Of a stretch of 64,000 bases of DNA, positions 1 to 64,000 are shown one piece after another. This stretch comes from a virus (taxonomy: Duplodnaviria > Caudoviricetes). Position 1 is the stretch's first letter; every line of letters starts with the position of its first letter. The DNA lies in the IMG/VR virus record IMGVR_UViG_3300047625_000012, positions 183 to 64,182 of that record. One strand, given 5' to 3'. The translations under genes and the position numbers were made by a program. The notes under the pieces were generated by a model. The model did no database searches, was not told the origin of the DNA, and worked only from the letters and a program-made list of their open reading frames with translations.

Positions 1-2
1 AC

Positions 3-125
3 ACAGGTGAGCCTTATATAACGAAGCTGCAGCAGTTTCTGAATGAGACCCGCGGTAAGCCGCTCGTGCTGGCGGTAGAAGACTACGGTGAGCACTGCAG
101 CCCTGACTGGACCAATTTCGAATAA
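3..125 (+). CDS. Hypothetical protein, 3' end (truncated by window)
   Basis: Open frame TGEPYITKLQ...WTNFE* from the window edge; its stop TAA is the first part of the 22-bp intergenic repeat. Confidence 0.55.
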   Translation, partial: TGEPYITKLQQFLNETRGKPLVLAVEDYGEHCSPDWTNFE

Positions 126-144
126 CTTAGGATCAACCAACATG
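123..144 (+). repeat. 22-bp stop-RBS-start direct repeat, copy 1
   Basis: TAACTTAGGATCAACCAACATG; copy 2 at 481-502 differs at one base. Confidence 0.9.
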
Positions 145-483
145 AATGATAAAGACAGAGAGTTACTGCAACAGATCCTGCAGGCAGGGGGTAGCGCCGC
201 AGAAAAAGGCTTCCAACAGCTGGTTCACTACCATTTCATAGACGGGCTCACTACCGTCCTGGTTTGTATCGCGCTGTTGATTCTCTCCGCAGCGCTTTTT
301 GCAGGCTTGTTGCGTTGGGACACCGAGGATGAGGACACCGGCGGCGCTGCGATAGCCAAAGGCGTGGGAATGGTCGTAGTTACCGTACTGGCCGTGATAA
401 TGCTTTGTTGCCTGCAAGGCGGCTTCCGGGATATGTTAGCCCCCGAAGGGGCCGCAATCAGCGCACTGGTCACGAAATCATAA
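142..483 (+). CDS. Membrane protein (2 TM helices)
   Basis: AGGA RBS before ATG142; two long hydrophobic segments. Confidence 0.75.
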   Translation: MNDKDRELLQQILQAGGSAAEKGFQQLVHYHFIDGLTTVLVCIALLILSAALFAGLLRWDTEDEDTGGAAIAKGVGMVVVTVLAVIMLCCLQGGFRDMLAPEGAAISALVTKS

Positions 484-502
484 CTTAGGACCAACCAACA
501 TG
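481..502 (+). repeat. 22-bp stop-RBS-start direct repeat, copy 2
   Basis: TAACTTAGGACCAACCAACATG. Confidence 0.9.
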
Positions 503-1192
503 GCCGTTCGAAAGTTAACCAAGAAAGAACCCGCCCCGAGCAGTGTGACGCTTCCGTTTCCTGCCTCGGACCCTGAGTTGTCCGCGTCCGCCAAGCGCAT
601 GCTGGCCCAGGCGAAAGCACTTGAAGTTACTACGGCAGAGGACTACGAGTCAGCGGCTGAAGTATTGAAAAAGCTCACCGCGCGGGAAAAAGAAGTAGAA
701 GCCCAGAAAGCCAAACTCTGGGACCCTCTCGCAGTGCTCACCAAGAATGTGCAGGCTATTTTCAACCCGCCGCTGAAAGTGTTGGAGCAAGCCAAAAAAC
801 TGGTCAGCGAAAAGATGGGCCAGTACGCACTGGAGCAACGCAACATCGCAGCGGAGCGCCAGCGGCTCGCGGACCGGGAAGCGGAAGAGGCACGGGAGAA
901 GCTCCTCGCGAAAGCTGAGAGAGCTGCAGACAACGGCCAGACGGAACGCGCCTACGTTCTGGAAGCCCGTGCGGCCAGCTTCCAGGCGCCGACGATCCAG
1001 ATTGAGACACCGCAGGTTGCAGGAGTGCAGCTGCGGGAGCGCTGGCTGTTCGAGGTGACCGACCCGGACAAGGTGCCGCGTGAGTACCTGATGGTGGATG
1101 AGCGGCTGATCCGTGCGGAAGTCAACACCAGCGAAGGCAACACGAAAATCCCCGGGGTTCGCATCTGGTCGACGCTGAAGCCGCAGGGATGA
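500..1192 (+). CDS. Conserved phage coiled-coil protein
   Basis: Long E/K/A coiled coil, then C-terminal WxFEVxD..VPREYL..DE..I...IPGV motif typical of phage early/recombination-region proteins. Confidence 0.8.
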   Translation: MAVRKLTKKEPAPSSVTLPFPASDPELSASAKRMLAQAKALEVTTAEDYESAAEVLKKLTAREKEVEAQKAKLWDPLAVLTKNVQAIFNPPLKVLEQAKKLVSEKMGQYALEQRNIAAERQRLADREAEEAREKLLAKAERAADNGQTERAYVLEARAASFQAPTIQIETPQVAGVQLRERWLFEVTDPDKVPREYLMVDERLIRAEVNTSEGNTKIPGVRIWSTLKPQG

Positions 1193-1305
1193 GCGTCATG
1201 TGCGTCACCGAAGCAGAACTCGCGCGGCTGGTCATAGCGTTTTTCCTGCTGTGTGCAGGAGTCTGGCTGGCCGTCAGTATGAACAGCCGACCAGGAGGAG
1301 AGTAA
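1189..1305 (+). CDS. 38-aa single-TM peptide
   Basis: ATGA overlap with upstream stop; MSVMCVTEAELARLVIAFFLLCAGVWLAVSMNSRPGGE. Confidence 0.55.
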   Translation: MSVMCVTEAELARLVIAFFLLCAGVWLAVSMNSRPGGE

Positions 1306-1312
1306 CCGTTTC

Positions 1313-1417
1313 GAGGCGCAGCGCGGCACCAGACTGAGAGCACAGCCCCATGTTCTCCCTTCAGGGGCCAGGGCTTGGAAGTACACCGGCGTCACCGGAC
1401 GCGCTGCGCCTCTTTTT
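1313..1417 (+). other. Intergenic structured RNA element or terminator-like multi-stem
   Basis: Perfect 13-bp inverted repeat GAGGCGCAGCGCG (1313-1325) / CGCGCTGCGCCTC (1400-1412) followed by TTTTT, with internal hairpins. Confidence 0.6.
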
Positions 1418-1442
1418 GATTTCAATCACAGAGGACGAAACC

Positions 1443-1700
1443 ATGAAGAAGAGAGTTGCAAAAAAGAAGAAGCCGCACTACTACACCATCGGAGTACGCT
1501 TCCTGAGCAGTGTCATGGTAGCCCGTGTCTACACCTACAAGATGCGTAGTCGCACCTCGGTATACCTGGGTCAGGAGCTGGTGGCCGACAGTCCCCAGGG
1601 TCCGGCGGTTGTCGTAGTAGTGCGGGTCGACAAGGTACCCCAGGACAATGTTTACGGAGTGGAATACAAGTTCATCGAGAAAAAGGTCAGCGACCTGTAG
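1443..1700 (+). CDS. Hypothetical protein (small beta-barrel-like)
   Basis: GAGGA RBS; YTYK...GQELV..P.G...VVV.VD pattern. Confidence 0.7.
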   Translation: MKKRVAKKKKPHYYTIGVRFLSSVMVARVYTYKMRSRTSVYLGQELVADSPQGPAVVVVVRVDKVPQDNVYGVEYKFIEKKVSDL

Positions 1701-1709
1701 GAGAGAGTC

Positions 1710-1955
1710 GTGCTCAAGAAATACGCGAACAGGCGCCTGTACGACACCGGAATAAAGCGCTACACCACGGTATCAGAGATCAGTGAGCGCGTCCTGAACG
1801 GTGAATCCGTACCTGCACACAACGGGGGCGATGCGACTTCAGAAGTGTTGCTGAGTATCATAGCCATGGATAAGCCGACCCCGGGTGAGCTGCGCGCCGC
1901 AATCAGAATGTACCGCTCCGTACGGCAAGGAAAGAGGGTGGGAGACCGCAAGTAG
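1710..1955 (+). CDS. PhaR-like PHB/PHA accumulation regulator, N-terminal DNA-binding domain only
   Basis: [12 protein letters not shown]...Y.T...I...V..GE......G.D.T..VLLSII matches the PHB_acc_N signature; AGGAG RBS. Confidence 0.85.
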
Positions 1956-1995
1956 AAAGGTCAGGAATCATAGTCCGGATCAAGGAGAAACTGAC

Positions 1996-2190
1996 ATGCT
2001 GATACTGGCGAGACGGTGGGGTGAAACAATCATGATCGGGGATGAGATAACGATCACTGTGCTGGGGATTCAGGGGAATCAGGTACGGATCGGAATCAAT
2101 GCCCCGAAGAGCGTTAAAGTACACCGCAAGGAGGTTTATGAGCGAATCCAACGAGAGTTGCAAGACGGTGAGAAGAGTGCGGCATCATGA
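1996..2190 (+). CDS. csrA: Carbon storage regulator CsrA/RsmA homolog
   Basis: [52 protein letters not shown]; AAGGAG RBS. Confidence 0.95.
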
Positions 2191-3083
2191 CTGACGTGGG
2201 GTTGCGCCCGAATCTGGAAGCCCTTCTGCTGATCCTGGATGGGGTAGTATCGGTCGAGGCTGATCATGACGCCCTGGACCCCGACAAACCGACCTTCCGA
2301 GTGGTGTTGACGTTTGACCGGTTGCGGTTGCCTGATAGCTGGCAGATTCCGAAGCCGACACACTGGCTGGAAGGTCTGGTGGAGGAACTGCGCCTGTGGA
2401 GCACCCAGAAAACCCGGGAGGCGCAATGGGTCTCGAAAGAAGAACGCATGGGCTCCTCGATCGATACCCTGATGGCGCACTTCACCGAAGAGCTGAAGAA
2501 AGCCCAACGTGCCACCCCGCAGAACGTCAAGACGCGGCTGGATCAGCGCATCTACGCGGATGCCATCCTGAGGCTGCAGGAGCTGAAAGAGCGCCGGGCC
2601 GCAGGGGGTGTGTACTCCCACACCGAGAGCCGCCGGGAGAAGGCGCGTAAGACGTGGGAAGAGGAGGAGTTCGAAGGCCCGAAGCGGGAGGAGGAGCAGG
2701 CTCGACAACGCGATTCTTACAATTACCAGCAGAGATATCGCCCAGGGTATTCCGGCGATCCTTGGGAAGGAATTGATCCCGCGACACGCTCGAAGTACGA
2801 AGATATATTCCGCCAGTTCGGTGAAGGCAGATTCCGGGACGCGTTCACGCGAGGGTTCTACGGAAGCACACACACTCCGCCGCCGCCTCCACCGGACAAC
2901 GCGAATAAACGGACATGGTACTCGGTGTTAGGCGTTACCCCGAAAGCGACGAAAAAAGAGATCACGCATGCCTACCGGAAGCTGGCTGCAAAGTATCACC
3001 CGGACCGCTACAAGGAGGCGGACGGGCATGAGCGCATGGCAGAGATCAACACCGCACGGGATACCGGGTTAGGTGGGCTATGA
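2187..3083 (+). CDS. J-domain (DnaJ-type) protein, J-domain at C-terminus
   Basis: WYSVLGV...[16 protein letters not shown]...MAEINTA with intact HPD. Confidence 0.9.
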
Positions 3084-3205
3084 ACGGAGAGGGTTTCGCT
3101 TACTTCTGTTGGCACAGGCTAAACTGGCCTCATTGGACAGAGTGCCGGGGCGTTAACGACAACCGCATATGCTCGTATCGTTGGGCTGGACGGGTTTGGC
3201 GTTAA
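3080..3205 (+). CDS. 41-aa hypothetical peptide
   Basis: ATGA overlap upstream; stop abuts the polymerase ATG. Confidence 0.4.
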   Translation: MNGEGFAYFCWHRLNWPHWTECRGVNDNRICSYRWAGRVWR

Positions 3206-5764
3206 ATGCGCAACGCCAACTGCAAGCTTTGTAGGCTCCATGAGCATGCGACCACGGTATGCATCAACGGAGACGGCCCCACAGATGCGGACATACTCGT
3301 AGTCGGGCAGAATCCGGGACAGCAGGAGGACCGCAAAGGCAAACCGTTCATAGGCCCCTCAGGCAAGCTCCTGAAGAGTCAGATAGCCAAAGCTGACCTG
3401 GGCGATATGCGCATCCGCTACACCAACATCGTGCGGTGTCTGAGTCCCGACAACCGCGAGCCGACCGCGAAAGAGATCAAAGCCTGCAAGCCGTATCTGG
3501 ATGCGGAAATCGCACGCGTCGACCCCCGGTACATTGTGCCTCTCGGGGCTCCTGCGACGAAAGCCGTTGCCAAAGCCAAGGTGAGCACCGCGCACGGACA
3601 GATGATCGGGAAAGACGGCCGCGTCATCGTCCCCAGTTATCATCCCGCGGCAACCTTCCGTGACCCCTCCAAGCTGCAGGTAATACAGCAGGACTTCGCA
3701 CGGCTGAAACGCCACATCGACGGCACTCTCGGTGCGACTCAGGACAAGTTCCAGTACCGCGTCGTCACGGACCGCAGCGTGCTCCGCGAGTTTTTCGAGG
3801 CATTCGATGCGGCTGACGAGTACGCCTACGACACCGAGACGAACGGGCTCATCCATGCAGCTCCGGGGTTTCTCGTCCGTTGTATCGCATTCGCGTTTGA
3901 GGATTGTTCGTGGGTCATACCGCTCGAAATGCCGGGGAGTTTATATGCGAACGATTACCCTGCCCAGGCGGAGTTTTTCCGGGTGGTGGCACGTAAAGCT
4001 GCGGATAAATGGGCCGCGGTGTTCCACGGCAAGTTTGATGCTGGAGCGATCCGCCGCGTCTACAACGTGTCGTTACCGTACCATTTTGATGCCATGCTGG
4101 CCCACTATCTCCTGGACGAAAACCAGGACCATGATCTGAAGTATGTGTCGCGTGTTGAATTGGATTGCGAGGAGTACGACTTACCGAAGGAGTTGAAGCT
4201 CAGCGACACGCCGCAGTGGTCCGTACTGATGCAGAATATCGAGAACCGCAACAAGTACTGGAAATACAACGCCCGGGACGCCTGGAACACGCTGCATCTG
4301 GTGCCACGGTTCGCAAAACGCCTGCGCCGCAACCCCGCACTCCAGCGGCTCTTCAATGAGCTGGTAATGCCGTCCTCGTACGCACTGGAGGCGATCGAAG
4401 CCCGGGGACTGCCGCTGGACCTCGAACAGTACCGTGCGATGGAGATCCGGGTTGAGCTGGAGCGGGATGAGTCTGCGGAGAAACTGAACAAGCTGGCGGG
4501 ACGGCGTATCAACTGGAACTCGCGCGATCAGATTGCCGTCGTGCTGTTCGATGACCTGGGCCTGCCGGTGATGGCCAGAACACCCACCGGGGCGCCGTCG
4601 ACCAGTGAGGAAGCGGTTGTCGACCTCAAGGGAAAGCACCCCATCATCAACGAGCTGCTGCACTACCGTGAGCTGGATAAGATCCTGGGGACATATCTGC
4701 AGGGGTGGCGTAAAAAAGGTCACGTCATCAAAGACAAGCTGTACCTCTCTTACAAACAGCCCGGCACGGTTACGGGTCGTTTCAGCTCCCGGCTGCACCA
4801 GATACCTACGGATGGAGAAATACGCTCCATAATCGCACTCCCGGACGGCACGCCTGTCGCCAGGGACTGGCAATTCGTAGCCGCGGATCTATCACAGGCA
4901 GAGCTGCGCATTGCCGCGGAGATGTCCGGCGACCCGAGTCTGATAGAAGCGTACCGCAGCGGTCGGGACGTGCACTGGGACACGGTGCTGTACATGGTCG
5001 CCGCGGGGCACATGGATGAATACGCCGATCAGGCTTTCGACACCGCGCGGGAGATTCAAGATCAGTTCTACGTAGCCAACGCGGGGAAGTACAAAAAGAA
5101 GTTTATTGACCTGAGTACTGCGTTGGAGGTCATGCGGATAGCTGGCGTAGATAACTGTAAAAAACTCTGGAAAGGCTGGAAAGACGCCCGCGACTGTGCA
5201 AAGCGCATTAACTTCGGTTTCCTGTACGGCATGTACGAGAACACGTTTATCGAAAAAGCGAAAGTTGACTACGATTGGATGTGCACCTGGAAGCAGGCAC
5301 ACGCCTATCGCCAGGGGTTCTTCGAGCAGCGCCGCGGACTGGAGCCGTGGCACGAGCGGTGCAAGAAACTCGCACGGATCGATGGGCAGGTAACCGACAT
5401 GTTCGGGCGCATCCGCAGACTCCCGGCGATCCAGAGCAGTGACAAACTGGCGAAGATGGAGGCGGAGCGCCAGGCCATCAACGCCCCGGTACAGGGCACT
5501 ATCGGGGATTGGAAAGCCGCTGCCATGGTCGAAATCCACGAGACAATCGATAGCGCTAAGTATAGACTCTGCGGCGAGCACCATGACGCACTCCTCGGGC
5601 TGGTCCGCCGGGGATATGAAGACGAAGTGCTCCCCAAGGTGCGTCGGATCATGGAGCGGCCACGGTTGCTGAAAACGTTCAGAATCAGAATGAAAGTCCC
5701 GATGGTGGTCGATGTGAATGTCGGTCCGTGGGGAAAAGGGGCGGCGTATCATGACCCAAATTAG
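3206..5764 (+). CDS. polA: Family A DNA polymerase with N-terminal uracil-DNA-glycosylase-like domain and 3'-5' exonuclease
   Basis: CxxCxL Fe-S motif, GQNPG..ED..GKPFIG, YHPAA (UDG family 4 / SPO1-type); exo YDTET, KFD, YNARD; motif A DLSQAELR, motif B RxxAKxINFGFLYG, motif C HHDA. Confidence 0.95.
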   Translation: MRNANCKLCRLHEHATTVCINGDGPTDADILVVGQNPGQQEDRKGKPFIGPSGKLLKSQIAKADLGDMRIRYTNIVRCLSPDNREPTAKEIKACKPYLDAEIARVDPRYIVPLGAPATKAVAKAKVSTAHGQMIGKDGRVIVPSYHPAATFRDPSKLQVIQQDFARLKRHIDGTLGATQDKFQYRVVTDRSVLREFFEAFDAADEYAYDTETNGLIHAAPGFLVRCIAFAFEDCSWVIPLEMPGSLYANDYPAQAEFFRVVARKAADKWAAVFHGKFDAGAIRRVYNVSLPYHFDAMLAHYLLDENQDHDLKYVSRVELDCEEYDLPKELKLSDTPQWSVLMQNIENRNKYWKYNARDAWNTLHLVPRFAKRLRRNPALQRLFNELVMPSSYALEAIEARGLPLDLEQYRAMEIRVELERDESAEKLNKLAGRRINWNSRDQIAVVLFDDLGLPVMARTPTGAPSTSEEAVVDLKGKHPIINELLHYRELDKILGTYLQGWRKKGHVIKDKLYLSYKQPGTVTGRFSSRLHQIPTDGEIRSIIALPDGTPVARDWQFVAADLSQAELRIAAEMSGDPSLIEAYRSGRDVHWDTVLYMVAAGHMDEYADQAFDTAREIQDQFYVANAGKYKKKFIDLSTALEVMRIAGVDNCKKLWKGWKDARDCAKRINFGFLYGMYENTFIEKAKVDYDWMCTWKQAHAYRQGFFEQRRGLEPWHERCKKLARIDGQVTDMFGRIRRLPAIQSSDKLAKMEAERQAINAPVQGTIGDWKAAAMVEIHETIDSAKYRLCGEHHDALLGLVRRGYEDEVLPKVRRIMERPRLLKTFRIRMKVPMVVDVNVGPWGKGAAYHDPN

Positions 5765-5848
5765 TTGCTTCATTGCGGGATTCTTCACGGGGATATTCTG
5801 TGTGTTTGCATCCATGCTGATAGCTGCAGTAGGGAGGAAATTACTACA

Positions 5849-6145
5849 ATGACTAGACGTAACAAAGACCTCTACGGGCTGTTGCCTCCAGCAGACCACG
5901 TCTGCGGCACCCCGGATGCGATGTGCGACACAGATTGTGTGGGGCGCGCCTACGCACCACTCAACCTGCATATGGTTGTGCAGTTACGGTTCGACCGCGA
6001 GGCGTTCACCGAGCTGAAAGAACTGCTGCGGGCTCATTCACAAGCCTCACGTACGGTGGAGCTGTCCCCTCAGGAGCGCCGCAGCCGGGACGCCCTGAAG
6101 CGGGTCTTTGACCAGATACGCGACGTGGAGTATAGCGGTGTATAG
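5849..6145 (+). CDS. Hypothetical protein (HxC...CxxxC)
   Basis: GGAGG RBS before ATG5849. Confidence 0.6.
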   Translation: MTRRNKDLYGLLPPADHVCGTPDAMCDTDCVGRAYAPLNLHMVVQLRFDREAFTELKELLRAHSQASRTVELSPQERRSRDALKRVFDQIRDVEYSGV

Positions 6146-6485
6146 CGCTACAAGACCTCCGCCGAATAAATGCAAACAGCCGGGACATGTATTCTCGGAA
6201 AAGACCGGTAAGTGCAAGACGTGTCACGCCGAAGCCCAGCGCCGCAGACGTGGCTCATTGCACAAGACGGTACGGGGTGCCCCCCGGATAGCCGCCACGG
6301 TACAGGGCACCCCCTGTCGTACCTGCGGGGGCACGGAGCGGTACGCAAGCTGGGGCGGTTGCGTAGCGTGTCAGAGGCGGCACGGACTGCGGCACACTGT
6401 GAGCCGGACGCCGGATGTTCTGTATATTACGCTGACCCAGTGGCTCCTGAGCCCAGCACCGGAGATGTTACCCCATGAAGATTGA
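6138..6485 (+). CDS. Cys-rich zinc-finger protein
   Basis: C..GH...CxxC and CxxC...RY...CxxC; GGAG RBS before GTG. Confidence 0.6.
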   Translation: MYSATRPPPNKCKQPGHVFSEKTGKCKTCHAEAQRRRRGSLHKTVRGAPRIAATVQGTPCRTCGGTERYASWGGCVACQRRHGLRHTVSRTPDVLYITLTQWLLSPAPEMLPHED

Positions 6486-7227
6486 AGTCCTGGATCACGG
6501 CTACGTCGAATTGATAGAGTGTTGGGGCACGGGTAAGGATGGAGTCGACTTTCAATTTGAACCCGAGGTCGTGCACGACTACGAAATCGGTATCGTCGAG
6601 GCGGCCCGACAGTCTACCCAAGGTAGTTTCCGCGGGTGGAAAGAAGATGCGCCATTGCTACGCAGACTCTATAAAAACAACCATGCTACTCCGTTCGAGT
6701 TCGCCGGCATGGTCATCGAAGTGCAGGCGCCGATCATGGTGTTCCGTGAATGGCACCGGCATCGCACGGAGTCGTACAACGAGATGAGCGCGCGGTACGC
6801 GCCACTCCCTGACCTGTACTATGCGCCCGCCCGGGACGACGTGCTGTTGCGCGGAGAAAGAGCAGAGGTGACCCGAAACAGGCAGGAAGCGGGTACGGCG
6901 CCGTTTGACCCTGAGTATGTCGACCGGTGGTTGGCGCAGGTTGAGCACGCATACCGTCAGCTGGAGGAGATCTATCAGAACGCGCTGGCGCACGGTATCC
7001 CCAAGGAGCTGGCCCGCATCACCATGCCGGTCGGGCACTACAGCCGGATGCGCGCATCAGCCAACCTGCGCAACTGGCTTGCATTCCTGACGTTGCGGAT
7101 GAGCTCGAATGCTCAGAAAGAGATCCGTTTGTATGCAACCGCAGTTTATAAAATAATGCTGCAACAATTCCCCCAGGTGATGAGCCTGTTCTACGATGCG
7201 TGGGTCGGGGTTCCAGACAGTGTTTAA
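6475..7227 (+). CDS. thyX: FAD-dependent thymidylate synthase
   Basis: HATPFE and RHRTESYNEMSARY (RHRxxSxxxxSxRY), ELAR, NLRNW, AQKEIR. Confidence 0.95.
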   Translation: MKIEVLDHGYVELIECWGTGKDGVDFQFEPEVVHDYEIGIVEAARQSTQGSFRGWKEDAPLLRRLYKNNHATPFEFAGMVIEVQAPIMVFREWHRHRTESYNEMSARYAPLPDLYYAPARDDVLLRGERAEVTRNRQEAGTAPFDPEYVDRWLAQVEHAYRQLEEIYQNALAHGIPKELARITMPVGHYSRMRASANLRNWLAFLTLRMSSNAQKEIRLYATAVYKIMLQQFPQVMSLFYDAWVGVPDSV

Positions 7228-8197
7228 AACCGGCTTCAGCAAGGTCAAGGCCTGGCGGTTTTGCAACAAGCTGTATGAATTCAGCGTGATCCGCAATCTG
7301 CAGCCCCGCCGCCGTGCGGCTCCGCTGCTGCGCGGGACCATCCTGCACGAGATGCTTGCGGCCCGGGACATGAAAGGCCATGCCGCAGCTGTTGCGGTAT
7401 ACGTCGACTACCTGGAGAAGTATGGCAAGCTGTTCGAAGAAGAACGCGAGTTCTACGGCGAGCACTTCATGGAAGATATCTGGCGGATCTATCGGGGGTA
7501 TCTGCGTACCTACCCGGACGGGACTGCTCTGACATGGAAAGTACGCGCCACCGAAGGACGGGTACAGACGCAGCTCACACCGAAGATCCTGTTCGAGGGG
7601 CACTATGATCTGCGCGTGTTCTCGAACGGCAGGGAGTGGCTGGTAGACCGGAAATCGCACAAGGTGATCCCGACCGCAGAAGAACGCTTCAACAATTTCC
7701 AGCTGCTCCTGTACGCAGAAGCCTGGAACCGGGAGAACGAAGAGAAAGTCGACGGAATCATCTGGGATTACATCCGCACCAAAGCGCCTACGATCCCCGA
7801 GGTGCTGAAAGCCGGTACCGCCCTGACCCGCCGTGCGGACTTGGACACAGACCTCTATACGTACCGTAAAGCGATCCGGGATAACGGGTTCGACGAGGAC
7901 GGCTACGCGGTATACCTGAAGGAGCTGGCGAAGCGGCCACCCGACCGGTTCTACGCCCGGGTGCCTCTGCCGATCCCATCGAAGCAGATGACAAAAACCG
8001 TGGTCGAGGAGTTCACGCAGACGGCTGAGATGATGCGGACCGCGAAGCACTTCCCCCGCAATGCGACGTACCAGTGCAGCCGCTGCGACTTTTTCAAACT
8101 CTGCAACGCCGAATTATCTGGCATTAACGCTAATTTTGTGGAACGATCCGACTATGAGCAACGTCCGGAAGATATACGCGATACCGAAGCCGCCTGA
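7220..8197 (+). CDS. PD-(D/E)XK exonuclease (RecB/Cas4-like phage recombination nuclease)
   Basis: N-terminal C, RGTILH, E...GHYDL...VDRKS, FQLLLYA, C-terminal CxxCxFxxxC; start could be 7196. Confidence 0.85.
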   Translation: MFKTGFSKVKAWRFCNKLYEFSVIRNLQPRRRAAPLLRGTILHEMLAARDMKGHAAAVAVYVDYLEKYGKLFEEEREFYGEHFMEDIWRIYRGYLRTYPDGTALTWKVRATEGRVQTQLTPKILFEGHYDLRVFSNGREWLVDRKSHKVIPTAEERFNNFQLLLYAEAWNRENEEKVDGIIWDYIRTKAPTIPEVLKAGTALTRRADLDTDLYTYRKAIRDNGFDEDGYAVYLKELAKRPPDRFYARVPLPIPSKQMTKTVVEEFTQTAEMMRTAKHFPRNATYQCSRCDFFKLCNAELSGINANFVERSDYEQRPEDIRDTEAA

Positions 8198-8390
8198 TAC
8201 GCAACCCCGTTGGGAGCGCTACGCCGAAAAGATGCTCGACGCAATGTGTTTTGCAATCACTTACTGGCTTACCTTCGGCGGGTGTTTCGTAGTAGCGTGG
8301 CTCCTGTCGGTTCCACCACAGTACACGCTGCTGGCCCTGATCCTCTGGATGGTATTCCCCCGCAAAAACGAAAATGAAAAAGTTGACTAA
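8154..8390 (+). CDS. Small membrane protein
   Basis: Two hydrophobic stretches; fills the gap between nuclease and ATPase. Confidence 0.55.
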   Translation: MSNVRKIYAIPKPPDTQPRWERYAEKMLDAMCFAITYWLTFGGCFVVAWLLSVPPQYTLLALILWMVFPRKNENEKVD

Positions 8391-9168
8391 AAAGCCCGCG
8401 CGTTCCATCGAAGATCGCATCCAGCCTCTGTCCGAGGTTGATCGCAACGTCGCTGTTCTATGTTACGGTGACCAGAAAACCGGTAAGACCGTTTTCGGAT
8501 GCTCATTCCCCAAGCCGCTGCTCCTCATCGACATCATGGAGCGCGGCACGGATTCTGTCATCGACGTAGCTGATGTTGACGTGGTCCACGCGGGCAGCAC
8601 GGGCGACATGGAAGACCTGTATTGGCACCTTGAGGGTAAGACCCGGTACAAGTCCGTGGTGCTGGACCAGATGACCGGGTTGCAGAATCTCGTGATCCGC
8701 GAGATGAAGGAGAAGCGCAACCAGCGCTCCGACGACGTATTCTCGCAACGCGCCTACGGACAGCTGGGGGGCTGGATGACCCAGTGGATACTCAACTACA
8801 GTCTGCTGGTAGACCACGGCTACAATGTGTGCTTCCTGTCGCACCAGAAACGTATCGAGGCGCAGGAAGAGGACGACGACCGGCTGGCGCCTGAAGTCAC
8901 CACGGCGCTGACGGGCTCCATCACGAATTTCCTGCTGGGTGCGGTGAGCGTGATAGGTAACCAGTTCATCCGCGAGAGCTACGACAAAAAGACCAAAGAG
9001 ACCGAGATGCAGTACTGCATGCGGCTGGTCTCCGGGTTCTACCGCTGCGGCATCCGCCGCCCGGTGAGTGCGGGTCCGGTACCGGAGTACGTCGTGAACC
9101 CCACCTACGACAAGATCATGAAACTGTCCAAAGGCGAGTCACTGGCTCGGAAGGTCAAAAAGCTGTGA
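8374..9168 (+). CDS. AAA_24/Sak4-like ATPase (recombinase)
   Basis: Walker A GDQKTGKT, LLLIDI.ERG, SVVLDQ, FLSHQK; lies between nuclease and SSB. Confidence 0.85.
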   Translation: MKKLTKKPARSIEDRIQPLSEVDRNVAVLCYGDQKTGKTVFGCSFPKPLLLIDIMERGTDSVIDVADVDVVHAGSTGDMEDLYWHLEGKTRYKSVVLDQMTGLQNLVIREMKEKRNQRSDDVFSQRAYGQLGGWMTQWILNYSLLVDHGYNVCFLSHQKRIEAQEEDDDRLAPEVTTALTGSITNFLLGAVSVIGNQFIRESYDKKTKETEMQYCMRLVSGFYRCGIRRPVSAGPVPEYVVNPTYDKIMKLSKGESLARKVKKL

Positions 9169-9434
9169 GCCGCTGGGACTACGCCCCTTTGCACGAGGCG
9201 CTTCACATCCCGGTAGGGCAAGTCCCGATCCAACCTACTACACCTACGGAGATGCGCAAGGCGATCGTAGAGGCGGGTCACCGCAGCAGCCCTTGGATAC
9301 GTAGGGTATTCATCGAAGCGGATCTGCTGGGACTCAGTGGGGAGGATAGATACGTCCTGCTGGCGTTTCACATGCTGCTTGAGTGTGAGCGACGCCAGTG
9401 CCGAGACCTCGACGAAGTGATGCTGAAGCCATGA
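9165..9434 (+). CDS. Hypothetical protein
   Basis: GTGA overlap with upstream gene. Confidence 0.6.
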   Translation: MSRWDYAPLHEALHIPVGQVPIQPTTPTEMRKAIVEAGHRSSPWIRRVFIEADLLGLSGEDRYVLLAFHMLLECERRQCRDLDEVMLKP

Positions 9435-9769
9435 CAGCTTGCATCTTCAGGGGCGGTTGCGCCTACAGACCCGAATGCATTGATTACTGTCAGCACGTAG
9501 AGCGGACTTTCAATATGAGCAACATCAACAAAGTCTCCAACGAACTCTCCCTGGTCACGGTGGTCATGCCCCTGGTCCGAATTCTGGCGGATACCCGGCT
9601 GTCGTGGGCGGAACGCGAGAAGGTCTCCATGGCTATCTGCGTGACGCATCAACAGTGGACTGCGTTGGAGAAAGAGCGCCAGCTCCATCAGCAAGCCCAG
9701 GCGTCCGGCCAGCAAACTCAGAACGGCGGCACCGGCACGTTGAACCGACCACAGTATGATATCGGCTGA
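9431..9769 (+). CDS. Hypothetical protein
   Basis: ATGA overlap; start uncertain. Confidence 0.5.
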   Translation: MTACIFRGGCAYRPECIDYCQHVERTFNMSNINKVSNELSLVTVVMPLVRILADTRLSWAEREKVSMAICVTHQQWTALEKERQLHQQAQASGQQTQNGGTGTLNRPQYDIG

Positions 9770-9783
9770 TTTATACAACACCA
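9756..9783 (+). repeat. 28-bp direct repeat, copy 1
   Basis: ATGATATCGGCTGATTTATACAACACCA; copy 2 at 9998-10025 has 2 mismatches. Confidence 0.85.
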
Positions 9784-10001
9784 TGAGTTTTACCTCTGTG
9801 ACGATCTGCGATGGGTGTAAACAGAAATCCGACGGATTGTCGGCGGGCTGGTTCGAGCTGTCGACTTCGTCGGTTATTGTTTTTACCGTCAAAGATGAAG
9901 TGATTGGCGGCCCGAACAACCCCTTAAAACAACTGAAAGGCCCGTTGCATTTCTGCAGTTTGAAGTGCTTCGGAAGGTTTTTAGGCCCAATCAATCCATG
10001 A
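9783..10001 (+). CDS. Small zinc-binding protein (CDGC...HFCSLKC)
   Basis: Paired Cys motifs; bracketed by the 28-bp repeat. Confidence 0.65.
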   Translation: MSFTSVTICDGCKQKSDGLSAGWFELSTSSVIVFTVKDEVIGGPNNPLKQLKGPLHFCSLKCFGRFLGPINP

Positions 10002-10025
10002 TACCGGCTGATTTATCCAACACCA
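9998..10025 (+). repeat. 28-bp direct repeat, copy 2
   Basis: ATGATACCGGCTGATTTATCCAACACCA. Confidence 0.85.
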
Positions 10026-10048
10026 ACCAAAGGAGCGAACAGTACCCC

Positions 10049-10828
10049 ATGGCAATCAAGAAACCCGCCCGACGCAAAAAGGGCAACGTCACCACTCTCG
10101 ACTTCGCAGGCGTCAAGTCCGGCGGCACGATCCCTGACGGCCGCTACAAAGCCAAAATCATCGAGGTCAGTCAGGAGGAAGGTCAGGACTCCGGTGAGCC
10201 CTACATGAGTCTCACCTGGGAAATCACCTCTGAGAAGCGCAACGGACGTGAGGTGCGGTTCGATAACTACTCGCTGCAGCCGCAGGCACTCTGGCGCGTC
10301 AAGAGCCTCCTGGAGGCGATGGAAGTCGAGGTACCGGACGGAGAGCACGAAGTCGACTGGGACGAGATGGTCTCGGACGAAGCCGAATGCATCATCGAGT
10401 TGACGGGAGAGAAGAACAGCGAGGGTAAGACTTATGCCCGTGTTACCGGGCATTACCCGCTGGAGGACGGCAACACCGTCGACGATGAGGAGGACGAGAA
10501 GCCTGCACGACGGAAGAAACCGGCCAAGGATGAGGATGACGACGATGACGAACCGCCGAAGCGCCGGGGCAAACCGTCCAAAGACGATGATGACGATGAG
10601 CCCCCGAAACGCCGGGGGCGCAAAGACGAAGACGACGATGATGACGCGGACGACAGGCCTGCGCGGAACAAGAAGATCAAAAAGGGCGCTGAGGTGAAGT
10701 TCAAAAACGAAAAAAACAAATTCGTTACCGGCACCATCGAAAAGATCGACGGAGACCAGGCGACTGTGGTCACCGACCAGGATGACGCCTACGAGATCGA
10801 CGTTGAAGAATTGACTGTCGTCGGCTGA
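10049..10828 (+). CDS. Single-stranded DNA-binding protein (DUF669-like OB fold) with acidic/basic repeats and C-terminal SH3-like domain
   Basis: IPDGRYKAKI.EV......SG..Y..L.W.I; D-rich EPPKRRG repeats; position after Sak4-like ATPase. Confidence 0.75.
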   Translation: MAIKKPARRKKGNVTTLDFAGVKSGGTIPDGRYKAKIIEVSQEEGQDSGEPYMSLTWEITSEKRNGREVRFDNYSLQPQALWRVKSLLEAMEVEVPDGEHEVDWDEMVSDEAECIIELTGEKNSEGKTYARVTGHYPLEDGNTVDDEEDEKPARRKKPAKDEDDDDDEPPKRRGKPSKDDDDDEPPKRRGRKDEDDDDDADDRPARNKKIKKGAEVKFKNEKNKFVTGTIEKIDGDQATVVTDQDDAYEIDVEELTVVG

Positions 10829-10843
10829 TCGAACCAGGCGCGC

Positions 10844-10928
10844 TACCCCTACGCACTATACGCCCGTCCATGTCCTGCAGAATGCCGCGTACAAGCCGGC
10901 GGGATATTCGGAGTGGTGCGTAGGGGTA
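10844..10928 (+). promoter_or_regulatory. Long-range stem overlapping the helicase translation-initiation region
   Basis: TACCCCTACGCAC (10844-10856) / GTGCGTAGGGGTA (10916-10928) perfect 13-bp inverted repeat; inner stem ATGTCCTGC/GCGGGATAT. Confidence 0.55.
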
Positions 10929-10938
10929 ATTCGAGACT

Positions 10939-12285
10939 ATGAAACTACGTCCGTACCAGGAAGAATGTGTCGTCAAAGCCCTTTCCCTCATGCGGGATGG
11001 CGGAGGCTTCGGAATATGGTTGGAACAGCGCACAGGGAAGACGGTCACTGCGATAAAAATCGCGGACACAGTGCAACCAAAACACCTCTGGATAGTGTGC
11101 CCCAAAGCCGGCGGCGCAGCTCCTGAAGTCTGGTGGCGCGAGATCGGCAAATGGATGAAGGACCACCACGGACTTGATGACACGCAGATCCGGGTGATGA
11201 ATTACGAGCAGTATGTCAGCAAGCGTCTCGCACTTTACAAGGAAGCCAAAACCCTCAGCGACCTGATGATCATCGGGGATGAGCTGCATTACATCAAAAG
11301 CCGCGGTGCGTCCCGCTCGCGTGTTGTGCGGCGCCTGGGGAAGTACGCCCGCTGGCGCCTGGGACTAACCGGAACTCCGATCGCACAGGGGATTCAGGAT
11401 GCGTGGTCGTTGTTTGATTTCCTGGACCCTGAAATATTCGGTCGGTTCGATAATCTGTATGAGGACCCCAAGCGTAAAAAAGGGCTCATCGAAGAAGGCT
11501 TCGAAGAACGTTATCTCGTCCGGGGCGGCTACAAACAACACGACGTAGTCGGGTTCAGGAACGAGAAAGAGTTCTATCGCAAGTTCCACGCGCACAGCTA
11601 CCGTAAGACCCTGCGGGAGGCGCGCGACAAGCCCCTCATGATCAAGTACACGCAGATTCCCGTAGAGCTGAAGAAGAAGACCAGGGCCGCGTACGAGGAG
11701 CTGAAACACGACCTGATTACCGAGGTCAATAAGACCAAGATCAAGGTCAAGAGCGTGCTTGCCAGCCTCATCAAACTCCAGCAGGTTACCGGCGGCAGTG
11801 TGCTGGTCGCATCCGAACAGGAAGGCGAGAAGCCTTCGTTGTTGGATATCAGCCGGGAGAAGATCCACCAGCTGACAATCTCAGTCCGGAAGATCCCCGC
11901 AGGGGAGAAGTTCATCGTCATAGCGCGGTTCATCCACGAGATCGACCGCATTGCGGCCGAGCTGCGCCGCATGGGGTATCACACGGCGGTCGTGCGCGGC
12001 GGGGAGCCCTACGACGGTAAGTTCAAACAGGACTGCATCGTCATGCAGATTCAGTCCGGTATCGCCGTCGATATGTCCAAAGCCAATCACATCTTTTTCC
12101 ACAGCATCGACTTCAGTTACCTCAATTTCGAGCAGTCCCGGTTCCGCATCCTGGATTTCGAGAAGCCGGTGGGTCACTATTACTTCCTTAACGCTATGGA
12201 CACCATCGACGAGGACATCTACACTGCGGTGACGCGCAAGAAAAAAGTCGCAGAGCTGATCTGCGATACATACAGGACGAGTTGA
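10939..12285 (+). CDS. SF2 (SNF2-like) DNA helicase
   Basis: LRPYQ, EQRTGKT, DELHYIK, LTGTP, KLQQV, FEQSRFRI. Confidence 0.9.
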   Translation: MKLRPYQEECVVKALSLMRDGGGFGIWLEQRTGKTVTAIKIADTVQPKHLWIVCPKAGGAAPEVWWREIGKWMKDHHGLDDTQIRVMNYEQYVSKRLALYKEAKTLSDLMIIGDELHYIKSRGASRSRVVRRLGKYARWRLGLTGTPIAQGIQDAWSLFDFLDPEIFGRFDNLYEDPKRKKGLIEEGFEERYLVRGGYKQHDVVGFRNEKEFYRKFHAHSYRKTLREARDKPLMIKYTQIPVELKKKTRAAYEELKHDLITEVNKTKIKVKSVLASLIKLQQVTGGSVLVASEQEGEKPSLLDISREKIHQLTISVRKIPAGEKFIVIARFIHEIDRIAAELRRMGYHTAVVRGGEPYDGKFKQDCIVMQIQSGIAVDMSKANHIFFHSIDFSYLNFEQSRFRILDFEKPVGHYYFLNAMDTIDEDIYTAVTRKKKVAELICDTYRTS

Positions 12286-12287
12286 CT

Positions 12288-12719
12288 ATGAAAGAAATAC
12301 AACGGTATCACTACGTAGACGATGGCGGCCCGTTCCCGTTGGCCACGTCACCCAACGGCACGGGGTGCCGGTGGTCGGATGTCGAAGCGCTCCAGAAAGA
12401 GCTGGTGGAGACTACCGCCAAAGCCCTTGCTGCGGTGTGGTTGATTCCCGAGGATCAGAACATCGCGGGGTTGAAGGATCTGTACGACGAAGCGCGACGC
12501 ACTCTCATGGGGGGAGACAAGAAGACGATTGCGAAGCTGCAGGACGATCTACGGTATGCACAGGAGGCATATCAGCATGCAGTCCGGCCCGAACGTCCGG
12601 GTATCAACATGGTGTATGGAGTAAACCCCAAAAATCCTGATTTACGTACTGTGCTGATGCTGACAGTTGTGCATCGGGATACCAACGGGGGTTTAGTCGT
12701 CGAGGTACAACTGCCGTGA
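12288..12719 (+). CDS. Hypothetical protein
   Basis: Tightly packed ORF in operon. Confidence 0.65.
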   Translation: MKEIQRYHYVDDGGPFPLATSPNGTGCRWSDVEALQKELVETTAKALAAVWLIPEDQNIAGLKDLYDEARRTLMGGDKKTIAKLQDDLRYAQEAYQHAVRPERPGINMVYGVNPKNPDLRTVLMLTVVHRDTNGGLVVEVQLP

Positions 12720-13066
12720 CCGTGCGCAAGATAACTGACTTACGCAGCCGGGTCCGTAAGATAGTGAAATCCCGCCTGGGGCTGCGTGACTCTGGAGAAG
12801 TGTTATCGCCAGAAGAGAACAACGCCGCCGAAATTCTCAAGAAAGAGCCGAAGCCGCAACGTCATCTGACCTACGCACTTACAAAGCCGCGTGTCGTTAT
12901 CGGGTACGTGACACTGACGCAGCTCGCGGCGGAGCGCGGCATGCAAGCCCAACTAGCGCGGATCTACATGAACCGTGCGGGAATTAAGAAACCCTTAGAG
13001 GGTTGGCGCTGGCTTGCGACTGCACGAGCGCTCAAAAAGGTACGCAAAGCGTTGGGGTTGCTATGA
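12716..13066 (+). CDS. Basic hypothetical protein, possible HTH
   Basis: VTLTQLAAERGMQAQLARIYM helix-turn-helix-like; GTGA overlap. Confidence 0.6.
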   Translation: MTVRKITDLRSRVRKIVKSRLGLRDSGEVLSPEENNAAEILKKEPKPQRHLTYALTKPRVVIGYVTLTQLAAERGMQAQLARIYMNRAGIKKPLEGWRWLATARALKKVRKALGLL

Positions 13067-13317
13067 CTCTCAACCGGCTCTGCAAGATTTTAGAAGAGCT
13101 GCGTGCGGAGAACGGGCGTTGCCGAGTCAGCATCGCGAAGGAGTCATTCCGAGACAACCGTGAGAACGATGGATGTACTATTCTCATGGTCTACGGGGTA
13201 GACGTTCGATGGATCAACGATGCGGATGATGATGGAGGCACCGCTGTCAACAAAGACGGCTCCGAACGGGGACGCACGACTGTGATTCTCTTTGGAGACT
13301 CGTATGAGCGAGGCTAG
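13063..13317 (+). CDS. Hypothetical protein
   Basis: ATGA overlap. Confidence 0.6.
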   Translation: MTLNRLCKILEELRAENGRCRVSIAKESFRDNRENDGCTILMVYGVDVRWINDADDDGGTAVNKDGSERGRTTVILFGDSYERG

Positions 13318-13732
13318 CTTCTGGAAGTACCTCGTGAAGCTCCTCCCGAAAGCGGGGCACTATTCCCGCATCGAAGCGCCGGACACCGCTGTGGGGTTCC
13401 CGGATGTCCATTATACTTACGAGGGACAAAGCGGTACCATCGAACTCAAGGATGCGAAGCGTCCCGGCGCCAAATACCCCTTCAGCGGTCAAAGCGGACT
13501 GCGTCGGAGCCAGCTCACGTGGATGACACAGGAGTGTGATGCCGGCGGCGCCGTGTTTCTCGCACTCCAATGTTATGACCGCGTGTACATCCTGAAAGCG
13601 GATCTGTATTTCGATGAGCTGCACCGCATGACCGAGGAGCAGATTGCCCGGGTCGCTTCGATGCACTGGGTGAAACGCTCTTCAGATGTACTGTTGACCG
13701 AGCAGTTAGAGAATCTGTTGTACACCCCATGA
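13304..13732 (+). CDS. VRR-NUC / Holliday-junction resolvase-like nuclease
   Basis: MSE..FW, RIE, GFPDV, IELK, LRRSQ..W, AGG. Confidence 0.8.
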   Translation: MSEASFWKYLVKLLPKAGHYSRIEAPDTAVGFPDVHYTYEGQSGTIELKDAKRPGAKYPFSGQSGLRRSQLTWMTQECDAGGAVFLALQCYDRVYILKADLYFDELHRMTEEQIARVASMHWVKRSSDVLLTEQLENLLYTP

Positions 13733-13980
13733 TTCTACCCGTCCCCCGCCTGGTGTTTGTCCCCTTCGAGTGGAACGGCGCGAAGTGGGTCAAGCGGGAT
13801 GACATCCCCCGGTTCAAGGAACCCGAAGAGGCGCTACAGTGGGCGTGGGCCAACCCGGAGGCTCTCACCCGGGATGGAAAGCCTGTTTACTGGCAGTGGA
13901 TCGAGTGCCACGAGCCTGAATTCATCAAGGAGTTCCTGCGCGGGGTAGGTACTCCTGAGTGGTTGACCCTGAAGCACTGA
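13729..13980 (+). CDS. Hypothetical protein
   Basis: ATGA overlap; Trp-rich. Confidence 0.6.
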   Translation: MILPVPRLVFVPFEWNGAKWVKRDDIPRFKEPEEALQWAWANPEALTRDGKPVYWQWIECHEPEFIKEFLRGVGTPEWLTLKH

Positions 13981-14017
13981 CATGAACTGACACAGGATAT
14001 ACGAAAGGAAACACTCC

Positions 14018-14383
14018 ATGAAGACTGCCATACTCGCCTGCCTGCTGACTCTTTTCGCCTGTCCTGCGTTCGTCAGCGCGACCAACACCTGCTACGCCGC
14101 CCGGCTATACGTGAATCTGCCCGCCGAGGCCGCCGGCCACAACCTCCACCTGAGTCTCTACGACTTCACGGGCGATGGAACAAAGCGCCATGTGGTAGAC
14201 GTACTCACTCAAGGCTCCTTGACCGTGGAGTATGCTCTGCACTGGTCAGATGTCTGGGAAGTGGGCCTGACACTAGCCGATGGTGAGATCGTGACGGGGC
14301 AGCTCACGGTCCCGGCCGAGACACAGTGCTGGTCCGCGACCAACGCGCCGGTCTACGTGCTGGACCTCTCAAACGCGACGTAG
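14018..14383 (+). CDS. Exported protein (Sec signal peptide)
   Basis: MKTAILACLLTLFACPAFVSA leader, beta-rich body; AAGGA RBS. Confidence 0.7.
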   Translation: MKTAILACLLTLFACPAFVSATNTCYAARLYVNLPAEAAGHNLHLSLYDFTGDGTKRHVVDVLTQGSLTVEYALHWSDVWEVGLTLADGEIVTGQLTVPAETQCWSATNAPVYVLDLSNAT

Positions 14384-14388
14384 CAGCA

Positions 14389-15453
14389 ATGAGCGACCGG
14401 ACCTCAAAGGATGTCGTATCTCTCTTCAACGCTTGGTATAAAAAAGCGCATTGGAGAACTGGTCCCGGCCCGGACGCCCGCGAAGGGTTTGAGGCTGGAT
14501 ATGCCGCAGGGAATTCACGGGATGAGACCGCAGAGGGACGGAGCCACTTACACAACGCCCTGAGATGTTTGGAACTGAAAGACGGCGAATCTTTTCGCGT
14601 CCAAGTTAAAGAAGGAGATGGTGAACAGTTTTGGTACTCACTTGCGCGAGCTTTCGAGACGAATCGAGGTTTACCGGTCGAGACGGCAGCGCCTCTGGCG
14701 ACTGCATTGGCTCGCAAGGTCTATGTCACGTCAGAGCGGCACCTATCCGGGTATCGGCTCATCCTGGGGTTCGAGACGCTCTCCGATGTGCAAGCGGCTC
14801 ATACAGAAGTCACACACATAGGCTCATCGGAGGAACCGTCTGTAGCTCCAACCCCAGAGCACGCCAAGACCAGCACTTACATCACTATCGTCTGTGACGG
14901 ATGCGGCGCCCGCGCAGACCTTCCACGAGCCGGACGTGAAGGCGTACCGCATGAGACGCCGACCTCAAATGAGCGCGTATCAGACGACGCCCTTCGTCAG
15001 CAGCTCACTTACTGGCGTGAGCGGCGCGACAGCATGGGAGTGCAACTCGCGGCGCTGCTTTTCGAGCTTCAGGAGTCGCGCTCACACAAACGTGTCGTCA
15101 CGCACGCACTCGGGGCTATAGCAGGCGGCGATATCTATCCGCAAAAGCTGGCACGTGAGGCGCTCGATCTGATGCGACAACCGGTCGAGACGAACGGTCG
15201 CCTATGGACTCAAGCAGAGTGGACACTGAAAAACAAGCAGGTTGATGAGCTGGAGATTGAACTCAGACGCTATAAGAAGGCTCTCCAGACCGCAAACGGT
15301 TTCCTCATCATGAACAACCTGGAGCCGGTGAAGTTGGAATACTCATCGGAGGAACCGGAAGTGCGCATTCCCGGGAATCCTGACAGTCCGGCGACGACCT
15401 ATGGAACACCGTTGAAAGCCTCAGCGGTTACTGAGGACCCGCCAGAGGCATGA
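14389..15453 (+). CDS. Modular hypothetical protein with repeated linkers
   Basis: Repeated SSEEP and P[VH]ET linkers; converges on the virion operon. Confidence 0.6.
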   Translation: MSDRTSKDVVSLFNAWYKKAHWRTGPGPDAREGFEAGYAAGNSRDETAEGRSHLHNALRCLELKDGESFRVQVKEGDGEQFWYSLARAFETNRGLPVETAAPLATALARKVYVTSERHLSGYRLILGFETLSDVQAAHTEVTHIGSSEEPSVAPTPEHAKTSTYITIVCDGCGARADLPRAGREGVPHETPTSNERVSDDALRQQLTYWRERRDSMGVQLAALLFELQESRSHKRVVTHALGAIAGGDIYPQKLAREALDLMRQPVETNGRLWTQAEWTLKNKQVDELEIELRRYKKALQTANGFLIMNNLEPVKLEYSSEEPEVRIPGNPDSPATTYGTPLKASAVTEDPPEA

Positions 15454-16078
15454 GCGTCCGATCCGTGTCGGCGCTGACAATCCCCGTGAGGTTACGCGTA
15501 GCGGGCGCAATCCCCGTTGACGAACGCAGCGACTGAGCTGCCTGTTGTACTACCGGATGTTGCATGGCTTCGGGAGACGAACGCAGCGTTGCGGCCGCAG
15601 AGGAGGCATCCCGGTTCGCCAGGTGCGACAACGCATCCTTGATCGCACTGATGGCCCGCGCACCGAGTTTTACTTCTCCCCCGTCTGCATAGCGCCCCCC
15701 GCGGGCCAGTCCTGCCTTCAGTGACGGCAGTTTCTCACGCGCGCCCGCCATGTGCTGGTCGATGTTGTGGAGCGCACCGCCGATCGGGATGTGGGGCATG
15801 CGCATATGCCCGGCGTAGCCTGCAGCCCCCATCGGGTTGCCGAGTTTGGGGAGCGTCGCCCGCATTGTCATGGGGTCGCCTACGAGCGAAGCCAGAGGAG
15901 AGATCGCACCGCCTGCGGCGTGGTGTTGCATAGCGTGACTCAGCAAGGCAGAGCCCTTGTCGGCCTGATTGAACTCTGTTGCGACAGCCCGCGAGGGTGC
16001 GTGCTTCAGGTTGTCCGGGTGCCACCCATGGGCAATCGCGGCCATGAGTCGGGCCTGGGGCTCGGTTTTGGACGGCAT
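15428..16078 (-). CDS. Virion-module protein with GG motifs
   Basis: MPSKTEPQARLMAAIAH...EFNQAD conserved phage N-terminus; AAGG, LARGG, YADGG; GGAGG RBS. Confidence 0.75.
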   Translation of the reverse strand: MPSKTEPQARLMAAIAHGWHPDNLKHAPSRAVATEFNQADKGSALLSHAMQHHAAGGAISPLASLVGDPMTMRATLPKLGNPMGAAGYAGHMRMPHIPIGGALHNIDQHMAGAREKLPSLKAGLARGGRYADGGEVKLGARAISAIKDALSHLANRDASSAAATLRSSPEAMQHPVVQQAAQSLRSSTGIAPATRNLTGIVSADTDRTLMPLAGPQ

Positions 16079-16079
16079 G

Positions 16080-18974
16080 TCAATTCCCTCCTGCAGGCTG
16101 GCCTGAAGCACCCGCACCCCAGTTGAGCGCACGGCGTAGCATCGGTGCCTCCCCTGCAACCCGGGCTACCCCGAGCGGCGCCACGAGAGCCGGATCGGTC
16201 ACCGCATCGAGCCCCACGTCCTCCAGGCTCTTAGGCGGCGCTACGCCGGCCGCCTGCTGGAGCCGCTGCTTGAGCTGCCCCAGACGCTGTGCCGCCTCGC
16301 GGGACGACTGAGGGTCGATTGAGGCCCAGAATTTCTGCGCCCCCTCCCCAGGCAAGTACCTGTCGACCGCCTCAAGCGTTTTCGGGTCCACCACCTGAAG
16401 GGGGGAAGACGCATTCGCAGCTTGGGCCGCCTGGAGCAGCCGGTGCGGGATTCCTGAGATAGTAGCTCCAGCCTGGGCTAAGCCGTGAGGAACCGCGGAG
16501 AGCGCATCCAGGATGCCCGCAGGAGTGCCTCCCTGCCCGCGTGTCCACGCCCTGCCGCCAAGAGCGGGGTTGCCCTGGGCATCGAGACCGTAGGCGAGCG
16601 ACGCAAGGTTTGTAGCGACCCTGGCGCGGTCCTCCGCGGCCTGGGAGCCGGCGCTGGGATTGATCTGCCGCGCGTAATCCGCAAGCCGGCGTATGGACGA
16701 CTGCGTGTCGTCCGGGGTACCCCCTTCCGCCATCGTCTGCCGGCGGGTGAGGAACCCCGGCTGGAGGGGGTTCTGAGCGGGACTGGGTGGCAATGCCGGC
16801 CCCTGAGGCACCGGAGCTGCGGCTGGTGGCGGCGCCGCAGCCAGGGCCGGCTCATCCGGGCTCTGGATCAGAGGCAGCTTGGGCGCACGGTCCCCGATTG
16901 CCGCAGCCCGGGCGGCGCGCTCTTCGGCCAGCTTGTCGAGGTATTGCCCGATGCGTTCCATCAGCTCTACCCGGCCCCCGCCGGCATACTCCCCCGTAGT
17001 GTCGGGGACGGTTTTACCTTCCGGACCATCCGCATTGATGACCTGATTCTCGTACCCCTCACGCTCCGCTTGCAGCTCGCGGCGGGGTCGGTCTACAAAA
17101 TAATCCTTGACCGCAGCGAGTGCGTCCCGCACAGCGCCTCCAAGCCCGGGGGATGCGGGAGACGAGGAACTTACCTCACCGCCGCCCGCAAACCCGCGCC
17201 CCCGCCGTGCAAGCGCTGCACGCAGTCGTTCGATCGGATCACCGGTGTTACCTCCAGGACCCTCCAGGCTCAAGTCTCCCGCGACCTTGCGCAGCCGGGC
17301 CGCAGCCTGTTGGTTGCGGAAGTTCATCTGCGCATCGGAAGGCTGAGGCAACCCCATGGGGGCTGTCTCAGGCGCCCCCGGAGGTGTACGCATCCTGTTC
17401 TGGTTAGGAGAAATCGACGGGGGCCGGTAAGCTACTCCGGGAGCCCCCACCGGAGCGCGCTGTGTCCCCCCCTGTTCCAACACGTTTTCGAAAGGAACTC
17501 CTCCAGCCGTGGCCGGAGGCGCGCCGTTTTGTGGCGCAATTGAGAAATCCCCCCACTTCTGCGGCCCCTGGAAATCAACCGGCTCCGCGGGACGTTCCGG
17601 CACCTGTGCCAGCTGCTCACGCAAAGCCTGCAGACGCGCACGGGCAGGATGCTGGGCCCCTGCGGCCTGCACATCCGGAGTAAGCCCCAGGCTTTCCAAC
17701 GTGCCGGGGGTTGTCGCGCCGCCCCCTGCGTTCACCATGTCAGGCGACGGCAAGTAGCCTCCAAATTTCGGCGCAGGAGCCGGAGGGGGCGGTGAGAAGC
17801 TGCCCGGCATCCGCGCAGGAAACATCTGATTCGCCGCGGCCTGCGCTGCGTCAGGATCACCTGTCATCGAGCGTCGGGCCAGTTTACCCAACGCCGTGCG
17901 GACCCAGCTTGCGGGGTCTTTGAGACTGATATCCTGCAGATCGCGGGCCATACTCGGGGGGTTGTACCGGGTCGCCTGGGTCGGCAGAGAAGCAACCTCC
18001 GGGTGGGTATCATAGAAATCCGCCAGCAACCGGGTACCCCCGTCCAGCAACTGAGGCTCCGCACGATACGCACGCGCCAATACTGACAAGTCAATATCGT
18101 TGCCCCGTAACGCACTCTGGATCGTCGCGTTTTTTGCCAGCGTCTTGCGTGCGTCTTCAAACTGTTCAGGAGTTACATCACTACCCGCGGGGATGCTGCT
18201 CTTGACGTGGTCCTCAATCGCACGGGCGAACTGCAGTTGCGCACGGCCGATCTGCTGGTTGCTGACATCCTCGGAAGCGAGGTTGGTAAATCCTTCCTGA
18301 CGCAATCCCCGCATCTCATTAATGAAATTCTGCCCCGTGAATACCCGGGTCGGATTCAGCAGCTGCTGCTTCAGGTCCTCAATCTGCGCCTGGGCCACCG
18401 GAGAGCCTGCACTCATGCGTCCCTGGGCAGGATCACCCCCCTGTCGGATAGCGGTCTGAGCGTCCTCGTTCAGACTTCCGGAAGGTAATGAATTCGCCAG
18501 CCGGTTGTAGACCGAGTTGGGCTCCCGCTTTGCGTCCTGCAGAATACTCTGGGACAGCAGCGGTTCCTGATTTGCAGGGATACCGGCTTCGTTGGCTCCG
18601 ATCGTATGTGCGATGTTCTGAGTATGCAGACGCAACGCCTCCATACCGGAAGGACCCGCGAGATTGCGCGCTACCGGCGAATTCTCAGCGGTACGCAAGC
18701 CTGCCCGCTCAAAGAGAGGCATTTCAGCATGCGTGTTGTTCGCACGGGCCAGACCCTCCTCTATCATGGAGCGCATTTCGGGGTATCTCAAAGCAGCAGC
18801 GGCCAGTGCGGTAGCCCCGACGCCTCCTGCTATCCCCAGGCCGATTGACGCACCAGAGGGGCGCCCCGTTACTGCAGCTCCCCCTGGGGGATTAGGTTGC
18901 GAGTCAACCCCCGCTGCGTGAGCTGCAGCGAGAAGCTGCTCATCCGACATGCTGTCGTAGTCTTGCTCAGCCAT
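16080..18974 (-). CDS. Internal virion / DNA ejection protein
   Basis: 964 aa, Ala/Gly/Pro-rich, at the end of a podovirus tail operon; FAGGG, YAGGG, MAEGG motifs. Confidence 0.7.
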   Translation of the reverse strand: MAEQDYDSMSDEQLLAAAHAAGVDSQPNPPGGAAVTGRPSGASIGLGIAGGVGATALAAAALRYPEMRSMIEEGLARANNTHAEMPLFERAGLRTAENSPVARNLAGPSGMEALRLHTQNIAHTIGANEAGIPANQEPLLSQSILQDAKREPNSVYNRLANSLPSGSLNEDAQTAIRQGGDPAQGRMSAGSPVAQAQIEDLKQQLLNPTRVFTGQNFINEMRGLRQEGFTNLASEDVSNQQIGRAQLQFARAIEDHVKSSIPAGSDVTPEQFEDARKTLAKNATIQSALRGNDIDLSVLARAYRAEPQLLDGGTRLLADFYDTHPEVASLPTQATRYNPPSMARDLQDISLKDPASWVRTALGKLARRSMTGDPDAAQAAANQMFPARMPGSFSPPPPAPAPKFGGYLPSPDMVNAGGGATTPGTLESLGLTPDVQAAGAQHPARARLQALREQLAQVPERPAEPVDFQGPQKWGDFSIAPQNGAPPATAGGVPFENVLEQGGTQRAPVGAPGVAYRPPSISPNQNRMRTPPGAPETAPMGLPQPSDAQMNFRNQQAAARLRKVAGDLSLEGPGGNTGDPIERLRAALARRGRGFAGGGEVSSSSPASPGLGGAVRDALAAVKDYFVDRPRRELQAEREGYENQVINADGPEGKTVPDTTGEYAGGGRVELMERIGQYLDKLAEERAARAAAIGDRAPKLPLIQSPDEPALAAAPPPAAAPVPQGPALPPSPAQNPLQPGFLTRRQTMAEGGTPDDTQSSIRRLADYARQINPSAGSQAAEDRARVATNLASLAYGLDAQGNPALGGRAWTRGQGGTPAGILDALSAVPHGLAQAGATISGIPHRLLQAAQAANASSPLQVVDPKTLEAVDRYLPGEGAQKFWASIDPQSSREAAQRLGQLKQRLQQAAGVAPPKSLEDVGLDAVTDPALVAPLGVARVAGEAPMLRRALNWGAGASGQPAGGN

Positions 18975-18975
18975 C

Positions 18976-20370
18976 TTAAGGTGCCCCGGCAGGTTGCGTC
19001 TGTTTCTGCCTGATCATCTGGATAAGCGCTGCCCGTTGCTCAAGGGTCAATGCCCCGGGCGGATGAGCGTACCCCAACACATCCCGGGTGCGGGGGGTAA
19101 GGAACCGCGTCTCGAAATCTGCCGGGTGGGACGGCAACTGCTCATATGAGAACTTTGTCCCATCCACCTGGTCTTTCAGAAACTTCAGGTAGTTCTGCAC
19201 CGCCCCCTGTGCTTGCTGCGGGGAAGAGGTAGTAGAGAAATTTTTAGCGAACTCCTGACGCTCAGTTACACCTCCTCCTCCCGGGACGATGGACTTGGTC
19301 AGCTCATCCCCCAGGATAGGCGCGACTGCCTGAATATTAGTAGGGTCTGCACTGCCGAACCACGTAGCTATTTTATTCTTAGCGTAGTTTATGGCCTGCG
19401 GGTCTTTATTGTTGAGCGCCGTGAACAGATCGTTGAAGTCACTCAGATGGGCTACGACGCGATTAGTACTGGTCAACGCCTGCCCCGTTTTACCCCCGGG
19501 GGTAAAATCATTCTCTGCCTTCTGCTGACTCTTCAACAGCTGACTGTTAGCCATGATTGCCGCATCAGTTTTACCTTCCGCCGCAGAGCGTTGTGCAATA
19601 TGACTCATGATGTCATTGACCATCGCAGGGTTGCGGGAATACCCCGGGGGTAGGGCGTGCGTATTACCCCAATACTGGTACAGGTAGTCCATCGTCTGAT
19701 CATCGATCTGCCCCGGAGCGGTTGGAGGTTTCGCTGTTTTAGCCACCGGAGCCAGCCCCGGTACCCGTTGCCCGGTGTGAGGGTCAGTAGGAACCAGTTC
19801 GCTCCCGGTATCCAACCAATGAATATTCGCGGGCGGAGTCTCAGGCTTCGGGGGCTGTGCAGTCGCCTTCATGGCCGCATCCAGCATCGAAGTCTGGTTG
19901 CGCTCTTTCAGTTCCTGCAGCTGGAGTCTGGCTTTCAAGGAAGACGCATCCACGCCCGTCAGCTGCTGAGCCAGCGAATCATCCTGAGTCTGCTGACCTT
20001 GCTGAAACTGCTGGTTCTGCTGGCGCCAGTCTGCAACCGCGCCCATCGCGTTGCTGAGCTGGTTGGATATACCCCCCGCGTACCGGGATGGCGCCATCAT
20101 TGCCTGGGCGACCCGCATCCCTAACACACCGGGGTCCATCCGCTGGGCCGCAAGGTGCTCCCGGGCCGCGCGCAGTTGCTGGCGCGCCTGCTCCGCATTC
20201 GCCTCGAAGTCCTGGAAGATCGAAGCTTCCCCGCGGGTGTCGACGCCTTCCGGATGCTCTTTGAGGTAGTTCTCTCCCCACGCGCGGCCCGCAGGGGACA
20301 CGGGAGGCGCCTGCAACGAATCCAACGCACTTGGCTGCGGTGGAGAGCTGTCGTCCTGATCGTCAGCCAT
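18976..20370 (-). CDS. Internal virion / DNA ejection protein
   Basis: Helical, Q-rich, 464 aa, within the ejection-protein cluster. Confidence 0.7.
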   Translation of the reverse strand: MADDQDDSSPPQPSALDSLQAPPVSPAGRAWGENYLKEHPEGVDTRGEASIFQDFEANAEQARQQLRAAREHLAAQRMDPGVLGMRVAQAMMAPSRYAGGISNQLSNAMGAVADWRQQNQQFQQGQQTQDDSLAQQLTGVDASSLKARLQLQELKERNQTSMLDAAMKATAQPPKPETPPANIHWLDTGSELVPTDPHTGQRVPGLAPVAKTAKPPTAPGQIDDQTMDYLYQYWGNTHALPPGYSRNPAMVNDIMSHIAQRSAAEGKTDAAIMANSQLLKSQQKAENDFTPGGKTGQALTSTNRVVAHLSDFNDLFTALNNKDPQAINYAKNKIATWFGSADPTNIQAVAPILGDELTKSIVPGGGGVTERQEFAKNFSTTSSPQQAQGAVQNYLKFLKDQVDGTKFSYEQLPSHPADFETRFLTPRTRDVLGYAHPPGALTLEQRAALIQMIRQKQTQPAGAP

Positions 20371-20373
20371 GAT

Positions 20374-21615
20374 CTACGCCGCCTCCCGTAAATGATCCAG
20401 TGCGCTGCGCCGGTGCAGTCGGCGCCGCATGGAGCCGCCACGCGCCGCGCCTCCCAGCGCACTGCCTACGGAATTCGAATTGAGTGCCGCATAAAGCCCG
20501 AGGGACTGACTGAGCGGGGAAGCGCCGGTTGAAGGAGCATACGAGGTCTGCGATCCCTGTGTCTGTCCGGGTACGGTCGTCGGCGTCGCAGTGCCGCTCA
20601 TCATCTGCGACAGCCATGATGCCTGCTGGTACGGATACTGCTCCTGGTTGAGGAAGTCCTGACGTCCCACGTTGAGGTTCTGCTGATTGAGGTTCTGCTG
20701 TTCGGCGCCGATCGTATCGAGCGCGCCTGCACCCTGCAGCCCCAGCGTCTGCCCGGTAGACGCCAGCCCGCCCAGGGTACTCGCACCCTGCAGCCCCAGC
20801 GCTCCCTGCTCGTACCCGAGACCCCCGCCGATCTGACCCAGGGTGCCCAATGCACCCGCGCCTTGCAGACCCAGCGAGCCCTGCTGACCTGCAATGCCCG
20901 CGGCCGTCGACCCGAGTCCCTGTTCGATCTGCGCCCCCTGCAGCCCAGCCTGTTGAGCCTGGGTGTAGGCCTGTCCCAGGGCAGCATTGCCCGTAGCCTG
21001 GATACTCTCTGCGAGCTGGTTCGCCCCTTCCGTCTGGGCGCGCAGATCCGCAGAGGAGCCCGCCTGTCCGGCGGCGGCGTACTGCTGGTTGATCGAGGGC
21101 TGCAGCTGGTTCTGCCAGAACTGCTGAGCCTGGGTTTCGGCCTGTCCGATCACGTTCTGCGCATACGGGTTCATCTGCGCCGCAGTCGGCGCCATCCCTT
21201 GCTGCAGGTACTGTTGGGCCTGGGGCAGGTACCCCAACGCCCCCTGGTAGCCCTGATTTGCGGTCCCCAGCGCACTGCTGATCCCGGATGCAGCCTGCGG
21301 CAGATAGGACTGCGCGTTGGTGAGTGCTGCCGGGTTCGCGGAAGAAGTCGCAAGACTCTGAGCCTGACCCAGCGGCGTCTGATACTGACCCTGCAGATTC
21401 TGCACCGTACTCTGCGCCTGGGTCTGCGGAGCCGTGAACCCCGCAACCTGCGGACCCCCGTACGTCTGGTACGGCTGGGACGCCAGCACGTTGGCCTGAT
21501 TCAGGATGCCCTGGGAGTAATCCTGCAGCCACGTGGGGACGTTGCTCTGACTGGAGCTGTAGTTGGTCCCCTGAGCCGGGGTCGACCCCTGGAACAGGAA
21601 GTCCAGTGCGCTCAT
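20374..21615 (-). CDS. Internal virion / DNA pilot protein
   Basis: Q/G/A-rich; P.WLQDY...YQTYGGPQVAGFT, MNPY, YPYQQ typical of podophage pilot proteins. Confidence 0.7.
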   Translation of the reverse strand: MSALDFLFQGSTPAQGTNYSSSQSNVPTWLQDYSQGILNQANVLASQPYQTYGGPQVAGFTAPQTQAQSTVQNLQGQYQTPLGQAQSLATSSANPAALTNAQSYLPQAASGISSALGTANQGYQGALGYLPQAQQYLQQGMAPTAAQMNPYAQNVIGQAETQAQQFWQNQLQPSINQQYAAAGQAGSSADLRAQTEGANQLAESIQATGNAALGQAYTQAQQAGLQGAQIEQGLGSTAAGIAGQQGSLGLQGAGALGTLGQIGGGLGYEQGALGLQGASTLGGLASTGQTLGLQGAGALDTIGAEQQNLNQQNLNVGRQDFLNQEQYPYQQASWLSQMMSGTATPTTVPGQTQGSQTSYAPSTGASPLSQSLGLYAALNSNSVGSALGGAARGGSMRRRLHRRSALDHLREAA

Positions 21616-23675
21616 GACGATTTACCTCCCCGGAGATAGGACTCCGCGGGCTTCGCCTTCATGAACTGCTTGCCCTTTACCAGCTGCTTACCGGCGTGCT
21701 TGCGGATACGTGCACGGAGCTGATCCAACGCACGGGAGCCTGCCTCGTTGGAACCGTTCCCGAGCATGGATACTGTTCCGGCGTCCATGACGTACTCACC
21801 TCCGGAGAGTTTGGCGTCGATGGCATCCGAGGTACCGTCCCCGTGTCCGGGATCTGCGACATAACTGTCTCCTTGAGTAGAGTCAAACGCGCCGCCTTCC
21901 GACATGCCCCGCATGGAATTCAACAGATAAGGCTGGATGCCGATCGGCGGACTCTGCGGAGTGGTCGACCCTGCACCTCCGCCGGACGCCTGGGTAGCGC
22001 CCTGCGTGTTGGGGGAAAACCCCTGCACGGTGGGCAGCTGGTTGTTGCTGAAGAAGCTCTGCTCCGGACCCTCTCCGTAGGTATACCAGTTCTGCACATT
22101 CGGCTGGGTATACTGCCGTGAGTAAGTCGCGGGGGCGTGGATGATGTTGGACGGTGAGCTGTTATAGCCTGATGGGGTAGCCGGAGCAGATGCCGGCTTG
22201 TTGCCCCCACCCGCAGCCGCCGCTAGCAACGGTGCAAGCGCGCCGTACTTCTGGAGGAGCTGACCCAGGGAAGACACTCCGAGCGCGCTCCCCAGCCCGC
22301 TCAGTATCCCGCCACCACCACCACCTCCGCCGGACATACTACTGCCCGCGTACGGGTTGTTGATGTTGTCCACCCCGGACTGATTAGCCTCATCCAGCTG
22401 GGCATTCGCACTGCTCGTGTCGATCGGAACCAGACTGCTCTGGTCCGGCGGGGTATAGAAAGGGTCGGTCGCCTGCCACGTGGGGCTGTCCGACGACGGC
22501 GTAAAATAATCTACGTAGCCCCCGTCGTCGTAGTGACGCGCACGGTCTGCGAAAGAGCCTTCGTAGAGATGCTTCAACCGGCTGCGTACGTTGTTTTTAC
22601 TCACATCGCCACCACTGCTGAATTTGGTAGAAGTCAGGGAACGGGGAGCCCGGCTCGCCAGCGCCGTAACATCCGCCGCGGTTGTCTTCTGGTCCTGGGC
22701 TTCCCGTTGAGCCGTAGCTGCCTGATACTGCGCCTGGAATGGGCTGTTTTTATAGATGTCCTGAAAGGGCGACTGTCCCCCGACAGAGGTCCAGTCGTGC
22801 GCGGCGTTGCCTGACATGTACTCATTCGTCATGTCCTGCAACAGCCCCTGGTTTGTCGCGGTGTAGGTCTGCCCTACATTGTTGTAGCCCGAGCCCATTG
22901 AATTGACCCAGGGGGATACGACCTGGTTGTATACCGCATTCGGATTGTTGCCCAACGACGGGTTGGCCGTAACGGCCTGATTGATCTTACCCACCAGGTC
23001 GTTGGTGAACTGCTGCTCACCCATGCGTCCATACTGCTGGTACTCAGGCAGCGTGGAGGAACGCCGGTCCATCAGGCCCGCCATCTCAAGGTATGGATTC
23101 TGAACGCTGGCGGCCACGCCCGGGTTGTTTCCATACTGCCCGGTCGCGTCGATCACGTTCTGGACCGCTGAAGTCTCAGCGTCTTTCTCTCCGGGGCCGA
23201 ATGCGGAAGTCAACGCCCCCAGAGCCCCACCGACGACGCCCCCGACAACCGTTCCCAGGCCCGGGACGACTGAACCCACCGCTGCCCCGGTGGTCGCGCC
23301 GGCTTCAGCGTCGGATGCGGTATTCCCGGACTGCCAATTGTTGATTTCGTTATAGACATCCAGCGGAATGAGTATTCCACTGCCCGCAGTAGACAGAGCA
23401 GACTCACCGCCCAGCGCACCCGCCATCTGAAGCGCGGAAGCAGCCGCCCGGGTGTCTCCTTGCCAGCCTCCCTGCTGTAACCCCTGGTATATCCCCAGAG
23501 CATCCAGCGCACCGGTGGCTCCGGTATTCAGCGCGGAATCCCCCATGTAGTTGCCTGCCAGCTTGGTAGCCTGCAACCCCGCACGGGTTTGTCCGATAGG
23601 ATTCCCGGAGGTAGCCCCCCGGTACATGTTGTAGTCAGACAGACCCGATGAGATGTAATCCGCCGGGGTACTCAT
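21612..23675 (-). CDS. Internal virion protein (glycine zipper; GDGTSD..LS.GEYV domain)
   Basis: GAAVGSVVPGLGTVVGGVVGG; C-terminal GDGTSDAIDAKLSGGEYVMDA. Confidence 0.75.
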   Translation of the reverse strand: MSTPADYISSGLSDYNMYRGATSGNPIGQTRAGLQATKLAGNYMGDSALNTGATGALDALGIYQGLQQGGWQGDTRAAASALQMAGALGGESALSTAGSGILIPLDVYNEINNWQSGNTASDAEAGATTGAAVGSVVPGLGTVVGGVVGGALGALTSAFGPGEKDAETSAVQNVIDATGQYGNNPGVAASVQNPYLEMAGLMDRRSSTLPEYQQYGRMGEQQFTNDLVGKINQAVTANPSLGNNPNAVYNQVVSPWVNSMGSGYNNVGQTYTATNQGLLQDMTNEYMSGNAAHDWTSVGGQSPFQDIYKNSPFQAQYQAATAQREAQDQKTTAADVTALASRAPRSLTSTKFSSGGDVSKNNVRSRLKHLYEGSFADRARHYDDGGYVDYFTPSSDSPTWQATDPFYTPPDQSSLVPIDTSSANAQLDEANQSGVDNINNPYAGSSMSGGGGGGGGILSGLGSALGVSSLGQLLQKYGALAPLLAAAAGGGNKPASAPATPSGYNSSPSNIIHAPATYSRQYTQPNVQNWYTYGEGPEQSFFSNNQLPTVQGFSPNTQGATQASGGGAGSTTPQSPPIGIQPYLLNSMRGMSEGGAFDSTQGDSYVADPGHGDGTSDAIDAKLSGGEYVMDAGTVSMLGNGSNEAGSRALDQLRARIRKHAGKQLVKGKQFMKAKPAESYLRGGKSS

Positions 23676-23896
23676 AGCTGCACACACTGTACGAAGCGCT
23701 CAGCCCAGCTGCGCCAATCATGAAAACCCTTGGGCACAGGCGGGCTGGCCGTAGCGATCGAAGGAATGGAGATGACGCCTGCAGCCCAGGATTGCCAGTC
23801 CTCGCCCATCAACCGGGGTACCGGCGCTGCGGTAGATAACGTCAGACTCACCGCATCCGTCCACTGCTTGAGCGTGAGATGTCGCGGGTCGATCAC
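23672..23896 (-). CDS. Small conserved virion-module protein
   Basis: IDPR...WQSWA...P.P.GF.DWR.WA. Confidence 0.7.
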   Translation of the reverse strand: MIDPRHLTLKQWTDAVSLTLSTAAPVPRLMGEDWQSWAAGVISIPSIATASPPVPKGFHDWRSWAERFVQCVQL

Positions 23897-25458
23897 TTGG
23901 TGTACCTCCCGTCGGTCTCTTCAATATGCGCAAGCGTATTACCCAGGGTGTAGTCCCCGCCGGGCGTATTGGATTCAAACTGGAACGCCAGCAGCCGGGC
24001 GTTCTGCTTCAACAACGCAAGCTCCTGATCCGGGGTTGTAATCACCGCAGGGATGAGCGTAGCCGGAGACGACGAGTCCTGTGTCTCCCGGGCATTCGCA
24101 CGGGAAAATACCGTCACGGTGAGATCGGTAGCCGCACTTCCTGCCGGAGTGAGATCAGGCTCCACCAGTGAGACCCGGTAAGCCTTGTCTTTCGGCGGGT
24201 TCCCGGTGATGGGGCTGAATTCGGCTGTTTTGAAGTAAGAGCGTACCGGGAAGCTTGCTCCCGCCAGTACCTTGTCCGTCCCCGTTTCGTGCTGCCACAG
24301 GGTATAGCCCGTTGTCGTCTGCACAAGATCCGTAAAGTAGGGTTTGTTGAATACACGCGGGGACACCCCGGAGGACCGGCTCCCTCCACCGGTGCCGGAA
24401 ACTGCATCCGGGAGCGGCGTGTCGTACCACGTGTTCAGGTACGTATTGTAGATGATGGCCCAGTTGCATTCGGTAGCCCCGAACATGGGCGCACACCACC
24501 AGATTTCTCCGAAAGACTGCACTTTTATTGCGTAGACTTTCTGACGCTGCGCCCAGGTCAGGTTTTTGAAAAACCACTCCACATTGAGCGGATTGGGTAG
24601 CTCGCGCACCACTCCGTTGAACATCGAGAAGTGATCTACTTCTGCCCAGTAGTAGATCCCGTCCATCTCAACGATCCCTTGCGAGGACAGCACAGAGACA
24701 TCACTGGATACTGTGTTGAAGTTGAACGGGATACCCGCCAGCAGGTTCTGGTTGTACGTCGCAATGATGAGGTCCGACAAAGACCAGAAAACCACCGCAG
24801 GGCCCCCTGAACCGTTACGCAACGGCAACCCCTTGACGATCTTCTGATCAGACAGGAACGCGGAGTTGAACGTGATACCCGAACCGATATTGTTGATCTG
24901 GGATACATCCACACGGCCGTTGATGCTGTACCCGAACAGATACGGCGCAACCGCAACGACTCCGCCTGCAACATTCGGCATGCCGCTCGCGACCAGCTGA
25001 CTGGTAGCCGCATAGGGGCCGTAATAGATCGGCGTCTCCACCGTGTTAGTGATGTCGCTCAGGTTCTGACCTGCATTGGCTACCAGCGCCGTCTGTGCAG
25101 TTGCGGTGTTATAAAAAGAGTCAAAAGACCAGAGATCGTTGGCGTTTACCACAAACCCTGCGGGAGTCCTGTCCGATTGGAACCCCGGGTTGCCGTTCTG
25201 ATCAGACTGCACCTGGATACAGAAACTCTGTGATCCCATGTGGATATAGTTGGTTCCACCGGAGAACAGTACGTCCATCCCCCGCATGACCTCCGGGAGC
25301 TGCGAAGTGATCGCCTTATAACCCGGCATCTTGCGGGGCAAGCCGCGCCGGGTGAACCGGCACCACAAGCCGTCTTTGTACTCCTCACCCTCAAACAGGG
25401 TCCCGTCCCGCTTTATTCCGGGTTTTGAGAGAATGCGGAAAGGTTGCGCGGTAGGCAT
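23893..25458 (-). CDS. Tail tubular / head-stabilisation protein (P22 gp10-like position)
   Basis: PGIKRDGT...G.W.RF..G.PRK..GY; F.EIWW; LWQHETG; beta-rich. Confidence 0.75.
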   Translation of the reverse strand: MPTAQPFRILSKPGIKRDGTLFEGEEYKDGLWCRFTRRGLPRKMPGYKAITSQLPEVMRGMDVLFSGGTNYIHMGSQSFCIQVQSDQNGNPGFQSDRTPAGFVVNANDLWSFDSFYNTATAQTALVANAGQNLSDITNTVETPIYYGPYAATSQLVASGMPNVAGGVVAVAPYLFGYSINGRVDVSQINNIGSGITFNSAFLSDQKIVKGLPLRNGSGGPAVVFWSLSDLIIATYNQNLLAGIPFNFNTVSSDVSVLSSQGIVEMDGIYYWAEVDHFSMFNGVVRELPNPLNVEWFFKNLTWAQRQKVYAIKVQSFGEIWWCAPMFGATECNWAIIYNTYLNTWYDTPLPDAVSGTGGGSRSSGVSPRVFNKPYFTDLVQTTTGYTLWQHETGTDKVLAGASFPVRSYFKTAEFSPITGNPPKDKAYRVSLVEPDLTPAGSAATDLTVTVFSRANARETQDSSSPATLIPAVITTPDQELALLKQNARLLAFQFESNTPGGDYTLGNTLAHIEETDGRYTK

Positions 25459-26018
25459 CAGGGCGTCGCCGCCGGAGCCGGCTGCGCCTGCATCATGCTG
25501 GAGACTTGTTGAGTGAGACTCTGTGCCCGTGCATTCAGATCCGCCAGCTTGGGACCTAACGGGGGGGATGCGTCGGGTGGGGGCAGGTTGAGGGAGTCCC
25601 CCCGCGCGACGCGCGAGCCCAGCAGATACGAAGTCGAAGACTGACCCGGGGTATACCGCCGGATGGAGTTGTCCTTCAGAAACCGGATGTAGCTCGGCAC
25701 TTTGAGCTGATTCGCGACGCTGAGGTCACCGGGAGAAAAGTACTGCCCCAGGTCGTCACTGCCCGGGTGACTGTGTACGATGCCCGCAAGCGTCACCCCC
25801 TTGGGCAGGCCTACCCGCATGCCGAAGTTGTCATGGTCCGAGTTGGATACCGCTGCGGAATACGCATAGCGTCCGTCCGGACCTTTGAAGAGCGCGGCTG
25901 ACTGCTCGACATCCGGCTGTTTGCCGAAGTCTTTGGACACTTCGTGCGCCGCCTGATCAAGGCTTTCAAAAGTAGGCCCCTGATTCAACGGGGTGACCAT
26001 AGGGAATTGTTTTGGCAT
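25458..26018 (-). CDS. JAB/MPN-like (DUF4329-type) metallopeptidase-fold protein
   Basis: E...IVHSHP-x-FSPGD (JAMM-like E, HxH, S, D). Confidence 0.7.
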   Translation of the reverse strand: MPKQFPMVTPLNQGPTFESLDQAAHEVSKDFGKQPDVEQSAALFKGPDGRYAYSAAVSNSDHDNFGMRVGLPKGVTLAGIVHSHPGSDDLGQYFSPGDLSVANQLKVPSYIRFLKDNSIRRYTPGQSSTSYLLGSRVARGDSLNLPPPDASPPLGPKLADLNARAQSLTQQVSSMMQAQPAPAATP

Positions 26019-26021
26019 GAC

Positions 26022-26642
26022 TCAGGTATAGTGAAAATAAAGCTGCGCGGTGCCGCCGCCCAGCGGGGCGATCGTAGGCGTCGGCAGCGTACCGCCCCGG
26101 CCGCCTGCGTTACCGTTTCCGATCGCATCCGTAAGCCCCGCACCGCCGGTACCGTTGACCTGGTTGCTTCCAGCGGTGCCGCTGTTACCCGTAGTGTTGG
26201 AGATATTTCCCCCGCTTGCGGTACCGCCTGCACCTCCTGCTGAAGTGGATGATCCGTTGATTCCCCCGCCCCCGCCGTTAGCTGTCATCGTCGTGATGGC
26301 CAACGTGCCGCTGCTCACCGTGGAAGCTGTCCCCGCAGTGCCGCTGGTAGGCCCTGCGTTGCTGCCCGCGGAGCCCGCCGTGCCCAGAGCATACGCGATA
26401 GTCTTTCCGACCTGACCCGCCACGGAGTAGGACGACTTGGCTTGTCCCCCGCTCCCTCCACCCCCGCCTCCGTTGGCTCCGCTGTTGCCTCCACCCCCGC
26501 CTCCGCTCGTACCGTCCAACACTATGGTTACCGTGTTATACCCTGCAGGGACCGTTTCATTTCCCGACCCCGTCGTATAGGTGCGCGTAATCGGGGGCGG
26601 TGTTCCGCCAGCTCCTAACAGCATGTTCAGTATGCCGGTCAT
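26022..26642 (-). CDS. Glycine-rich tail-fibre-associated protein
   Basis: MTGILNMLLG; VP.G......GGGGGG...GGGGGSGG; TAATG overlap with fibre stop. Confidence 0.75.
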   Translation of the reverse strand: MTGILNMLLGAGGTPPPITRTYTTGSGNETVPAGYNTVTIVLDGTSGGGGGGNSGANGGGGGGSGGQAKSSYSVAGQVGKTIAYALGTAGSAGSNAGPTSGTAGTASTVSSGTLAITTMTANGGGGGINGSSTSAGGAGGTASGGNISNTTGNSGTAGSNQVNGTGGAGLTDAIGNGNAGGRGGTLPTPTIAPLGGGTAQLYFHYT

Positions 26643-29419
26643 TACGACAACCCACCACCGGTGATGTAGGCCTGAGTTCCTGACGCCCATAAAACAGTAG
26701 CCAGCCCTGCCCCGGTAAGCGTTCTGCTTCCGGTAGTAGACCCGTTTCCAACCCACTGCAGGGTTACGCCAGCTCCTTGCGCTACCGTGAGGGAGTTTCC
26801 AGGGCCTATAAGCAGTGAAATTACAGCGCCCGCGGAGAACACTCCGGTGTTGAGTGTCGCAGTAAGGCCGTTAGCGGTGAAAGCTATTGTTTTACCGCGA
26901 TCGCTCGCAACGAGAGTGTAATTACCACTCTGTATACTGAGGGGAGTATCTTTGTACCCCAACTCAAACAAACTGGTACCGTCATTCCCCTGAACAACAC
27001 CATCTCCACGTACTTGAAAATAAGTAGTTGTCGTAGCAGCGTTATTGACTCTGAAAGAGTAATCGGAGGAATTTGTACCGGCTTGAATTATCTCCCCAAA
27101 TGATTGACTGGCTGTGTTGGGTGCGTTTACTACTAAACCGTTGGCGTTAGCTACAGACGTAATTGTAAAAGCGTTACCGCTGGAGGGAGCCGCAACACTC
27201 GCTGCACCTGTGGTAGCTATCTGAAAGGCGGTGCCCGAAGCTCCCCCCGCAAAGATAGCCCCGTCTCCTCTGACTTCGAAACGCGCTACTGCTGAGGCAT
27301 TCTGAATCAGAAATGCAACATCAGATGAGTTAGTGCCGCCCGTCACAGCTAGGCCAAACGATTGACCTGCAGTGCTGGAAGCATCAATTTGAGCTACGTA
27401 AGAATTAGCAATCCCTGTAACAACCAGGGCACTCCCACTGGAAGGGGCATTTATAGTTACCCCACCGGTAGTACCGCTCACCAGCAGACTATTGTTGCCC
27501 GGCCCCATGCTGACGCCGCCAATACCGCTAACCCCGAAAAAGTTAACTGAGCCGGCTCTGTTTTGGATAAGAAAAGCCGTATCGGTTATTACCGCACCAG
27601 CATTTATGATTACTCCGTTCTCAACGCCGGATGAACCGCTGAGTACCTGCACAGCATAAGAACCGCCTACCCCAGTAACTGTTAGCCCAACACCGCTACT
27701 CGGTGCCGCGACAGAAACATTCCCCGCTGCGGTACCTGTAAGAGTCGGTCCTAAGTTGAAATGCCCATCCCCCCAAAGCTGGAACAGATTAGCGGTAACC
27801 GCTTGATTGCGGATATCTAACGCAAGGTCCCCCGAAGTCGTACCTGCAACAATCTGTATACCATTCGATTGACCCGAGGTAGATGCGCCATTGAAGCGGC
27901 CTGCATAGCTGTTAGCAACAGCCGTAGCAGTCAAAGAGTTATTTCCAGTAGTCGGGGCGTTGATTGTGACGCTGCCCGCGTTTGCTACGACGACCCGCGT
28001 TGTCGAGTTAGTTCCTAGAACCAATGCCCCCGCACGGGAAGTAACCCCAAAATCGGCTGCGTTTCCCCCTACTGCAAAGTCTCCTGACCCTACATCTCCT
28101 ACAGTAGTTCCAGTACGGCTGATGGATATGCCGGAGCTTGAACCGCTACCCGCAAAAATAGCTACGGCGGCTGCAGCCCCGTTGACTATTAAAGCGTTGC
28201 CGCTAGTCGGCGCGTTCAGGGTCCACTGTCCCACAGCGTTGATGTTGCCGCGCGCAGTACCCGCAGTAGAAAACGCAAGCGTATCAACGCCGGCCTTATA
28301 CAACCCCATCTGGGTATCAGACGCCCAGGTGAGCCCCGGCGCTGCGGCAGATCCGTCCGCAACCAGCGTAGTGCCCCCCGTACCTGCGGAGACCGCGTTG
28401 ACGATGTTGAGCCCATCGCAGTACAAAATAACCCGGTTCGCTTGGGGCACGACGAAAGTAGCCCCTGCGCCGCCGGCAGAAATCGTCAGTGTGAACGCCC
28501 CCGTCGTCTCGTTATCTACCCAATATTGTTGGATAGATGCGGGCACTATAACCGTAGTGTTTCCCGCAAGAGCCCCGGTGAACTTGTATGAGATACGGTT
28601 GAGCTGGGCGCCCGCCAGCGTTACGTTACCGGAAGCTCCCGCAAGGCTGATGGTTACAAAGTTGAATGAAGAGGCAACCGACTGACCGAAGCCGATGGAA
28701 AAGAAATTCGTGCCGTCCGTAGCAATAATGGCGGAGTCGTTCGGGTTGAACGTCATGGACGCGGAGCCGTTGATCGTCCCCGAGCCCGGAGTCAGCGTGA
28801 GGACCCCCGTACCTCCATTCTTGATGTAACAGAACCACCCGGTACCGAGCGTAGGCGCTGTCGAGGTTGTGAATGTCCCCCCCGAGCCGCCGGTCCACTC
28901 TACGCACGATGCCCGGTCCTGATTGGTGCCGCTGCCGATCGTATAGTTGACCGCCTGCGCATTGATCAGGATCTGTTCATTGAGCGTCGCACTGATGGCC
29001 TTCAGCCCCGCACCGGCCAATGCCGCAGCGTTGGCGACTGAAACGGACGCCCCGTACTGGAACACGCGCCACGTGCCTTGCAGGGTCGAGTTATCCGCAA
29101 GGTAGATCTGCCACGCCGCACCTGGAGCCGGGGCCATCAGGGTATTGCCCTGGGCATCCAGAAGCGTAAAGGTGTTTCCCCCCACGTTGTTGAACAGCGC
29201 ACAGTAGCCCGTACCGACCTGACGCGCATCCGAGAGCTGTATCGTCAACCCCGGAGCCGTCGCGGTTACATCGATAATCTCCGCAGCCGCAGGGGACGTG
29301 ATGTTGGACTCCAGCGGCCAGCCCAGAACAGTATTCGCAGAGATGTTGAGCGCAAGGTAGGTAGGTAGCGCTGGGGCTACGAGATGGCCACCGAACACTG
29401 TCTGATAAATACTGCCCAT
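26642..29419 (-). CDS. Tail fibre / receptor-binding protein with ~80-aa repeats
   Basis: 925 aa, G/S/T/A-rich; five APxSG-initiated repeats; APGLTW..D..GLY..G.D motif. Confidence 0.85.
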   Translation of the reverse strand: MGSIYQTVFGGHLVAPALPTYLALNISANTVLGWPLESNITSPAAAEIIDVTATAPGLTIQLSDARQVGTGYCALFNNVGGNTFTLLDAQGNTLMAPAPGAAWQIYLADNSTLQGTWRVFQYGASVSVANAAALAGAGLKAISATLNEQILINAQAVNYTIGSGTNQDRASCVEWTGGSGGTFTTSTAPTLGTGWFCYIKNGGTGVLTLTPGSGTINGSASMTFNPNDSAIIATDGTNFFSIGFGQSVASSFNFVTISLAGASGNVTLAGAQLNRISYKFTGALAGNTTVIVPASIQQYWVDNETTGAFTLTISAGGAGATFVVPQANRVILYCDGLNIVNAVSAGTGGTTLVADGSAAAPGLTWASDTQMGLYKAGVDTLAFSTAGTARGNINAVGQWTLNAPTSGNALIVNGAAAAVAIFAGSGSSSGISISRTGTTVGDVGSGDFAVGGNAADFGVTSRAGALVLGTNSTTRVVVANAGSVTINAPTTGNNSLTATAVANSYAGRFNGASTSGQSNGIQIVAGTTSGDLALDIRNQAVTANLFQLWGDGHFNLGPTLTGTAAGNVSVAAPSSGVGLTVTGVGGSYAVQVLSGSSGVENGVIINAGAVITDTAFLIQNRAGSVNFFGVSGIGGVSMGPGNNSLLVSGTTGGVTINAPSSGSALVVTGIANSYVAQIDASSTAGQSFGLAVTGGTNSSDVAFLIQNASAVARFEVRGDGAIFAGGASGTAFQIATTGAASVAAPSSGNAFTITSVANANGLVVNAPNTASQSFGEIIQAGTNSSDYSFRVNNAATTTTYFQVRGDGVVQGNDGTSLFELGYKDTPLSIQSGNYTLVASDRGKTIAFTANGLTATLNTGVFSAGAVISLLIGPGNSLTVAQGAGVTLQWVGNGSTTGSRTLTGAGLATVLWASGTQAYITGGGLS

Positions 29420-29420
29420 C

Positions 29421-30083
29421 TCAATCCTCGTTACGCACGGCCGCGCGGTCTACAGAACGCATCAGGTCTTCTTTTTCAAGCAGCGTCACCCCTTCCTCGT
29501 AAAACTTCTCCCATACCGGGATACGCTCATCGTTCTTCAGAAAAGGCGTGCACTCCAGCAACGCGCGGTACAGGAGTGTTTCGGGAGCGTAATTCGTCCA
29601 GAAGTTGGTCTGGTTGGAGTTGTCCAGAAGCTGAGGCAACCCGTAATAGAGAATCTGCCACGGATAGCTGATGACCGGCGTCGGCACGATGAGCCAGTGC
29701 TCGTAGTCGTAATCCGCGTAGTACTGCGGCTGTGCAGTCAACGTCAGATCCGGCCAGTAACTCAGACAGTATTCATACTGACGCGGGAATAAAGGCGTTG
29801 CGCTGTTCTGTGCCGGATCAGCCGCGGTTGCAACCCCGAAGTTCATGGAGATGGTCCGGCGCCAGCCGTTGGGTTTCGGATAGACCGCATTGTTGGCACT
29901 CAGAGAGCCTACAAGGGGAATATTCATCCCGAGGATCTTCAACCGCCGGGCCAGCGCGCGTTCCGCATTGTTGATCAGTAACGGAAACTGACTGAACACC
30001 GAAGGATCGGTTGAGGCACCACCACGTTCCAGATACACCTGGAGTGTAGCCTGCAGAGCCGTGAACGTGGTGGCGACCGGCAT
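29421..30083 (-). CDS. Head-tail adaptor-like protein
   Basis: YLER...FP.LI.NAE...R.LK; P.YYA; APETLLY.ALLE..PFLKNDER. Confidence 0.7.
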   Translation of the reverse strand: MPVATTFTALQATLQVYLERGGASTDPSVFSQFPLLINNAERALARRLKILGMNIPLVGSLSANNAVYPKPNGWRRTISMNFGVATAADPAQNSATPLFPRQYEYCLSYWPDLTLTAQPQYYADYDYEHWLIVPTPVISYPWQILYYGLPQLLDNSNQTNFWTNYAPETLLYRALLECTPFLKNDERIPVWEKFYEEGVTLLEKEDLMRSVDRAAVRNED

Positions 30084-30086
30084 CAG

Positions 30087-30365
30087 TTACTCCACATCCC
30101 CGATTCCAGGCGTCTTGTTGACTACTTCATTTAGCCCGGGAGGCACTGTCGCTGCAGTTACTCCGCCTGTCTGGCCGACCGTAGTTACGTTGACCGAAGA
30201 TGCCGGTGGCTCCTGAGCGGGGCGCGCGCGGCCCTGCATCAATGCAGCCTTCGCTGCCTGTACCTCCCCGATCGTCTGCGCCAGTGGCATGAACTCGCCC
30301 CACATCGGATGACTGCGGGACATCAGGAGCGCTTCTATGTTGTTCAGAGTCTGCAATGAAAGCAT
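30087..30365 (-). CDS. Hypothetical protein
   Basis: GAGGA RBS; in operon. Confidence 0.6.
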   Translation of the reverse strand: MLSLQTLNNIEALLMSRSHPMWGEFMPLAQTIGEVQAAKAALMQGRARPAQEPPASSVNVTTVGQTGGVTAATVPPGLNEVVNKTPGIGDVE

Positions 30366-30377
30366 TTTTCGTCCTCT

Positions 30378-30731
30378 TTACTGGTTTACTTTCTGATACA
30401 CGTGCATACCGCCCAACCCCAGCATCCCCAGGGTGAGCGCGGAAAGTGGTTCGATGTCGATCGTAGGGATATGCAGGCCTAACGCGTTCCCCCACGGCAT
30501 CAGCACGAAGTTGTTGAAGTACGCGAGCGCACAGACCCAGCCCATCGCACCGCGCCAGTGCTCAAGGGGGTCACTGGATTGCGCCTCCGCCTTGTTGATG
30601 TCCGTCTGTGCCTGGACAAGTGCCAGAGCCGCCGCGAGCTGCGACTTCTCCTGCTCGGTCTTGTCCGGAAAGATCATGGCCAGAATTTTCTGAGCCGCGG
30701 TCGCCGCTTCTCCGATACCTGTGATATCCAT
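30378..30731 (-). CDS. Holin (3TM, GTA-holin-like)
   Basis: Q.DINK.EA....WRGAMGWVC...L.GMLGLGGM; adjacent to endolysin. Confidence 0.85.
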   Translation of the reverse strand: MDITGIGEAATAAQKILAMIFPDKTEQEKSQLAAALALVQAQTDINKAEAQSSDPLEHWRGAMGWVCALAYFNNFVLMPWGNALGLHIPTIDIEPLSALTLGMLGLGGMHVYQKVNQ

Positions 30732-31192
30732 CAGCCTGCCCCATCCAGAAATAACGCTTTTTCGAGCTGTCTACGCTTCAGGAGCCCTTTATTAGGCGCG
30801 CCGTTGATGTGATCCCACTGCAGGAACTCGTCCGCAGCCTGCGCGGTCCGCCCCGTATTCAACAGCCGTAGCAGTGTTGAATCGGTCCAGGTTTCTCCCG
30901 TTTTGTGTTCCAAAGCGGCGGTGCCGGCGTTATAGACCAGACTTACCAGGGCATCAAACTCGTGCGGAAACAGCTGCACCGTGACATCACGGATCACCGC
31001 GTTTTCTGCGTCGGTGATGTCTTCCTTGAGCCATTGCAGTGCGGTTTCTGGCGTGCAGGTTGTATCCTCGGTCACGCCTTTCGTATGACCGTAACCGCAC
31101 GTCCACGGCTCGTGCGGGAACCGCCGGTACGCTTTGTCGGCGTAGTCCTCGAAGAACTGCAGTAAGGCGATCCCCAGGGGGCTCATGTTCAT
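30731..31192 (-). CDS. Endolysin, GH24 phage lysozyme
   Basis: FFE...AY...WTCGYGHT, FDALVSLVYNAG, STLLRLLN, GLLKRR..E..LF. Confidence 0.9.
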   Translation of the reverse strand: MNMSPLGIALLQFFEDYADKAYRRFPHEPWTCGYGHTKGVTEDTTCTPETALQWLKEDITDAENAVIRDVTVQLFPHEFDALVSLVYNAGTAALEHKTGETWTDSTLLRLLNTGRTAQAADEFLQWDHINGAPNKGLLKRRQLEKALFLDGAG

Positions 31193-31533
31193 AACTGTCT
31201 CCGATGCGCTCCGGTATCTTCAGTATCCCCATTACGGGGAGGTAAGCGCTCACGCAGGACCGCAACCTTGGTACGTATCTCCGCCAGAGAGTCGCCCACC
31301 AGCTGACGATGCAACGTAGCGGATTCATTCTGCTTCTCCAACGTCTGTTGGATACGCTCCAGTTTCCGGGTCAGCTCGTGGTTGGACTTATCGCAGATTT
31401 CCGTATGCTCCTTACGGGTCATCCGGGCATTCAAACGCCGTTCCAGTGTCATAAGCCAACCCACAACGCCTCCTAAACCTGCTACTGCACTCCAGAAAGT
31501 CTCATCGGGTATAGTCATTATTGGTTGTTTCAA
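31189..31533 (-). CDS. Lysis-region membrane protein (TM plus coiled coil)
   Basis: N-terminal TM then coiled coil; immediately upstream of endolysin. Confidence 0.55.
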   Translation of the reverse strand: MKQPIMTIPDETFWSAVAGLGGVVGWLMTLERRLNARMTRKEHTEICDKSNHELTRKLERIQQTLEKQNESATLHRQLVGDSLAEIRTKVAVLRERLPPRNGDTEDTGAHRRQL

Positions 31534-31821
31534 TCAGCCGCTGCTGTTGGCGATCAACGTACGGTCCTGTGCGGCCAGTGCTGCGGGCACGTCGATATTC
31601 GTATCCGGGCGCACGAAGGGTAGATTGATCTCTTCAGTCTCCCGTGCAGGCAGACGCCACGGGTCCAGCACGTCGAGGTCATCGACGCACACCATGAGCC
31701 CGGGAGAATTCGGATCCGAGTGCAGTTCTGCCAGCGGCAGTTTCGCACTGCACCGGCCGCACAGACCCACGCCCAGAGTGGGTTGCCCGGTTGTATCCAG
31801 ATGGTACATGGGAGAGCGCAT
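31534..31821 (-). CDS. Conserved Cys-motif virion-module protein
   Basis: CGRC...L...GLMVC..D.D..DP...RPD. Confidence 0.7.
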   Translation of the reverse strand: MRSPMYHLDTTGQPTLGVGLCGRCSAKLPLAELHSDPNSPGLMVCVDDLDVLDPWRLPARETEEINLPFVRPDTNIDVPAALAAQDRTLIANSSG

Positions 31822-31825
31822 GGTG

Positions 31826-32917
31826 TTACCTCGTGTAAGCTCTAATCATGGGCCGCATCATCACCGGTGATCCGTCCGACTCGGACGCCCAACCTTCGTT
31901 CCAGCGGTTGGTGTCCTCCGCGATCAGAATCTGCTTGTCCGTATCCCCCATACCTTTGCCCGCTTCAGGAATCATGAGCATGAGTTCCTTCGCCAGCCGG
32001 GTCATGATCGGAAGGAACCAGCGCTGCGGCACCTCAACTGTCTGAGTCAGCGTCCCGACATCCTGTAAGTATCTCTGCGTATAGAGAACTATTTGAGAAA
32101 AGGTAAACTGCAACGCTGGGGCGGGCCATAGTGTCAGCGTCGGCTGGGGTTGGGTCTTGTTGTACCAGAACTGCAGCGGACGCCCCGTGAACCACTTGTT
32201 AGGCAGATTCGAGTAGTCGTCCCGGTTGATTTTGGCGATAGGGATTTCCTGTGGAGCAGCCCCGGTCACAAATTCGGTCACGTTCAGAGTCGTGCCGCCG
32301 GAAGCCTGCAGACGCACGTAAAGAACGCCTGCCTCCGGGATGCCTTCAACATCCTGCCAGAACCACGCGCCGGCTACTGCAGATAGAGCCGTGTTGGAGT
32401 AGACCGTCGTCCAGGTAACTCCGTCATTGGAGGTCTGGATAGTAATGTTCCAGGAAGCAGTAGCGTTGGGGAGGATGCCGAACACCACCGGCTGGCCCAC
32501 AGCAGGGTATTGAACCTGGAGGAAACCGTTGGGGGCTGTCTGTGTACAGGCTGTCGACAGGTTGTTGTCGAACGCATTCGCCGCGATGCCCCCCGCTGAG
32601 GAGGTATACACAATACCGGGTGCGGGAAGCTGTATTTGTGTGATGCTGCGCAGGTTGGCATTGAGCACATCTACGGTGCCCAGGGGGGCCAGTACGTCCT
32701 GCGTAGCATCGTAGAGGGGTAGGATGACTTTCTGCTGCGCCCACAGTGCGATCCCTTTGCTGGCGATCGTAGACAGTGACAGGTAGAGCAGATCCTGCGC
32801 AATCGCGATGTACTCAGGCGTGATCTTCTGAGGCGCGAGTTGACACCGGCCGAAAGCCCGGTCGATCAATTTCCCGGTGTTGAAGACTGTTGTAGAAACG
32901 GTACCGCTGGTCGTCAC
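31826..32917 (-). CDS. Head-completion / adaptor protein with inserted carbohydrate-binding-like domain
   Basis: TTSGT...F....LI..AF.RC; NAFDNN..T and TSNDG.TW (discoidin-like insert); RDDY.NLPNK..GRP.QFW. Confidence 0.7.
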   Translation of the reverse strand: MTTSGTVSTTVFNTGKLIDRAFGRCQLAPQKITPEYIAIAQDLLYLSLSTIASKGIALWAQQKVILPLYDATQDVLAPLGTVDVLNANLRSITQIQLPAPGIVYTSSAGGIAANAFDNNLSTACTQTAPNGFLQVQYPAVGQPVVFGILPNATASWNITIQTSNDGVTWTTVYSNTALSAVAGAWFWQDVEGIPEAGVLYVRLQASGGTTLNVTEFVTGAAPQEIPIAKINRDDYSNLPNKWFTGRPLQFWYNKTQPQPTLTLWPAPALQFTFSQIVLYTQRYLQDVGTLTQTVEVPQRWFLPIMTRLAKELMLMIPEAGKGMGDTDKQILIAEDTNRWNEGWASESDGSPVMMRPMIRAYTR

Positions 32918-33068
32918 TTCGCGCTCTCCTGAAGGAAAGCGCGCCTGCACATCAGTCGCGGCACACTAGCGGAGCAGAATACCCCGCCGCGGGTCAGCCT
33001 AGCGGCTTGAACTGCGCGTTACAAGGGGTAAGACATCCTTGTCTATCCGCGGAGTCCTTACCCGAAGT

Positions 33069-33839
33069 CTACCGGACTCCGTGACCCCGCGGGGGCGGCC
33101 TGCGGACGTGCTTGGCCACTTCCTGCCTAGCGACCTTGCGCATGGGGACGGTACCCCCTTCAGCCCGCATGAGCGGCTGCGGGCCGGGCATGACCATGGG
33201 CCGACGCATGGGCGGACCCGCACGGACAGGAAGCCCTGTAGGACGCCGCTGTAGCGGCCCCGACGCCCCGCCAGCGCCCGGAGGAAGTGCCGGCCGCGCC
33301 ATGGCTCCCATCTGAGGCGCCATGCCCACTACCGGGCCGCCCGGGGCGTACATCGCGCCGCCTGCGTTCTTATGGACAGGCTTGGTCTTACCCCCCTTGG
33401 CATAGTCAGGGCCGCCGGCCGGGACCTCGGTGCAGTCGTGCACGTGGCCCCCGTCCGCAAACTTCTCCGCGTGTTTCTCCATGACGCCATAAGAATGGCT
33501 CACCGAGTGCGTGCGGCCGCCCTTCGCGTGGAAATGCTTGTGCACATGGAAGTGCTTGGCCGGACCGCCTTTCTTGAACTTGGAGATGAGCGGCGACTTG
33601 CCGCCGTGCTCCTCCAGCTCCTGGGTCGGCGACTCCTTGCGCAGCGTGAGCGCGTTGCCGTCCATCCGGTTACCTTCTTTCGGGAAGACTTCCGCATGTC
33701 CGGGGCTGGAGTCGATCTTGTCGACCGCACCGCCGCGGGACAGCCGGTTGATCGTCCCGCCGGTACCGCCTCCGATCGAGCCCCCACCCCAGTGGTGGTG
33801 CCCCGAGACAGTCTTCGTCGTGTTTTTGAAGCCCGACAT
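33069..33839 (-). CDS. Low-complexity virion-module protein with eight GG motifs
   Basis: LSRGG, FKKGG, HAKGG, FADGG, YAKGG, NAGG, YAPGG, RAEGG; His- and Pro-rich. Confidence 0.75.
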   Translation of the reverse strand: MSGFKNTTKTVSGHHHWGGGSIGGGTGGTINRLSRGGAVDKIDSSPGHAEVFPKEGNRMDGNALTLRKESPTQELEEHGGKSPLISKFKKGGPAKHFHVHKHFHAKGGRTHSVSHSYGVMEKHAEKFADGGHVHDCTEVPAGGPDYAKGGKTKPVHKNAGGAMYAPGGPVVGMAPQMGAMARPALPPGAGGASGPLQRRPTGLPVRAGPPMRRPMVMPGPQPLMRAEGGTVPMRKVARQEVAKHVRRPPPRGHGVR

Positions 33840-33848
33840 AGAAATACC

Positions 33849-35096
33849 TCAGTTGATGACGGTACAGCCCACCGTAGCCGTGATCGGTCCTGTGGTGACC
33901 ACAGCCTGCAGGCGCCACGTACGGGGTAAGGGCATATCCACTGCGCCTCCAAGCGTTGGGGTACTTGCAAAACTCACCGTGCCTGGATAAATAGTGAGCT
34001 GTTGAAACCCGGTCGCCGCAATTGCTCCAGAGATAGCCGCTACCGGAGTACTCGCAGGGGCAGTTATAGTGTAATACGTACCCGAGACGATATCCTTACC
34101 CTGAACCGCGACTGTGTAAGCCCCTGCCGCATCCACCGTTGTATTGATGGGGATGATCAGGCCGCGTCCGTTGGTGTTGATCTGATCGATGCTGTTGACC
34201 GTACCCGCACCCTGGGCGGTCAGGGTAAGCGCCGCCGAATTGCAGTCACTGTTAGACCGCTGGTTCTCATACGTGAATCCGTTGTACAGATTCTGCGTCG
34301 TCGCAGTATGCGACGTATCCCCCAGGCTGACACCGTTGACCTGCAGCGTAGGTGCAGTGACTGCGCTGTTGGAGACGACCTGGAACAAGACGGGCAGAAG
34401 ATTGTTATCCGGCCCCGACGCTCCGGTCTGGAAGTTCGCAACGACGTTGTCTTTGTCGTCGATTGCCCAGTACGTGATGTCCCCGCGGAAGTAGATGAAG
34501 TACTTGTGGGCCGCTGTATCCGTAGGGGCGTAGCCTGCGTTCGTCAGGTCTGCAATGAGGACCCGGGTACCCGTCTGGTACACCACCGCTGCAAGGTGCC
34601 CTGTAGTCGTCTCTTCGAAACAGACGCACTGGGTGACCGGTGAGGCGATGGTGGGCGTAGCCGGAGTGGTGCCCAGGCCCCAGTCCGCCAGCCCCGAGGT
34701 CACCCCCAGTGCCGGAATGACATTCATCTGCGTTTTGAACAGCAGGTACCCCGGGTCGCTGGGTACGAACAGGCCTACGCCGGTAGGCAACAAAGAGGTC
34801 AGCTTGGAGAACCCGTTGACCGTCGTACCACCGCTCAGGACCGTAGCGCCTACTGCGTTGGTCGGAGAAACTCCGCCGCCCCCGTTTGATACCGACCACC
34901 GGTTGACCGTATCGAGGGTCGCAAGACTGAAGGTATCCAGAAACAGCTGGGACGCCGGGTTCTCGACCCGCAGCTCCCCCAGCGGACTGACAGTCGCCCC
35001 GTTGCCGTACACCGGGCCTTGAATCGTAACCGGTGAGCCCGCACTGGCAGGTAATGTGCACAGTGCCGCCAGCAGGAATAAGAGCAGCTTCTTCAT
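33849..35096 (-). CDS. Beta-rich protein with Sec-type signal peptide, in virion operon
   Basis: MKKLLLFLLAALCTLPASA leader; F.DTF...LDT.NRW lectin-like core. Confidence 0.7.
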   Translation of the reverse strand: MKKLLLFLLAALCTLPASAGSPVTIQGPVYGNGATVSPLGELRVENPASQLFLDTFSLATLDTVNRWSVSNGGGGVSPTNAVGATVLSGGTTVNGFSKLTSLLPTGVGLFVPSDPGYLLFKTQMNVIPALGVTSGLADWGLGTTPATPTIASPVTQCVCFEETTTGHLAAVVYQTGTRVLIADLTNAGYAPTDTAAHKYFIYFRGDITYWAIDDKDNVVANFQTGASGPDNNLLPVLFQVVSNSAVTAPTLQVNGVSLGDTSHTATTQNLYNGFTYENQRSNSDCNSAALTLTAQGAGTVNSIDQINTNGRGLIIPINTTVDAAGAYTVAVQGKDIVSGTYYTITAPASTPVAAISGAIAATGFQQLTIYPGTVSFASTPTLGGAVDMPLPRTWRLQAVVTTGPITATVGCTVIN

Positions 35097-35098
35097 GA

Positions 35099-35731
35099 TC
35101 AGATCCCCGCAAGTCCTGCCTGCGCCACGATCAACGCGACAGTACCTGTACCTGAATTGGTCAACGTACGGTAAGCCCGCACTGCCTGCGTTGTCGGAAC
35201 GACCTGGTTGGTAGTCTGTGCCAGCAGCCCCGTGACGGAATTCCAGACGAACGGTCCCGGTCCCCCGAAGACGTTATCCATGGTGTACTGGATCGTGTAG
35301 TTGACATTCCCGGTGACTTCCGTCGCCAGCGTCACGTTGAACTGATTGATGTACAGATCAACCGGAATCTCTTGGGATGCCCCGGTAACCACCGTGTCCG
35401 CCGTGACGGCGCTACCCACCGCAGCACTGACGGCGATGCCGGTGATGGTCTTGTAGTTGAGTACCGAGGAAACGGTGTTGGCGTTCGGCCCTGCCAGTAC
35501 CTCGGAAATAACGCGCCCCTGCTGATCCGTCCCGGTGAGCGTGAAATTGACGGCCGACAGGTTGCCTGCGGAAGTCAACCCTACAGTACGCTGGGTATCC
35601 AGGGTCGCGACACCCGCCGTAGCCAGGGTACCGTTGATGAGCAAGTTGCCCGCACCCGCCGTCGTCTGGGATGCCGCGATGGCGCCGACGACGGCTGCGA
35701 CGAGGGTACGGGTTACTGTAACAGGACGCAT
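35099..35731 (-). CDS. Virion structural protein
   Basis: L.INGTLA...VNFTLTGTD..G..ISEV.AGPNA.TV conserved pattern. Confidence 0.75.
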   Translation of the reverse strand: MRPVTVTRTLVAAVVGAIAASQTTAGAGNLLINGTLATAGVATLDTQRTVGLTSAGNLSAVNFTLTGTDQQGRVISEVLAGPNANTVSSVLNYKTITGIAVSAAVGSAVTADTVVTGASQEIPVDLYINQFNVTLATEVTGNVNYTIQYTMDNVFGGPGPFVWNSVTGLLAQTTNQVVPTTQAVRAYRTLTNSGTGTVALIVAQAGLAGI

Positions 35732-35741
35732 GTCGGTTCCT

Positions 35742-36530
35742 TCAGAACGGCGGGGTTTGAGTGAAGTTGGTGCGATCCTTCAACCCGTACCAGTAATCAA
35801 CCTGCAACGCGCGGGCCGCGGCCGTTGAGGGATTCACGCCTGACAGGAACGCAAGCAGCGTAGCCCCCGGGAAGTTCACAGGCGCCGGTACAGAGCCCCG
35901 GGCGTTGGCGGTGATCCCCGAAGTCACGCCGAACGGCGGAGGCCCGCACTCCCATACGATTGCCCCGTTTGGCTGGTGCGCCGCGTACAAAGCCCCGTCC
36001 CAATACGCCCCGAGGGTTGCGAAGCCGCCTCCGATCAAACTCACCCCGCAGGAGTTTGTCGTGACCACTCCGCCGACTGCGACATTGAAACTCAACGCTC
36101 CCGTATTCGTCGAAGAGAACCAGACTCCGTCCGTGAGCTGACCCCCGGTGAATGGAGTCGCGGTGACGTTGGTAGTACCCGCCAGCACCAGCCCGAGTAC
36201 GTTGTCGACAGAGATTAGCTGCCGGATGAAGGTACGCAAGCCGGCCTTGATCGAGAAGTGCCCCTGTTTCTGCAGCGAGGTCGCCGTTGATGCCGCCGCG
36301 TTGATGCTGATGACGCCGCCGTCCACGTTGGGCTGCGTGACGGTCGACCCCGCACCTGAGAGCGTAAAGCCGCCAGCGGTTCCCGGAGCAACCGGTCCGA
36401 AATAATCGTCGAAGTCCTGAAAATAGTTGTGGTTTTTGGTCCAGTCGTCCACCGGCTGATCCGAGAACAGCTCGGTGTCGCGGGTGTTGTTGAACCCGAA
36501 CTGCGAGCGGGTTATCTGTAAATCAAGCAT
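35742..36530 (-). CDS. Virion structural protein (possible decoration protein)
   Basis: YFQDFDDY...DYW...R; downstream of capsid gene. Confidence 0.7.
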   Translation of the reverse strand: MLDLQITRSQFGFNNTRDTELFSDQPVDDWTKNHNYFQDFDDYFGPVAPGTAGGFTLSGAGSTVTQPNVDGGVISINAAASTATSLQKQGHFSIKAGLRTFIRQLISVDNVLGLVLAGTTNVTATPFTGGQLTDGVWFSSTNTGALSFNVAVGGVVTTNSCGVSLIGGGFATLGAYWDGALYAAHQPNGAIVWECGPPPFGVTSGITANARGSVPAPVNFPGATLLAFLSGVNPSTAAARALQVDYWYGLKDRTNFTQTPPF

Positions 36531-36542
36531 GGTCGATCACCT

Positions 36543-36830
36543 TCAATTGTGGAATTCCGCGAAAGACACGACGCCGCTCGCACCGCACGCCTGCGCGTAC
36601 ACCGCGTCCTGTGTCGGAAGATCGTAGTTGACGCCGCCGTTATTGGTCCCGAACGGAGAGTATCCGGACGGTGCTCCTAACGCGGTGTCCGCAATATAGA
36701 TCGGTACACTGCTCGCGATTGTCAGCTTCGTCCGGGTCGCCAACGCGGGACGGATCTGCACAGCTGCGCCCGAGGTCACCGCTACCTGTCCGGTGGCAAG
36801 CGTAGTAGCTGTGTCATTGATCGTTGCCAT
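36543..36830 (-). CDS. Small structural protein
   Basis: GAGG RBS; beta-rich; follows capsid gene. Confidence 0.65.
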   Translation of the reverse strand: MATINDTATTLATGQVAVTSGAAVQIRPALATRTKLTIASSVPIYIADTALGAPSGYSPFGTNNGGVNYDLPTQDAVYAQACGASGVVSFAEFHN

Positions 36831-36851
36831 ACGCTATGCCGCCTCAGAAGA

Positions 36852-36928
36852 AGCGCCCCGCGCAATCCGTGGCTTCCTGACGGGAGGACGAATCTCCGCC
36901 AGGTGGTACACGCGTGAAGCGGGGCGCT
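36852..36928 (-). other. Structured intergenic element after the capsid gene (attenuator or processing site)
   Basis: AGCGCCCCGC / GCGGGGCGCT 10-bp inverted repeat enclosing 57 nt, followed on - strand by TCTTCT. Confidence 0.5.
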
Positions 36929-36951
36929 CCATACTGATAGCCCTTGCGGGG

Positions 36952-37872
36952 TTACAGGCCCGGAGTACCGTACAGACAGCGGGGGTCGGTGAAGGAGGGG
37001 ATATACCGCTCCGTCGCCTTGTACCGCATGCTGTCGGTCTCGAAGTCTCCCTCCATGCTCTTTTCCAGCGTCCGGCGCATGGCCAGCTTGAGCCCCTGAC
37101 GCACATCGGTCTGGATAAACCATGCCGTCTGTGAGGTAAGGCGCGCGATGTTAGCCTGACCCTTGGGCAGCAGCCCCAGGGACTTGATCGGGTTTACATC
37201 GTTGTTCGCGGTTCCCGCACGCAACACGCTCTTGAGGAGCACTTCGCCCTGCATGACGTTGGACGGGGAAGTGACCAGCTGCAACGGAGTCAGGCGGATG
37301 CGCTTGCCGTTGTTGTCCACCGCATTGCGGACCTGAATGAGCATCTGCTCCAGGGAGGTCTGCGAGAGCGCGGCCGCGGTCGTCAGCTGGTTCGAGAACG
37401 AACCGGCCGGGGGGGCCAGCGGATGGTTGGTCGCAATCAGTGCGACACCGTCACCGCCGGGGAAGGACGCATTGAACGCGTTGTTGATGACGTTCGCGCA
37501 CAGCGTCTCTTTCGTCTCCACCAGCGACTGCGCCAGATGTTCGGCGTAGATGGTGCCGATCTTGATGTGGTCACCGTCCTCGACCAGTACTTTGGTCAAC
37601 GCAAAAGCCAACCCGAAGACGGCGTACAGGTAGCGTTGGATGAACAGCACGCCTCCTGACTGGTAGGTAACCGGGGTGCCGTCAGGCAGTGCGGGAGCCG
37701 CACCCATCCCGAAGAGCACCGGCTCCTCGTGGTAGTTGCGCGGGGTGCCGCGGAACTCGCGGAATATCATCTTCCACTCATCGGCGCGTTGATCGTAGAT
37801 ACCATCGAAGGTTTCGTTGAGGATCGGCTCAACGACTGAGCGGAAGTCTGTACTCCGCATTGGAAGTGCCAT
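36952..37872 (-). CDS. Major capsid protein (HK97 fold, Bcep22/Mu-gpT-like)
   Basis: 306 aa; EE....G.AP..P.G....Y, GDGVAL....HP, NDVNP, AWF, GDFET..RYKATERY...DPR..YG.PG; AGGAG RBS. Confidence 0.9.
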   Translation of the reverse strand: MALPMRSTDFRSVVEPILNETFDGIYDQRADEWKMIFREFRGTPRNYHEEPVLFGMGAAPALPDGTPVTYQSGGVLFIQRYLYAVFGLAFALTKVLVEDGDHIKIGTIYAEHLAQSLVETKETLCANVINNAFNASFPGGDGVALIATNHPLAPPAGSFSNQLTTAAALSQTSLEQMLIQVRNAVDNNGKRIRLTPLQLVTSPSNVMQGEVLLKSVLRAGTANNDVNPIKSLGLLPKGQANIARLTSQTAWFIQTDVRQGLKLAMRRTLEKSMEGDFETDSMRYKATERYIPSFTDPRCLYGTPGL

Positions 37873-37909
37873 GGTGTTATCTCCTGTGGCTTAAGATTGC
37901 GGAGTTTGG

Positions 37910-38584
37910 TTAGTACGCTACGCCCGGCAGCGGCAGATCCTGGTGTAGAGCGATCTCAACAACCACCTGCGTGAACGCGTCTGCCGGGTTGTTGTCGATG
38001 CGCTGCGAGAACCCTACGATGCGCAACTGGTTCAAGAAGGTTGGGTTTGTCGTGCCGGGGTTCGTGAAGTTACCCGCAGTCGCAATATCGAGTCCGACTG
38101 TAGAGAATCCCGTAGTCGCGTTGCCGTTGGCCGAGCCGTTGGCGGTGAAAGATGCCAACGTACCCATATAGGTAGCCGGTACCGACCCGTTGGCCTGGAT
38201 CTCATAACGAATACGTGGGTCACGGGTGATCCACGCAACCGTCTGGCTACCCGCGAACGGCACCGTACCCGCAGGCCAGAAGGGGGACACCGTGCGTCGA
38301 CCGGTCGCGAGCGTGAATTCAACGCCTTGGAATGCCCCCAACAGCTTGTTGGCCAGGGTAGGCGTAGCCACTGATGGACCCTGCGCCGCTGCCAACACAA
38401 TGTTGGAGGACGGCGTAGCCGAATCAATTGCGATCGGCGAGCCCAGGAAAATATTGTTGGCGTAGCCGCTGGCGATGGTATAGCCGCCAAGAGGCTGACC
38501 ACCACCGGAGCCGAACGCAGGCCGGACTATGCCGGATTCATGAGCAGTAGGAATCAGCCCATACGGATTGTATGCAAGTGACAC
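37910..38584 (-). CDS. Capsid cement/decoration protein
   Basis: PYGL.P...IASGY..NIF.G.P, G.F.GVE, DP...YEIQA; directly upstream of MCP. Confidence 0.7.
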   Translation of the reverse strand: MSLAYNPYGLIPTAHESGIVRPAFGSGGGQPLGGYTIASGYANNIFLGSPIAIDSATPSSNIVLAAAQGPSVATPTLANKLLGAFQGVEFTLATGRRTVSPFWPAGTVPFAGSQTVAWITRDPRIRYEIQANGSVPATYMGTLASFTANGSANGNATTGFSTVGLDIATAGNFTNPGTTNPTFLNQLRIVGFSQRIDNNPADAFTQVVVEIALHQDLPLPGVAY

Positions 38585-38617
38585 GGTGGGAGCCTCACAG
38601 ATGAGATAGTCATCCGC

Positions 38618-39193
38618 TCAGCCCTCTTCTTCTGTTTCGCAGAAGTTGGGGGCCTCACGGGCCTGTCCCAGCTCCTCAGTGCCTGAATCAACCACCGGCG
38701 CACGCATCTTGCCGCCACGTTTCGCAGCCTGTGCTGCGGTCTCCCCTGCCTGAAGCGCCTCGTTGTAGATAGCTTCTTCGTTACGGGCAGGCTCGTTGTG
38801 GTGCAGCTCCTCCATGAACAGCTGATAGGTACTCAACGGAATTTTCATTCCGACCATTTCACGCCACGTGATGATACCGGGGTAATCCGCCGACTTCTGA
38901 TCCGTGTAGGTGAACTCGGGCGCTTCAGCGCGCTCGATGAAGGTGTACCCCAACTGCTCACGCCCCTGCGGCGTGTCGGAGGGATGCGTCGTGGATACCC
39001 AGCACACATGATAGCCGGGAATCCGCGGCAGGTTAGGCAAAGAGGACTGGAAATTCGCACGTTTCAACAATTCAACGCGCTCGCCGTCAGTCAACTGCCT
39101 ACGCTGCGTAATCGCACGATCAGTCATCGCGCGATCTTCGCGGTTAGCCGCATCCTTCCGTACTTGCTTTATCGATCGTCTTGGGTTTGCCAT
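38618..39193 (-). CDS. Conserved head-module protein
   Basis: LP..P.IPGYH.CW.ST...R..LGY..MKIP. Confidence 0.7.
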   Translation of the reverse strand: MANPRRSIKQVRKDAANREDRAMTDRAITQRRQLTDGERVELLKRANFQSSLPNLPRIPGYHVCWVSTTHPSDTPQGREQLGYTFIERAEAPEFTYTDQKSADYPGIITWREMVGMKIPLSTYQLFMEELHHNEPARNEEAIYNEALQAGETAAQAAKRGGKMRAPVVDSGTEELGQAREAPNFCETEEEG

Positions 39194-39208
39194 GATAGTG
39201 GTGTCTCG

Positions 39209-40270
39209 TTACCTCGGACGCCTACTGGCTTCCCGGTCGTACCGCTGGTACGACTCCAAATACTTTTGTCGCAACTTTGGATCGTCCCACACGCCCGCCT
39301 CAATCATGGCGGCTTTGCGATCCTCGTCGATATACACCTCGCCCTTGCCCAGGGTGCGCTCCCGACCGCCTACCTTGATGGTAGGGCCTGTCGCACGGCG
39401 GGGGGTGTTTCCGTTACCGTTCGTACGGCCATTGCCGTTCGCGCGACGTTGAGTGCGTGGTTCGCCCTCATCGTCATCCGCATCGCGTCCCCCGTAACGC
39501 TCCGGAAGGCGGTGCGACAGGCGGCGATCCAGCTCATCCCAGTACGCATCACTTTTCGGGTCGAGACGCCCCTCATTGAACAACCTGCGCTCGATAGCGC
39601 CCGCGATGACCGAATCCTCGTCTCCGCTTTGCGGGTTGAACCAAGAGTTTTCGCGCTGCCACACGGACGCACGAGCTTGGATACCGGGGTCTGTTGTCGG
39701 GGGTTGATTCGCGGCGGTCTGGCGCTGCTGCGCGGCCCGTTGTGTCTGCTGCTTGAGCCCCCTGAGGTTGTTGAGTCCCGCACTCAGGCTGTCGCGGACC
39801 CGCAGGGCTTCGATTTCAGAATCGGGGTCATTCTTGCGTCGCGCCTCGACGTAAAGCGTCTCAGCTTCCCGGAGGTTGGCTTCCGCCTGACTGATACGGC
39901 TGTCGATCGCGAGGACATCGTTCTGAGTTTGACGGTTCTCGATCGATGCAAGCTGTTGGGAACGCTCACGCTCCAACTGCTCATTGCGGGCGCGAAGAAA
40001 ACCCAGCTCCCGCTGACTCTCCTCATACGCTGCGCGCTTACGACGGCGGCGTTTCTGCTCCCGGCTTAAATGGCCTTCCCCTTCCGGCTCCTCCTCGCCG
40101 TGCCCGGTACGCTCATCGCCGGCTTGCTGTTCCCTGCCTTCCCCTTCTTCCTCGTAGGTATACCCGTCCCCCTCCGCGGAGGTGTCGGCGGCGCCCTGCG
40201 TATCCTCGTCGGCGCCGGGGCCTACGGGAGTGATCTCGTCTTTGTCGTTTTTGGTGTCTTTATCAGCCAT
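39209..40270 (-). CDS. Capsid scaffolding protein
   Basis: Acidic N-terminus, coiled coil, W...N.WF, YW.ELD.R; position upstream of MCP. Confidence 0.7.
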   Translation of the reverse strand: MADKDTKNDKDEITPVGPGADEDTQGAADTSAEGDGYTYEEEGEGREQQAGDERTGHGEEEPEGEGHLSREQKRRRRKRAAYEESQRELGFLRARNEQLERERSQQLASIENRQTQNDVLAIDSRISQAEANLREAETLYVEARRKNDPDSEIEALRVRDSLSAGLNNLRGLKQQTQRAAQQRQTAANQPPTTDPGIQARASVWQRENSWFNPQSGDEDSVIAGAIERRLFNEGRLDPKSDAYWDELDRRLSHRLPERYGGRDADDDEGEPRTQRRANGNGRTNGNGNTPRRATGPTIKVGGRERTLGKGEVYIDEDRKAAMIEAGVWDDPKLRQKYLESYQRYDREASRRPR

Positions 40271-40334
40271 CTTTTAGTTGGAGACGGGACGCCTCACGGC
40301 GATCCGCTCCACCTCTCTGTCGTCCTCAGATAGG

Positions 40335-40865
40335 TTAAATGTAAGCTACCACGCTCAAAACCCGGTCCTCGGGGATACGCCCCTTCATGACAAGATCATC
40401 AAACAGAACAAACAACGCCTTGCCGTCCTCGCTGCCCGGCACATCCACCCACCACCGATCACCGCCGTATTTGGGCACCCGCACGTAATCCCCAACCTTG
40501 CACCAGGCGCCTTCCGGCCACGGCTTCAACGTCTCACGGTTGCAAAACGCCACCGGCCCCAGAGCGATCACCTTGGCAACCTGCATGTTCCACAGGTCGG
40601 TTTCGCGCGACTCCTCCGGGAGGTAGATACCGCCCTTGGTCCGCATCCGCGGCGTGCGGATCTGCACGAGGACATCAGTACCGAACGGAATCAGGTCAGG
40701 ATCAGCGACCGGAAACGCCTGCTCCAGCGTGTCGTAGGCGATGGATGACTTCGCGAACTTCGCAACGGCGAGGTGGTCCAGGTTTTCGAGGGGAACCTCC
40801 CGGCTCACCCGCCCCGTAAACTCGGACTTCTTCTCACGTCTTGCTGCGGTTTCGTCCCGGCTCAT
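40335..40865 (-). CDS. groES: Phage co-chaperonin GroES (Cpn10)-like
   Basis: P.G..VLVQ...RTKGGIYLP...AKVIALGP...WCKVGDYV..PKYGG. Confidence 0.85.
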   Translation of the reverse strand: MSRDETAARREKKSEFTGRVSREVPLENLDHLAVAKFAKSSIAYDTLEQAFPVADPDLIPFGTDVLVQIRTPRMRTKGGIYLPEESRETDLWNMQVAKVIALGPVAFCNRETLKPWPEGAWCKVGDYVRVPKYGGDRWWVDVPGSEDGKALFVLFDDLVMKGRIPEDRVLSVVAYI

Positions 40866-41049
40866 CCTCGTCCTCACGCACAGTCAACACTCTGTTCAGC
40901 GTTTCCTCAGCGAGCCTCAACCCTTCCAACCGACCTACGGCTACGCCCAATGCGTAGGCGGTCTTGTCGGGAGGGTTGGTCAGGCTGTCCACAGCTACTT
41001 TGCTGTGCAGCTCCTGCAGCTCACCGATATACCGATCTAAAACGGACAC
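40834..41049 (-). CDS. Small conserved head-module protein
   Basis: Y...VG...GL..A pattern that usually precedes phage GroES. Confidence 0.6.
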   Translation of the reverse strand: MSVLDRYIGELQELHSKVAVDSLTNPPDKTAYALGVAVGRLEGLRLAEETLNRVLTVREDEDEPGRNRSKT

Positions 41050-41081
41050 GACGTTAGTGCTTTGGCGGAAAAAGTCAAGCT

Positions 41082-41447
41082 CTAGAGCCGGTTACGCGTC
41101 CCGCCCGTCCCTTTGCCGCCGCTCCCCTCGTGGGACGCTGCGCCTTCTGCGACGTGCTCCGTGTGGGTATGCATGGTGTGTTCCGGGGTATTTTTCCCTT
41201 CATGAACAAGGGTATGCACACCGTGGCCGCTGTGCCCGCTGTGGCCCGCGCCGGGGTCGGTGTGGTGCTCGTGCGGCCCCTTGTGCCCGTGGGTCCCGTG
41301 TCCGTGGTGCTGCCCGTGGTGGTGCTTCATCGACGTGTGACCTCCGCTGGAATGATGCACCGAGCCGCCCTTCGCGTAGCCTTCCACGTGCCCGGTCTGC
41401 GCCAGCTGCTGGTGCTTGTTGACCGGGCCGCCGTATTTTTCCGCCAT
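41082..41447 (-). CDS. His-rich small protein with YAKGG motif
   Basis: KHHHGQHHGHGTHGHKGPHEHH; GAGG RBS. Confidence 0.65.
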   Translation of the reverse strand: MAEKYGGPVNKHQQLAQTGHVEGYAKGGSVHHSSGGHTSMKHHHGQHHGHGTHGHKGPHEHHTDPGAGHSGHSGHGVHTLVHEGKNTPEHTMHTHTEHVAEGAASHEGSGGKGTGGTRNRL

Positions 41448-41507
41448 GATGACGACCTCGTGCGAGATGTATGCGCGCCTGAGCCTAGCTGTTTCAATTC
41501 TGGAAAG

Positions 41508-41708
41508 CTACTTCTGCTGGACGACGTGCCGAAGTGCCCACATTCCCGCTTGCTCCATGTTGGTAATAGCGAGCGACAACTCCCGGCTTTTGCCAATACG
41601 GTTGCACAGGTTGACGAAGTCTGTTTCCAACCCCTGGAACTCCGTGAGCAACATCTGCTGCTCACGCGACATCACCTTGTCAGCGTTGCTGGCGGGTTCG
41701 TCCGTCAT
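41508..41708 (-). CDS. Acb2/Tad1-like helical-hairpin protein (candidate immune-signal sponge)
   Basis: SRELSLAITNMEQAGMWALR matches the R-x-x-s-lA.T.lEeA.MW hairpin signature; ATGA overlap. Confidence 0.6.
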   Translation of the reverse strand: MTDEPASNADKVMSREQQMLLTEFQGLETDFVNLCNRIGKSRELSLAITNMEQAGMWALRHVVQQK

Positions 41709-42016
41709 AACACTGACTTGACCCGGGCCGCGACCCGCTCTGCCCATGCAACAAACTTGCTGTGCCCCGCCGCCCGGCTGAACTCAGTAAGTGTATGCAC
41801 CACACTCTCCAGTTCCGTGAGTCGCGCTTCGAGTAGATTCAACGTCTCCTCGGGCGCAACAAACAGAGGTGCCGGGTGCGTGACGGTGTCCTGCGCGAGC
41901 GCCGCATCCGCAGACTGCGCGGATGCCACAGAAGCGTCCTTGGGCGGCACGTTCGGATAGGACACTGCGGTAAAACGCGCCGCGCCTGCCGGTTCGGTCT
42001 GAGTCGCATCAGTCAT
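41705..42016 (-). CDS. Hypothetical protein
   Basis: GGAG RBS before ATG42016. Confidence 0.6.
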   Translation of the reverse strand: MTDATQTEPAGAARFTAVSYPNVPPKDASVASAQSADAALAQDTVTHPAPLFVAPEETLNLLEARLTELESVVHTLTEFSRAAGHSKFVAWAERVAARVKSVL

Positions 42017-42063
42017 ATTCAACTCCAGATAATAGGTTGGTGGGGTCAGAAAATACCGGGACA

Positions 42064-44655
42064 TCACGCACCTGAGCCGCCTGTTTCGTGTCCGCCGATA
42101 CCGGTACCCGTAGACAGGTCAGTCGAGTGTCCCGTCTCGATCTTGGCGGCTGCGATCTCCAGTGCGGTGGTGTTGTCGGCCTGATTGATTTTCTCGTGAG
42201 AGGCAATCTCTGCCTGCGTGTTCTGCGCCTCGCCCTGCTGCTCAACAACTGTCTGCTGCAGTTTCGCCTGATTCTCCGCAGCCTGCGACTGCTGATCCTG
42301 CTGACCCTTGGACTGCTGCAGCTGTTGCTTGCCCTGGTTGTTGGCGTTGGCAACCGCAATCGCGGTCTGTCCCGGGTCCATCGGAGGCGGCGGCATGAAC
42401 TTCTGCAGCACAGCCTGTGCCTGCTGGATCGCAGGGGGGATCTTGGCCAACACCTGTTTTGACGCGTCCATGACGTGATGCGAGATTTCCGCCAGCGTGT
42501 GGTCCATCTCTTTCTGCGTCTTGGGGTCTTTGTACTGGGTCAGCTCGCCTAAGTCTACCGGCTTACCCGCAACCGCCTCCAGCGCTTTCGAGCCCGTCTC
42601 AACAACTTGTGACAGGTACCAGTATGCAATATGCTCCACGAGGTGTTGCAGACACGCGGGAATGAATTTCGGCGCAATGATCGAGAGCATCCCGAAGAAC
42701 GGGCTCATCATGTAATCAAGATGCACCTGGATGTGCGCAAGCTGGTCCTGCTCGGGGAATGCACCCACCGGCCGCCCCAGGGTCATCGCGACATTCTCGT
42801 TGACGGCATTCAACTCCTGCATCTGCTGCTGCGGTTTCAGGAGGTCTACCGCGTTGGGGATCTTGGTCCGCTCTAGGATCAGCTCTTCTACCTTGCGAGC
42901 GTCGTACAGCTCCGGGTGCAGGTCGGCACGTTGTTGGATAATCTGCAGTTGCGCAAAACGCTGTACGTCGCTGAAGACTTGCGGATCAGAGACAGGGACC
43001 ACGTCGACCGGTCCTTCATAATCCGACCGGTAGGCGAGCATTTCGCCCGTATCATCAAAAATTTCCTCATCCGTGATGTACATCCGGTTGATGCGGTGGA
43101 GGATACCGATCAACCGATCCATCGCCGCGTGCAGCCGTTGGTGGATCGCCGACAGGACTTTCATGCCCTGCTCGATCAACGCGAGCGTCGTGCCCACCGG
43201 CATGTTGGGAGAGCCGTCCTCCGACAGGTTCTCAAACGTGGTGCGGATGAGCGCTTCACCCTGCTCGGTGCACCACCCCAACAGCTGATACAACATCGTG
43301 GACGGCGGGTTGAACGGTACGGCCATCAGGATCTTGCGGATGTCCTGATCCCCGATCGCAGCGCCTTCGATCTCCGTGACCCCGCACACGTTGAGATTGA
43401 GCGTTTCGCCGTTACCTCCGCCCCCTTTCAGGCGCAGCAGCGTCGGCAGATTCTGGATCATGGAGGTATCCAGGAGCCCGCGCAGGCTCCCGGTAGCCGC
43501 TCCGGCCAGCGAACCGGCATAGTGGAGCAGGCCCACGGACTGCGCGCCGCGCCACGGCAGGCACTCGAAGTCCACGAGCCAGCACATGTTCTCGCACTGG
43601 GGGTCGTCCTCTTCCCAGTTGCGCACCACGCGTAAACACTCACGCGAGACCGGATCGATGTCGACGAGATAGGGTTTCGGCCCCTCGCGCATCGCGACCG
43701 CCTCGGGGTCTGAATTGCGCCGGTCACCTGCCACCCGCAGCTGATCCGTGTCCTCAAGCTCCGCCAGCACCTCGCACACCAGGATGCGGCGCAAGCCGTC
43801 TTTGTTGTCGGCGGTGATGCTGCTCTTGCCTTCGACTTTGTCCGTCGCCTTTTCTGCCCGCGTTTTCTCCGGCATCTGCGCCGGGGCCATGAGCGGCACC
43901 TTGACGTAGTAATCCTGCCGGATGCGGGATTCCAACTCGTGCTGGGTAATCGTATCCACCAGGGTGCGCCGCTCAGCCGAATAGAAATCGCTCGCCGCTT
44001 CGGGTATCAACACCTGATCGATCGGCCAGAATGTCGGGACGGGCCGCTTCTTATCCGAGTCGTACACGAGGCGCATGTACTGCGAGCCGGCGGGCAGCTG
44101 CTGCGAGAGCAGCTTCTCCAGCTGCGAGCGGAATTCCGGCATCTGCTTCCGGAACTGCCAGTTCATGTGCGCGGTCTTGCGGTCCGCCTTCTGCAACCGG
44201 TCCGGGGTCTGTTTGCCCGGTATCCATGACTTCGTAGGGCCGTTGGGCGGCATCAGCTCGCCGATCGTGTGTGACTGGTAATACACGATCGCTTTGGACA
44301 TCATCGGGTGAGTCACTTTCGAACCTGCATCAAACGCAGGCGCGCTGACGCTTTCCCCCGCAAGCCCGGTGCGTTTGATTCCTTCCTCGTACTGTTTGTC
44401 CCGGTCCGCGCGCGACTGCTTGTCGTACTCAATGCGTTCCAACAGCTCCGTGGTGAATCCCTGCAGCTGGGTAGAGTCCAGCTCGGGGACCAGGTTGCGG
44501 TAGAACTCCGTCTCATCCGCAGGAGGCTTGTCGTCGCCTTCGTCTTCCGTCTTGACGATCGCACCGCCGTCGTCGGTGTCGGTCACTCCGGGGGAGGATT
44601 CGTTGGGCTCCCCATCCGAGGGGTAGGAGCTGTTCTCTCCGTCGTCAAGTGCCAT
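42064..44655 (-). CDS. Portal protein (P22/Bcep22-like)
   Basis: 863 aa; V.HP......Q....EL.P..GP.K, LR.LLD....NLP, PVGTTLALIEQG.KV.SAIH.RLH, Q-rich barrel tail. Confidence 0.9.
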   Translation of the reverse strand: MALDDGENSSYPSDGEPNESSPGVTDTDDGGAIVKTEDEGDDKPPADETEFYRNLVPELDSTQLQGFTTELLERIEYDKQSRADRDKQYEEGIKRTGLAGESVSAPAFDAGSKVTHPMMSKAIVYYQSHTIGELMPPNGPTKSWIPGKQTPDRLQKADRKTAHMNWQFRKQMPEFRSQLEKLLSQQLPAGSQYMRLVYDSDKKRPVPTFWPIDQVLIPEAASDFYSAERRTLVDTITQHELESRIRQDYYVKVPLMAPAQMPEKTRAEKATDKVEGKSSITADNKDGLRRILVCEVLAELEDTDQLRVAGDRRNSDPEAVAMREGPKPYLVDIDPVSRECLRVVRNWEEDDPQCENMCWLVDFECLPWRGAQSVGLLHYAGSLAGAATGSLRGLLDTSMIQNLPTLLRLKGGGGNGETLNLNVCGVTEIEGAAIGDQDIRKILMAVPFNPPSTMLYQLLGWCTEQGEALIRTTFENLSEDGSPNMPVGTTLALIEQGMKVLSAIHQRLHAAMDRLIGILHRINRMYITDEEIFDDTGEMLAYRSDYEGPVDVVPVSDPQVFSDVQRFAQLQIIQQRADLHPELYDARKVEELILERTKIPNAVDLLKPQQQMQELNAVNENVAMTLGRPVGAFPEQDQLAHIQVHLDYMMSPFFGMLSIIAPKFIPACLQHLVEHIAYWYLSQVVETGSKALEAVAGKPVDLGELTQYKDPKTQKEMDHTLAEISHHVMDASKQVLAKIPPAIQQAQAVLQKFMPPPPMDPGQTAIAVANANNQGKQQLQQSKGQQDQQSQAAENQAKLQQTVVEQQGEAQNTQAEIASHEKINQADNTTALEIAAAKIETGHSTDLSTGTGIGGHETGGSGA

Positions 44656-44690
44656 CAGCGACGCCTCCCGGCGATGCGATCAACCAAAAT

Positions 44691-44840
44691 TCAAGGTTCG
44701 ATGGGGTCGGTAGGATGTTCGTACGTTCGCGACGTAGGCCAACCCCGGATGTGCGTTACATAGAGACGGTCTCTTTCGAAGTCAACCTCAGTCTCAACGC
44801 CCTGACGCGCCAAGTACTCTTTCATTTCTTGAACCGTCAT
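44691..44840 (-). CDS. 49-aa hypothetical protein
   Basis: MTVQEMKEYLARQGVETEVDFER...; fills the TerL-portal gap. Confidence 0.45.
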   Translation of the reverse strand: MTVQEMKEYLARQGVETEVDFERDRLYVTHIRGWPTSRTYEHPTDPIEP

Positions 44841-44841
44841 T

Positions 44842-46383
44842 TTATCCATCGTAAGGGTTACTTCGTTTCCGTTGCTTGAGCCGCTCAGCCGCCGCCACGA
44901 CGGCCTTAATCGGATCGGCGCGCACTGTCAAGCGGATATTGAACTTCCGCATGAACAAAAGCAAAGCCTGGGTCCCCGTATCGAGCAGGTCATCATGCTC
45001 CAGCGACCCCTCCCCCACGTAGGTGCAGAACTGGTTGATGACGGGCTCTGCCCAGTCCCTGGGCTGGCTCGGGCGCTTCAAAGACTCGACCGCCCATACC
45101 CTCCCATGGGGGAACAACGGCGAGGCGCCATGGAGCTTGGAAAGCTTGTCCATGTCGGTAGGGAAGCGCTCCGCCAGAATCCCCTCCGTGGCGAGCTGCT
45201 GGACCAGAGACTTGCCCGAGCCGGTATCTTCGATCAGCAGCAGATCAATGGTCCGGCCCTGGTGGGACGGCCGCTGTGCGCGGGAGATGAGCGCGGGGCG
45301 CAGGAGGGGCTCTTCGGTATCCCCGTACGTGAAAGTCCGCTCGTGTTTCACCTTGCGCACCAGATCCGGAAAGCCCAGGTACTCTTCCCAGGCGTCCAGC
45401 AACATGATGTGGTCACGCCGTTCGTACTCAAACAAACCCCACACGGTACAGGCGGTCGGGTCGCCGGTCTGCTCCTTCTTGTTCCAGGTCTCCTCGGTAA
45501 AAGCCGTATCAAGTGACATTACTACGAAGCGGAATTTCGGCAACGGCTTTTTCGCCGGCCACAGCCGCCAGTCGCTGCGCTTGACGAACCCGGCTTCTTC
45601 CGGGTCGATTACCTCCCCGTAGATTTCCTGCCGCCCGATCCGGGTGCCTTCGTACTTGGCGATATTCTCGTAGAAAATATCCGACAGGTTTTCGGCGTTC
45701 TCGTAGGTACTGCCCGATATCGTGATGGAGTTTTTCAACGCCATCAGCATCTTGATGAACGGCTTGGGCTTCGGGGTGCCCGTCCAGAACACCTGCGGGT
45801 GTTTGCCTAACCGCAACCCGAATATGAAATTGTCAAACGCCTTTTCCGCGTAGCGCCAGGACGCAACCTCATCGAGCCAGCCCCGGTGACACTGCGGGCC
45901 GCGCAGACGCTCCGGCACATCCGCAGAGAAGCCCAGAATCTTCGCATCGTTGTAGAGGGTTATTTCCGGCGGTGACTTGGTCGAGTGTTTGATCAGCTTC
46001 CGGGGCAGCACCGGGTACTGCTTTCCCGGCGGTCCGATCAGCCCGGCTTTATCCTCATACGCACCATGAAGTCCTGTCGGCCCGTAGAAGCACGTCTTGA
46101 TCAGATCTTCATGGGTAGGAGCGATGACAAAGTTATACGAGCCTGGATCGGTAGCCGCCATGTCCGCGATCCAGCGGGCACCGGATACCGTCTTACCGAA
46201 TCCGCGTCCGGATTTGATCCCGAAGAAGTCCCACTTGTTATCGTCCGGGGGCAGCTGCTTGGCCCGGGCGAGCGCCTTCCAGCGCAACCGCGCGCCGAGA
46301 AGCTCCAGGTCTTCATCCGAGAAACGGGACAGCTTGTCGCGCAGTTCGCGCGGGTCTTCGAAGGGGAGTTTGACAGCGGCCAT
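44842..46383 (-). CDS. terL: Terminase large subunit
   Basis: Q motif, Walker A GRGFGKT, LRGPQ, Walker B WLDEVA, TGTP, GRQEIYGE, nuclease SLDTA...HDDLLD. Confidence 0.95.
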   Translation of the reverse strand: MAAVKLPFEDPRELRDKLSRFSDEDLELLGARLRWKALARAKQLPPDDNKWDFFGIKSGRGFGKTVSGARWIADMAATDPGSYNFVIAPTHEDLIKTCFYGPTGLHGAYEDKAGLIGPPGKQYPVLPRKLIKHSTKSPPEITLYNDAKILGFSADVPERLRGPQCHRGWLDEVASWRYAEKAFDNFIFGLRLGKHPQVFWTGTPKPKPFIKMLMALKNSITISGSTYENAENLSDIFYENIAKYEGTRIGRQEIYGEVIDPEEAGFVKRSDWRLWPAKKPLPKFRFVVMSLDTAFTEETWNKKEQTGDPTACTVWGLFEYERRDHIMLLDAWEEYLGFPDLVRKVKHERTFTYGDTEEPLLRPALISRAQRPSHQGRTIDLLLIEDTGSGKSLVQQLATEGILAERFPTDMDKLSKLHGASPLFPHGRVWAVESLKRPSQPRDWAEPVINQFCTYVGEGSLEHDDLLDTGTQALLLFMRKFNIRLTVRADPIKAVVAAAERLKQRKRSNPYDG

Positions 46384-46403
46384 GAGCGCGTCAACGTAAC
46401 AGC

Positions 46404-46610
46404 TTAAGCGGGGGCGTCAACCGCTTTCCGCATTGCTTCGCGCAGATTCCTGTCCTTATCTTCATCCAGAAGATCAATCAGCCTTAACTCGTGAGCACGC
46501 GTCGGGTCCAATGAGTTCCAGTAATCAATGTCTTCTAACAGACACATATAGGCGCCGTGCCGCCCCACATACAGACAACGCCAGGGGCGCGGGTCATCTG
46601 TGTCAGTCAT
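46404..46610 (-). CDS. Hypothetical protein
   Basis: Overlapping-gene chain. Confidence 0.55.
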   Translation of the reverse strand: MTDTDDPRPWRCLYVGRHGAYMCLLEDIDYWNSLDPTRAHELRLIDLLDEDKDRNLREAMRKAVDAPA

Positions 46611-46797
46611 GTGCCCGTGCCCTGCGACGACGCTCCTCCAGCTCCCCGCAGATCGTACGCATGTCTTCAATTACGCTGCCCGGCATACGGACTACTACCG
46701 AAGACCGGAACCAACCTTGGTACTTGAGTGCAGACAGCTCCTGCAGAATCTCCGACAGCCTCGGGTCACTGACCGGTGGGCGTAACAGCCGACGCAT
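46603..46797 (-). CDS. Hypothetical protein
   Basis: Overlapping-gene chain. Confidence 0.5.
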   Translation of the reverse strand: MRRLLRPPVSDPRLSEILQELSALKYQGWFRSSVVVRMPGSVIEDMRTICGELEERRRRARAHD

Positions 46798-47371
46798 TCT
46801 GCGCGCTCCGTAATTTAGCGTTGTCTTCCAACAGCGCCGCGATCTGCATCGACATGCGGCTCAGGGTCTGGGTCATCTCCGCATTCTGCTTGAGCAGCTC
46901 ATCCAGCCGCCCATTCAACTGTTTGTTCTGCTCCATCGTCTCGGAAAGCCTGCGGTCATCGCCCTGCGCGTGGGGGGACACAGAAGGACGGTTGCCCGCA
47001 AGCTTCCCGAGACTTTCCTTTACTTCAGGCTGGTACGACGCACGCATGTTGGCCATCTGAGCGCGCTGCGCTATCTGTGCATCCGACAGATTCAGGTGTT
47101 TGTAGACCGCACCGGCTTTGCGCGCATCATCCGGCGGGTTGCAGGCAAGACAACGCACCCAGGCCCACTTCATGAGACGCTTGGCGCCGACTCCGCCCGC
47201 ACCGAACAGCGGCTGCGCTTTGTTGCCCCCGCCGGCTGCGACGAGTCCCGGGGTCATGCCGTTCTGGCATTCCGGATTACGGCAGTCCGATCTTGCGCGG
47301 CGTGTCTGCGGACCGGCCTGGGCACGTGCTGCCAGCTCCCCCAGGCCTACGCTTTTATCCTGCGTAGCCAC
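46766..47371 (-). CDS. Zn-finger plus coiled-coil protein
   Basis: CxxxxC...CxxC then heptad repeat. Confidence 0.65.
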   Translation of the reverse strand: MATQDKSVGLGELAARAQAGPQTRRARSDCRNPECQNGMTPGLVAAGGGNKAQPLFGAGGVGAKRLMKWAWVRCLACNPPDDARKAGAVYKHLNLSDAQIAQRAQMANMRASYQPEVKESLGKLAGNRPSVSPHAQGDDRRLSETMEQNKQLNGRLDELLKQNAEMTQTLSRMSMQIAALLEDNAKLRSAQNASAVTPTGQ

Positions 47372-47374
47372 TCC

Positions 47375-47869
47375 CTACTCCTGTAACACCATAATACTGT
47401 TGATACCGTCATTACGGAACACCAGCTCGTTAACGACCTTGAAATCTGCCTCAGGGATAGCGATACGAGTACGAATCTTATACTTCGTCTCGGTAACCGG
47501 AAGGCCTTCATAGACTACGCTGCCCGGCCCGCAGCTATCCTCCTCAATCCGCATCTCCTTGGCGTACCGCCAGTACAATACGGGGCGCGCTGACTTACAG
47601 GTAGCGTGGAGTTTAAAGAGCGCCGTATACAAAGTCTGCCGCAGTTGTTCCGCTGCGTTCTCTATAGAAGCCGGCGCAATAGCCGCCAGTGTCATGTAAG
47701 GATAGTCTTGATATCTCCTTACAGCGTAGTCCCACTCAGCATGCCATGCGCGATGATCCCCATCCTTACAATCAAACATGCGTTCGATCTGCAATACTAA
47801 TGCTTCTATAGACCCGAACGGCGCTTTGCGCGGTGCGGGCTCCCCAGAGCTGTTGGTTTCGTCACTCAT
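47375..47869 (-). CDS. Hypothetical protein (lower GC)
   Basis: 164-aa ORF; visibly more AT-rich than its flanks. Confidence 0.65.
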   Translation of the reverse strand: MSDETNSSGEPAPRKAPFGSIEALVLQIERMFDCKDGDHRAWHAEWDYAVRRYQDYPYMTLAAIAPASIENAAEQLRQTLYTALFKLHATCKSARPVLYWRYAKEMRIEEDSCGPGSVVYEGLPVTETKYKIRTRIAIPEADFKVVNELVFRNDGINSIMVLQE

Positions 47870-48285
47870 AACACCGGTACCTTACGGCCGTTCTCAGGCC
47901 ACCATCCGACCTTGCGCCCGAGGATCAGCGCCTGCGGGCCTTTGCTCCAGGCGAATACATACTTCAGGTTGTCGCACGAATTGCGCCACGCTGACCAGCA
48001 GTACGCACGCCACCACGCAGGCGCATCGGGCATGTAAGGCGACAGTACCCCGTTGATCCAGATGAGCGCGTAGATCCCGCTCACGCCGTCTTCCGGGTTG
48101 TCGTAAAGGAAGCCCACCGGAGCAAACCGCCAACGGTCGACTCTACGCTGGTTATCTTTTACAGACGGAATAGCGCTGACGTACCAAGCATGCGTCAGGC
48201 AGAACGGAATGAGCACGACCCAGCCCAATACTGTGGCCAACAGCTGTATCAACTGCACAACGGTGAACCACAACCAGCCGATCAC
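47866..48285 (-). CDS. Trp-rich membrane protein
   Basis: N-terminal TM; DNPEDGVSG...W.AWRN conserved phage pattern. Confidence 0.65.
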   Translation of the reverse strand: MIGWLWFTVVQLIQLLATVLGWVVLIPFCLTHAWYVSAIPSVKDNQRRVDRWRFAPVGFLYDNPEDGVSGIYALIWINGVLSPYMPDAPAWWRAYCWSAWRNSCDNLKYVFAWSKGPQALILGRKVGWWPENGRKVPVL

Positions 48286-48590
48286 GGTAACGCCTCGTAC
48301 GCCTCTTGCAGCGACTTACCGGACAGCAACAGTTTCTCGAACTTATCTATATCTTTATCCCGCAGCCGTTCGCCCCAGCCTTCCGCCTCAACTGCTGACA
48401 TCACGTAGGTCGTCTCAGTCATGATCCGCATGTCCCGCGTGACCAGCAAGCACGTATCTCCTTCTCCTACCTTGCGCGCCTTGAAAAGATGGAATGCACA
48501 CTGGTGATCACAGTTGCAGGCTTCTTTGGCTCGATCCCAACTCACGGCATTGCACTCCCGACACGTCTGTCGTTGGCTTCCAGCACCCAT
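48282..48590 (-). CDS. Hypothetical protein
   Basis: Cys-rich N-terminus; start uncertain. Confidence 0.45.
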   Translation of the reverse strand: MGAGSQRQTCRECNAVSWDRAKEACNCDHQCAFHLFKARKVGEGDTCLLVTRDMRIMTETTYVMSAVEAEGWGERLRDKDIDKFEKLLLSGKSLQEAYEALP

Positions 48591-48949
48591 TCGGACTCGT
48601 CCAGTGCGGGCGCCTCGACGATATTGACATACGGCGCGAACGGATTCGACTTGGTATGAGCCAGGATCGAGAACACCACATTACGCGCCTGCTGTAGCCG
48701 GATGGTGTGTACGTACAGGATATACGCGAACGAGGGGCCTACGTCCCGCGCGGCCATCTCCAGCGACATCCTGTTGAGCATGAAGTAGGTCGGCTCCCTG
48801 CGGAGGTCACGCAACGGCTCATAATCCGGACGCTCTTCGCACAGGTCAAAGAACCGTTTGGAGCGCGCCCGCTCCGCGATCTCATCATTGAGCCGGTCAA
48901 CTCCGCCGCGTCGTGTCATAGAGCCCCAGCTCTTCGGGAAGATATTCAC
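48542..48949 (-). CDS. Capsid A-domain-like protein (paralog of 53282-53578)
   Basis: L..SLE.A....PS..Y.LYV.......A......I.A.T..NPFAPY...V....L...EW aligns without gaps to 53282-53578; resembles MCP ~169-255. Confidence 0.6.
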   Translation of the reverse strand: MNIFPKSWGSMTRRGGVDRLNDEIAERARSKRFFDLCEERPDYEPLRDLRREPTYFMLNRMSLEMAARDVGPSFAYILYVHTIRLQQARNVVFSILAHTKSNPFAPYVNIVEAPALDESEWVLEANDRRVGSAMP

Positions 48950-49292
48950 CGTTCAATGCCATCTCAGCCGCGCGTCGGATGACGGGGTCAGTGTCGATGA
49001 GCTTTTTTATTTTTGGGGAGACGATCAGCTGACGCGGTACGATCGTAAGCCTGGACCACTCACCTGCTTTTTTCAGGTTTACCAACATCTCCTCAAGCGA
49101 TTCCTGCGTGAGACTCGCTGCGGCTGCGTTGGAAAAATTACTGTTTGTCGTGTTCCAATAAGTACCGTTCGGCCATACGAACAGCTTCGATCGTGGCGGC
49201 AACGAGATGACCGGCTCAACCGTTCCGCGCCACGGGACGAGTACCGCACCGGCGCTGCCGGCCAACAGCGATATGAAACCCCGCCGGTTCAC
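48897..49292 (-). CDS. Tat-leader protein carrying a major-capsid fragment (MCP 159-203)
   Basis: MNRRGFISLLAGSAGAVLV leader; FSNAAAASLTQESLEEMLVNLKKA...RLTIVPRQLIVSP vs MCP FSNQLTTAAALSQTSLEQMLIQVRNA...RIRLTPLQLVTSP. Confidence 0.8.
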   Translation of the reverse strand: MNRRGFISLLAGSAGAVLVPWRGTVEPVISLPPRSKLFVWPNGTYWNTTNSNFSNAAAASLTQESLEEMLVNLKKAGEWSRLTIVPRQLIVSPKIKKLIDTDPVIRRAAEMALNGEYLPEELGLYDTTRRS

Positions 49293-49555
49293 TCGACATC
49301 CTGAGTCAACATGAACGTCTCTCCGTAGACGACATGCTCGTACGACGGCGGGTTGAAAGCGGTGTTTAGTATGTTGTGCACCAGGCTTTCTTCAGTCTCG
49401 ATCATCGAGCGCGCCAGGTGTTCCGCATAGAGCCGGCCGATCTTTTCCCAATCCGGCTCGACCGCGCGCAATGCCGTCTGTGCCAGCTTGGTCTGAGATG
49501 CAAACGCAACGACGGCAGTCGCCGCAAGCGCTTTGAAAAAGCCTCTGCGGTTCAC
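49289..49555 (-). CDS. Tat-leader protein carrying a major-capsid spine-helix fragment (MCP 101-134)
   Basis: MNRRGFFKALAATAVVAFA leader; 20/34 ungapped identities to own MCP; GTGA overlap (alternative ATG 49561). Confidence 0.85.
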   Translation of the reverse strand: MNRRGFFKALAATAVVAFASQTKLAQTALRAVEPDWEKIGRLYAEHLARSMIETEESLVHNILNTAFNPPSYEHVVYGETFMLTQDVE

Positions 49556-49788
49556 GGACATTCCCCCAGCTTCATCAGCTCCAAAGCGCAATCAGCTTGT
49601 GCAGGCGGCTTGCGCAAGGGGTTCACGTCGCAGTCTGCGATTCCAGTACGACAACCCTCACAGCACGGGTTCAAATAGCCGTTCCACCACTCCGCAATGC
49701 CCTTACGACGGAATGCCTCACGAAAGCCCGACGGCAATCTACGACGGTAAAACTCACTGGGTCTCACGGCCGACCCAACGCATGCCAC
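49552..49788 (-). CDS. Small Cys-rich hypothetical protein
   Basis: CCEGC...C...C...C; overlapping chain. Confidence 0.5.
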   Translation of the reverse strand: MACVGSAVRPSEFYRRRLPSGFREAFRRKGIAEWWNGYLNPCCEGCRTGIADCDVNPLRKPPAQADCALELMKLGECP

Positions 49789-49961
49789 AGGTGCCAGAGC
49801 GGGTCACGCCAGGGAGGCACCCGGTAATCCGCCGGCAGATTGTTGGTCTGAAAACCCCACCGGATGAAGCGTTCACGCGCGACGTTGTGGCGCAGGCGGA
49901 TCACCGCACGGCGGGTACGCTTACCCAGCTTCGGCGGGATCGTCCCCCTCCGGAGTCTCAT
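49764..49961 (-). CDS. Small basic hypothetical protein
   Basis: ATGA overlap. Confidence 0.5.
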   Translation of the reverse strand: MRLRRGTIPPKLGKRTRRAVIRLRHNVARERFIRWGFQTNNLPADYRVPPWRDPLWHLWHALGRP

Positions 49962-50359
49962 CGTCCCTCCTCATCCCGTCCCGGCTGTTTCGGTCGACCG
50001 TACGGGTACTCGAACAGCTCCTGCTTGAGCAGGTAACCTTCCAGCAACCACACCTTGCTGACGGCGTCCGCGCGTGCAGCCATACGCCCGACATTTGAAT
50101 CGAAGTTGGTCAGGGAAGACGGCGCAGACATGCCCGTGACCTTGAACCCGTTCCTGAGCACCAGCACGCACACGGTGAGCGCCGGCATCTCACCGCTTAT
50201 GAACTTCGGGTCCACCTCCGGGTTGGTGAGCCAGATGGGGATCGCATCGCCTGTGATATAGGCTTCGGCGACGATCGTCGCCTCGACGTGCGCCAGCGTA
50301 ATGCGCGGTGCGGTGAGCCCCTTCGCCTGGATCTCCGTCTCGATCTCGTTATCCGTCAT
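49958..50359 (-). CDS. N4 gp49 / Sf6 gp66 family protein (family of the Acb4 cGAMP sponge)
   Basis: IE.EIQAKGLTAPRIT..H.E...LT.CVLVLRNGF.VTG.SA.....NFD...GR..AR..A..KVW.LEGYLLKQ. Confidence 0.85.
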   Translation of the reverse strand: MTDNEIETEIQAKGLTAPRITLAHVEATIVAEAYITGDAIPIWLTNPEVDPKFISGEMPALTVCVLVLRNGFKVTGMSAPSSLTNFDSNVGRMAARADAVSKVWLLEGYLLKQELFEYPYGRPKQPGRDEEGR

Positions 50360-50661
50360 GGTGCAAACCCTTTGTAGTGTTCGTAGTGTACCGCCCAGAA
50401 CTCGCGCTTGACGACATAAGCGACCTAGTCCACGCACTCGTTGCAGATACAGACCCCGTCGTGATGAACCAGCAGCTCGGTATTGTCCTGCAGACTCGCG
50501 CAGTAATGACAGCGGCGTTCCTGCCTGATCAGGATGCTGATCTCCTCCAGAGCGTGGGGAGAAAGACGCGGACGGCGCCAGCGGCCCCACAGCCACCAGC
50601 GTACCGGGTTGGATCGCGGATGAGCCGTAGAACAGAGCGCAACGCCGTCCGACATCTTCAC
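50356..50661 (-). CDS. ClpX-type C4 zinc-binding-domain protein, interrupted by in-frame TAG at 50425-50427
   Basis: CHYC......ELLV....VCICNECVD; frame continues 22 codons to a TGA overlapping the next ATG. Confidence 0.6.
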
Positions 50662-50731
50662 TCCTTACAACACGCCTGACACGGCTTGCACCGTGCCCGC
50701 CAGCGTTCAGGTAGCCGGCAGATCCAGCGCA

Positions 50732-51097
50732 CTAGCCAAGCTGGATAGGCGCACCCAGTTGAGGAGGGACGACAGTGTCCACCGTCGCGGTGATCGGCGG
50801 CGAGAAGTCACCCTCGTTGCCCTGCGCGTCCATCAGTGTGAACACGAAGTCGTAGGAGCCGTTACCCAGTCCCCCGGGCAGCTCGGTGGAGATGGGATCG
50901 TCCCAGTACTGCACAGGCGGTGTGCCCACGGTCTTCGTGGTCAGTGCGGACACCGGCCCGGCATCGATACGCGCCGCCTGGGTATAGGACGGCGTGAGCG
51001 GTGTGGGGCCGTAGTACACGATCAGGTGATCGGTACCCGGCGGCGCAGGCGTGGGGATGGGAATGCCGAAATCCTTCAAAGGCACAGTCTTGGACAT
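50732..51097 (-). CDS. Ig-like / FN3-like domain protein
   Basis: G.YDFVFT..DA.GNE.DFS....TVDT..P; GAGGAG RBS. Confidence 0.65.
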   Translation of the reverse strand: MSKTVPLKDFGIPIPTPAPPGTDHLIVYYGPTPLTPSYTQAARIDAGPVSALTTKTVGTPPVQYWDDPISTELPGGLGNGSYDFVFTLMDAQGNEGDFSPPITATVDTVVPPQLGAPIQLG

Positions 51098-51110
51098 GAG
51101 GTCGACTCCT

Positions 51111-51494
51111 CTAGTGGGTCGGTTTGGAAAGCGTGGAAGGGATGGGAACGCCGATGCTGTTGGCGTACACCGGAGCAGACATGACACCCGCGGAGTTCAC
51201 CGCGAAAATCTGCACGCACACCGGGTTCAGATTCGTGGGGTAGATCGGCGACCGGGTCGCAGTCGCTGCCGCGTTGATACCGCCCTGGACCGTACTGACC
51301 GTATGGGAAGCCGTGCACGAGCCCCACTCGATGCGGTAGCCGGTAAGGTCGGTGAGCGGCGTTCCATCGCTGTTCTGTACCGGCGCCGTCCAGCCGACGA
51401 ACAGTTTGGCCGCGTATACCGGGTAGGCCGCACCGACGAAGATCGCGGTGCATAGCGCTACGATGATCAACAGCAGAAGCGGTGTGCGTTTCAT
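51111..51494 (-). CDS. Exported fibronectin type III domain protein
   Basis: Signal/TM leader; WTAPVQNSDGTPLTDLTGYRIEWG...AVNSAG..S. Confidence 0.8.
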   Translation of the reverse strand: MKRTPLLLLIIVALCTAIFVGAAYPVYAAKLFVGWTAPVQNSDGTPLTDLTGYRIEWGSCTASHTVSTVQGGINAAATATRSPIYPTNLNPVCVQIFAVNSAGVMSAPVYANSIGVPIPSTLSKPTH

Positions 51495-52198
51495 CGCACG
51501 ATTCCCAGGCCGCCCGGAATCGCCGACGTAGCGCTGACAGTAGTCTCGCTGCTGGTTATCTGACCCGCACCGTACTGCCGGCCTTTAGCCGTTACGCTCA
51601 ACGACGCCCATTCATCCGGGACCACGGGGTGCAAACCGTCTACGAGGGAGCCCGGGTGGTTGAATACCGGCTTACCCTGGAGCACGTGCAACAACAACGA
51701 CCCTTCCATCCACACATCGTTGCAGCAATAGTCGATGACCTTGCCGCGTTTACCCTGTTGCCACCACACCGGCGCCAGCGCACCGTGGCCGGTCTTGCGG
51801 ATACCGAGGGTAGCCTGACACACCGCATCCAGGCCCCAGCCGCCGTGCGTACGCGGGTTGAATGTATCCGGGTTCAGGTCGAGCGCGATCCAGATCCCGC
51901 GCAGGATATCGTAGTGATGCTCCGCATCGACGACGATGTCATGCTCCAGAAGCAGCCGGTTGTCGAAATTGACGGTGTTGAAGCCCGCGGTCCACTTGCC
52001 TGCGATGTACGCCTGGAAGTCTTCCAGGTCCTCTTCGAGAAATACGCGCGTCAGGTGCGTGACGATGTCGTACGTACAGACGCATGCGATACCCATGTTG
52101 GCGAAGTCGCGCCACCCGTCGCAGTACTCGATGCCTTCGAGACGCTCTTCGGTGCGGCTCCGGATGGCTTTCTTGATCTCAACATCAACTACGATCAT
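51491..52198 (-). CDS. DnaQ/RNase H-like 3'-5' exonuclease
   Basis: VVDVE, GFN..NFD, HYDIL, LDAV...LG, YCCNDV (DEDDy). Confidence 0.85.
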   Translation of the reverse strand: MIVVDVEIKKAIRSRTEERLEGIEYCDGWRDFANMGIACVCTYDIVTHLTRVFLEEDLEDFQAYIAGKWTAGFNTVNFDNRLLLEHDIVVDAEHHYDILRGIWIALDLNPDTFNPRTHGGWGLDAVCQATLGIRKTGHGALAPVWWQQGKRGKVIDYCCNDVWMEGSLLLHVLQGKPVFNHPGSLVDGLHPVVPDEWASLSVTAKGRQYGAGQITSSETTVSATSAIPGGLGIVR

Positions 52199-52455
52199 GT
52201 GCCGTACTCCGAATTCATACAAACCAACACGTGTTCCTTGCTGGGGGCGTCTTCAAGGCTACCTTCGACATCGATCGCGACGAACCGGGTGTGACCATAA
52301 CAATAGCCTTCACGCCATGCCGGATCGGTAACGCCCGGGAAAGCCAACGAACGACTGCAGTCGCACGCGCCGTTACCCTCCGTCCACCAGAATACCGACA
52401 TGTCAGCGCCCTTGGCGGTCTTTCCGGTACGTAGATCAAGAAATGTCGGGATCAC
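52195..52455 (-). CDS. Hypothetical protein
   Basis: FWWTEGN.ACDC.R conserved phage motif. Confidence 0.7.
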   Translation of the reverse strand: MIPTFLDLRTGKTAKGADMSVFWWTEGNGACDCSRSLAFPGVTDPAWREGYCYGHTRFVAIDVEGSLEDAPSKEHVLVCMNSEYGT

Positions 52456-52682
52456 GATGGCGTGCCTTGTGAAAGCTGTTTCAATTGCGCGCCCAGCTGC
52501 CCGATGTTATCCCCGAAAGGTACACCGAACTTCGCACAGCCGATATGGAAATACAATGAGCGCAGCATCTGTGCGCTGAGCCGTACCGGGCTTTGCGTTT
52601 CCAACAGATCGAACTGCCACTGGTTGTTGCGCAGGTACGCAAAGCACTCATCAAGTGAGTGTACCGGGGTATCGCGGTTCAC
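52452..52682 (-). CDS. Hypothetical protein
   Basis: GTGA overlap chain. Confidence 0.6.
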   Translation of the reverse strand: MNRDTPVHSLDECFAYLRNNQWQFDLLETQSPVRLSAQMLRSLYFHIGCAKFGVPFGDNIGQLGAQLKQLSQGTPS

Positions 52683-52855
52683 GCGGCGTACTCCCCACCC
52701 AGATTTTCGCGCATGGTCAGCGGCTTGCGCCTGGCGCGCACTTCGGCTTTCTCATCCTCACTGAACTCACGCACTTCACCGTTGGGCAGGATCTCCAGCA
52801 TGACTTCATCCTCGCGTTCCAACATGCGCGCGAGTTCGTCGATGGTAGGCTTCAT
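52679..52855 (-). CDS. 58-aa hypothetical protein
   Basis: MKPTIDELARMLEREDE...; 4-bp overlaps on both sides. Confidence 0.6.
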   Translation of the reverse strand: MKPTIDELARMLEREDEVMLEILPNGEVREFSEDEKAEVRARRKPLTMRENLGGEYAA

Positions 52856-53100
52856 TTCGGCGGCCCGTTGGGTGCATTCCTGTGCCAGCTGCGTGAGCGG
52901 TTGTTGCTCGGCACATGGCGCTCATCCTGCGAGGGGAGCTTGGCGCACTGGCACGTCGCACAGTGTACTTGCCCCGCTTTGTCCAATTCCGCCAGCGCGT
53001 GGACAGTTCCGAGGTAGTGTGCGCTTCCTGTAGCCCCTTCCGCCTCGAACAAGGTTTTCAAGCTCTCCAGCTGTGCGCGCGCAATCAACAATGCAGTCAT
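52852..53100 (-). CDS. Hypothetical protein
   Basis: ATGA overlap chain. Confidence 0.55.
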   Translation of the reverse strand: MTALLIARAQLESLKTLFEAEGATGSAHYLGTVHALAELDKAGQVHCATCQCAKLPSQDERHVPSNNRSRSWHRNAPNGPPK

Positions 53101-53282
53101 AACCCCTCGTCCTCCTTCACAACAGTCCCGGGCATGAGGAACGCGAAGAAGACTTCCGCGCGCTGCACGATCGCAGCGGTATCCTGCGGAGCAATCCCTT
53201 GGAAAGCCTCGTGGAGTGCCAGCTCCAATGCTTTGGTGCGCAGTTCGGCTTCTACCGTCACGCTCCAGGAGTTCCTGGGCAT
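53097..53282 (-). CDS. Small helical hypothetical protein
   Basis: R.KALELA......IV.RA..F..FL pattern; TAATG overlap. Confidence 0.6.
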   Translation of the reverse strand: MPRNSWSVTVEAELRTKALELALHEAFQGIAPQDTAAIVQRAEVFFAFLMPGTVVKEDEGL

Positions 53283-53578
53283 TACAGTCCCTCCGATCCC
53301 CATGACTCATCCTCACCGTTGGTGATGCACCACTCCTGCGGTTCGAGCCTGCCATCGTAGACGAGGCTGATATACGGCGCGAAAGGGTGCTCCTGCGTGG
53401 TAGCGCCGATGGTCTTCAACAGCCTTGCTGCCCAGGGGTGCAGACGCTCACCGACATACAACACATAGGAACGTGAAGGACGCATACGCAGCGCGCATTC
53501 CTCCAGTGAGGTGACCGACAGGGTGCACGTCGTCGGCAACCGCGAATAAAGCCTGAGTTCCTGCGCCTTCGTTGTCAC
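53282..53578 (-). CDS. Capsid A-domain-like protein (paralog of 48542-48949)
   Basis: LSVTSLEE...LLKT...P...RL...W.I vs MCP LSQTSLEQ...LLKS...NP...RL...WFI. Confidence 0.6.
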   Translation of the reverse strand: MTTKAQELRLYSRLPTTCTLSVTSLEECALRMRPSRSYVLYVGERLHPWAARLLKTIGATTQEHPFAPYISLVYDGRLEPQEWCITNGEDESWGSEGL

Positions 53579-53904
53579 AGTCCTTCAACCTCCGGGTGCA
53601 GGAAGTGCTGGATGGTTGCAGGATAATCGAGCAGCCGCTGCAACCTGCGATCATACGTGATGTGCTCAGACGGGTAGATCCGCACCGAGCCGCGGGTGCC
53701 TTCGAAGTGCAGCGCATCCGGGGTGACCCGCGCGTTGTGATCGCGCTCCCGGTCCAGACTCTGCCCCAGGAAAGCCAGCACGTCCTGTTTCATGGAAGGG
53801 TACGGCACGATGACGATCGCGACTTCACCGTTACGGGCTACGCGCAGTGCGTGTTGCAACCGGGCTTTGAACAGGTCGCGGCTGCGTTCGTGGTGCTCGC
53901 TCAT
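53575..53904 (-). CDS. Hypothetical protein, possibly a degenerate terminase-ATPase subdomain
   Basis: AR.......G....VIVP ... RL pattern weakly resembles TerL; no Walker A. Confidence 0.55.
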   Translation of the reverse strand: MSEHHERSRDLFKARLQHALRVARNGEVAIVIVPYPSMKQDVLAFLGQSLDRERDHNARVTPDALHFEGTRGSVRIYPSEHITYDRRLQRLLDYPATIQHFLHPEVEGL

Positions 53905-54206
53905 GGCGACACCTTCAGCCGCTCATAGTTGAGTGCGGCTTCCCAGGCGTTCAGGATCAACCGGGCGTTGATGACCCAGCGTCTCTCAACCTCACCTTCC
54001 CCGCGCCCGCTTGCCCGGGTCATAAACCCGAAGAGCTGCTCTGCAATCTGCTGTGAGGTTACTTTGTACGCGTCCGGTTGCCAGCCACGGTAAGGGAAAG
54101 ACAGCAGAACGATCTTGCGCCCTTCACTGTCGACGGCCATCGAAGCAGCCATCAGTGCCGCTTCAAACTCCGCTTCCGCACAACGTAACGCTCTGGAGTC
54201 AGTCAT
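53901..54206 (-). CDS. Hypothetical protein with short MCP-like segment
   Basis: EAALMAASMAVDSEGRKIVL vs MCP EQMLIQVRNAVDNNGKRIRL. Confidence 0.55.
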   Translation of the reverse strand: MTDSRALRCAEAEFEAALMAASMAVDSEGRKIVLLSFPYRGWQPDAYKVTSQQIAEQLFGFMTRASGRGEGEVERRWVINARLILNAWEAALNYERLKVSP

Positions 54207-54640
54207 TCGCCGTCATCCTTGTTGAACTGCGGGTGCTTGAGCTTCATGTGCGCCGCAAGTTGTTTGAACGTGCGGTGACAGCACGGGCATACACCGTGTC
54301 TGATCCGGTTGCGCAATCGGGTGTTGACGCCCTTGCGCGCGGTAAGTCTCCGCTCGGTGTGCTCACGGGCTTTGCGTTCCGCGGCAGCATTCTCCCGGGC
54401 GAAGTCCAGTGCGCGTTGGCGCGCGGCCAGCTCCTTATCCTTGATCTCCAGCTGTCTTTGGAGCTTCTGAGCTTCGGTCTCCCCGTAGCTCTGTCTATGG
54501 CCGTTCGGGCAATGAAACGTAGTCCCGTCACGCAGCCACATGGCCCGGGATTGACTGTCGACCGCGAACACGATGCCGCCCTGGCAACATGCGAGCGTCT
54601 CGAACGTCTGATTGAGGTTGATGCAATGAACAACACTCAT
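54203..54640 (-). CDS. Zn-finger / coiled-coil / C2H2-finger protein
   Basis: FHCPNGH; coiled coil; CPCC.R.F..L..HM..KH. Confidence 0.75.
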   Translation of the reverse strand: MSVVHCINLNQTFETLACCQGGIVFAVDSQSRAMWLRDGTTFHCPNGHRQSYGETEAQKLQRQLEIKDKELAARQRALDFARENAAAERKAREHTERRLTARKGVNTRLRNRIRHGVCPCCHRTFKQLAAHMKLKHPQFNKDDGE

Positions 54641-54819
54641 GACAGCCTCGTGGGCATCCCGTCCCGCACCCACGGGGTCGACAGGGGCGTAATGATGTAC
54701 AGCGGAAACACGCTGTGTGTTTCAGGCGTGCGAATCCAACAGCGGTGGTGCGCGTTGTAACGGTAGCGCGGCTTGACCCCCATGGGCCATACGTTGCGCG
54801 AAAGACGCGGCAGGGTCAC
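54637..54819 (-). CDS. Hypothetical protein
   Basis: 4-bp overlaps on both sides. Confidence 0.45.
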   Translation of the reverse strand: MTLPRLSRNVWPMGVKPRYRYNAHHRCWIRTPETHSVFPLYIITPLSTPWVRDGMPTRLS

Positions 54820-55010
54820 AACGCGCTCCGGGTGAGCAGCTGGTCAATCTGGTGCGGTGTCAGCTCACCGAAACCAACCAGGATCTCGTGCTGGATCTCA
54901 CTCGCACAGACGCGGTCCATGTCGCGGTGCGCGTCCTCCAGCCACTGCAGCAGCCCGGACAGCTCGCGCGAGGGTTCCGGATACGGAATGGTTTCGATGC
55001 GCTCGGTCAT
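54816..55010 (-). CDS. Small protein with portal-like segment
   Basis: IPYPEPSRELSGLLQW vs portal 446-461 VPFNPPSTMLYQLLGW. Confidence 0.6.
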   Translation of the reverse strand: MTERIETIPYPEPSRELSGLLQWLEDAHRDMDRVCASEIQHEILVGFGELTPHQIDQLLTRSAL

Positions 55011-55219
55011 GTGCTCTCGTCCACGGTCGGCACATCGCGCCACTCAACCGGGCGATCGAACGACATGCCCGGCTCGGACCGGAAATGCTCTTCCCAACGC
55101 TGCTGTAGTACCCACACGGTCGGACCTCTCCCGCTACCCGGGTCCTGCGAGTCATCCGTGCGGATCAACCAACGCAGTTGAGCCGTACACACCCACCAGC
55201 TGCGCTCATCGTCACTCAT
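55007..55219 (-). CDS. Hypothetical protein
   Basis: LRW...VLQQ.W...EWRDVP conserved phage motif. Confidence 0.7.
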   Translation of the reverse strand: MSDDERSWWVCTAQLRWLIRTDDSQDPGSGRGPTVWVLQQRWEEHFRSEPGMSFDRPVEWRDVPTVDEST

Positions 55220-55842
55220 CGTTCCCGCGGCTCCTCGGTTCGTCCTGACGGTTTCGTCTTGCCGTCAGCCTTTGGAGAAACTAACTTTACGATCGAATCA
55301 ATCAGCGCGTTGCGCTCCTCCACCTTGACGGCCAGGCCGTCAGGCGTGCGCAGGTCAACTTCACTGCGTTCACCGTAGACCGCACGCAGCACCTTCTGCG
55401 CCATCCATTTGCGCGACTCAACACGCAGCCTGGAGCGCTCGAAGTGCTCGCGGTCAAACACCCGCAGGACGCCTTTCTTCGTCACCCGGTTGACGTAGTC
55501 ATTGGTCGCGTTGTCCGCGATCGTGACGATGTCGCCGACCATGTGCTCGCAGCAGCTCTCCCACGCGATCCGGAAGCGTTTCTCGAAGTCCTCGTTCTGT
55601 CGTCGCCAGCGCCCCAGCACGCGCCAGGTGGGCATGCCCGGGTCATCACGGCAGATCTGCGTAGGAGGCTCCCCGTCTGCTACCCGGTCGAGCAACGCCT
55701 CAGCTACGTCTTTCGAGAACGTGCGCGGGCGTACGGCGGGCGGCGGTTCGGGCGCCTTCGGGCGATCTACCTTGCGGAGCTTGCGGACAACACGTTTCGG
55801 ACCTCGTCTGCGCTTTTTCGTGATCTTGCGTGCGGGAGCCAA
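55216..55842 (-). CDS. terS: Terminase small subunit (Sf6/P22-like)
   Basis: F....A..L...VADGE....ICRD..MP....W; IAD; RSRLRVESRKW...YG; TTG start. Confidence 0.85.
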   Translation of the reverse strand: MAPARKITKKRRRGPKRVVRKLRKVDRPKAPEPPPAVRPRTFSKDVAEALLDRVADGEPPTQICRDDPGMPTWRVLGRWRRQNEDFEKRFRIAWESCCEHMVGDIVTIADNATNDYVNRVTKKGVLRVFDREHFERSRLRVESRKWMAQKVLRAVYGERSEVDLRTPDGLAVKVEERNALIDSIVKLVSPKADGKTKPSGRTEEPRER

Positions 55843-56222
55843 TACGCGCCCCTACGGTTAAACGTCGCGGAAGGTACCACGGTCAAGCTGAGGTGTAAAG
55901 GCGGGGCGCGGGTTCCGCTTGCCCGGATACCGGGTGCGCCTGCCCGCACGGTTCACGCAGGCTGCAGTCACGTTCACCGCATTGCCGCGTATAGCCCCTT
56001 CAAACAAAGCAAGGAGGTTTTCCGGACCCCCAGGCAAACCGGGCCGTAACTTTGTCCAACGCCACGGCTCGGGCGATACGGCCTTCCTTCGATCGAATAC
56101 GCATCAGGAGAGGATCAGGTTGTCCAGCGTCCCGATCCTGATACACGGGCAGACCAGCCGCTGGCGCCGGTAGCCGAGCCGTGCCCCGCGTCAGTTCGCG
56201 GGTCTCCCCCGATACATACTCG

Positions 56223-56305
56223 AAAAAGGGCGGCACTCTCCCCGACTGAGCTAATCAGGCAGCGTTGCGCCTGATGTTGGATTTGAACCAGCGACCTCCC
56301 GCCTG
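56223..56305 (-). ncRNA. Circularly permuted tRNA-like RNA (T-arm, closed acceptor stem, D-arm; no anticodon loop)
   Basis: AGGCGG-GAGGTC-GCTGG-TTCAAAT-CCAAC-ATCAGGC-GCAACGCT-GCCTGAT-TA-GCTC-AGTCGGGGA-GAGT-G-CCGCC-CTTTTT. Confidence 0.8.
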
Positions 56306-56311
56306 AGCGTG

Positions 56312-56340
56312 ATCCTAATTCAGGTCCGGTTGTCTTTCAA
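56312..56340 (-). promoter_or_regulatory. Sigma70-type promoter for the tRNA-like RNA and/or late leader
   Basis: TTGAAA (56340-56335) -N17- TAGGAT (56317-56312); predicted +1 at about 56304-56305. Confidence 0.65.
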
Positions 56341-56547
56341 CTGCCGGCACCATTTGCGGAAGCGTTCCGACTGGCGCGGGTCAGGCCCCATGGTGTAGCG
56401 CTGATACCCGGCGCGTTTCAACACCCTGGCCCAGCCGTCCGCGAGCGGCCCGTCGACGCACACGACATAGGGCGAGTTTGACAGTGACACGCCGTTGACC
56501 TCGATGAGGACGCCGGGAGTATGGATGAAAGTACGGTGAGCGGGCAT
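56320..56547 (-). CDS. Hypothetical protein
   Basis: AGGAGG RBS before ATG56547. Confidence 0.65.
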   Translation of the reverse strand: MPAHRTFIHTPGVLIEVNGVSLSNSPYVVCVDGPLADGWARVLKRAGYQRYTMGPDPRQSERFRKWCRQLKDNRT

Positions 56548-56548
56548 A

Positions 56549-56833
56549 TCAGCGCCTCCTGTAAGGGTCGAAGTAGTCCGACAGGATACTGACATTGCCT
56601 GACGGCAGAGGCGTAGCGCTATTTAGCGAATTATGTGCCGCCCATGCGTCGCATTGCTGGCGGTAGGTCATCGGCGCCCCCTTCGCCCGCAGAAATCCCT
56701 GCCGCATCTCCCACCAGGTGCGCTCTTTATTGCCCCGGGCATCCTGGAATACCGCACCGGACATCCTGCGCCCGATCCAGGCATCGAGCAGCGCCCGGTT
56801 GGTCTGTGACAATTCGGTATCAATGTATTTCAT
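56549..56833 (-). CDS. Hypothetical protein
   Basis: ATGA overlap, GGAG RBS. Confidence 0.55.
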   Translation of the reverse strand: MKYIDTELSQTNRALLDAWIGRRMSGAVFQDARGNKERTWWEMRQGFLRAKGAPMTYRQQCDAWAAHNSLNSATPLPSGNVSILSDYFDPYRRR

Positions 56834-57204
56834 GGCTGCTTCTCCGGAGACCCGTCGATCGCTTTATCCAACAGTTCGCCGCTGTAGGTCTGCACCCCGA
56901 CATTCACGGTGAATGTGTCGACCACACAGAGCTGCGTATCGGTCCAGTGCATCGCACGCAGTTTGCGGTAGCGTTCCGCATCTTTTCTCAGCCGCTTGAA
57001 CTCGTTCATGCCGTCCGTGGCGGTAACGGTGGAGAACAGCTCATTGAGCTTCTCTTCGAGACAGCGCTCCAGTGTATCGAGTCGATCGTCCAGGGTTATT
57101 TCCGGCATGTCAGTTACCTTCAGTTGATAAGAATCCCCGAAAAGCTGCGTTCTCAGGTACCAGTCCACCACGTCTGCTTTACCACTCATGTTGGGTTTCT
57201 CCAC
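56830..57204 (-). CDS. Hypothetical protein (Ead/Ea22-like LRKDAERYR motif)
   Basis: RLRKDAERYRKLR...LDKAID. Confidence 0.65.
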   Translation of the reverse strand: MEKPNMSGKADVVDWYLRTQLFGDSYQLKVTDMPEITLDDRLDTLERCLEEKLNELFSTVTATDGMNEFKRLRKDAERYRKLRAMHWTDTQLCVVDTFTVNVGVQTYSGELLDKAIDGSPEKQP

Positions 57205-57265
57205 TTACGCTACAGTGTGTATCTGTTGGTATATCGTAGTGCGATGTATTGTACGTATACACTGA

Positions 57266-57484
57266 CTAATCGATGACTGCGATGTTTATACCCGTCGTCC
57301 GGGCAAAATCAGACAAGCACTCATTGCGCCACTTACGGTACCCCACCAGAAATGCCTTCGCCTGCTCCGGGGTGAACTGCGGAGTGCGCGGTGACCACTC
57401 CAGAGTCATCCCACTCATGCTGACGCGCAATGTAGCTCGGTAACCGCCGGCAAATTCTGCGCTGTATTCGTGTAAATCGCTCAT
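57266..57484 (-). CDS. Hypothetical protein
   Basis: GAGGA RBS. Confidence 0.65.
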   Translation of the reverse strand: MSDLHEYSAEFAGGYRATLRVSMSGMTLEWSPRTPQFTPEQAKAFLVGYRKWRNECLSDFARTTGINIAVID

Positions 57485-57518
57485 TTTCGTCCTCTCTGCA
57501 ATTTTGCACTCTCAGGGT

Positions 57519-57672
57519 CGCGCGCACGCGCGTACATATGGGACTACATATACATATACATACATATCACTACACATTAGGGGTTGTATAGAGGAATGTG
57601 TAGTGATGTGTAGTGGGGGGTATATAGGGACCCAATGTAGGCTTGTGTAGTAATATGTAGCGATGTGTAGTC
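57519..57672. repeat. Putative replication origin: decamer repeats WTRTGTAGYV
   Basis: ATGTGTAGTG x2 (57596-57615), TTGTGTAGTA-ATATGTAGCG-ATGTGTAGTC (57643-57672), inverted copies at 57542 and 57568, TACATA run; non-coding, directly after primase-helicase. Confidence 0.65.
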
Positions 57673-59668
57673 ATGTCAACCGCCGCAGTTTCCGCTTAGC
57701 GTTAAAGGTGTTCATTTTCTCCAGCATGATGCCGCCGGTACGCCCTTTGCGCGTCAGAATCCTGTACCCGTTCCATTGAGTACGTCCCTCTTTCATCATC
57801 TTCGCAATCGACTTGCGCACGCTGACATGATGTTTGCCCATCGACTTCGCCAGGTCATGCGCCGAAACGAATTCCCCCAACCCGACATCTCCCTCCTCGA
57901 TCCACTCCTTGAGTTCGGTAAGCAGCTCCTGTTCCGCCAGCGTCTGTTGCATCTGGAAATACACCCCCTCATTGATGAACCGTACCCCTGACCGGTTCAG
58001 AATCAACAGTACATCCTCTTCCACATCCCGCCCCCGCACCCCGAACAGCCTGCGGTGCTCATTCGGGTCAAGCCGGTCCGCATCGGGCAGGTCACCCAGC
58101 ACGATCGAGCCGGATACCCCTGCAAGGGCGGTGTTGGTACGATTGATGATCTCGTGAACATCGAAGCTCTCTCCGACCTTCGCCTTGTTCTTGGAGGCAT
58201 GGTTGGATAACAGAATCGCACACCCGTGACGCAGCGCTATCTGATCAAACTTTGAAGTCTGCTCGTAATCCACCACCGTGAGCCGGCTGGAGCGCTGCTC
58301 CGGGAGCTGCTTCGTTTTCCAGACAAACCGTGTTACCTCTTCTGTATCCAGCACAACGATCTTGTACCGCGGGTTGGCCGTGAGGTACGCATCCAGAAAA
58401 GCCGGGAAGTCTCCCTGGTCTGCATGTTTCTGCGCCAGTTCCAGAAAACGCTCACGGTTCAACGTGTGGATCGATGCAGGCATATCCCCGTACTCATCGG
58501 CGCGATTCTTCAAGCGCGCGTCATCATCCTCCGCGAACACCGCAAGAATCTTCTCATCCTCACCCAACCGCGTCTCGAAGTTGAGAAACCGCTTGCCGCG
58601 ACCCAGCTGGATCAGCAGCTGCAGCAGCAACCAGCTTTTACCGACCTTGGGGCGGCCCACTACGAGCCATGCGCCGGGATACAACCACTCCCCCACCCAG
58701 CAGGTTTTCGCCTTCAAACGCTTCTTCTGGATCTTCGCCAGCGGCTCGAAGGTGAGCCCCTCGAAAGAATCGGGGTTGAAACCCGCGGGCTTTTTTTCCC
58801 CCTCATCCGTCTTCAGGTGCGCTTTCTTGCGTGCGATATACAGCACCTTGTGTTTGCCATCCGTCTCCTGATACGGGGGTACACAGTGCTCCAGGTCATA
58901 CTTCAGCAGGGCCGCCCCTAACTCCTGAGTCGACATCCCCATGCGATGGTAGTAATACGCCCGCCGCGCAAGGGCTGCATTACGTTCCCCGTCCCGGAAC
59001 CTGCGCTCATCCCGGCTGTCAGACGGCTCGGTATCCCGGTTGAGTCTGTGCGCGCCCGGTTTGGTGGGAGACGCACACTTTCTCTCAAGCCACCCGGGCA
59101 GCTCCCCCGGACTGCCCACCGGGTGCGCCCCGTGTGCGGCCCACCAGATGATGTAGCCCCCCTCACCGCGCACGTCGACCCCGGGAGCGACCACACCGGC
59201 ACTGTTGCCGATCGCCTGCCCGTTCATGCGGTACAGGAGGTGCTTGCCGCGTCGGGTCTGATGCGTCCGGTGGACGCCCAGGCGTTCACGGTGCTCCCGG
59301 TACCAATCCACCCCTTCCGGGTCCACGTCAATGACTACCAGGCCGCTGGCTGAGCCCGTAGGCACCCCGATCAGGGCTTCCGGGTACCTGCGCCACCACC
59401 TGGCCACCCGGGACGGCTCCCGGGACGCCTCCTTGAACCCGTGCTTCGTAAGCGGCCGCTTACTGACCCCGTCACAGGGGAATACGGGGTAGTCCTGAGC
59501 GACCCGCAGCGCGTTGCGCTGGGCCGCCGTCAGCTCCTCCCCGTTGACATCGAAACGATCGTGTGATTGACGCCCTACCCGTTCATCGGATATTTTTCGC
59601 ATGTTCGCTCGCGTTCGTGTCAGACCCAGGGAACCCCGCTGTGGTAGTCGCTCACCGCAGTGGGTCAT
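57671..59668 (-). CDS. Bifunctional primase-polymerase (Prim-Pol) fused to AAA_25/RepA-like helicase
   Basis: PVFPC...KRPL..HGF..AS, IGVPTG..SGLVVIDVD, GKHLLY, DVRGEGGYI; GERN; Walker A GRPKVGKS, VVLDT; start may be ATG59602. Confidence 0.9.
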   Translation of the reverse strand: MTHCGERLPQRGSLGLTRTRANMRKISDERVGRQSHDRFDVNGEELTAAQRNALRVAQDYPVFPCDGVSKRPLTKHGFKEASREPSRVARWWRRYPEALIGVPTGSASGLVVIDVDPEGVDWYREHRERLGVHRTHQTRRGKHLLYRMNGQAIGNSAGVVAPGVDVRGEGGYIIWWAAHGAHPVGSPGELPGWLERKCASPTKPGAHRLNRDTEPSDSRDERRFRDGERNAALARRAYYYHRMGMSTQELGAALLKYDLEHCVPPYQETDGKHKVLYIARKKAHLKTDEGEKKPAGFNPDSFEGLTFEPLAKIQKKRLKAKTCWVGEWLYPGAWLVVGRPKVGKSWLLLQLLIQLGRGKRFLNFETRLGEDEKILAVFAEDDDARLKNRADEYGDMPASIHTLNRERFLELAQKHADQGDFPAFLDAYLTANPRYKIVVLDTEEVTRFVWKTKQLPEQRSSRLTVVDYEQTSKFDQIALRHGCAILLSNHASKNKAKVGESFDVHEIINRTNTALAGVSGSIVLGDLPDADRLDPNEHRRLFGVRGRDVEEDVLLILNRSGVRFINEGVYFQMQQTLAEQELLTELKEWIEEGDVGLGEFVSAHDLAKSMGKHHVSVRKSIAKMMKEGRTQWNGYRILTRKGRTGGIMLEKMNTFNAKRKLRRLT

Positions 59669-59722
59669 CCCTTCATGAAACTGTAAAACCGGCCCGACGC
59701 TACGCCTGAGTCCGGGAACCGG

Positions 59723-60316
59723 TCAAGACAGACCTCCCCACTGGTCCGCCATCGCAGCCGCCACCCCGGGCAGGAACCGCGCGCGTGTTTTCCAGCGGTC
59801 TTTCCCCGGAGCGGCGAAGTGCACCCGCGGGACGCGGCCGCTGACAACCCGTGTTGGAACCAGCGCCGGCAGATTCTTCAGCTGCAGTGAGATGCACTTG
59901 GTTTCCCCGTGCCCGAACATCCACGGCTGGACCTTCTGGTCAGGCTTTCCGCACAGCTCCAGGGCGTACGGGTGCATCTCGCTGTTCTCAAGGGCGATGC
60001 GCGGGATGTCGGCGGCTTTCAAACTGTTATAAAACGCAGCCGCCTCGCGCATCCGGCGCCATCTCAACGGCGCGATCCCGTTGGCAAGGCGCCCGTCCCT
60101 GTACAGCCAGCGCAGTCCGGCCTTGTTGAGATACGTGCACGGCGGATGCCCGATCATCAGGTCCCAGCCACTGGCGAGGTAACGCAGCACGTCTCCGCGG
60201 ATGTGCGGGGCGCCGGCTTCACACGGTAACAGGTCGCAGCTCCAGGCATCATGCCCGCGGGCACGGAATGCGTCTCTCACCACGCCTGAGAATTCACACG
60301 CAACGAGCACTCTCAT
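59723..60316 (-). CDS. DNA cytosine-C5 methyltransferase-like protein (short phage type)
   Basis: MRVLVACEFSG, SCDL, GDV, DLMIGHPPCTYL, ALEN, QPWMFGH. Confidence 0.8.
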   Translation of the reverse strand: MRVLVACEFSGVVRDAFRARGHDAWSCDLLPCEAGAPHIRGDVLRYLASGWDLMIGHPPCTYLNKAGLRWLYRDGRLANGIAPLRWRRMREAAAFYNSLKAADIPRIALENSEMHPYALELCGKPDQKVQPWMFGHGETKCISLQLKNLPALVPTRVVSGRVPRVHFAAPGKDRWKTRARFLPGVAAAMADQWGGLS

Positions 60317-60483
60317 TTCAACTGCGGTTTCACGCGCAACGGGGAGTCCGCACCCAGCATGTGGACACGGCACCAGATGCACCCCTCCCGGTCACACCGC
60401 ACGGGCCAGAAGCATCGGACAGGGATGGCCGGTGCGATCGGTTTCAGCTCCGGGCATCTGCGCCTGACAAGCCGGGCCGTCAT
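60313..60483 (-). CDS. 56-aa hypothetical protein
   Basis: ATGA overlaps on both sides. Confidence 0.4.
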   Translation of the reverse strand: MTARLVRRRCPELKPIAPAIPVRCFWPVRCDREGCIWCRVHMLGADSPLRVKPQLK

Positions 60484-60743
60484 TTGAGCCGGATCACTTT
60501 CCGCTGCCGGGCAGCGTTGCGCAGCTCCTCCGTGAGAGCCTGCCGGCCCCGGACGACCGCTTCCGTCACGGCATTGTCGAGGTGTGAGACCAGCACCTGG
60601 AAACACAGACGTGTCATGTTGTTTTTGTCACAGAATGCCGCAATCGACTTCACGGCTTCCGAATACTTCGGCCGCTCCGGATCGAGGCGTTCCGTGACGT
60701 GCGGGGAGTGGCCGTTGCCGCGTCGGACGAGTCTGACGGTCAT
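60480..60743 (-). CDS. Hypothetical protein
   Basis: ATGA overlap chain. Confidence 0.6.
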   Translation of the reverse strand: MTVRLVRRGNGHSPHVTERLDPERPKYSEAVKSIAAFCDKNNMTRLCFQVLVSHLDNAVTEAVVRGRQALTEELRNAARQRKVIRLK

Positions 60744-60982
60744 CCGAAAGATCTCCGGGCGTCCGTCTCATTATCAAACAATCGGCAACCCCAGTAAGTG
60801 AGCCGCTCAGGGTCAAAGCACGCCGCGAATTCTGCATCCTCCAACGCCAGCTCACCACACGCAGATGGGAAATCCGGCGCCTCGATTGCACCATGCCGCA
60901 TCGCCTGTCCCGAGTCACCGCTGGCGGCGTAACCCTCGCTCCAGATTTCCCAAGTCTTCAAATTATCCACAGACTTACTCAC
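60740..60982 (-). CDS. Hypothetical protein
   Basis: WSEGY.A.G....A..F..AC...YWGCRLFDNE.DAR.SFG conserved phage motif. Confidence 0.75.
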   Translation of the reverse strand: MSKSVDNLKTWEIWSEGYAASGDSGQAMRHGAIEAPDFPSACGELALEDAEFAACFDPERLTYWGCRLFDNETDARRSFG

Positions 60983-61182
60983 AGTACGACCAGCTTCTCG
61001 GTGCTGCGTAATCCCAGCTTTTCCAGTAACTTACCGCTGGGGCTCATATGCTTTCCTTCCCGTAATTTCCACAGGTAAGAGCGGTGCACCCCCAGGGAGC
61101 GCGCTGCGGCTAGCATTCCTCCGTGTTCTGCTATGTATTTGATTACCCGTCGTTGCAGGAGAGTGAGGCTTTGTGGTTTCAT
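60979..61182 (-). CDS. Cro/XRE-like HTH regulator
   Basis: GGMLAAARSLGVHRSYLWKL..G...P...LL.KLGL; first gene of the divergent operon. Confidence 0.75.
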   Translation of the reverse strand: MKPQSLTLLQRRVIKYIAEHGGMLAAARSLGVHRSYLWKLREGKHMSPSGKLLEKLGLRSTEKLVVL

Positions 61183-61221
61183 AGAAGCGAAACATAGCAT
61201 GAAGCGGGGAGATAAAAAAGG

Positions 61222-61250
61222 TTGCATGGCTACGAAACCTATGGTCTAAT
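61222..61250 (+). promoter_or_regulatory. Candidate rightward early promoter in divergent intergenic region
   Basis: TTGCAT-N17-TCTAAT with TG extension; imperfect -10. Confidence 0.4.
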
Positions 61251-61295
61251 GTCCCTCAACGCGGAAAGACTCGCACAACGGATGGTAGAACGAAC

Positions 61296-61529
61296 ATGAA
61301 AACTCCCACATCAAACGCGCCTCCTCTTTATGTGTATGTGTACCCCACCGGAATGGAGCAATTTCCGGATGCCCTTGCGCAGGTTCGCGATCGGCTCGCA
61401 CAAGGAGCCACGCTCAATCTTGACACGTGCCGTAAGGCAGCACAGCCGTTTGGCTTGCACTCGGGGGCCTTCCTCGTAGAATTCGTAGACTATGTAGAGA
61501 AGCAAACGGGGATGGAAGTAACCCGCTGA
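61296..61529 (+). CDS. Hypothetical early protein
   Basis: First ORF after the divergent region. Confidence 0.65.
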   Translation: MKTPTSNAPPLYVYVYPTGMEQFPDALAQVRDRLAQGATLNLDTCRKAAQPFGLHSGAFLVEFVDYVEKQTGMEVTR

Positions 61530-61571
61530 CCCGCTTGACCGTAGAGCCCTGTAGTCAGACTGGAGACCCCG

Positions 61572-61739
61572 GTGAATAAGAACCTAAGCGACGTTCCGGA
61601 TAGTGTGGTCAGCGCTCATCACAGACGCTTGGCAGAGAAGGCCGAACTGATGCGGCACGGGTGGTATCCGGGGATGTCCGCGCGCCAGACCCGGGAGTTG
61701 AAAGCGGAGATCCAGGCCAGAAAAGACGCTAAGAAATAG
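61572..61739 (+). CDS. 55-aa hypothetical early protein
   Basis: GGAG RBS, GTG start, MNKNLSDVPDSVVSAHHRRL... Confidence 0.5.
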   Translation: MNKNLSDVPDSVVSAHHRRLAEKAELMRHGWYPGMSARQTRELKAEIQARKDAKK

Positions 61740-61843
61740 TCTGTAGTCAGCTCGAAAGCGTACGGCACCCGCCGCGCGCTTTCAGATGCCGACAGGCACC
61801 AACGACGCCCCCGTGATGCGGGCACTTTTGAAGGAATACGAAC

Positions 61844-62956
61844 ATGTCAGTTACTCTCATGCAGGCTTCTCACCAGTGGTCCACCCGTCCTTCCGATGAG
61901 CGTTTCGTGTCGCTCACGGACCTGGACGCGCACTGTCAGAACGTCAGGAGCCGCTCGCGCGCCATGACGCTCGATACCAAATCGATCAAGGCGGCCCCCG
62001 TCGAAGGCGACAACAACGGACTCGTGCTCACCGGCCCGAACGGCGCCGCGGTTGCCCCGACGCACTGGGCGTTCGGCCAGCTGGCGCAGCGTGCGGGGGC
62101 TCCCGCCGGCTACATCCGCGATTTGCCCGCACCGCTGGCGGCCGATTGCATCAACTACGGACTCACCACCCGCAGCGTCGAGGATATCGGCGTGCTGCTG
62201 TATAAGAACGGCGGCGCACCCGAAATCAAGGCGGTCACGGGTCCGGACTACGGACGCATCTGGAACGCTTCGATCACACACGCCCTGGTGGACCGCTTCG
62301 GGGACGGGCTCACCGGCCCTTTCAAGGTCCCGGGTGAGTTCGGCAAACGGGTTGCGGTCACCAAAGACAACACGACCCTCTACGCGTCCGACCGTGACAT
62401 GTTCGTGTTTCTGGCGGATGAGGAGCATCGCATCGACGTACCCAACCGTCGTGACGGAAAATCCGGCTCGCTGTCGCGCGGGTTCTTCGTGTGGAACTCC
62501 GAAGTAGGCAAGTGCAAATTCGGGATCGCCACGTTCCTGTTTGACTATGTGTGCTGCAACCGGATCGTCTGGGGTGCGGAAGGCTACGAGGAGATCACCA
62601 TCCGCCACACCTCACGGGCTCCGGAGCGCTGGGTTGATCAGGCGCTGCCTGCCCTGCAGGACTACGCCAACAGCTCCACAGCCGGCGTACGGACTGCGAT
62701 CGAGCACGCCATGGGCGCCAAGATCGGTAACGCGGAAACCCGCGCAGAGGACGTACAGAATTTTCTGGCGGCCCGGTTCACGAAGTCCGAAGTCTCGGCG
62801 ATCAAGGCGGCGCACCTGAGTGACGAGGGTCGGCCGATCGAGACCCTCTGGGACGCGGCAACCGGTGTGACGGCGTACGCCCGTTCGATTCCCTACCAGG
62901 ATGAGCGCGTGACGCTGGAGCGCGAAGGCGGCAAGATCCTGAAGCTGGCGGCGTAA
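61844..62956 (+). CDS. DUF932-like early protein
   Basis: W..RP.DERF, THW.FGQL, YGRIW, LYASDRDMFVFL, GFFVWNSEVG, VC.NR.VWG, IRH. Confidence 0.8.
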   Translation: MSVTLMQASHQWSTRPSDERFVSLTDLDAHCQNVRSRSRAMTLDTKSIKAAPVEGDNNGLVLTGPNGAAVAPTHWAFGQLAQRAGAPAGYIRDLPAPLAADCINYGLTTRSVEDIGVLLYKNGGAPEIKAVTGPDYGRIWNASITHALVDRFGDGLTGPFKVPGEFGKRVAVTKDNTTLYASDRDMFVFLADEEHRIDVPNRRDGKSGSLSRGFFVWNSEVGKCKFGIATFLFDYVCCNRIVWGAEGYEEITIRHTSRAPERWVDQALPALQDYANSSTAGVRTAIEHAMGAKIGNAETRAEDVQNFLAARFTKSEVSAIKAAHLSDEGRPIETLWDAATGVTAYARSIPYQDERVTLEREGGKILKLAA

Positions 62957-63014
62957 CTCACAACAACCGGGAGGGGTGCCCGCGGCCCCTCTTGAGCTAC
63001 GGACAACCCCGCAA

Positions 63015-63449
63015 ATGAACGCTACAAAATTCGTGCTGATTTTCCCCGCTCAATGGAAAGATGCCCGAGACCTTTGGGAAACTGTGCTCAACAGTGAGTG
63101 CGGTTCCTTGGCTCAAGCCGAAGGGTTCCTACATGACCGCCGTGCCAACGGGGAAGCCTTTGATGGGGAGCAGATATTAGAGTTGGAGAGTAAAGCCGAA
63201 AGAGTCTCAAACGTGAATATGCTGGATATGCTAGGTATCTCCATGGAGGAGCTACGCCACCTAGAGAACCGTGTAGCCGCGATAGAGGCCCCAGGGCCGC
63301 GTGAAGAAGCCTGCAACGTGTTCTGCGCGCGTCTGCAGGCAGCTGCGATGATCTACACCACCAACAAACTGCAGGATGCGTTGGATGGAGTAGCAGCTAC
63401 GATCGACAGCGCGACGACCCGTACTCTTGAAGAAGGACGAAAACTATGA
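63015..63449 (+). CDS. Hypothetical protein
   Basis: ORF following a GC hairpin; start uncertain. Confidence 0.55.
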   Translation: MNATKFVLIFPAQWKDARDLWETVLNSECGSLAQAEGFLHDRRANGEAFDGEQILELESKAERVSNVNMLDMLGISMEELRHLENRVAAIEAPGPREEACNVFCARLQAAAMIYTTNKLQDALDGVAATIDSATTRTLEEGRKL

Positions 63450-63712
63450 CTCCGCTTGAATTCGTAGACCATATGACCCCTTCGCAGCTGCACGTAACTG
63501 AGCAGCTGATCAAGGGCAGAACCAACCTGGAGATCGCCAACGCATTGCTCTTGAGTGAGAAGACTGTCAAGGCGCATCTGTCGGCGGTCTACAAGGGCAC
63601 CGAATGCGCCAACGCGCGGCAGTTCATCGTCTGGTACCTGACAGGTAACCGCCCCTGGATGCCCGAGCCGGCCAGCGACGTTGTAGCGTCTTCCGCAACG
63701 GTGACGACATGA
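63446..63712 (+). CDS. Stand-alone LuxR/GerE-type HTH protein
   Basis: MTPSQ..V..LI.G.TN.EIA..L.LSEKTVKAHLSAVYK. Confidence 0.85.
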   Translation: MTPLEFVDHMTPSQLHVTEQLIKGRTNLEIANALLLSEKTVKAHLSAVYKGTECANARQFIVWYLTGNRPWMPEPASDVVASSATVTT

Positions 63713-63969
63713 CGTACAGAACACCGGAAGAACTGACGCGGGTGCGCAGCAGAACGGGCGTCTTGCCGCTAAACGAGACGCACGCCGTAAACATGGAAAA
63801 GGAGTTCCAGGCCGGCATGCTGCGCCTTACCTGCCCTGACTGTGGCATATGGATAGAAATGCATCGGGAGCAGTACGCAAAAGTAGGCGCTCCCGGCATG
63901 AACTGCCCCAGTTCTGTCAGTCACGACGGGTTTGGTTGTCGCACATTCATGGAAGTGAGTCACGCATGA
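63709..63969 (+). CDS. Zn-ribbon hypothetical protein
   Basis: CPDCG ... CP......GC. Confidence 0.55.
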   Translation: MTYRTPEELTRVRSRTGVLPLNETHAVNMEKEFQAGMLRLTCPDCGIWIEMHREQYAKVGAPGMNCPSSVSHDGFGCRTFMEVSHA

Positions 63970-64000
63970 ACCGCACTCCTGTCAGTTCGTCGCTCATCAG

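Follow-up and report, generated by a model that had tools for sequence, protein, structure and literature searches.

What are pieces of a major capsid protein (MCP) doing behind an export-type leader? Several described systems come close to such an arrangement. Extra capsid-derived genes of the HK97 fold, with a role beyond the main shell lattice, are SaPIbov5 Ccm (7rwz), an MCP homologue that redirects capsid size, and T4 gp24 (1yue), a second capsid paralog. The internal proteins of T4 are small, highly variable, encoded at a plastic locus and equipped with a short conserved N-terminal leader, which delivers them into the head. Tat signal peptides, including the uncleaved Tat anchors of Rieske/PetC, have RRxF at the n/h border, and their cargo is normally folded. 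On the host side, CapRel and Lit sense the capsid protein. Recognition of the MCP by Avs7 and Dsr1 is described in a preprint (bioRxiv 10.64898/2026.01.04.697583). The order of structural elements also has a precedent: in the permuted Johnson fold of Bordetella phage BPP-1 and epsilon15 the beta element comes before the alpha element, which is presented as the sole feasible alternative order (Zhang et al. 2013, PMC3863775).

How does the locus described here compare? It lies in a 64,000-nucleotide stretch of DNA from a soil phage (the window) and includes two small genes, ORF A and ORF B, each of which joins a Tat-type leader to a piece of an HK97-fold MCP from the phage's own family; the family of the window MCP is recognisable as the source of both fragments. 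Ccm and gp24 are full-length folds in cytoplasmic assembly, whereas these genes are fragments with export-type leaders. A short conserved leader, small variable proteins and a plastic locus recall the T4 internal proteins, but in T4 the leader lacks the character of a hydrophobic RR signal and sends its protein into the prohead, and the T4 cargo is not derived from a capsid protein. Like Tat signals, the leaders found here have RRxF at the n/h border and a moderately hydrophobic uncharged stretch with a basic residue after it, and some members of the leader family match Pfam TM_PetC, below its cut-off. They differ from bacterial Tat signals in being phage-encoded, in having tiny cargo and in that the leader and about 15 following residues are nearly invariant across hypervariable proteins. 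As to the permuted Johnson fold, all eight family members with several MCP segments carry them in permuted order relative to the window-type MCP, the C-terminal (beta) element before the A-domain (alpha) element, as in BPP-1 and epsilon15. Unlike the BPP-1 capsid protein, these permuted members have only 100-170 aa, begin with an export-type leader and are without N-arm and E-loop; a capsid shell cannot be formed from them. In ORF A and ORF B of the window there is one element each.

Small genes between terS and terL

The original prediction described a chain of small, translationally coupled genes between TerS and TerL, and the interval is indeed built in this way from minus-strand ORFs, many of them with 4-nt stop/start overlaps (Table 1). 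One of the closest cultured relatives, Caulobacter phage RLK (47% identity in TerL), has its terS and terL about 1.3 kb apart, and the island is missing between them. The gp49/66 gene named as a neighbour scores 82 bits against PF13876 (cut-off 27) and lies about 400 bp upstream of the cassette of leader genes; in the longest frame the domain covers residues 99-193, and an internal ATG near 50359 is probably the true start. PF13876 is given as the Acb4 sponge family (bioRxiv 10.1101/2024.12.30.630793). This gene is separate from the capsid-fragment genes; its presence labels the region accessory, with a possible part in anti-defence.

Table 1. Structural genes of the window and small genes of the terS-terL interval.
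Feature	Coordinates	Strand	Remarks
MCP (major capsid protein)	36952-37872	-	306 aa; PF25209 34 bits, PF10124 (Mu gpT-like) 23 bits
Portal protein	42064-44655	-	putative source of motif common to 54816-55043
TerL (terminase large subunit)	44842-46383	-	downstream island border
ORF C	48542-48919	-	125 aa; leader absent
ORF B	48897-49292	-	twin-arginine-type leader, variable linker, MCP ~153-203 segment, helical tail
ORF A	49289-49555	-	twin-arginine-type leader and segment homologous to MCP ~96-136
gp49/Sf6 gp66 gene (PF13876, Acb4-family)	49958-50596	-	Pfam
ORF C'	53282-53578	-	diverged ORF C paralog, 34% identity, without N-terminal helix region
ORF originally claimed as TerL-like	53575-53904	-	one homologue (locus L006)
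ORF originally claimed as MCP-like	53901-54206	-	homology claim unsupported
Portal-like small gene	54816-55043	-	probable ATG at 55010; ~35-aa motif
TerS (terminase small subunit)	55216-55842	-	phrog_1482, 5e-31; upstream island border

Seven small ORFs had been proposed to match the phage's own structural proteins, and derivation from its MCP is strongly supported for two, ORF A and ORF B. The ungapped match of ORF A to MCP 101-134 (20/34 identical) was confirmed, and blastp gives 50% over 44 aa (E 1e-11); the Smith-Waterman (SW) z is 19.8, equalled in 0/500 shuffles, and the two families align over MCP 91-136 (hhalign prob 98.2, E 3.6e-14). The ORF A family profile, run against 5.8e9 proteins, recovers 20 MCPs (298-304 aa; PF25209/PF10124) with E values from 1e-8 to 2e-5, and the MCP counterpart of ORF A would be the spine helix. 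ORF B matches MCP 158-203 (41% over 46 aa, E 2e-6; z 9.2, 0/500 shuffles), and its family aligns with MCP 154-203 (hhalign prob 97.1, E 5.3e-11). Besides the window copies there are 7 homologues of ORF A (67-102 aa) and 21 of ORF B (77-133 aa). ORF A starts with GTG at 49555, 6 nt downstream of GGGGGA, in agreement with the M-N-R-R start of its homologues (an alternative start is the ATG at 49561), and the GTG of ORF B overlaps the ORF A stop (GTGA); both genes have plausible ribosome-binding sites and are tightly coupled in translation. The AF2 model of ORF B is not compact (pLDDT 61.7, pTM 0.31).

What of the other five? The small gene at 54816-55043 has in common with portal ~437-471 the motif [IL]-P-[FY]-x-x-P-S-x-x-L-[FY]-x-L-L-[GQ]-[WF]. 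Pairwise comparison with the portal does not support the proposed likeness (z 1.4, 53/500 shuffles), but a three-sequence profile does so weakly: once self matches are set aside, this portal stretch ranks first among 950 frames (E 2.1e-4), and hhalign gives P 2.2e-4 with prob 45%, so that the gene possibly holds a portal-derived motif. The proposed resemblance of 53575-53904 to TerL is at chance level (SW z -0.1; hhalign P 0.075), as is that of 53901-54206 to the MCP (z 2.6, 13/500 shuffles; hhalign P 0.02), and the latter ORF has no homologue in related loci; neither claim is supported. ORF C (originally 48542-48949) and ORF C' are paralogs, as suggested (SW z 21.9; HMM E 2e-8), but their similarity to the MCP sequence falls short of significance (hhalign prob 0.7, E 0.084; SW z -1.4 and 3.5). 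For the AF2 model of 48545-48919 (pLDDT 78), capsid proteins or encapsulins make up 34 of the 50 listed VIA-align rows (Z 4.1-6.2), and Foldseek returns no match at E<=1e-3. The modelled resemblance to the spine helix and A-domain in HK97-fold proteins is weak and suggestive only; ORF C may be a minimal HK97-like domain. It is 71-77% identical in all 11 related loci that cover its position, always directly downstream of the leader-gene cassette.

One leader, many C-termini

Both capsid-fragment genes of the window begin with an RRxF twin-arginine-type leader, the decisive feature and one that the original prediction does not mention: N-R-R-G-F-F-K and an uncharged stretch ending A-F-A in ORF A, and N-R-R-G-F-I-S, a G/A-rich uncharged stretch and then P-W-R-G..E-P..L-P-P-R in ORF B. 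The B-type leader defines a family, for which an exhaustive hmmsearch recovers representatives of 118 clusters at E<=1e-3 (58 of them at E<=1e-10), all but one of 35-172 aa. Most of these clusters match profile positions 1-37/45 alone, which is the leader, the most conserved part of the family; R3, R4 and F6 hardly vary across the 123 members aligned. The leader is nearly invariant, the C-terminus hypervariable. No Pfam or PHROG family covers these proteins, and 185,579 species genomes of prokaryotes, scanned twice, yielded no member; as far as seen, this large and polymorphic family is confined to phage DNA, and it seems to be undescribed.

The MCP-family HMM matches 47/138 members at E<=0.01 and 0/690 shuffles, in segments MCP 91-140, 151-203 and 241-303. 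In about a third of members, then, the C-terminus consists of MCP elements, namely the spine helix, the beginning of the A-domain and the C-terminal strands. When members are compared with the whole window by tblastn, the MCP is the sole convincing protein match. In the other two thirds an MCP segment goes undetected, so MCP content may be a leftover of ancestry and not the functional part.

Is the leader a Tat signal? The default TatP expression, RR.[FGAVML][LITMVF], is satisfied by 125/138 members, 122/138 of which also have an uncharged stretch of at least 12 residues; the expression alone is reported to give 15-23% false positives among RR-bearing cytoplasmic or membrane proteins (PMC1182353). 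TIGR01409 scores above its cut-off in 3/10 members tested, but the window leaders stay below it (14.5 and 11.6 bits vs 16.7), and PF10518 gives 15.5 bits, under the cut-off of 22.7. The first 11 leader residues are identical to those of the Tat signals of two betaproteobacterial lactonase-like proteins ending W-A-Q-A. The leader is similar to genuine host Tat signals, and from this we infer export or membrane anchoring. The poorly compact model of ORF B counts against export, because Tat normally carries folded proteins. The near-invariant h-region and the P-W-R-G..E-P..L-P-P stretch are unusual for a mere signal peptide and hint at another or additional role.

Selection and cassette variation

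In ORF A, pN is 0.025 and pS 0.79 in the leader, and dN/dS is 0.24 in the remainder. In ORF B, dN/dS is 0.10-0.26 in the leader, 0.28-0.60 in the MCP-like part and 0.07-0.43 in the C-terminal helical tail with its conserved L-I-D-T-D-P... motif. Synonymous changes lie beneath the conserved leader residues, and both ORFs are evidently real, selected phage accessory genes. They form a cassette of 0-3 translationally coupled leader genes directly upstream of ORF C: two copies in the window, three in L015, one each in L005/L016/L017 and L018, and none in L004, L007, L008, L010 and L011. ORF C follows the cassette position in all these loci, including the zero-copy ones. In the distant phage L012, whose MCP is 37% identical, there are two leader genes in tandem, each carrying an MCP piece; one fragment is nearer to the window-type MCP than to the phage's own (SW 85 vs 62). 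This is at odds with a mimic that follows the capsid of its own phage.

A proposed envelope role and its rivals

The best explanation overall, at a probability of about 0.5, is that these are capsid-fragment genes with Tat-type leaders and a conflict role located in the envelope. Could they simply be non-functional remnants of duplicated structural genes that stay open? They are fragmentary and variable in presence, ORF B has no confident fold, and L006 carries a B-like gene without a leader. Decay, which the original prediction itself named as an objection, is nonetheless very improbable: dN/dS is 0.1-0.6 with synonymous sites near saturation, the genes are conserved across many contigs and 118 clusters with coupling and ribosome-binding sites in place, and at the DNA level identity with the MCP gene is only ~64%, so the capsid-fragment genes are old yet intact. 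A role directed at the capsid, as a dominant-negative poison of rivals' heads, a modifier of assembly or size, or a protein delivered into the head by a conserved leader, is quite unlikely. MCP pieces could dock on the MCP by strand or helix complementation, the genes sit on the same strand within the packaging/head block, conserved leader and polymorphic cargo recall the T4 loci, and Ccm illustrates redirection of capsid size by an MCP homologue. However, the hydrophobic leader with its invariant RRxF equals host Tat signals and is unlike known capsid-targeting leaders, exported proteins are separated from cytoplasmic assembly, which they could poison only if the precursor acts before export, and five close relatives with the same head genes have no leader genes, which are therefore dispensable for assembly.

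Bait for host sensors, close to what was originally predicted, is also unlikely. Here MCP (and portal) fragments would engage sensors as cytoplasmic precursors, or a sensor would be carried out by the Tat hitchhiker route, which moves folded complexes (reference cited in PMC13673990). The fragments do derive from proteins that defence systems sense, their genes belong to an accessory island that varies and has an Acb4-family gene close by, and an arms race could account for C-termini that are hypervariable and present different MCP epitopes. But a cytoplasmic sponge needs no export leader, and such a leader would hinder titration of CapRel, Lit and Avs in the cytoplasm, unless the precursor is active prior to export; two thirds of members lack a detectable MCP piece, the L012 fragment resembles a foreign MCP over the resident one, and our searches found no phage-encoded capsid decoy. 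Alternatively, the leader may itself be the working part, engaging or jamming the Tat translocon or acting as a weakly hydrophobic, releasable membrane segment that would affect membrane energisation or lysis timing, with C-termini largely filler from gene debris and the MCP a frequent donor. Leader pN is 0.025-0.2 against 0.4-0.5 for the remainder, the leader alone is common to most clusters, its h-region is G/A-rich, and the C-termini are extremely diverse, with no independent fold predicted for ORF B. This too is improbable, as the C-terminal parts are under purifying selection as well (dN/dS 0.07-0.6), the ORF B tail motif is conserved and, unlike random filler, the MCP segments are ordered and structurally permitted in every multi-segment member.

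We know of no periplasmic partner of the MCP. On the favoured envelope reading, the host Tat pathway (assuming that the host has one) would export the small proteins to the periplasm, or they would stay anchored by an uncleaved leader. A signal for export or anchoring speaks against a decoy that simply works in the cytoplasm; the proteins would instead act in the envelope, in conflicts between phages or between phage and host, perhaps by keeping related phages out or by binding an envelope factor.

The island between terS and terL

The window makes up nearly all of a 64,182-base IMG/VR virus record assembled from soil, with an estimated completeness of 94%; the record is classed as linear and no end repeats were found. 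The sequencing runs listed as containing the stretch include a soil-metagenome DNA run, which may be where it came from, and no RNA run. The closest cultured phages are the Caulobacter phages GB2A, RLK, KcrB and RW (TerL identity 47%), and the cultured-phage collection holds no near-identical DNA. Between TerS and TerL lie ~9 kb of small genes, many of them with 4-nt overlaps. In RLK terS is only ~1.3 kb from terL, which marks the island as an insertion characteristic of the group to which the window's phage belongs. RLK carries, at the place corresponding to the gene immediately upstream of TerL, a 222-aa gene annotated 'large terminase subunit', and its annotated identical terminal repeats of 2,940 bases take in small genes upstream of terS. 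A promoter and terminator scan of the island gave counts close to shuffled expectation. The gp49/66 (Acb4-family) gene said to adjoin the fragment genes is there, passing PF13876 with 82 bits against a gathering threshold of 27 (E 4.4e-23, 81 of 82 profile positions). The remaining island ORFs have no match in Pfam, PHROGs or NCBIfam, except for the phrog_33336 and phrog_11445 genes (see table).

Features of the window and of related loci (positions are those of the window unless a locus is named)
Feature	Position	Strand	Remarks
MCP, 306 aa	36952-37872	minus	Matches PF25209 and PF10124 (Mu gpT-like)
GroES-like gene	40335-40877		Head module, between portal and putative scaffold; match to phrog_3188 (6e-7)
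Portal	42064-44655	minus	
TerL	44842-46383	minus	
201-aa gene	46766-47371		Immediately upstream of TerL; in every relative at 55-70%; no family match
139-aa gene	47866-48285		Between ORF C and TerL; long hydrophobic N-terminal stretch, likely membrane protein; 74% conserved in related loci L008 and L010; no family match
ORF C	48542-48919	minus	
ORF B	48897-49292	minus	Leader gene
ORF A	49289-49555	minus	Leader gene
PF13876/Acb4-family gene	49958-50596		~400 bp upstream of the leader genes
Candidate Ig-like gene	50732-51187		Kept in four to five relatives; weak Ig-like matches (Big_13, DUF4625), below cut-off
phrog_11445 gene	51111-51494		Kept in four to five relatives; signal-like hydrophobic N-terminus; matches the start of 'minor tail protein' phrog_11445 (3.7e-8)
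ORF C'	53282-53578	minus	Diverged ORF C paralog
TerL-like candidate	53575-53904		
Short MCP-like candidate	53901-54206		
phrog_33336 gene, 156 aa	54203-54673		Match 1.4e-29, function unknown; kept in related locus L004; weak zinc-finger-like matches at the C-terminus
Portal-motif gene	54816-55043		
TerS	55216-55842	minus	
Leaderless ORF B-like gene	L006:7751-7936		Between gp49/66 gene and ORF C
Three tandem leader genes	L015:577-1435		Ahead of ORF C homologue
Two genes opening M-N-R-R	L013:1140-1930		Adjacent; upstream of a TerS gene, different phage
RLK locus (L019)	OQ135106.1 45128-62366		

Capsid segments in small genes

Do the island genes contain pieces of the phage's own virion proteins? 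The original prediction listed seven such self-matches. blastp was first run between every island ORF and MCP, portal, TerL and TerS; Smith-Waterman alignment against 500 shuffles, profile-profile comparison and searches of all 950 stop-to-stop window frames with the family HMMs followed. An unbiased scan of 29 ORF families returned just four relations at E<=1e-3: ORF A with MCP, ORF B with MCP, the portal-motif gene with the portal, and the pair of ORF C and C'. Two of the seven proposed matches came out strong and one weak, two are structural hints and two were rejected. The strong ones are ORF A, which matches MCP 91-136 (z 19.8, hhalign E 3.6e-14) and reproduces the 20 identities in 34 positions first read from it, and ORF B, which matches MCP 154-203 (z 9.2, hhalign E 5.3e-11). 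The proposed similarity to the TerL ATPase is at chance level (Smith-Waterman z -0.1, with 262 of 500 shuffles as good or better; hhalign P 0.075; no HMM match at E<=0.05 among the window frames), as is the short MCP-like stretch in the neighbouring ORF. The portal-like gene is at chance in pairwise alignment (z 1.4) and weakly supported by a profile of its three homologues (window, L004 and L006), for which portal ~437-471 is the best non-self match among the 950 frames (E 2.1e-4). The hhalign comparison with the portal gives P 2.2e-4 and a probability of 45% over ~35 aa only, from a three-sequence family, and the motif is present in 3/3 homologues and 7/7 portals. Two further candidate members (L022 and L023) look unrelated, and adding them dilutes the portal signal.

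ORF C and C' had been read as MCP A-domain-like paralogs. The paralogy holds (z 21.9), and each of the 11 related loci covering its position retains ORF C at 71-77% identity; the match to MCP fails at the sequence level, where hhalign finds no significant similarity between the two families (probability 0.7%). Structure is suggestive. With the AF2 model of ORF C (pLDDT 78, pTM 0.68), Foldseek returned nothing at E<=1e-3 (best PDB match E 0.01), and in BFVD the highest-ranking match, at E 0.013, is to a phage capsid protein. Capsids or encapsulins account for 34 of the 50 entries listed by VIA-align, with rmsd mostly 5-8 Å and Z values of 4.1-6.2, a range rated common by the tool itself; V-ATPase E, FliH and InvA domains score as high. 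Given how common such Z values are, and that alpha/beta domains of unrelated proteins reach them too, the model is a hint that ORF C may be a free HK97-like A-domain. An ESM Atlas look-up for ORF C and ORF B gave nothing usable.

Homologue searches place ORF A and ORF B each in a conserved small-gene family in which the leader is nearly invariant and the remainder diverges. When run exhaustively, the profile of the ORF B family recovered 118 cluster representatives (E<=1e-3). With a single exception they are 35-172 aa long; most match in the leader only, and the C-termini are of many unrelated classes. One protein (P0140; 1023 aa, repetitive, E 2e-5) is excluded from all family counts as a likely chance match; six short or leaderless ones (P0103, P0104, P0112, P0119, P0131 and P0150) are left out of the family alignment and kept in the 138-member counts. 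The MCP-family HMM (E<=0.01) matches 47 of the 138 members against 0 of 690 shuffled controls, and two members score above the PF10124 gathering score. The segments represented are MCP 91-140 (the putative spine helix), 151-203, 241-267 and 269-303; with the same HMM, MCP 1-70 and 205-240 occur in no member. PHROGs assigns 3 of 123 members to major-head-protein families (two to phrog_371, one to phrog_9953), and Pfam gives Tat, PetC-anchor and gpT matches only, in a few members.

Judged by their sequences, ORF A and ORF B are capsid-derived, yet not capsid proteins; the complete HK97 fold, with N-arm, E-loop, spine helix and A and P domains in one chain that can form capsomers, is absent from both, since ORF A spans just MCP ~96-136 and ORF B ~153-203. 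In all eight members with at least two segments, C-terminal segments precede the 139-203 segment. According to Zhang et al. 2013, the Johnson fold consists of N, alpha and beta elements, ordered N-alpha-beta in HK97 and N-beta-alpha in BPP-1, and these are argued to be the only two feasible orders. The small proteins thus appear to follow the BPP-like order, minus the N element. We infer the spine helix, alpha and beta assignments on the MCP, because a sequence search of its family against solved structures gave no match. In one member (P0116) the same polypeptide combines a segment of the ORF A type with one of the ORF B type, so the two genes of the window may represent such a protein divided in two, its leader duplicated. 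A predicted complex of ORF B (36-131) with ORF A (23-90) scored 0.00, which gives no verdict. ORF A and B share ~64% DNA identity with the MCP gene and no long identical runs, so recent gene conversion was rejected, as was an origin of the other family C-termini from other proteins of this phage: tblastn against the window finds the MCP only, the rest being at E ~0.007.

A twin-arginine-type leader

Both MCP-fragment genes open with N-R-R-G-F followed by an uncharged stretch. The default TatP expression RR.[FGAVML][LITMVF], as given in PMC1182353, is matched by ORF A (RRGFF at residue 5 in the ATG form), by ORF B (RRGFI at residue 3) and by 125 of the 138 members, and in 122 of the 138 at least 12 uncharged residues follow the motif. 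The h-region has a mean Kyte-Doolittle hydropathy of 1.61. The 13 exceptions are mostly calls that start inside or after the leader or have none; P0052 has H-R for R-R. Three of ten members tested pass the Tat-signal model TIGR01409, whose cut-off is 16.7 bits (P0147 20.1, P0110 17.4, P0116 17.2). The window's copies stay under the cut-offs, ORF A with 14.5 bits for TIGR01409 and 15.5 for PF10518 (cut-off 22.7 bits) and ORF B with 11.6. Tat-signal HMMs are short and misses are common. The first 11 leader residues are identical in two host proteins from betaproteobacterial MAGs, which end in a W-A-Q-A cleavage-type motif, and there are weak TM_PetC matches to the leader. Taken together, the expression, the uncharged stretch, the TIGR01409 passes, the residues shared with host leaders and the TM_PetC matches give the leader the look of a real Tat signal, or else of an anchor inserted by Tat. 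Many synonymous differences beneath identical residues separate the leaders of the window and the related locus L005, and the ORF A leader has pN 0.025 against pS 0.79; conservation is therefore at the protein level. No phage-encoded TatA was found. An origin of the leader's second half from the MCP N-arm was rejected (hhalign of leader columns against the MCP family P 0.24, 28 of 100 column shuffles as high); HMMER lists it as a minor second stretch.

In the window's phage group the leader genes immediately precede ORF C, stop and start codons overlapping, and their number varies: two in the window, three in L015, one in L005/L016/L017 and in L018, and zero in L004, L007, L008, L010 and L011. 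In L015 the first gene joins a B-type leader to an unrelated C-terminus, the second is homologous to ORF A and the third to ORF B, with an extra motif in its linker that resembles the MCP C-terminal strand. The ORF B-like gene of L006 has no recognisable twin-arginine leader and represents a cytoplasmic form or else a copy in decay. In L012, a distant phage (MCP identity 37%), two leader genes lie in tandem upstream of the portal; each contains MCP pieces, and the first is nearer to the window-type MCP than to the resident one (Smith-Waterman 85 vs 62). Of the adjacent L013 genes, one has a lipoprotein-like L-A-A-C box and the next a B-type leader with a Y-Q-Y-R-W-N-W C-terminus, a class of ~eight members that are possibly Ig/PKD-like. 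Two scans of 185,579 species genomes found a family member in none.

What the leader genes may do

The genes for ORF A and ORF B are real, selected, capsid-derived, leader-tagged, polymorphic and accessory, and the molecular description of them and their family is, by itself, very probably right. But why would a phage put an export tag on pieces of its capsid protein? The leader would route the products to the host Tat pathway, and the mature parts would then reach the periplasm or stay anchored to the inner membrane, which favours a role in the envelope. We give a probability of about 0.5 to the whole statement, that these are leader-tagged, capsid-derived genes whose products take the Tat route and serve an envelope-located conflict with other phages or the host. 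Several points speak against it: the window's leaders score below the Tat HMM cut-offs, the leader is unusually invariant, no confident fold is predicted for ORF B, and capsid proteins have no known periplasmic partner. Capsid proteins are regarded as strictly cytoplasmic before lysis.

Bacterial immune systems also sense capsid proteins as one of their main patterns, and the island genes had originally been seen as candidate decoys mimicking the phage's own capsid, portal and possibly terminase. In its simple cytoplasmic form this is unlikely, because the leader is of an export type; decoys for capsid sensors that act before export or by a hitchhiker route are a minority possibility, and an effect centred on the leader itself, on the Tat machinery or the membrane, deserves about the same credence. 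For the latter speaks a leader that is nearly invariant ahead of many unrelated C-termini; against it, the recurrent permuted order of capsid segments in all eight multi-segment members. Capsid-directed interference or packaging into the head is rather improbable; the T4 internal proteins are likewise polymorphic, leader-tagged phage proteins. Debris is scarcely credible for selected genes, even with copies absent from several relatives. A more elaborate version is a cassette system in which a fixed twin-arginine leader carries swappable, permuted pieces of virion proteins, mainly capsid, as baits, with the host Tat pathway as their exit. Such baits would either remove cytoplasmic capsid-binding factors (host sensors or a rival's assembly proteins) by the hitchhiker route or display capsid surfaces in the envelope that block related phages, and the island, with ORF C and C' as possible free minimal HK97 domains and the portal-motif gene, would serve as a reserve devoted to mimics of structural proteins. 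This is speculative, and we consider it quite unlikely as a whole.

The envelope-conflict reading aside, phages do possess a large and unusual family of permuted capsid fragments with export-type tags. Neither Pfam nor PHROGs has a family covering the leader-tagged fragment genes, and the full-text literature, as far as its accessible portions go, returned nothing relevant on twin-arginine signals with capsid proteins, superinfection exclusion, phage-encoded Tat substrates or capsid decoys. The parts are known (Tat signals, the HK97 fold and one permutation of it, leader-tagged polymorphic proteins, capsid paralogs); the combination was found nowhere. The family is widespread, has been seen so far in phage DNA only, and joins a leader to rearranged capsid pieces in a way for which no counterpart was found. 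If the products are exported, phages put capsid-derived domains into the envelope; should they instead work ahead of export, these would be the first capsid mimics to be turned on defence or rivals. The family would supply natural minimal and permuted versions of the HK97 fold, relevant to where that fold came from and to the ways in which it tolerates cutting and rewiring. No ordinary signal peptide is as conserved as the family's leader, which may point to a new mode of Tat engagement.

Follow-up and report, generated by a model that had tools for sequence, protein, structure and literature searches.

Phage mini-proteins that join a Tat-type leader to capsid-like segments: a tandem gene pair and its wider family

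Why would a tailed phage carry, beside the genes for its own head, two small genes that each join an export-type leader to a short piece resembling the major capsid protein (MCP)? The question is raised by a stretch of 64,000 nucleotides from an uncultured soil phage (Duplodnaviria, Caudoviricetes; hereafter the window), in which ORF1 and ORF2 lie on the late-gene strand, adjoining the terminase and head genes. An earlier note, made from the letters alone, had described them as tandem genes fusing twin-arginine (Tat) leaders to consecutive MCP fragments and, together with a third gene (ORF3), as something like a split second capsid gene; it had also suggested that the fragments may be bait taking an immune sensor of capsids, or the capsid protein of a rival phage, to the membrane or periplasm, or may jam TatBC. 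The features considered here are the following.

36952..37872, minus strand: MCP, 306 aa; its conserved segments are copied in the cargo
48897..49292, minus strand: ORF2, 131 aa from a GTG start; Tat-type leader, then a copied helix-strand segment of the MCP
49014..49139, minus strand: part of the ORF2 cargo with homology to residues 158-203 of the MCP (coordinates by tblastn)
49188..49292, minus strand: ORF2-type leader, 35 aa, MNRRGFISLLAG.AGA.LVPWRG..EP.I.LP.R (from the alignment)
49289..49555, minus strand: ORF1, 88 aa from a GTG start; Tat-type leader, then a copied segment of the MCP (the "spine helix")
49352..49453, minus strand: part of the ORF1 cargo with homology to residues 101-134 of the MCP (coordinates by tblastn)
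49493..49555, minus strand: ORF1 leader, MNRRGFFKALAATAVVAFA, followed by SQ, a candidate signal-peptidase site of the A-x-A type
50425..50661, minus strand: leaderless 78-aa ORF of the same island; MCP-like block at 50521-50652, then a ClpX-type zinc-finger-like tail

The gene pair and its capsid-like cargo

The tandem arrangement described in the earlier note is seen in the minus-strand translations, where each of the two coupled ORFs begins (M)NRRGF and continues into an uncharged hydrophobic stretch. The coupling is translational, with the ORF1 stop (TGA) and the ORF2 start (GTG) sharing a GTGA overlap. GGGGGA and AGGA stand 6 nt ahead of the GTG starts of ORF1 and ORF2, respectively, and an alternative in-frame ATG for ORF1 occurs at 49561, 6 nt upstream of its GTG. 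A promoter and terminator scan of positions 46000-53000 found nothing above shuffled sequence, and a repeat search of 48000-51500 returned short, chance-like repeats only, none of them bracketing the genes. A look-up of sequencing runs listed one DNA run, from soil and perhaps the origin of the stretch, that contains it, and no RNA run.

The MCP of the window matches the Pfam families Phage_capsid_4 (E = 5e-8) and Mu-like_gpT (E = 5.9e-5), has more than 6000 relatives at E ≤ 1e-10, and is 73% identical to the MCPs of the Caulobacter phages RW, RLK, KcrB, and GB2A; the nearest cultured relatives thus infect Caulobacter vibrioides. The ORF1 cargo block aligns without gaps to residues 101-134 of this protein (20/34 identical, pairwise E = 1e-12) and was recovered at E = 8e-9 when the MCP was searched against the whole window by tblastn, a search that returned no further MCP pieces in other frames of the region. 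The ORF2 block aligns to residues 158-203 (19/46 identical, two gaps, E = 3e-7). In hhalign comparisons with the MCP family, the ORF1 family reached a probability of 98.2% (E = 4.1e-14) and the ORF2 family 95.4% (E = 1.9e-8). An MCP HMM gave 6.8e-13 for ORF1 and 2.6e-5 for ORF2, as compared with a best value of 0.28 among 1280 shuffled small ORFs; the MCP similarity claimed for both genes is thus significant against shuffled controls. In 8/8 sequences, the ORF1-type block retains residues that are invariant in MCPs, among them helix positions occupied by G, L, S, T, and N.

ORF1 and ORF2 are not capsid proteins. They share with HK97-fold MCPs of the Phage_capsid_4/Mu gpT type (PF25209, PF10124) a homology of 34-46 residues to two conserved segments, and are unlike them in being fragments only: just these 34-46 residues align to the MCP, the Pfam and PHROG capsid models do not match either protein, and across the wider family the blocks are shuffled. 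The AlphaFold model of ORF1 (pLDDT 55, pTM 0.29) renders the block, at low confidence, as one long helix, and that of ORF2 (pLDDT 62, pTM 0.34) is likewise of low confidence; with no confident fold for either protein, mimicry of a capsid segment is without fold support. A search of the MCP-family profile against PDB sequences gave no match at E ≤ 0.01.

The interpretation as a split second capsid gene did not survive. ORF3 (48542-48949), taken in the earlier note as a third MCP-like piece, had a best BLASTP E of 3.2 and an hhalign probability of 0.2% (E = 0.31), and the proposed succession of three genes in MCP order fails with it; ORF3 is also present in a phage without leader genes (G003). 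Moreover, the ORF1 and ORF2 types are separate families that occur independently (phage L009 has the ORF2 type only), and family members often carry their MCP blocks out of MCP order, for example 274-303 ahead of 139-199. The further expectation that each fragment should track the MCP of its own genome held for ORF2, for which the window's own MCP is at the maximum (19 identities), but not for ORF1, which has 20/34 identities to its own MCP while 89 of the 122 MCPs compared score higher. Given the lack of MCP similarity in ORF3, the independence of the gene families, the shuffled block order, and this mixed tracking, we rejected the split-gene reading.

Elsewhere in the island, the block of the leaderless 78-aa ORF resembles MCP residues 140-183 (tblastn E = 0.007; MCP HMM 0.021, relative to the best shuffle of 0.28). 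The N-terminal 43 residues of this ORF are 44% identical at the same place in phages L009 and L010, and its tail resembles the N-terminus of ClpX at E = 0.002-0.005, a similarity far under the whole-protein cut-off. When 64 small ORFs of the island were compared by BLASTP with 24 large late proteins (E < 0.05), all four matches were to the MCP and no portal or terminase fragments were found. One of the four, at 49552-49788, was weak (BLASTP E = 0.016) and received no support from the HMM (1.1).

A conserved leader of the twin-arginine type

The leaders of both genes fit the twin-arginine pattern, as the earlier note had claimed. The motif used here, RR.[FGAVML][LITMVF], which PMC1182353 gives as the TatP default, occurs as RRGFF in ORF1, as RRGFI in ORF2, and in 115 of 124 family members; the remaining nine comprise seven gene calls that start inside the leader, one HR, and one KR. 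All eight ORF1-type leaders share N, R, R, G, F, F, and K and the greater part of the hydrophobic stretch without variation, and all have A-F-A followed by S, A, or D, with a clean A-F-A/S-Q site in six of the eight and A or D in the other two. In the ORF2-type alignment, by contrast, no A-x-A site for cleavage is evident beyond the hydrophobic residues. A conserved tail, PWRG..EP.I.LP.R, follows in these leaders, and is unexplained by Tat targeting. Family-wide, the leader has a median of 16 uncharged residues with a median Kyte-Doolittle value of 1.59, followed by a conserved Arg (PWR). A short, Gly/Ala-rich, uncharged, and moderately hydrophobic stretch that ends in Arg is characteristic of Tat rather than of Sec signals or transmembrane segments.

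Curated Tat models score the leader below their cut-offs. ORF1 matches Pfam TAT_signal at E = 0.016 (15.6 bits, below the curated cut-off of 22.7) and TIGR01409 at E = 0.034 (14.5 bits, below the cut-off of 16.7), and these HMMs gave zero matches to ORF2. Among 120 family members, 17 match TAT_signal at E ≤ 0.05 (best E = 0.0032), and seven match TM_PetC, the Pfam model of the Rieske Tat anchor (best E = 5.5e-4). The leader also resembles the signal of a bacterial PhoD phosphatase (...LVPWRG). The PhoD family is a classic Tat substrate. Overall, the leader is like known Tat signal peptides and anchors (PF10518, PF25471, TIGR01409) in its RRxF motif, its Gly/Ala-rich stretch, its basic residue, and the putative A-x-A site of the ORF1 type, and unlike them in its scores under the TAT_signal and TIGR01409 cut-offs; the ORF2 type, without a cleavage site, is reminiscent of the uncleaved Rieske anchor, in keeping with the TM_PetC matches. 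In contrast to ordinary secreted proteins, the leader is much better conserved than its passenger, and the passengers, unlike those of Tat substrates, are fragments of phage virion proteins without a cofactor or enzyme domain. As regards the pattern search itself, the TatP paper (PMC1182353) puts the false positives of the RR expression alone at 15-23% for cytoplasmic and membrane proteins that contain RR.

Across 55 pairs of ORF2-type leaders (codons 2-22), pS is 0.67 and pN is 0.12, such that most synonymous sites differ and the peptide hardly changes. Purifying selection on the leader is thus strong at the protein level, and its twin arginines, on whose conservation in homologues the earlier reading depended, persist through many synonymous codon changes (in 8/8 ORF1-type sequences, and with R3 and R4 present in 90% or more of 120 family members). 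For the MCP-like block of the cargo (15 pairs), pS is 0.78 and pN is 0.45; pN lies below pS in every segment tested, and the cargo is less constrained than the leader, yet not neutral.

The same leader recurs in G001, which has an MCP of only 37% identity, and in G002, where no relationship of the MCP is detectable; a receptor conserved among hosts accounts for this more readily than a partner specific to the phage. Because the phage records G000-G002 encode no TatA, the Tat system of the host would be the one used. We consider that the leader probably confers Tat-type targeting. It is rather unlikely that it is instead a Sec/SRP signal, a simple membrane anchor, or a targeting peptide specific to phages: the HMM scores under their cut-offs and the missing Tat match of ORF2 would suit such a leader, but RR is present in 115/124 members with KR and HR as the sole replacements, and the hydrophobic stretch is short (16 aa), Gly/Ala-rich, and followed by Arg. 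A phage-specific tag has a precedent in the internal proteins of T4. These carry a conserved capsid-targeting sequence and are encoded in a hyperplastic locus, and the mini-proteins recall them in having a conserved N-terminal tag, a small hypervariable cargo, tandem genes in a plastic locus, and a likely role in an arms race. The tag here, however, is Tat-like and common to phages with unrelated head proteins, which speaks against a capsid- or scaffold-specific function.

An optional gene family with variable cargo

A profile of the 35-aa ORF2-type leader, searched against 1.84 billion representatives, matched 108 clusters at E ≤ 1e-3, 58 of them at E ≤ 1e-10. In about 103 of the 108, the match is a single stretch in a protein of 33-172 aa, mostly from residue 1; five clusters of multi-stretch repetitive proteins were left out. 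This large family of phage mini-proteins, undescribed in the literature consulted, is almost certainly real. Closer to the window, ORF1 has seven homologues (67-102 aa, mostly with an MNRRGFFK start) and ORF2 has 21, and the gene copies stand singly or as tandem runs of two or three. A tblastn search of 50,697 phage records matched ORF1 only to the MCP genes of five records and gave no match to ORF2, and an ESM Atlas lookup with ORF2 was uninformative (top score 0.79). The leader gene is present in none of 10 relatives whose MCPs are 75-97% identical, and in G003 other small genes occupy the same site. ORF1 and ORF2 are selected, horizontally mobile accessory genes that are optional to the phage.

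The cargo is hypervariable: 120 cargos fall into 34 clusters, 27 of which are singletons of unassigned origin. At least one MCP block (i-E < 0.05) is present in 36 of 124 members, and the other 88 are without any; the parts of the MCP that are reused comprise residues 8-33, 76-137, 139-203, and 240-303. Other virion proteins have also been drawn upon, since the cargo of G002 resembles (E about 1e-8) three Ig/PKD repeats encoded by a tail-fibre-like gene in the same phage, and the cargo of G014 resembles its own T4-type portal (15/26 identical, E = 9e-6); for the G013 cargo, no source was detectable in its own genome. When the family was searched against the 64-kb window, the MCP gene alone was matched. 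As far as the sequences indicate, the design of the family is a nearly invariant Tat-type leader followed by a short, hypervariable cargo composed of old, rearranged copies of segments conserved in virion proteins.

Known families offered no counterpart. Pfam provided no explanation for the cargo of 10 non-MCP representatives, PHROGs families showed no similarity to ORF1 or ORF2, and PADLOC defence models had no match to 10 island proteins at E ≤ 0.01. A leader scan of 185,579 bacterial and archaeal species genomes yielded 167 pattern matches and no confirmed member. Ribosomally synthesized peptide (RiPP) precursors and diversity-generating retroelements were considered and set aside, as the cargo is 40-130 aa long and homologous to virion proteins, with only 35-59% identity to its source. 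Proteins combining a Tat leader with a virion fragment are not described in the literature consulted, which included PMC1182353, PMC13673990, and PMC13581612.

Possible roles of the mini-proteins

The reading that we favour over its rivals is that of a membrane-held capsid mimic. The leader would bring the mini-protein to the Tat translocase of the host at the inner membrane; in ORF1, cleavage at A-F-A/S-Q would free a helical peptide of ∼67 aa, and ORF2, without a cleavage site, would remain as a Tat-type signal anchor. The cargo would serve as a molecular mimic of capsid segments and compete for a factor that binds those segments, and the bound factor would be kept at the membrane or taken out of the cytoplasm. 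A possible route is suggested, by analogy, by Tat "hitchhiker" co-export, whereby a protein that has no signal peptide is carried out bound to one that does (PMC10924467); an RR-led mini-protein may in the same manner carry a putative partner to or through the membrane. The most plausible factor would be a host sensor of core virion proteins. That the proteins depend on Tat, how they are oriented and cleaved, that they act by mimicry, and what they target are all inferences, and we hold the whole chain, decoy role included, to be possible rather than probable.

Host immunity is known to read short segments or folds of the MCP, as in the cases of the Gol peptide of T4 gp23, Lit, and CapRel. In addition, core virion proteins, the MCP and the portal among them, are recognized by STAND sensors of bacteria, and Avs7, Avs8, and Avs10 provide capsid-sensing immunity (PMC13581612). 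The cargo classes found here (capsid, portal, and tail parts) are among the sensed proteins; the triggers in those systems, however, are parts of a full capsid protein, whereas the mini-proteins are separate genes whose fragments stand behind an export leader. Isolated trigger fragments might also activate a sensor instead of blocking it, which counts against a decoy. A specific version, in which RR-led mini-proteins bearing non-activating copies of virion segments drag immune sensors to TatBC and hold or export them, is to be regarded as unlikely.

Other explanations assign the genes no function, or a function in head assembly. Decaying remnants of a duplicated capsid gene, open by chance, would account for blocks that correspond to adjacent MCP parts, with ORF1 before ORF2 as in the MCP; the ORFs, however, are intact with conserved starts in many phages, strong selection acts at the protein level, other frames hold no other MCP pieces, ORF3 is unrelated to the MCP, and the order of the blocks varies among family members. 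To the extent that sequence analysis can decide the matter, the conservation data refute this pseudogene reading. A constructive role is also conceivable, in which the block co-folds with or docks on capsid or portal proteins, tethers some of them to the inner membrane, and aids or times head assembly. Conserved MCP residues of the buried type are retained in the cargo and the genes adjoin terminase and head genes on the late-gene strand, which favours such a role, but the genes are missing from 10/10 close relatives with nearly the same head genes and so are not needed for assembly, and the phage's own MCP is not the closest to the ORF1 block. We consider a constructive role very unlikely.

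Two further explanations place the weight on the leader or on the envelope. In one, the leader is the working part, saturating or blocking TatBC or signal peptidase or perturbing the membrane, and the cargo is largely filler: any short, harmless C-terminal part would suffice, and pieces of the phage's own genes would be the handiest for illegitimate recombination. The lower pN of the leader (0.12-0.13, as opposed to 0.45-0.52 for the cargo at similar pS), the hypervariable cargo (34 clusters among 120) without a confident fold, and the conserved PWRG..EP.I.LP.R extension, which exceeds the needs of targeting, are consistent with this. Against it, the cargo is not neutral (pN < pS in every segment), MCP-invariant residues are retained in 8/8 ORF1-type blocks, a small set of conserved MCP blocks turns up repeatedly in arrangements independent of one another, and virion proteins appear too consistent a source for mere filler. 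We consider this explanation improbable. In the other, the proteins are exported to act in the periplasm or envelope, for example in superinfection exclusion or receptor masking against related phages. The most conserved feature is indeed an export-type leader, with a clean A-F-A/S-Q site in 6/8 ORF1-type sequences; some cargos are Ig/PKD-like tail-fibre domains that could bind surface glycans, and the genes are optional members of an accessory island. The capsid and portal proteins of an incoming phage, however, never reach the periplasm, where copies of segments that are mostly internal to them would have no obvious target, and no PHROGs or PADLOC family is similar. An extracytoplasmic role also seems unlikely.

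If the family works along the lines of the membrane-held mimic, it would constitute a widespread and undescribed class of phage accessory genes, with about 100 clusters on this leader alone, and would provide a first example of tailed phages routinely exploiting Tat. It would join two fields that have been unconnected, one concerned with Tat export and the other with how core virion proteins are sensed or mimicked, and would yield testable hypotheses as to which short stretches of the capsid, portal, and tail are important for the host or for competing phages. Should the disposal of sensors prove to be the function, the family would represent a new principle of counter-defence, and its cargos would list, as a catalogue made by nature, the virion epitopes to which bacterial immunity responds. 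The pairing of an invariant export leader with pieces of the phage's own structural proteins that are shuffled yet still under selection demands a functional explanation even without a decoy role, and part of what needs explaining is that these genes are optional and move between unrelated phages.

Overlapping leader genes and their capsid-like cargo

The window is nearly the entire 64,182-base record G000 (CheckV completeness 94%), and its sequence is present in one soil metagenome run. The late genes are on the minus strand, and those discussed here are listed with the small genes that resemble the major capsid protein (MCP).

Late genes and MCP-like small genes of the window
49555 to 49289, minus: ORF1, RR-type leader and MCP-like cargo
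49292 to 48897, minus: ORF2, RR-type leader and MCP-like cargo
44842-46383, minus: large terminase
42064-44655, minus: probable portal, 863 aa, from its position and conservation beside the terminase
40335-40877, minus: GroES-like gene (phage co-chaperonin candidate), 180 aa, inside the head-gene block (Cpn10/GroES domain, E 9.7e-7)
36952-37872, minus: MCP, 306 aa (Phage_capsid_4, E 5e-8; Mu-like_gpT, E 5.9e-5)
50425-50661: leaderless 78-aa ORF, with a start like MCP 140-183 and a ClpX-type zinc-finger-like end

A Pfam search of the probable portal gave no match. Relatives of the MCP are very numerous (>6000 at E ≤ 1e-10), and because the nearest cultured relatives by this protein are the Caulobacter phages RW, RLK, KcrB, and GB2A (73% identity), the host is likely Gram-negative and probably alphaproteobacterial.

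The stop codon of ORF1 (TGA) and the start codon of ORF2 (GTG) overlap in the sequence GTGA, and 6 nt ahead of each GTG start is a purine-rich motif (GGGGGA for ORF1, AGGA for ORF2). An alternative ATG, abutting GGGGGA, precedes the GTG of ORF1 by 6 nt; the GTG was taken as the start, as in the earlier note, because MNRRGFFK begins most homologues. MCP residues 101-134 align with ORF1 without gaps (20/34 identical, E 1e-12) and residues 158-203 with ORF2 with two gaps (19/46 identical, E 3e-7), and in a six-frame tblastn search of the whole window with the MCP, these two matches rank first outside the MCP gene. In profile-profile comparison with an 11-sequence MCP alignment, the ORF1 family reaches a probability of 98.2% (E 4.1e-14) and the ORF2 family 95.4% (E 1.9e-8). 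The capsid similarity described in the earlier note also stands against shuffled controls, since an HMM of 122 MCPs matches ORF1 at 6.8e-13 and ORF2 at 2.6e-5, far beyond the best value (0.28) from 1280 shuffles that preserved the composition of the surrounding island's 64 small ORFs.

The same note had placed the gene at 48542-48949 (minus) as a third capsid piece, completing a split second capsid gene in MCP order, and this part did not hold (against the MCP, best BLASTP E 3.2; hhalign probability 0.2%). The gene is well conserved (72-77% identity in relatives with or without leader genes) and has a 35% identical paralogue at 53282-53578 (minus); neither has a match in family databases or significant similarity to the MCP. 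Because the MCP comparison fails and a homologue is also present in the leader-less relative G003, it is not a piece of the capsid protein, and it is no dedicated partner either. The block in the leaderless 78-aa ORF matches MCP 140-183 with a tblastn E of 0.007 (MCP HMM, 0.021), and its first 43 residues are kept at the same place in two other loci (L009 and L010).

Several minus-strand neighbors were also recorded. Just upstream of the leader genes, 49958-50596 encodes an N4 gp49/Sf6 gp66 family protein (PF13876, E 4.4e-23; phrog_322), with an internal MTDNEIE as its likely true start. Next to ORF1 on its upstream side, a Cys-rich ORF of 78 aa (49552-49788) is weakly matched to MCP 218-243 by BLASTP (E 0.016), a match that finds no support from the MCP HMM (1.1). 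A conserved, coiled-coil-rich protein of 201 aa, encoded immediately upstream of the terminase (46766-47371), gave an unexpected MCP-HMM match between its residues 111-197 and MCP 114-199 (1.2e-3, compared with 0.28 for the best of the 1280 shuffles), which may reflect helical composition. The start of a 127-aa ORF (51111-51494) resembles, by eye, a classical Sec-type signal peptide, and it would be a further candidate exported small protein of the island.

Leader conservation, distribution, and Tat-like features

ORF1 has seven homologues (67-102 aa) and ORF2 has 21, and in both alignments a nearly invariant leader is followed by a variable remainder, with unrelated C-terminal parts in several ORF2-type homologues. 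A profile built on the N-terminal 35 residues alone of 12 ORF2-type genes was run against a set of 1.84 billion representative proteins and matched 108 clusters at E ≤ 1e-3 (58 at E ≤ 1e-10). In 103 of these the match is a single stretch, usually beginning at residue 1, and the protein is 33-172 aa long; five long, multi-stretch repetitive proteins were left out of the family. Most synonymous positions differ among the leader DNAs of 11 genes, in which the two arginines are encoded by CGG, CGT, CGC, or AGG, and over leader codons 2-22 (55 pairs) pS is 0.67 and pN 0.12. Among six alignable ORF2-type genes, pN is lowest in the leader (0.13), intermediate in residues 23-35 (0.35), and higher in the MCP-like block (0.45), the tail (0.47), and the linker (0.52), with a pS of 0.63-0.78 across segments (pS is saturated, such that pN/pS ratios are upper bounds). 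With pN of 0.12-0.13 at this pS, the leader is by these estimates the most constrained part, under selection on the peptide rather than the DNA, and the cargo is under weaker constraint, yet not neutral.

Leader genes are optional, and none occurs in 10 largely complete relatives (MCP 75-97% identical). A 10-position, 13.5-bit match in record G012 was rejected as a leader. In G003 (MCP 97% identical), other small genes are present at the same site, between the homologue of 48542-48949 and the gp49-family gene; the site holds a 234-aa ORF (L102, 4907-5611) that is, by eye, GIY-YIG endonuclease-like, and a small membrane protein. Leader genes occur singly (L009), in pairs (the window, G001, L015, and G013), and in threes (L008), and in G013 the second RR-led small gene, at 28270 (plus), overlaps the end of the first. 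No relatives were confirmed in 185,579 bacterial and archaeal species (one genome each) or in 50,697 phage records.

The twin arginines that the earlier note assigned to a Tat leader are conserved, with the TatP default pattern (PMC1182353) found in 115/124 family members; in seven of the nine exceptions the gene call starts within the leader, at a Met or a Leu, and the others have HR and KR (one each). The residue preceding RR is N in 102 of the 115, and after RRx come 16 uncharged residues rich in Gly and Ala (mean Kyte-Doolittle 1.59) and then Pro-Trp-Arg. Among 120 members, 17 match Pfam TAT_signal at E ≤ 0.05 and seven match TM_PetC, the Tat anchor that Rieske proteins keep uncleaved (best E 5.5e-4). 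ORF1-type leaders end in A-F-A, with S-Q next in 6/8 sequences and A or D in the remaining two. A bacterial PhoD-like phosphatase (L018, 8226-9833; PF09423, E 2.8e-90) has a signal peptide with ...LVPWRG and then an A-Y-A site, which may hint at the origin of the phage leader; the match was selected by pattern, and the likeness is possibly due to chance. Two large ORFs in G002 (9639 and 7262, minus; 680 and 742 aa) also start with RR-type leaders.

Against a simple Tat signal are counted the conserved extension of ORF2-type leaders, PWRG..EP.I.LP.R, and the pattern itself, a regular expression that is not specific when used alone (PMC1182353). No leader score reaches the curated HMM cut-off for a Tat signal, Tat-signal HMMs do not match ORF2 itself, and ORF2-type leaders are without a cleavage site. 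On balance we somewhat favor Tat-type targeting by the leader, and ORF1 would then be expected to be cleaved and ORF2 to stay anchored. Records G000-G002 encode no TatA, and any export would therefore use the host machine.

Sources and age of the cargo

At least one MCP block (MCP HMM, i-E < 0.05) was found in 36/124 members, a detection biased to conserved MCP parts; the blocks reused are such parts, at about 8-33, 76-137, 139-203, 240-269, and 267-303, and are often out of order.

Order of MCP blocks in four leader-family members
P0118: MCP 274-303, then 139-199
P0091: MCP 270-302, then 101-137
P0124: MCP 240-266, then 133-190
P0057: MCP 272-289, then 111-130

Single-linkage clustering of 120 cargos gave 34 clusters, 27 of them singletons; the largest has 46 members (36 with MCP blocks), followed by clusters of 15, 12, 10 (Ig/PKD-like), 5, 3, and 2. 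Within the window, the MCP gene is the only match to the family besides the leader genes. In G001, whose MCP is 37% identical to that of the window, the terminase is followed by two tandem genes: the first joins an ORF2-type leader to three MCP blocks, and the second joins a MNRRDLFK-type leader (TAT_signal E 0.0017) to a block like MCP 139-152 and a Cys-rich tail. The terminase large-subunit ORF of this record (L002, 4810-7497; 895 aa) has a long insertion that is, by eye, intein/homing-endonuclease-like.

Comparisons within other genomes indicate that the same rule applies with other virion proteins as the source. For G002, where nothing related to the window's MCP is detectable, the cargo matches three Ig/PKD repeats that stand in tandem in a tail-fibre-like gene of the same genome (715 aa; E about 1e-8). 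G014 (101 kb) carries a more distantly related mini-gene with an RR leader just downstream of its T4-type portal gene (PF07230, E 8.9e-19), and a stretch of 26 residues in it is a copy of part of that portal (15 identical, E 9e-6). Single Pfam matches among 120 members, to P22 coat protein and a portal family, agree; the G013 cargo has no detectable source in its own genome.

Whether each fragment tracks the MCP of its own genome, as the earlier note raised, received a split answer in a limited test. The ORF2 block shares at most 19 identities with any MCP, and its own is one of the five at that level. The ORF1 block shares 20/34 identities with its own MCP; of 122 MCPs in the comparison, 89 have more (21-24), placing the block nearer to the group consensus than to the protein of its own genome. 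The G001 cargo matches the window's type of MCP (37 bits) no worse than its own (27 bits). All source-copy identities are 35-59%, and thus no recent capture is seen among these pairs; the copies look old and maintained, and suggest neither ongoing copying nor tight co-evolution with the resident gene.

Candidate functions

Taken at the level of sequence, these results establish the leader-cargo genes as real, selected, and mobile accessory genes, with an RR leader conserved as protein across phages with unrelated heads and a cargo homologous to conserved virion-protein segments. As far as such analysis can tell, a pseudogene reading is excluded. Apart from weak Tat-signal matches, these proteins fall in no family of Pfam, PHROG, NCBIfam, or PADLOC, and a full-text literature search found no paper on a leader joined to a virion fragment. 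AlphaFold models are of low confidence (ORF2, pLDDT 62 and pTM 0.34; ORF1, pLDDT 55 and pTM 0.29) and contain only helices at the MCP-like blocks, such as a single long helix over residues 38-69 of ORF1; the two proteins do not resemble autonomous domains and may be disordered until bound.

There are four main rival readings. The function could be centred on the leader, with semi-neutral cargo, a reading to be set beside both the steep rise in pN after the leader and the residual constraint on the cargo. The leader could be of a non-Tat kind, for which the HMM scores below cut-off would speak, and the widely kept RR motif would not. The remaining two are a function in periplasmic exclusion and a membrane tether for assembly.

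Ranked ahead of these, though itself held tentatively, is a membrane-directed mimic or decoy. The ranking follows from two reports: bacterial STAND sensors detect proteins including capsid, portal, and tail parts, the classes found as cargo (PMC13581612), and bound partners can be carried by Tat (PMC10924467). In such a mimic or decoy, the leader would be recognized by host machinery that is itself conserved, most simply TatBC. The cargo keeps residues invariant in the MCP segments and so could occupy the site of whatever binds the segments that it copies.

What the first reader, a model, noticed from the sequence alone, without database searches (positions are those of the whole stretch)
56223..56340. 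Circularly permuted tRNA mimic with no anticodon loop, framed by a promoter and a U-tract
On the - strand the order is: GGCGG (anticodon-stem 3' strand), variable loop GAGGTC, T-arm GCTGG-TTCAAAT-CCAAC, acceptor 3' strand ATCAGGC, 8-nt loop GCAACGCT, acceptor 5' strand GCCTGAT (7/7 pairs), TA, D-arm GCTC-AGTCGGGGA-GAGT, G, CCGCC (5/5 pairs), CTTTTT. The 3' half of a tRNA therefore precedes the 5' half, the acceptor end is closed by a loop, and the free ends sit where the anticodon loop would be. A TTGAAA-N17-TAGGAT promoter places +1 at the first stem base and a U5 tract ends it (about 80 nt). From memory the sequence resembles gammaproteobacterial tRNA-Val(UAC). Established: this topology occurs in YrlA Y RNAs, which add a long Ro60-binding stem, and in permuted tRNA genes of some algae and archaea. 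No Ro60 gene is in the window and the transcript leaves no room for a Ro stem. Inference: an uncleavable decoy for anticodon nucleases or other tRNA-targeting toxins, a mimic of nicked tRNA engaging RtcR/RtcB, a precursor of a true permuted tRNA, or an attenuator for the terminase operon.
Basis: partly seen in the sequence, partly recalled or inferred. Interest (0 to 1): 0.9.

Follow-up and report, generated by a model that had tools for sequence, protein, structure and literature searches.

The report
Partner-less phage tRNA-shaped small RNA
An uncultured soil phage and its few known relatives each carry one small RNA gene that folds like a tRNA with its parts in rotated order, a sealed acceptor end and no anticodon, yet they lack both proteins that usually accompany such RNAs, so its job is open.

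Summary
On the - strand, 56303..56229 reads in permuted tRNA order, with 20 of 21 pairs formed. The best of 20,000 shuffles reached 17. ARAGORN calls the re-permuted halves a tRNA.

My covariance model found one copy each in three related phage records (G003, G009, G010). Across the four sequences 78 of 79 pair cells are paired and 7 of 21 pairs changed on both sides.

It is not a YrlA member. The Rfam score is 20 bits against a cut-off of 69. There is no GNCGAA motif, no phage "handle" motif and no basal stem. TROVE/Ro60 and DUF7873 were not found in G000 (94% complete) or in two complete relatives.

A -10-like hexamer lies 6-8 nt upstream of the first stem base in all four copies. The U5 tract and the 7-bp acceptor with its 8-nt loop occur only in the window.

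Three copies lie just upstream of the small terminase gene. The fourth lies antisense inside the capsid module, which argues against a purely cis role.

Best reading: a self-contained, trans-acting tRNA-body mimic; its target is unknown. No RNA data were available. The scan has noted permuted tRNA mimics before, but those had protein partners.

The parts
56335..56340 (-). -35-like hexamer TTGAAA
   Evidence: With TAGGAT it is the only sigma-70-like site in 55700-56900.
56312..56317 (-). -10-like hexamer TAGGAT, 8 nt upstream of the first stem base
   Evidence: A TAnnnT hexamer lies 6-8 nt upstream of the stem in all four family members.
56299..56303 (-). GGCGG, the 5' strand of the closing helix (equivalent to the 3' strand of a tRNA anticodon stem) and the probable RNA 5' end
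   Evidence: Pairs 5 of 5 with 56233-56229. In relatives the pairs become G-C to A-U (G003) and two G.U (L271).
56293..56298 (-). Variable-loop equivalent GAGGTC
   Evidence: (G)AGGTC is kept in all four members.
56276..56292 (-). T-arm: GCTGG, TTCAAAT, CCAAC (one C.A mismatch)
   Evidence: The third pair is U-A here and C-G in relatives.
56254..56275 (-). Acceptor-like arm sealed by a loop: ATCAGGC, GCAACGCT, GCCTGAT (7 of 7 pairs)
   Evidence: 5 of its 7 pairs are changed on both sides in relatives. The relatives' arms are 5-6 bp plus an inner hairpin.
56235..56253 (-). TA (positions 8-9 equivalent) and D-arm GCTC, AGTCGGGGA, GAGT (with a G.U pair)
56229..56234 (-). G plus CCGCC, the 3' strand of the closing helix
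56223..56228 (-). C plus T5 tract: terminator-like tail found only in this phage
   Evidence: Relatives have TCTTCGCC or TCTACTTG instead.
55843..56222 (-). Probable non-coding leader between the element and the small terminase gene, with strong hairpins at 56146-56210. Whether it belongs to the same RNA is not known.
   Evidence: ORF78 and ORF59 lack the GC3 bias of real genes: 0.58-0.63 against 0.66-0.80. Hairpins. Only the last ~100 nt are shared with L065 and L067.

Best explanation
This is a real, conserved small RNA gene. It encodes a circularly permuted tRNA body of about 75-85 nt whose two ends pair where the anticodon stem would be. The T-arm and D-arm are canonical, and the acceptor-like arm is closed by a loop.

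It is carried as a single copy by a small clade of ~60-kb soil podophages. These phages have PrimPol-helicase and an Sf6-type small terminase, and no tRNA genes were found in the window. It has its own start signal, a -10-like hexamer 6-8 nt before the first stem base.

Inferred, not shown: the RNA folds into the L-shaped tRNA core and acts in trans. It would occupy a host factor that recognises the tRNA elbow or body. It cannot be decoded, because it has no anticodon loop. It cannot be charged, because its acceptor end is sealed. In other words it would be a non-consumable tRNA decoy or sponge, for example against a tRNA-targeting defence nuclease or a tRNA-processing or tRNA-binding protein.

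It works without the two protein partners seen with similar RNAs, Ro60/TROVE and DUF7873.
For: Fold and non-randomness:
- 20 of 21 pairs form; the best of 20,000 shuffles reached 17.
- ARAGORN calls the re-permuted construct a tRNA.
- Rfam YrlA aligns to the tRNA-like core only.

Conservation:
- Model R1 finds one copy each in G003 (36.5 bits), G010 (43.4 bits) and G009 (48.7 bits).
- ARAGORN reports no tRNA over these copies.
- TerS identity to the window is 58-73%. PrimPol N-terminal identity is 54%.

Covariation on the four sequences:
- 78 of 79 cells are paired and 7 of 21 pairs are changed on both sides.
- 0 of 500 shuffles reach this.
- Slid controls are 27-58% paired.
- G.U pairs in L271 and in the window's D stem point to an RNA on this strand.
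- Unconstrained MFE folding gives the four-way fold for L267 and G003.

Own transcription unit:
- TTGAAA-17-TAGGAT is the only promoter-like site in 1.2 kb.
- TAnnnT lies 6-8 nt upstream of the stem in all four.
- In G009 and G010 an intrinsic terminator of the preceding gene sits directly before the -10-like hexamer.

Acts independently of its neighbours:
- The G003 copy lies on the opposite strand, between the 374-aa gene and the 257-aa structural gene. The 374-aa protein is 84% identical to the window's.
- The window's syntenic gap has no copy.

No known partner:
- TROVE is not found in G000, G003, G009 or G010.
- DUF7873 is not found in the same four. The positive control G011 has it next to its own element.
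- Pfam over 75 ORFs of the window shows no TROVE, DUF7873, RtcB or integrase.
Against: - No RNA data exist. No listed run is RNA, so transcription, RNA ends and abundance are all unshown.
- The family has only four distinct sequences from five records, and alignment A8 was fitted to the model's structure.
- The window's own MFE is an alternative hairpin about as stable as the cloverleaf: -25.0 against -25.3 kcal/mol.
- Three of four copies sit directly upstream of TerS on the same strand. In G009 and G010 only 68 nt separate them. That fits a cis role as well.
- Neither the -35 box nor the U tract is conserved.
- No target protein is identified, and the host is unknown.
- Model R1 also scores junctions of adjacent tRNA genes highly: 50.6 bits for a tRNA-Ala pair. 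Score alone therefore does not define membership.
Confidence: 0.42

Rival explanations
1. It is a cis-acting 5' leader of the late (terminase/structural) operon. The tRNA-like fold would sit at the very 5' end of the late mRNA. There it would stabilise the message, serve as a processing site, or modify RNA polymerase (attenuation or antitermination). In this phage the U5 tract would act as an attenuator.
For: - The window, G009 and G010 all have the element upstream of TerS on the same strand.
- In G009 and G010 the order is upstream-gene terminator, -10-like hexamer, element, 68 nt, TerS. The TerS message would then have to begin with the element.
- No other sigma-70-like site lies between the element and TerS in the window.
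- The stem starts at the predicted +1, as 5'-terminal stabiliser hairpins do (recalled general knowledge).
Against: - G003 is a 100%-complete record with 71-73% TerS identity. It has no element upstream of TerS.
- G003 carries its only copy antisense in the capsid module.
- The distance to TerS is 386 nt in the window against 68 nt in G009 and G010.
- The U5 tract is unique to the window.
- A stabiliser or attenuator would not need intact T- and D-loops.
Confidence: 0.25
2. It is a Y RNA of the YrlA class that works with the Ro60/Rsr protein of the unknown host, rather than with a phage-encoded Ro60.
For: - Rfam YrlA is the only plausible family match.
- The best non-junction BLAST hit is a Y RNA about 840 nt upstream of a TROVE gene in Rhizobium phage RHph_Y65.
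- R1 recovers Ro-linked Y RNAs of phages Tenjo, RHph_Y65, RHph_TM30 and L055 at 40-44 bits.
Against: - Only the tRNA-like core matches: 20.1 bits against a 69-bit cut-off.
- No GNCGAA motif lies on the - strand within about 380 nt upstream.
- The RGTTACTTC 'handle' shared by the Ro-linked phage RNAs is not near the element in the window.
- Flank pairing is no better than with shuffled flanks.
- The predicted +1 leaves no 5' extension.
- TROVE is not found in the three near-complete or complete phage genomes.
Confidence: 0.1
3. It is a non-functional relic or a selfish tRNA-derived insert. It would be the junction of two tandem tRNA genes, or a decayed Y RNA, moved around by recombination.
For: - Full-length BLAST matches are mostly junctions of adjacent tRNA genes, such as P1 tRNA-Thr|tRNA-Asn.
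- The window's T stem has a C.A mismatch.
- The position differs between close relatives.
Against: - Compensatory changes occur in 7 of 21 pairs, and 78 of 79 cells are paired.
- Exactly one copy is kept in each of G003, G009 and G010 and in the window, although their proteins have diverged to 54-73% identity.
- The acceptor strands are mutually complementary in every member, unlike tRNA junctions.
- No tRNA genes or integrase were found in the window.
Confidence: 0.1
4. It is a precursor that is processed into a functional or split tRNA. RNase P would cut 5' of G56260 and CCA would be added, as in M. smegmatis YrlA. Alternatively, ligation of the ends would create an anticodon loop.
For: - The window's arm is 7 bp stacked on a 5-bp T stem.
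- Passages of PMC4201824 report that M. smegmatis YrlA, the one with a 7-bp 'acceptor stem', is cut by RNase P in vitro and in vivo and then gains CCA.
- ARAGORN accepts the re-permuted construct.
Against: - The relatives have 5-6-bp arms continued by an inner hairpin, so the 7+5-bp geometry is not conserved.
- No CCA is encoded after the 3' strand.
- The 3' tails differ (CTTTTTCG, TCTTCGCC, TCTACTTG), so no conserved anticodon loop could arise.
- No RNA ligase was found among the window's 75 ORFs.
Confidence: 0.05

Closest known systems
YrlA (Y RNA-like A; Rfam RF02553; Chen et al. 2014, PMC4201824, passages read)
   Same: The order of parts in the tRNA-like module is the same: variable region, T-arm, loop-closed 'acceptor' stem, then D-arm. 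The conserved T- and D-loop nucleotides are also shared. YrlA too occurs in phages.
   Different: There is no Ro60-binding module: no GNCGAA motif, no long basal stem, no handle. No TROVE gene was found anywhere in the phage record. The score is 20 bits against a gathering score of 69. The ends pair directly as a 5-bp anticodon-stem equivalent.
Ro-linked phage Y RNAs seen here: Xanthomonas phage Tenjo, Rhizobium phages RHph_Y65 and RHph_TM30, and IMG/VR locus L055
   Same: The tRNA-like core is the same. R1 scores them at 40-44 bits, and identity to RHph_Y65 is 75%.
   Different: Those RNAs carry the RGTTACTTC handle 15-25 nt upstream of the T-arm. They lie next to, or in the same record as, a TROVE/vWA Ro60 gene. 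The window's element has neither feature.
DUF7873-associated two-headed tRNA-mimic RNAs
   Same: They also contain permuted, loop-capped tRNA-like modules whose closing stem is made by the ends. One example was confirmed here: L276 lies next to a DUF7873 gene.
   Different: This element has one module, not two. It is about 80 nt long, not ~360. No DUF7873 gene was found in G000, G003, G009 or G010.
Permuted tRNA genes of the red alga Cyanidioschyzon merolae and some archaea (recalled, not checked in a paper here)
   Same: The 3' half of the tRNA is encoded before the 5' half, with a linker joining the acceptor strands.
   Different: Those genes encode a complete anticodon loop split between the two ends, and they mature into decoding tRNAs. 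Here no anticodon loop exists and the tails are not conserved.
Promoter-proximal structured leader RNAs of phage late or early operons, such as lambda 6S RNA and HK022 put RNA (recalled)
   Same: A folded RNA starts at +1 of a promoter that precedes a long operon, and in the window it is followed by a U tract.
   Different: Those RNAs are not tRNA-like and act only in cis. The G003 copy is antisense to its neighbours.

Membership tests
YrlA / bacterial Y RNA (RF02553) | tRNA-like module with a T-arm, a closed acceptor-like stem and a D-arm | tested here: met
   One search aligns model positions 24-84; 20 of 21 pairs form.
YrlA / bacterial Y RNA (RF02553) | Reaches Rfam's gathering score over the full model | tested here: not met
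   No match at gathering threshold. 20.1 bits against 69, core only.
YrlA / bacterial Y RNA (RF02553) | GNCGAAN0-1G motif near the 5' end (Ro60 contact; PMC4201824) | tested here: not met
   the nearest - strand match upstream is at 56682-56687, inside a coding region.
YrlA / bacterial Y RNA (RF02553) | Encoded within about 4 kb of a Ro60/TROVE gene on the same strand | tested here: not met
   No TROVE match in the 64,182-b record, which is 94% complete. No DUF2828 either.
YrlA / bacterial Y RNA (RF02553) | Bound by Ro60/Rsr | not testable with these tools
   Needs immunoprecipitation; the host is unknown.
Handle-type phage Y RNAs (Tenjo and RHph_Y65 type) | RGTTACTTC handle upstream of the T-arm | tested here: not met
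   no match on the - strand near the element.
DUF7873-associated tRNA-mimic RNA | Adjacent DUF7873 gene and two tRNA-like modules | tested here: not met
   no DUF7873 found; a single module in the window. Positive control in G011.
Canonical tRNA gene | Contiguous cloverleaf with an anticodon loop | tested here: not met
   ARAGORN finds 0 tRNA genes. No Rfam tRNA match.
Permuted tRNA gene (decoding) | Both halves plus a complete, conserved anticodon loop split between the ends | tested here: not met
   The ends pair directly. The 3' tails differ among the four members. The ARAGORN call on the construct takes its 'anticodon' from the U tract.
Self-contained transcription unit (moron-like) | Own promoter | tested here: inconclusive
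   A consensus match is present, and a -10-like hexamer lies at 6-8 nt in all four members. There are no RNA data.
Self-contained transcription unit (moron-like) | Own intrinsic terminator | tested here: inconclusive
   A U5 tract follows the closing stem in the window. It is not present in G003, G009 or G010.

The most novel reading that the evidence does not exclude
Phages make a free-standing, partner-less tRNA-body mimic. It would be a Y-RNA-like module stripped of its Ro60 handle. Lacking an anticodon loop and a free acceptor end, it cannot be cleaved or charged, so it could act as a decoy. It would blunt tRNA-targeting host immunity or capture a host tRNA-binding machine. This would make it a separate, protein-independent class of viral tRNA mimicry. 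Similar orphan modules in two other complete IMG/VR records (G013, G014) hint that the class is wider.
Probability: 0.2. Interest if true: 0.8.

Novelty: new variant of a known kind. Interest (0 to 1): 0.55.

Why it matters
In the one primary YrlA paper I read in passages (PMC4201824), permuted tRNA-like RNAs are partners of Ro60. Earlier notes of this scan add a second partner, DUF7873. Here a conserved member of this design is kept by a phage clade that has neither protein. The tRNA-shaped module therefore seems to have a use of its own.

If it is a decoy or sponge, it would be a new RNA-based way for phages to deal with tRNA-directed defences or with host tRNA machinery. It would also help explain what the tRNA-like half of Y RNAs is for, which the YrlA paper left open (PMC4201824, 'Functional implications' passages).

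The element is short and self-contained. It can be tested by ordinary expression in laboratory strains.

Tried and rejected
Tried without result:
- Rfam at gathering threshold gave nothing on the window or on the own genome for YrlA.
- BLAST of the 3-kb neighbourhood against GenBank phages found no match.
- Exact-pattern scans for close copies found nothing useful. The D-arm 18-mer had 0 hits in viral contigs. The T-arm-to-D-arm pattern had 0 in metagenome contigs. The D-arm 18-mer gave 6 metagenome hits and the T-arm/acceptor 21-mer gave 1 genome hit; none was a permuted element and ARAGORN called no tRNA in any of them. L072 and L075 carry a T-arm further downstream and may be odd or intron-bearing tRNAs.
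- Pattern one search gave one hit, which was adjacent tRNAs.
- The ORF just upstream (91 aa) has no homologue other than itself.
- The 54 PrimPol-related loci have no element within the fetched flanks.
- Sequencing runs: no RNA holder was listed. The two DNA runs laid were contigs only. One may be the source sample. The other covers only part of TerS. Neither says anything about expression.
- The review PMC10870794 is not held.
- Supplementary tables of PMC4201824 (lists of phage YrlA RNAs) could not be seen. They might include Ro-linked relatives of this element.

Considered and rejected:
- attP or a tRNA integration site. No integrase was found among the 75 ORFs, and both tRNA halves are present.
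- A second module, or a larger two-headed RNA.
- ORF78 (56000-56236) as a real gene overlapping the element; it has no GC3 bias.
- A basal Ro-type stem. The flank-pairing gain is -5.8 kcal/mol against a shuffled mean of -7.9.
- L040 and L041 as permuted elements; they are tRNA neighbours.

Caveats:
- Model R1 was built from the window sequence alone (entered twice). It also scores tRNA-tRNA junctions highly. I therefore accepted hits only after an ARAGORN check and inspection.
- Counts of 'permuted' loci rest on my reading of script output. I judged 2 of 64 loci permuted; 13 of 19 loci had no overlapping tRNA call.
- Not-in-print statements rest on searches only.

Full report
THE OBSERVATION

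The order is TTGAAA, 17 nt, TAGGAT, 8 nt, then a 75-nt core at 56303..56229. The core runs: closing-stem strand GGCGG, GAGGTC, a T-arm, a 7-bp acceptor-like helix closed by an 8-nt loop, TA, a D-arm, G, and closing-stem strand CCGCC. A C and five T follow.

In 20,000 shuffles of the same letters the named structure gave a mean of 8.2 pairs and never more than 17. The cloverleaf-type fold (-25.3 kcal/mol) and the predicted MFE, an alternative hairpin (-25.0), are about equally stable.

ARAGORN finds no tRNA in the window, and Rfam finds nothing at gathering thresholds. I placed the 5' half, with its native next 7 nt, in front of the 3' half inside a script. ARAGORN then called a 76-base tRNA. 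Its 'anticodon' is merely the U tract.

SURROUNDINGS

The window is nearly the whole of a 64,182-base IMG/VR virus record that is 94% complete. Earlier notes of this scan call it a soil phage. It encodes family A DNA polymerase, PrimPol-helicase, an Sf6-type small terminase, a T4-type large terminase and other phage proteins. Pfam over 75 ORFs showed no integrase, tRNA ligase, TROVE or DUF7873.

The element lies between the replication genes and the small terminase gene. PrimPol-helicase is at 57671-59668 and is followed by small ORFs. The small terminase gene is at 55216-55842. All are on the - strand. The 386 nt between the element and TerS look non-coding, because the ORFs there lack the GC3 bias of the real genes. 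This stretch holds strong hairpins.

The promoter-like site is the only one in 1.2 kb. It is one of 7 on the - strand of the window. T5-or-longer runs number 39 on that strand.

RELATION TO KNOWN FAMILIES

A permissive Rfam scan gives YrlA as the only sensible match, but only for model positions 24-84, the tRNA-like module, at 20.1 bits against a cut-off of 69.

BLAST against GenBank phages mostly finds junctions of adjacent tRNA genes. The best other hit (75% identity) is an unannotated stretch of Rhizobium phage RHph_Y65 that lies about 840 nt upstream of a TROVE gene. Rfam scores it as YrlA over the full model, at 34.3 bits, which is below the gathering score.

Xanthomonas phage Tenjo carries an array of such RNAs directly before a TROVE-vWA gene. 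The Ro-linked RNAs I examined are Tenjo, RHph_Y65, RHph_TM30 and IMG/VR locus L055, whose record also has a TROVE gene. All share a handle, RGTTACTTC, upstream of the T-arm.

The window's element has no such handle nearby. It has no GNCGAA motif within about 380 nt upstream; passages of PMC4201824 name that motif as the likely Ro60 contact. Its flank pairing is no better than that of shuffled flanks. TROVE, DUF2828 and DUF7873 are not found in the record. So it works like the tRNA-like half of a Y RNA, but it fails the defining tests of YrlA membership.

HOMOLOGUES

The first attempts failed. The three TerS relatives lack the element upstream of TerS. Exact patterns found nothing useful.

A covariance model built from the window core alone then gave a 36.5-bit match elsewhere in the closest relative, G003 (60,653 b, complete). 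ARAGORN sees no tRNA there.

A pattern taken from what the two copies share brought in two more records, G009 and G010. In these the element sits where it does in the window. The order is PrimPol-AAA_25, a ribbon-helix-helix gene, a small gene with its terminator, a TATACT hexamer, the element, 68 nt, then Sf6-type TerS.

Each of G003, G009 and G010 has exactly one match, and so does the window. A profile search shows that only five IMG/VR contigs carry this TerS type. The two without a detected element are fragments: G004 (35% complete) and a 5.7-kb piece like G003.

TerS identity to the window is 58-73%. PrimPol N-terminal identity is 54%.

COVARIATION

On the model-fitted alignment of the four distinct sequences, 78 of 79 cells are standard pairs and 7 of 21 pairs show changes on both sides. 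None of 500 shuffles reaches these values. Sliding the partners by 1-3 columns drops pairing to 27-58%.

- The closing helix changes from G-C to A-U in G003 and to two G.U pairs in L271.
- The T stem changes from U-A to C-G.
- Five of the seven acceptor pairs are replaced.

Unconstrained folding returns the four-way fold for L267 and G003. Four sequences are few, and the alignment leans towards the structure.

WHAT IS AND IS NOT CONSERVED

Conserved features:
- the closing helix
- (G)AGGTC
- the T-arm
- TA
- the D-arm
- a TAnnnT hexamer 6-8 nt upstream of the first stem base

Not conserved:
- the -35 box
- the U5 tract; relatives have TCTTCGCC or TCTACTTG
- the 7-bp-plus-8-nt acceptor geometry; relatives have 5-6 bp continued by an inner hairpin, and G003 has an 11-nt T loop

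This weakens two ideas that rest on the window alone. One is RNase P cleavage followed by CCA addition, as reported for the 7-bp M. smegmatis YrlA (PMC4201824 passages). The other is a discrete terminator.

POSITION

In G003 the copy lies on the + strand, between two - strand structural genes. One of them is 84% identical to the window's 374-aa protein. The same gap in the window has the shared flanking sequence but no element.

So the element has moved or been exchanged between close relatives, and in G003 it cannot be a leader of TerS. I take this as the main argument for a trans-acting RNA with its own start. I give the cis-leader reading 0.25 because three of four copies do precede TerS.

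MECHANISM

Shown:
- a conserved tRNA-core fold
- a single copy per genome
- neither known partner protein found

Inferred:
- transcription from the -10-like hexamer
- an L-shaped fold with T-loop/D-loop contacts
- action in trans on a factor that reads the tRNA body

Which factor that is (a defence nuclease, RNase P, a modification enzyme, host Rsr-PNPase) is not known.

No RNA run holds the sequence, so expression is untested.

WIDER PICTURE AND NOVELTY

Earlier notes of this scan report many permuted tRNA mimics in phages. Those were paired with Ro60-like or DUF7873 proteins. I confirmed one DUF7873 pair (L276) and several TROVE pairs.

Among the ten other records checked, two carry DUF7873, and one of those two also carries TROVE. 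Two complete records (G013, G014) have neither. Orphan modules may therefore be a broader class.

I found no paper on DUF7873 or on partner-less phage tRNA-like RNAs in six searches.

I rate this a new variant of a known kind: real and conserved, with function open.

Noticed in passing
window 55843-55960 (- strand); L065 3890-4000; L067 3890-4000; L267 and L271 just upstream of TerS: A conserved motif (GTGGTACCTTCCGCGA-like) lies about 30-50 nt before the small terminase start in all relatives, whether or not the tRNA-like element is present. It may be a regulatory or packaging-related site.
   Followed up: partly
window 56146-56210: A long GC-rich imperfect hairpin lies downstream of the element. 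It gave spurious miRNA-family hits on both strands. It is unique to this phage among the TerS relatives aligned.
   Followed up: no
L079 (Xanthomonas phage Tenjo) 2500-3160: An unannotated array of about four Y-RNA-like units lies directly upstream of a TROVE-vWA (Ro60) gene in a 43.8-kb phage. Each unit has the handle RGTTACTTC, and some have only a T-arm. After the handle comes a small hairpin with a 7-nt loop that looks like an anticodon arm.
   Followed up: partly
L260 1420-1500 against window 32960-33020 (+ strand): The flank of the G003 insertion, including a TTGAAC box, is conserved in the window, where no element is present. The -35-like box of the G003 copy therefore belongs to the recipient site and not to the element.
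   Followed up: partly
L268 276-417 (record G014, 63,968 b, complete): Two tandem permuted tRNA-like modules (57.5 and 53.4 bits with R1) lie in a complete phage record that has neither TROVE nor DUF7873. The same element occurs beside an integrase gene in L273.
   Followed up: partly
L080 2500-2610 (Erwinia phage Kaldavass, 366 kb): A permuted tRNA-like RNA with a handle-like CTAACTTC and a terminal stem lies inside the tRNA cluster of a jumbo phage. The Pfam TROVE model finds nothing in that phage.
   Followed up: partly
L195 5241-5312 (also L198, L223, L189): Another handle-less permuted module lies in a ~480-nt non-coding gap of a replication module (DNA polymerase A, clamp-loader-like ATPase, gp32-like). 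As in the window, it sits next to replication genes.
   Followed up: partly
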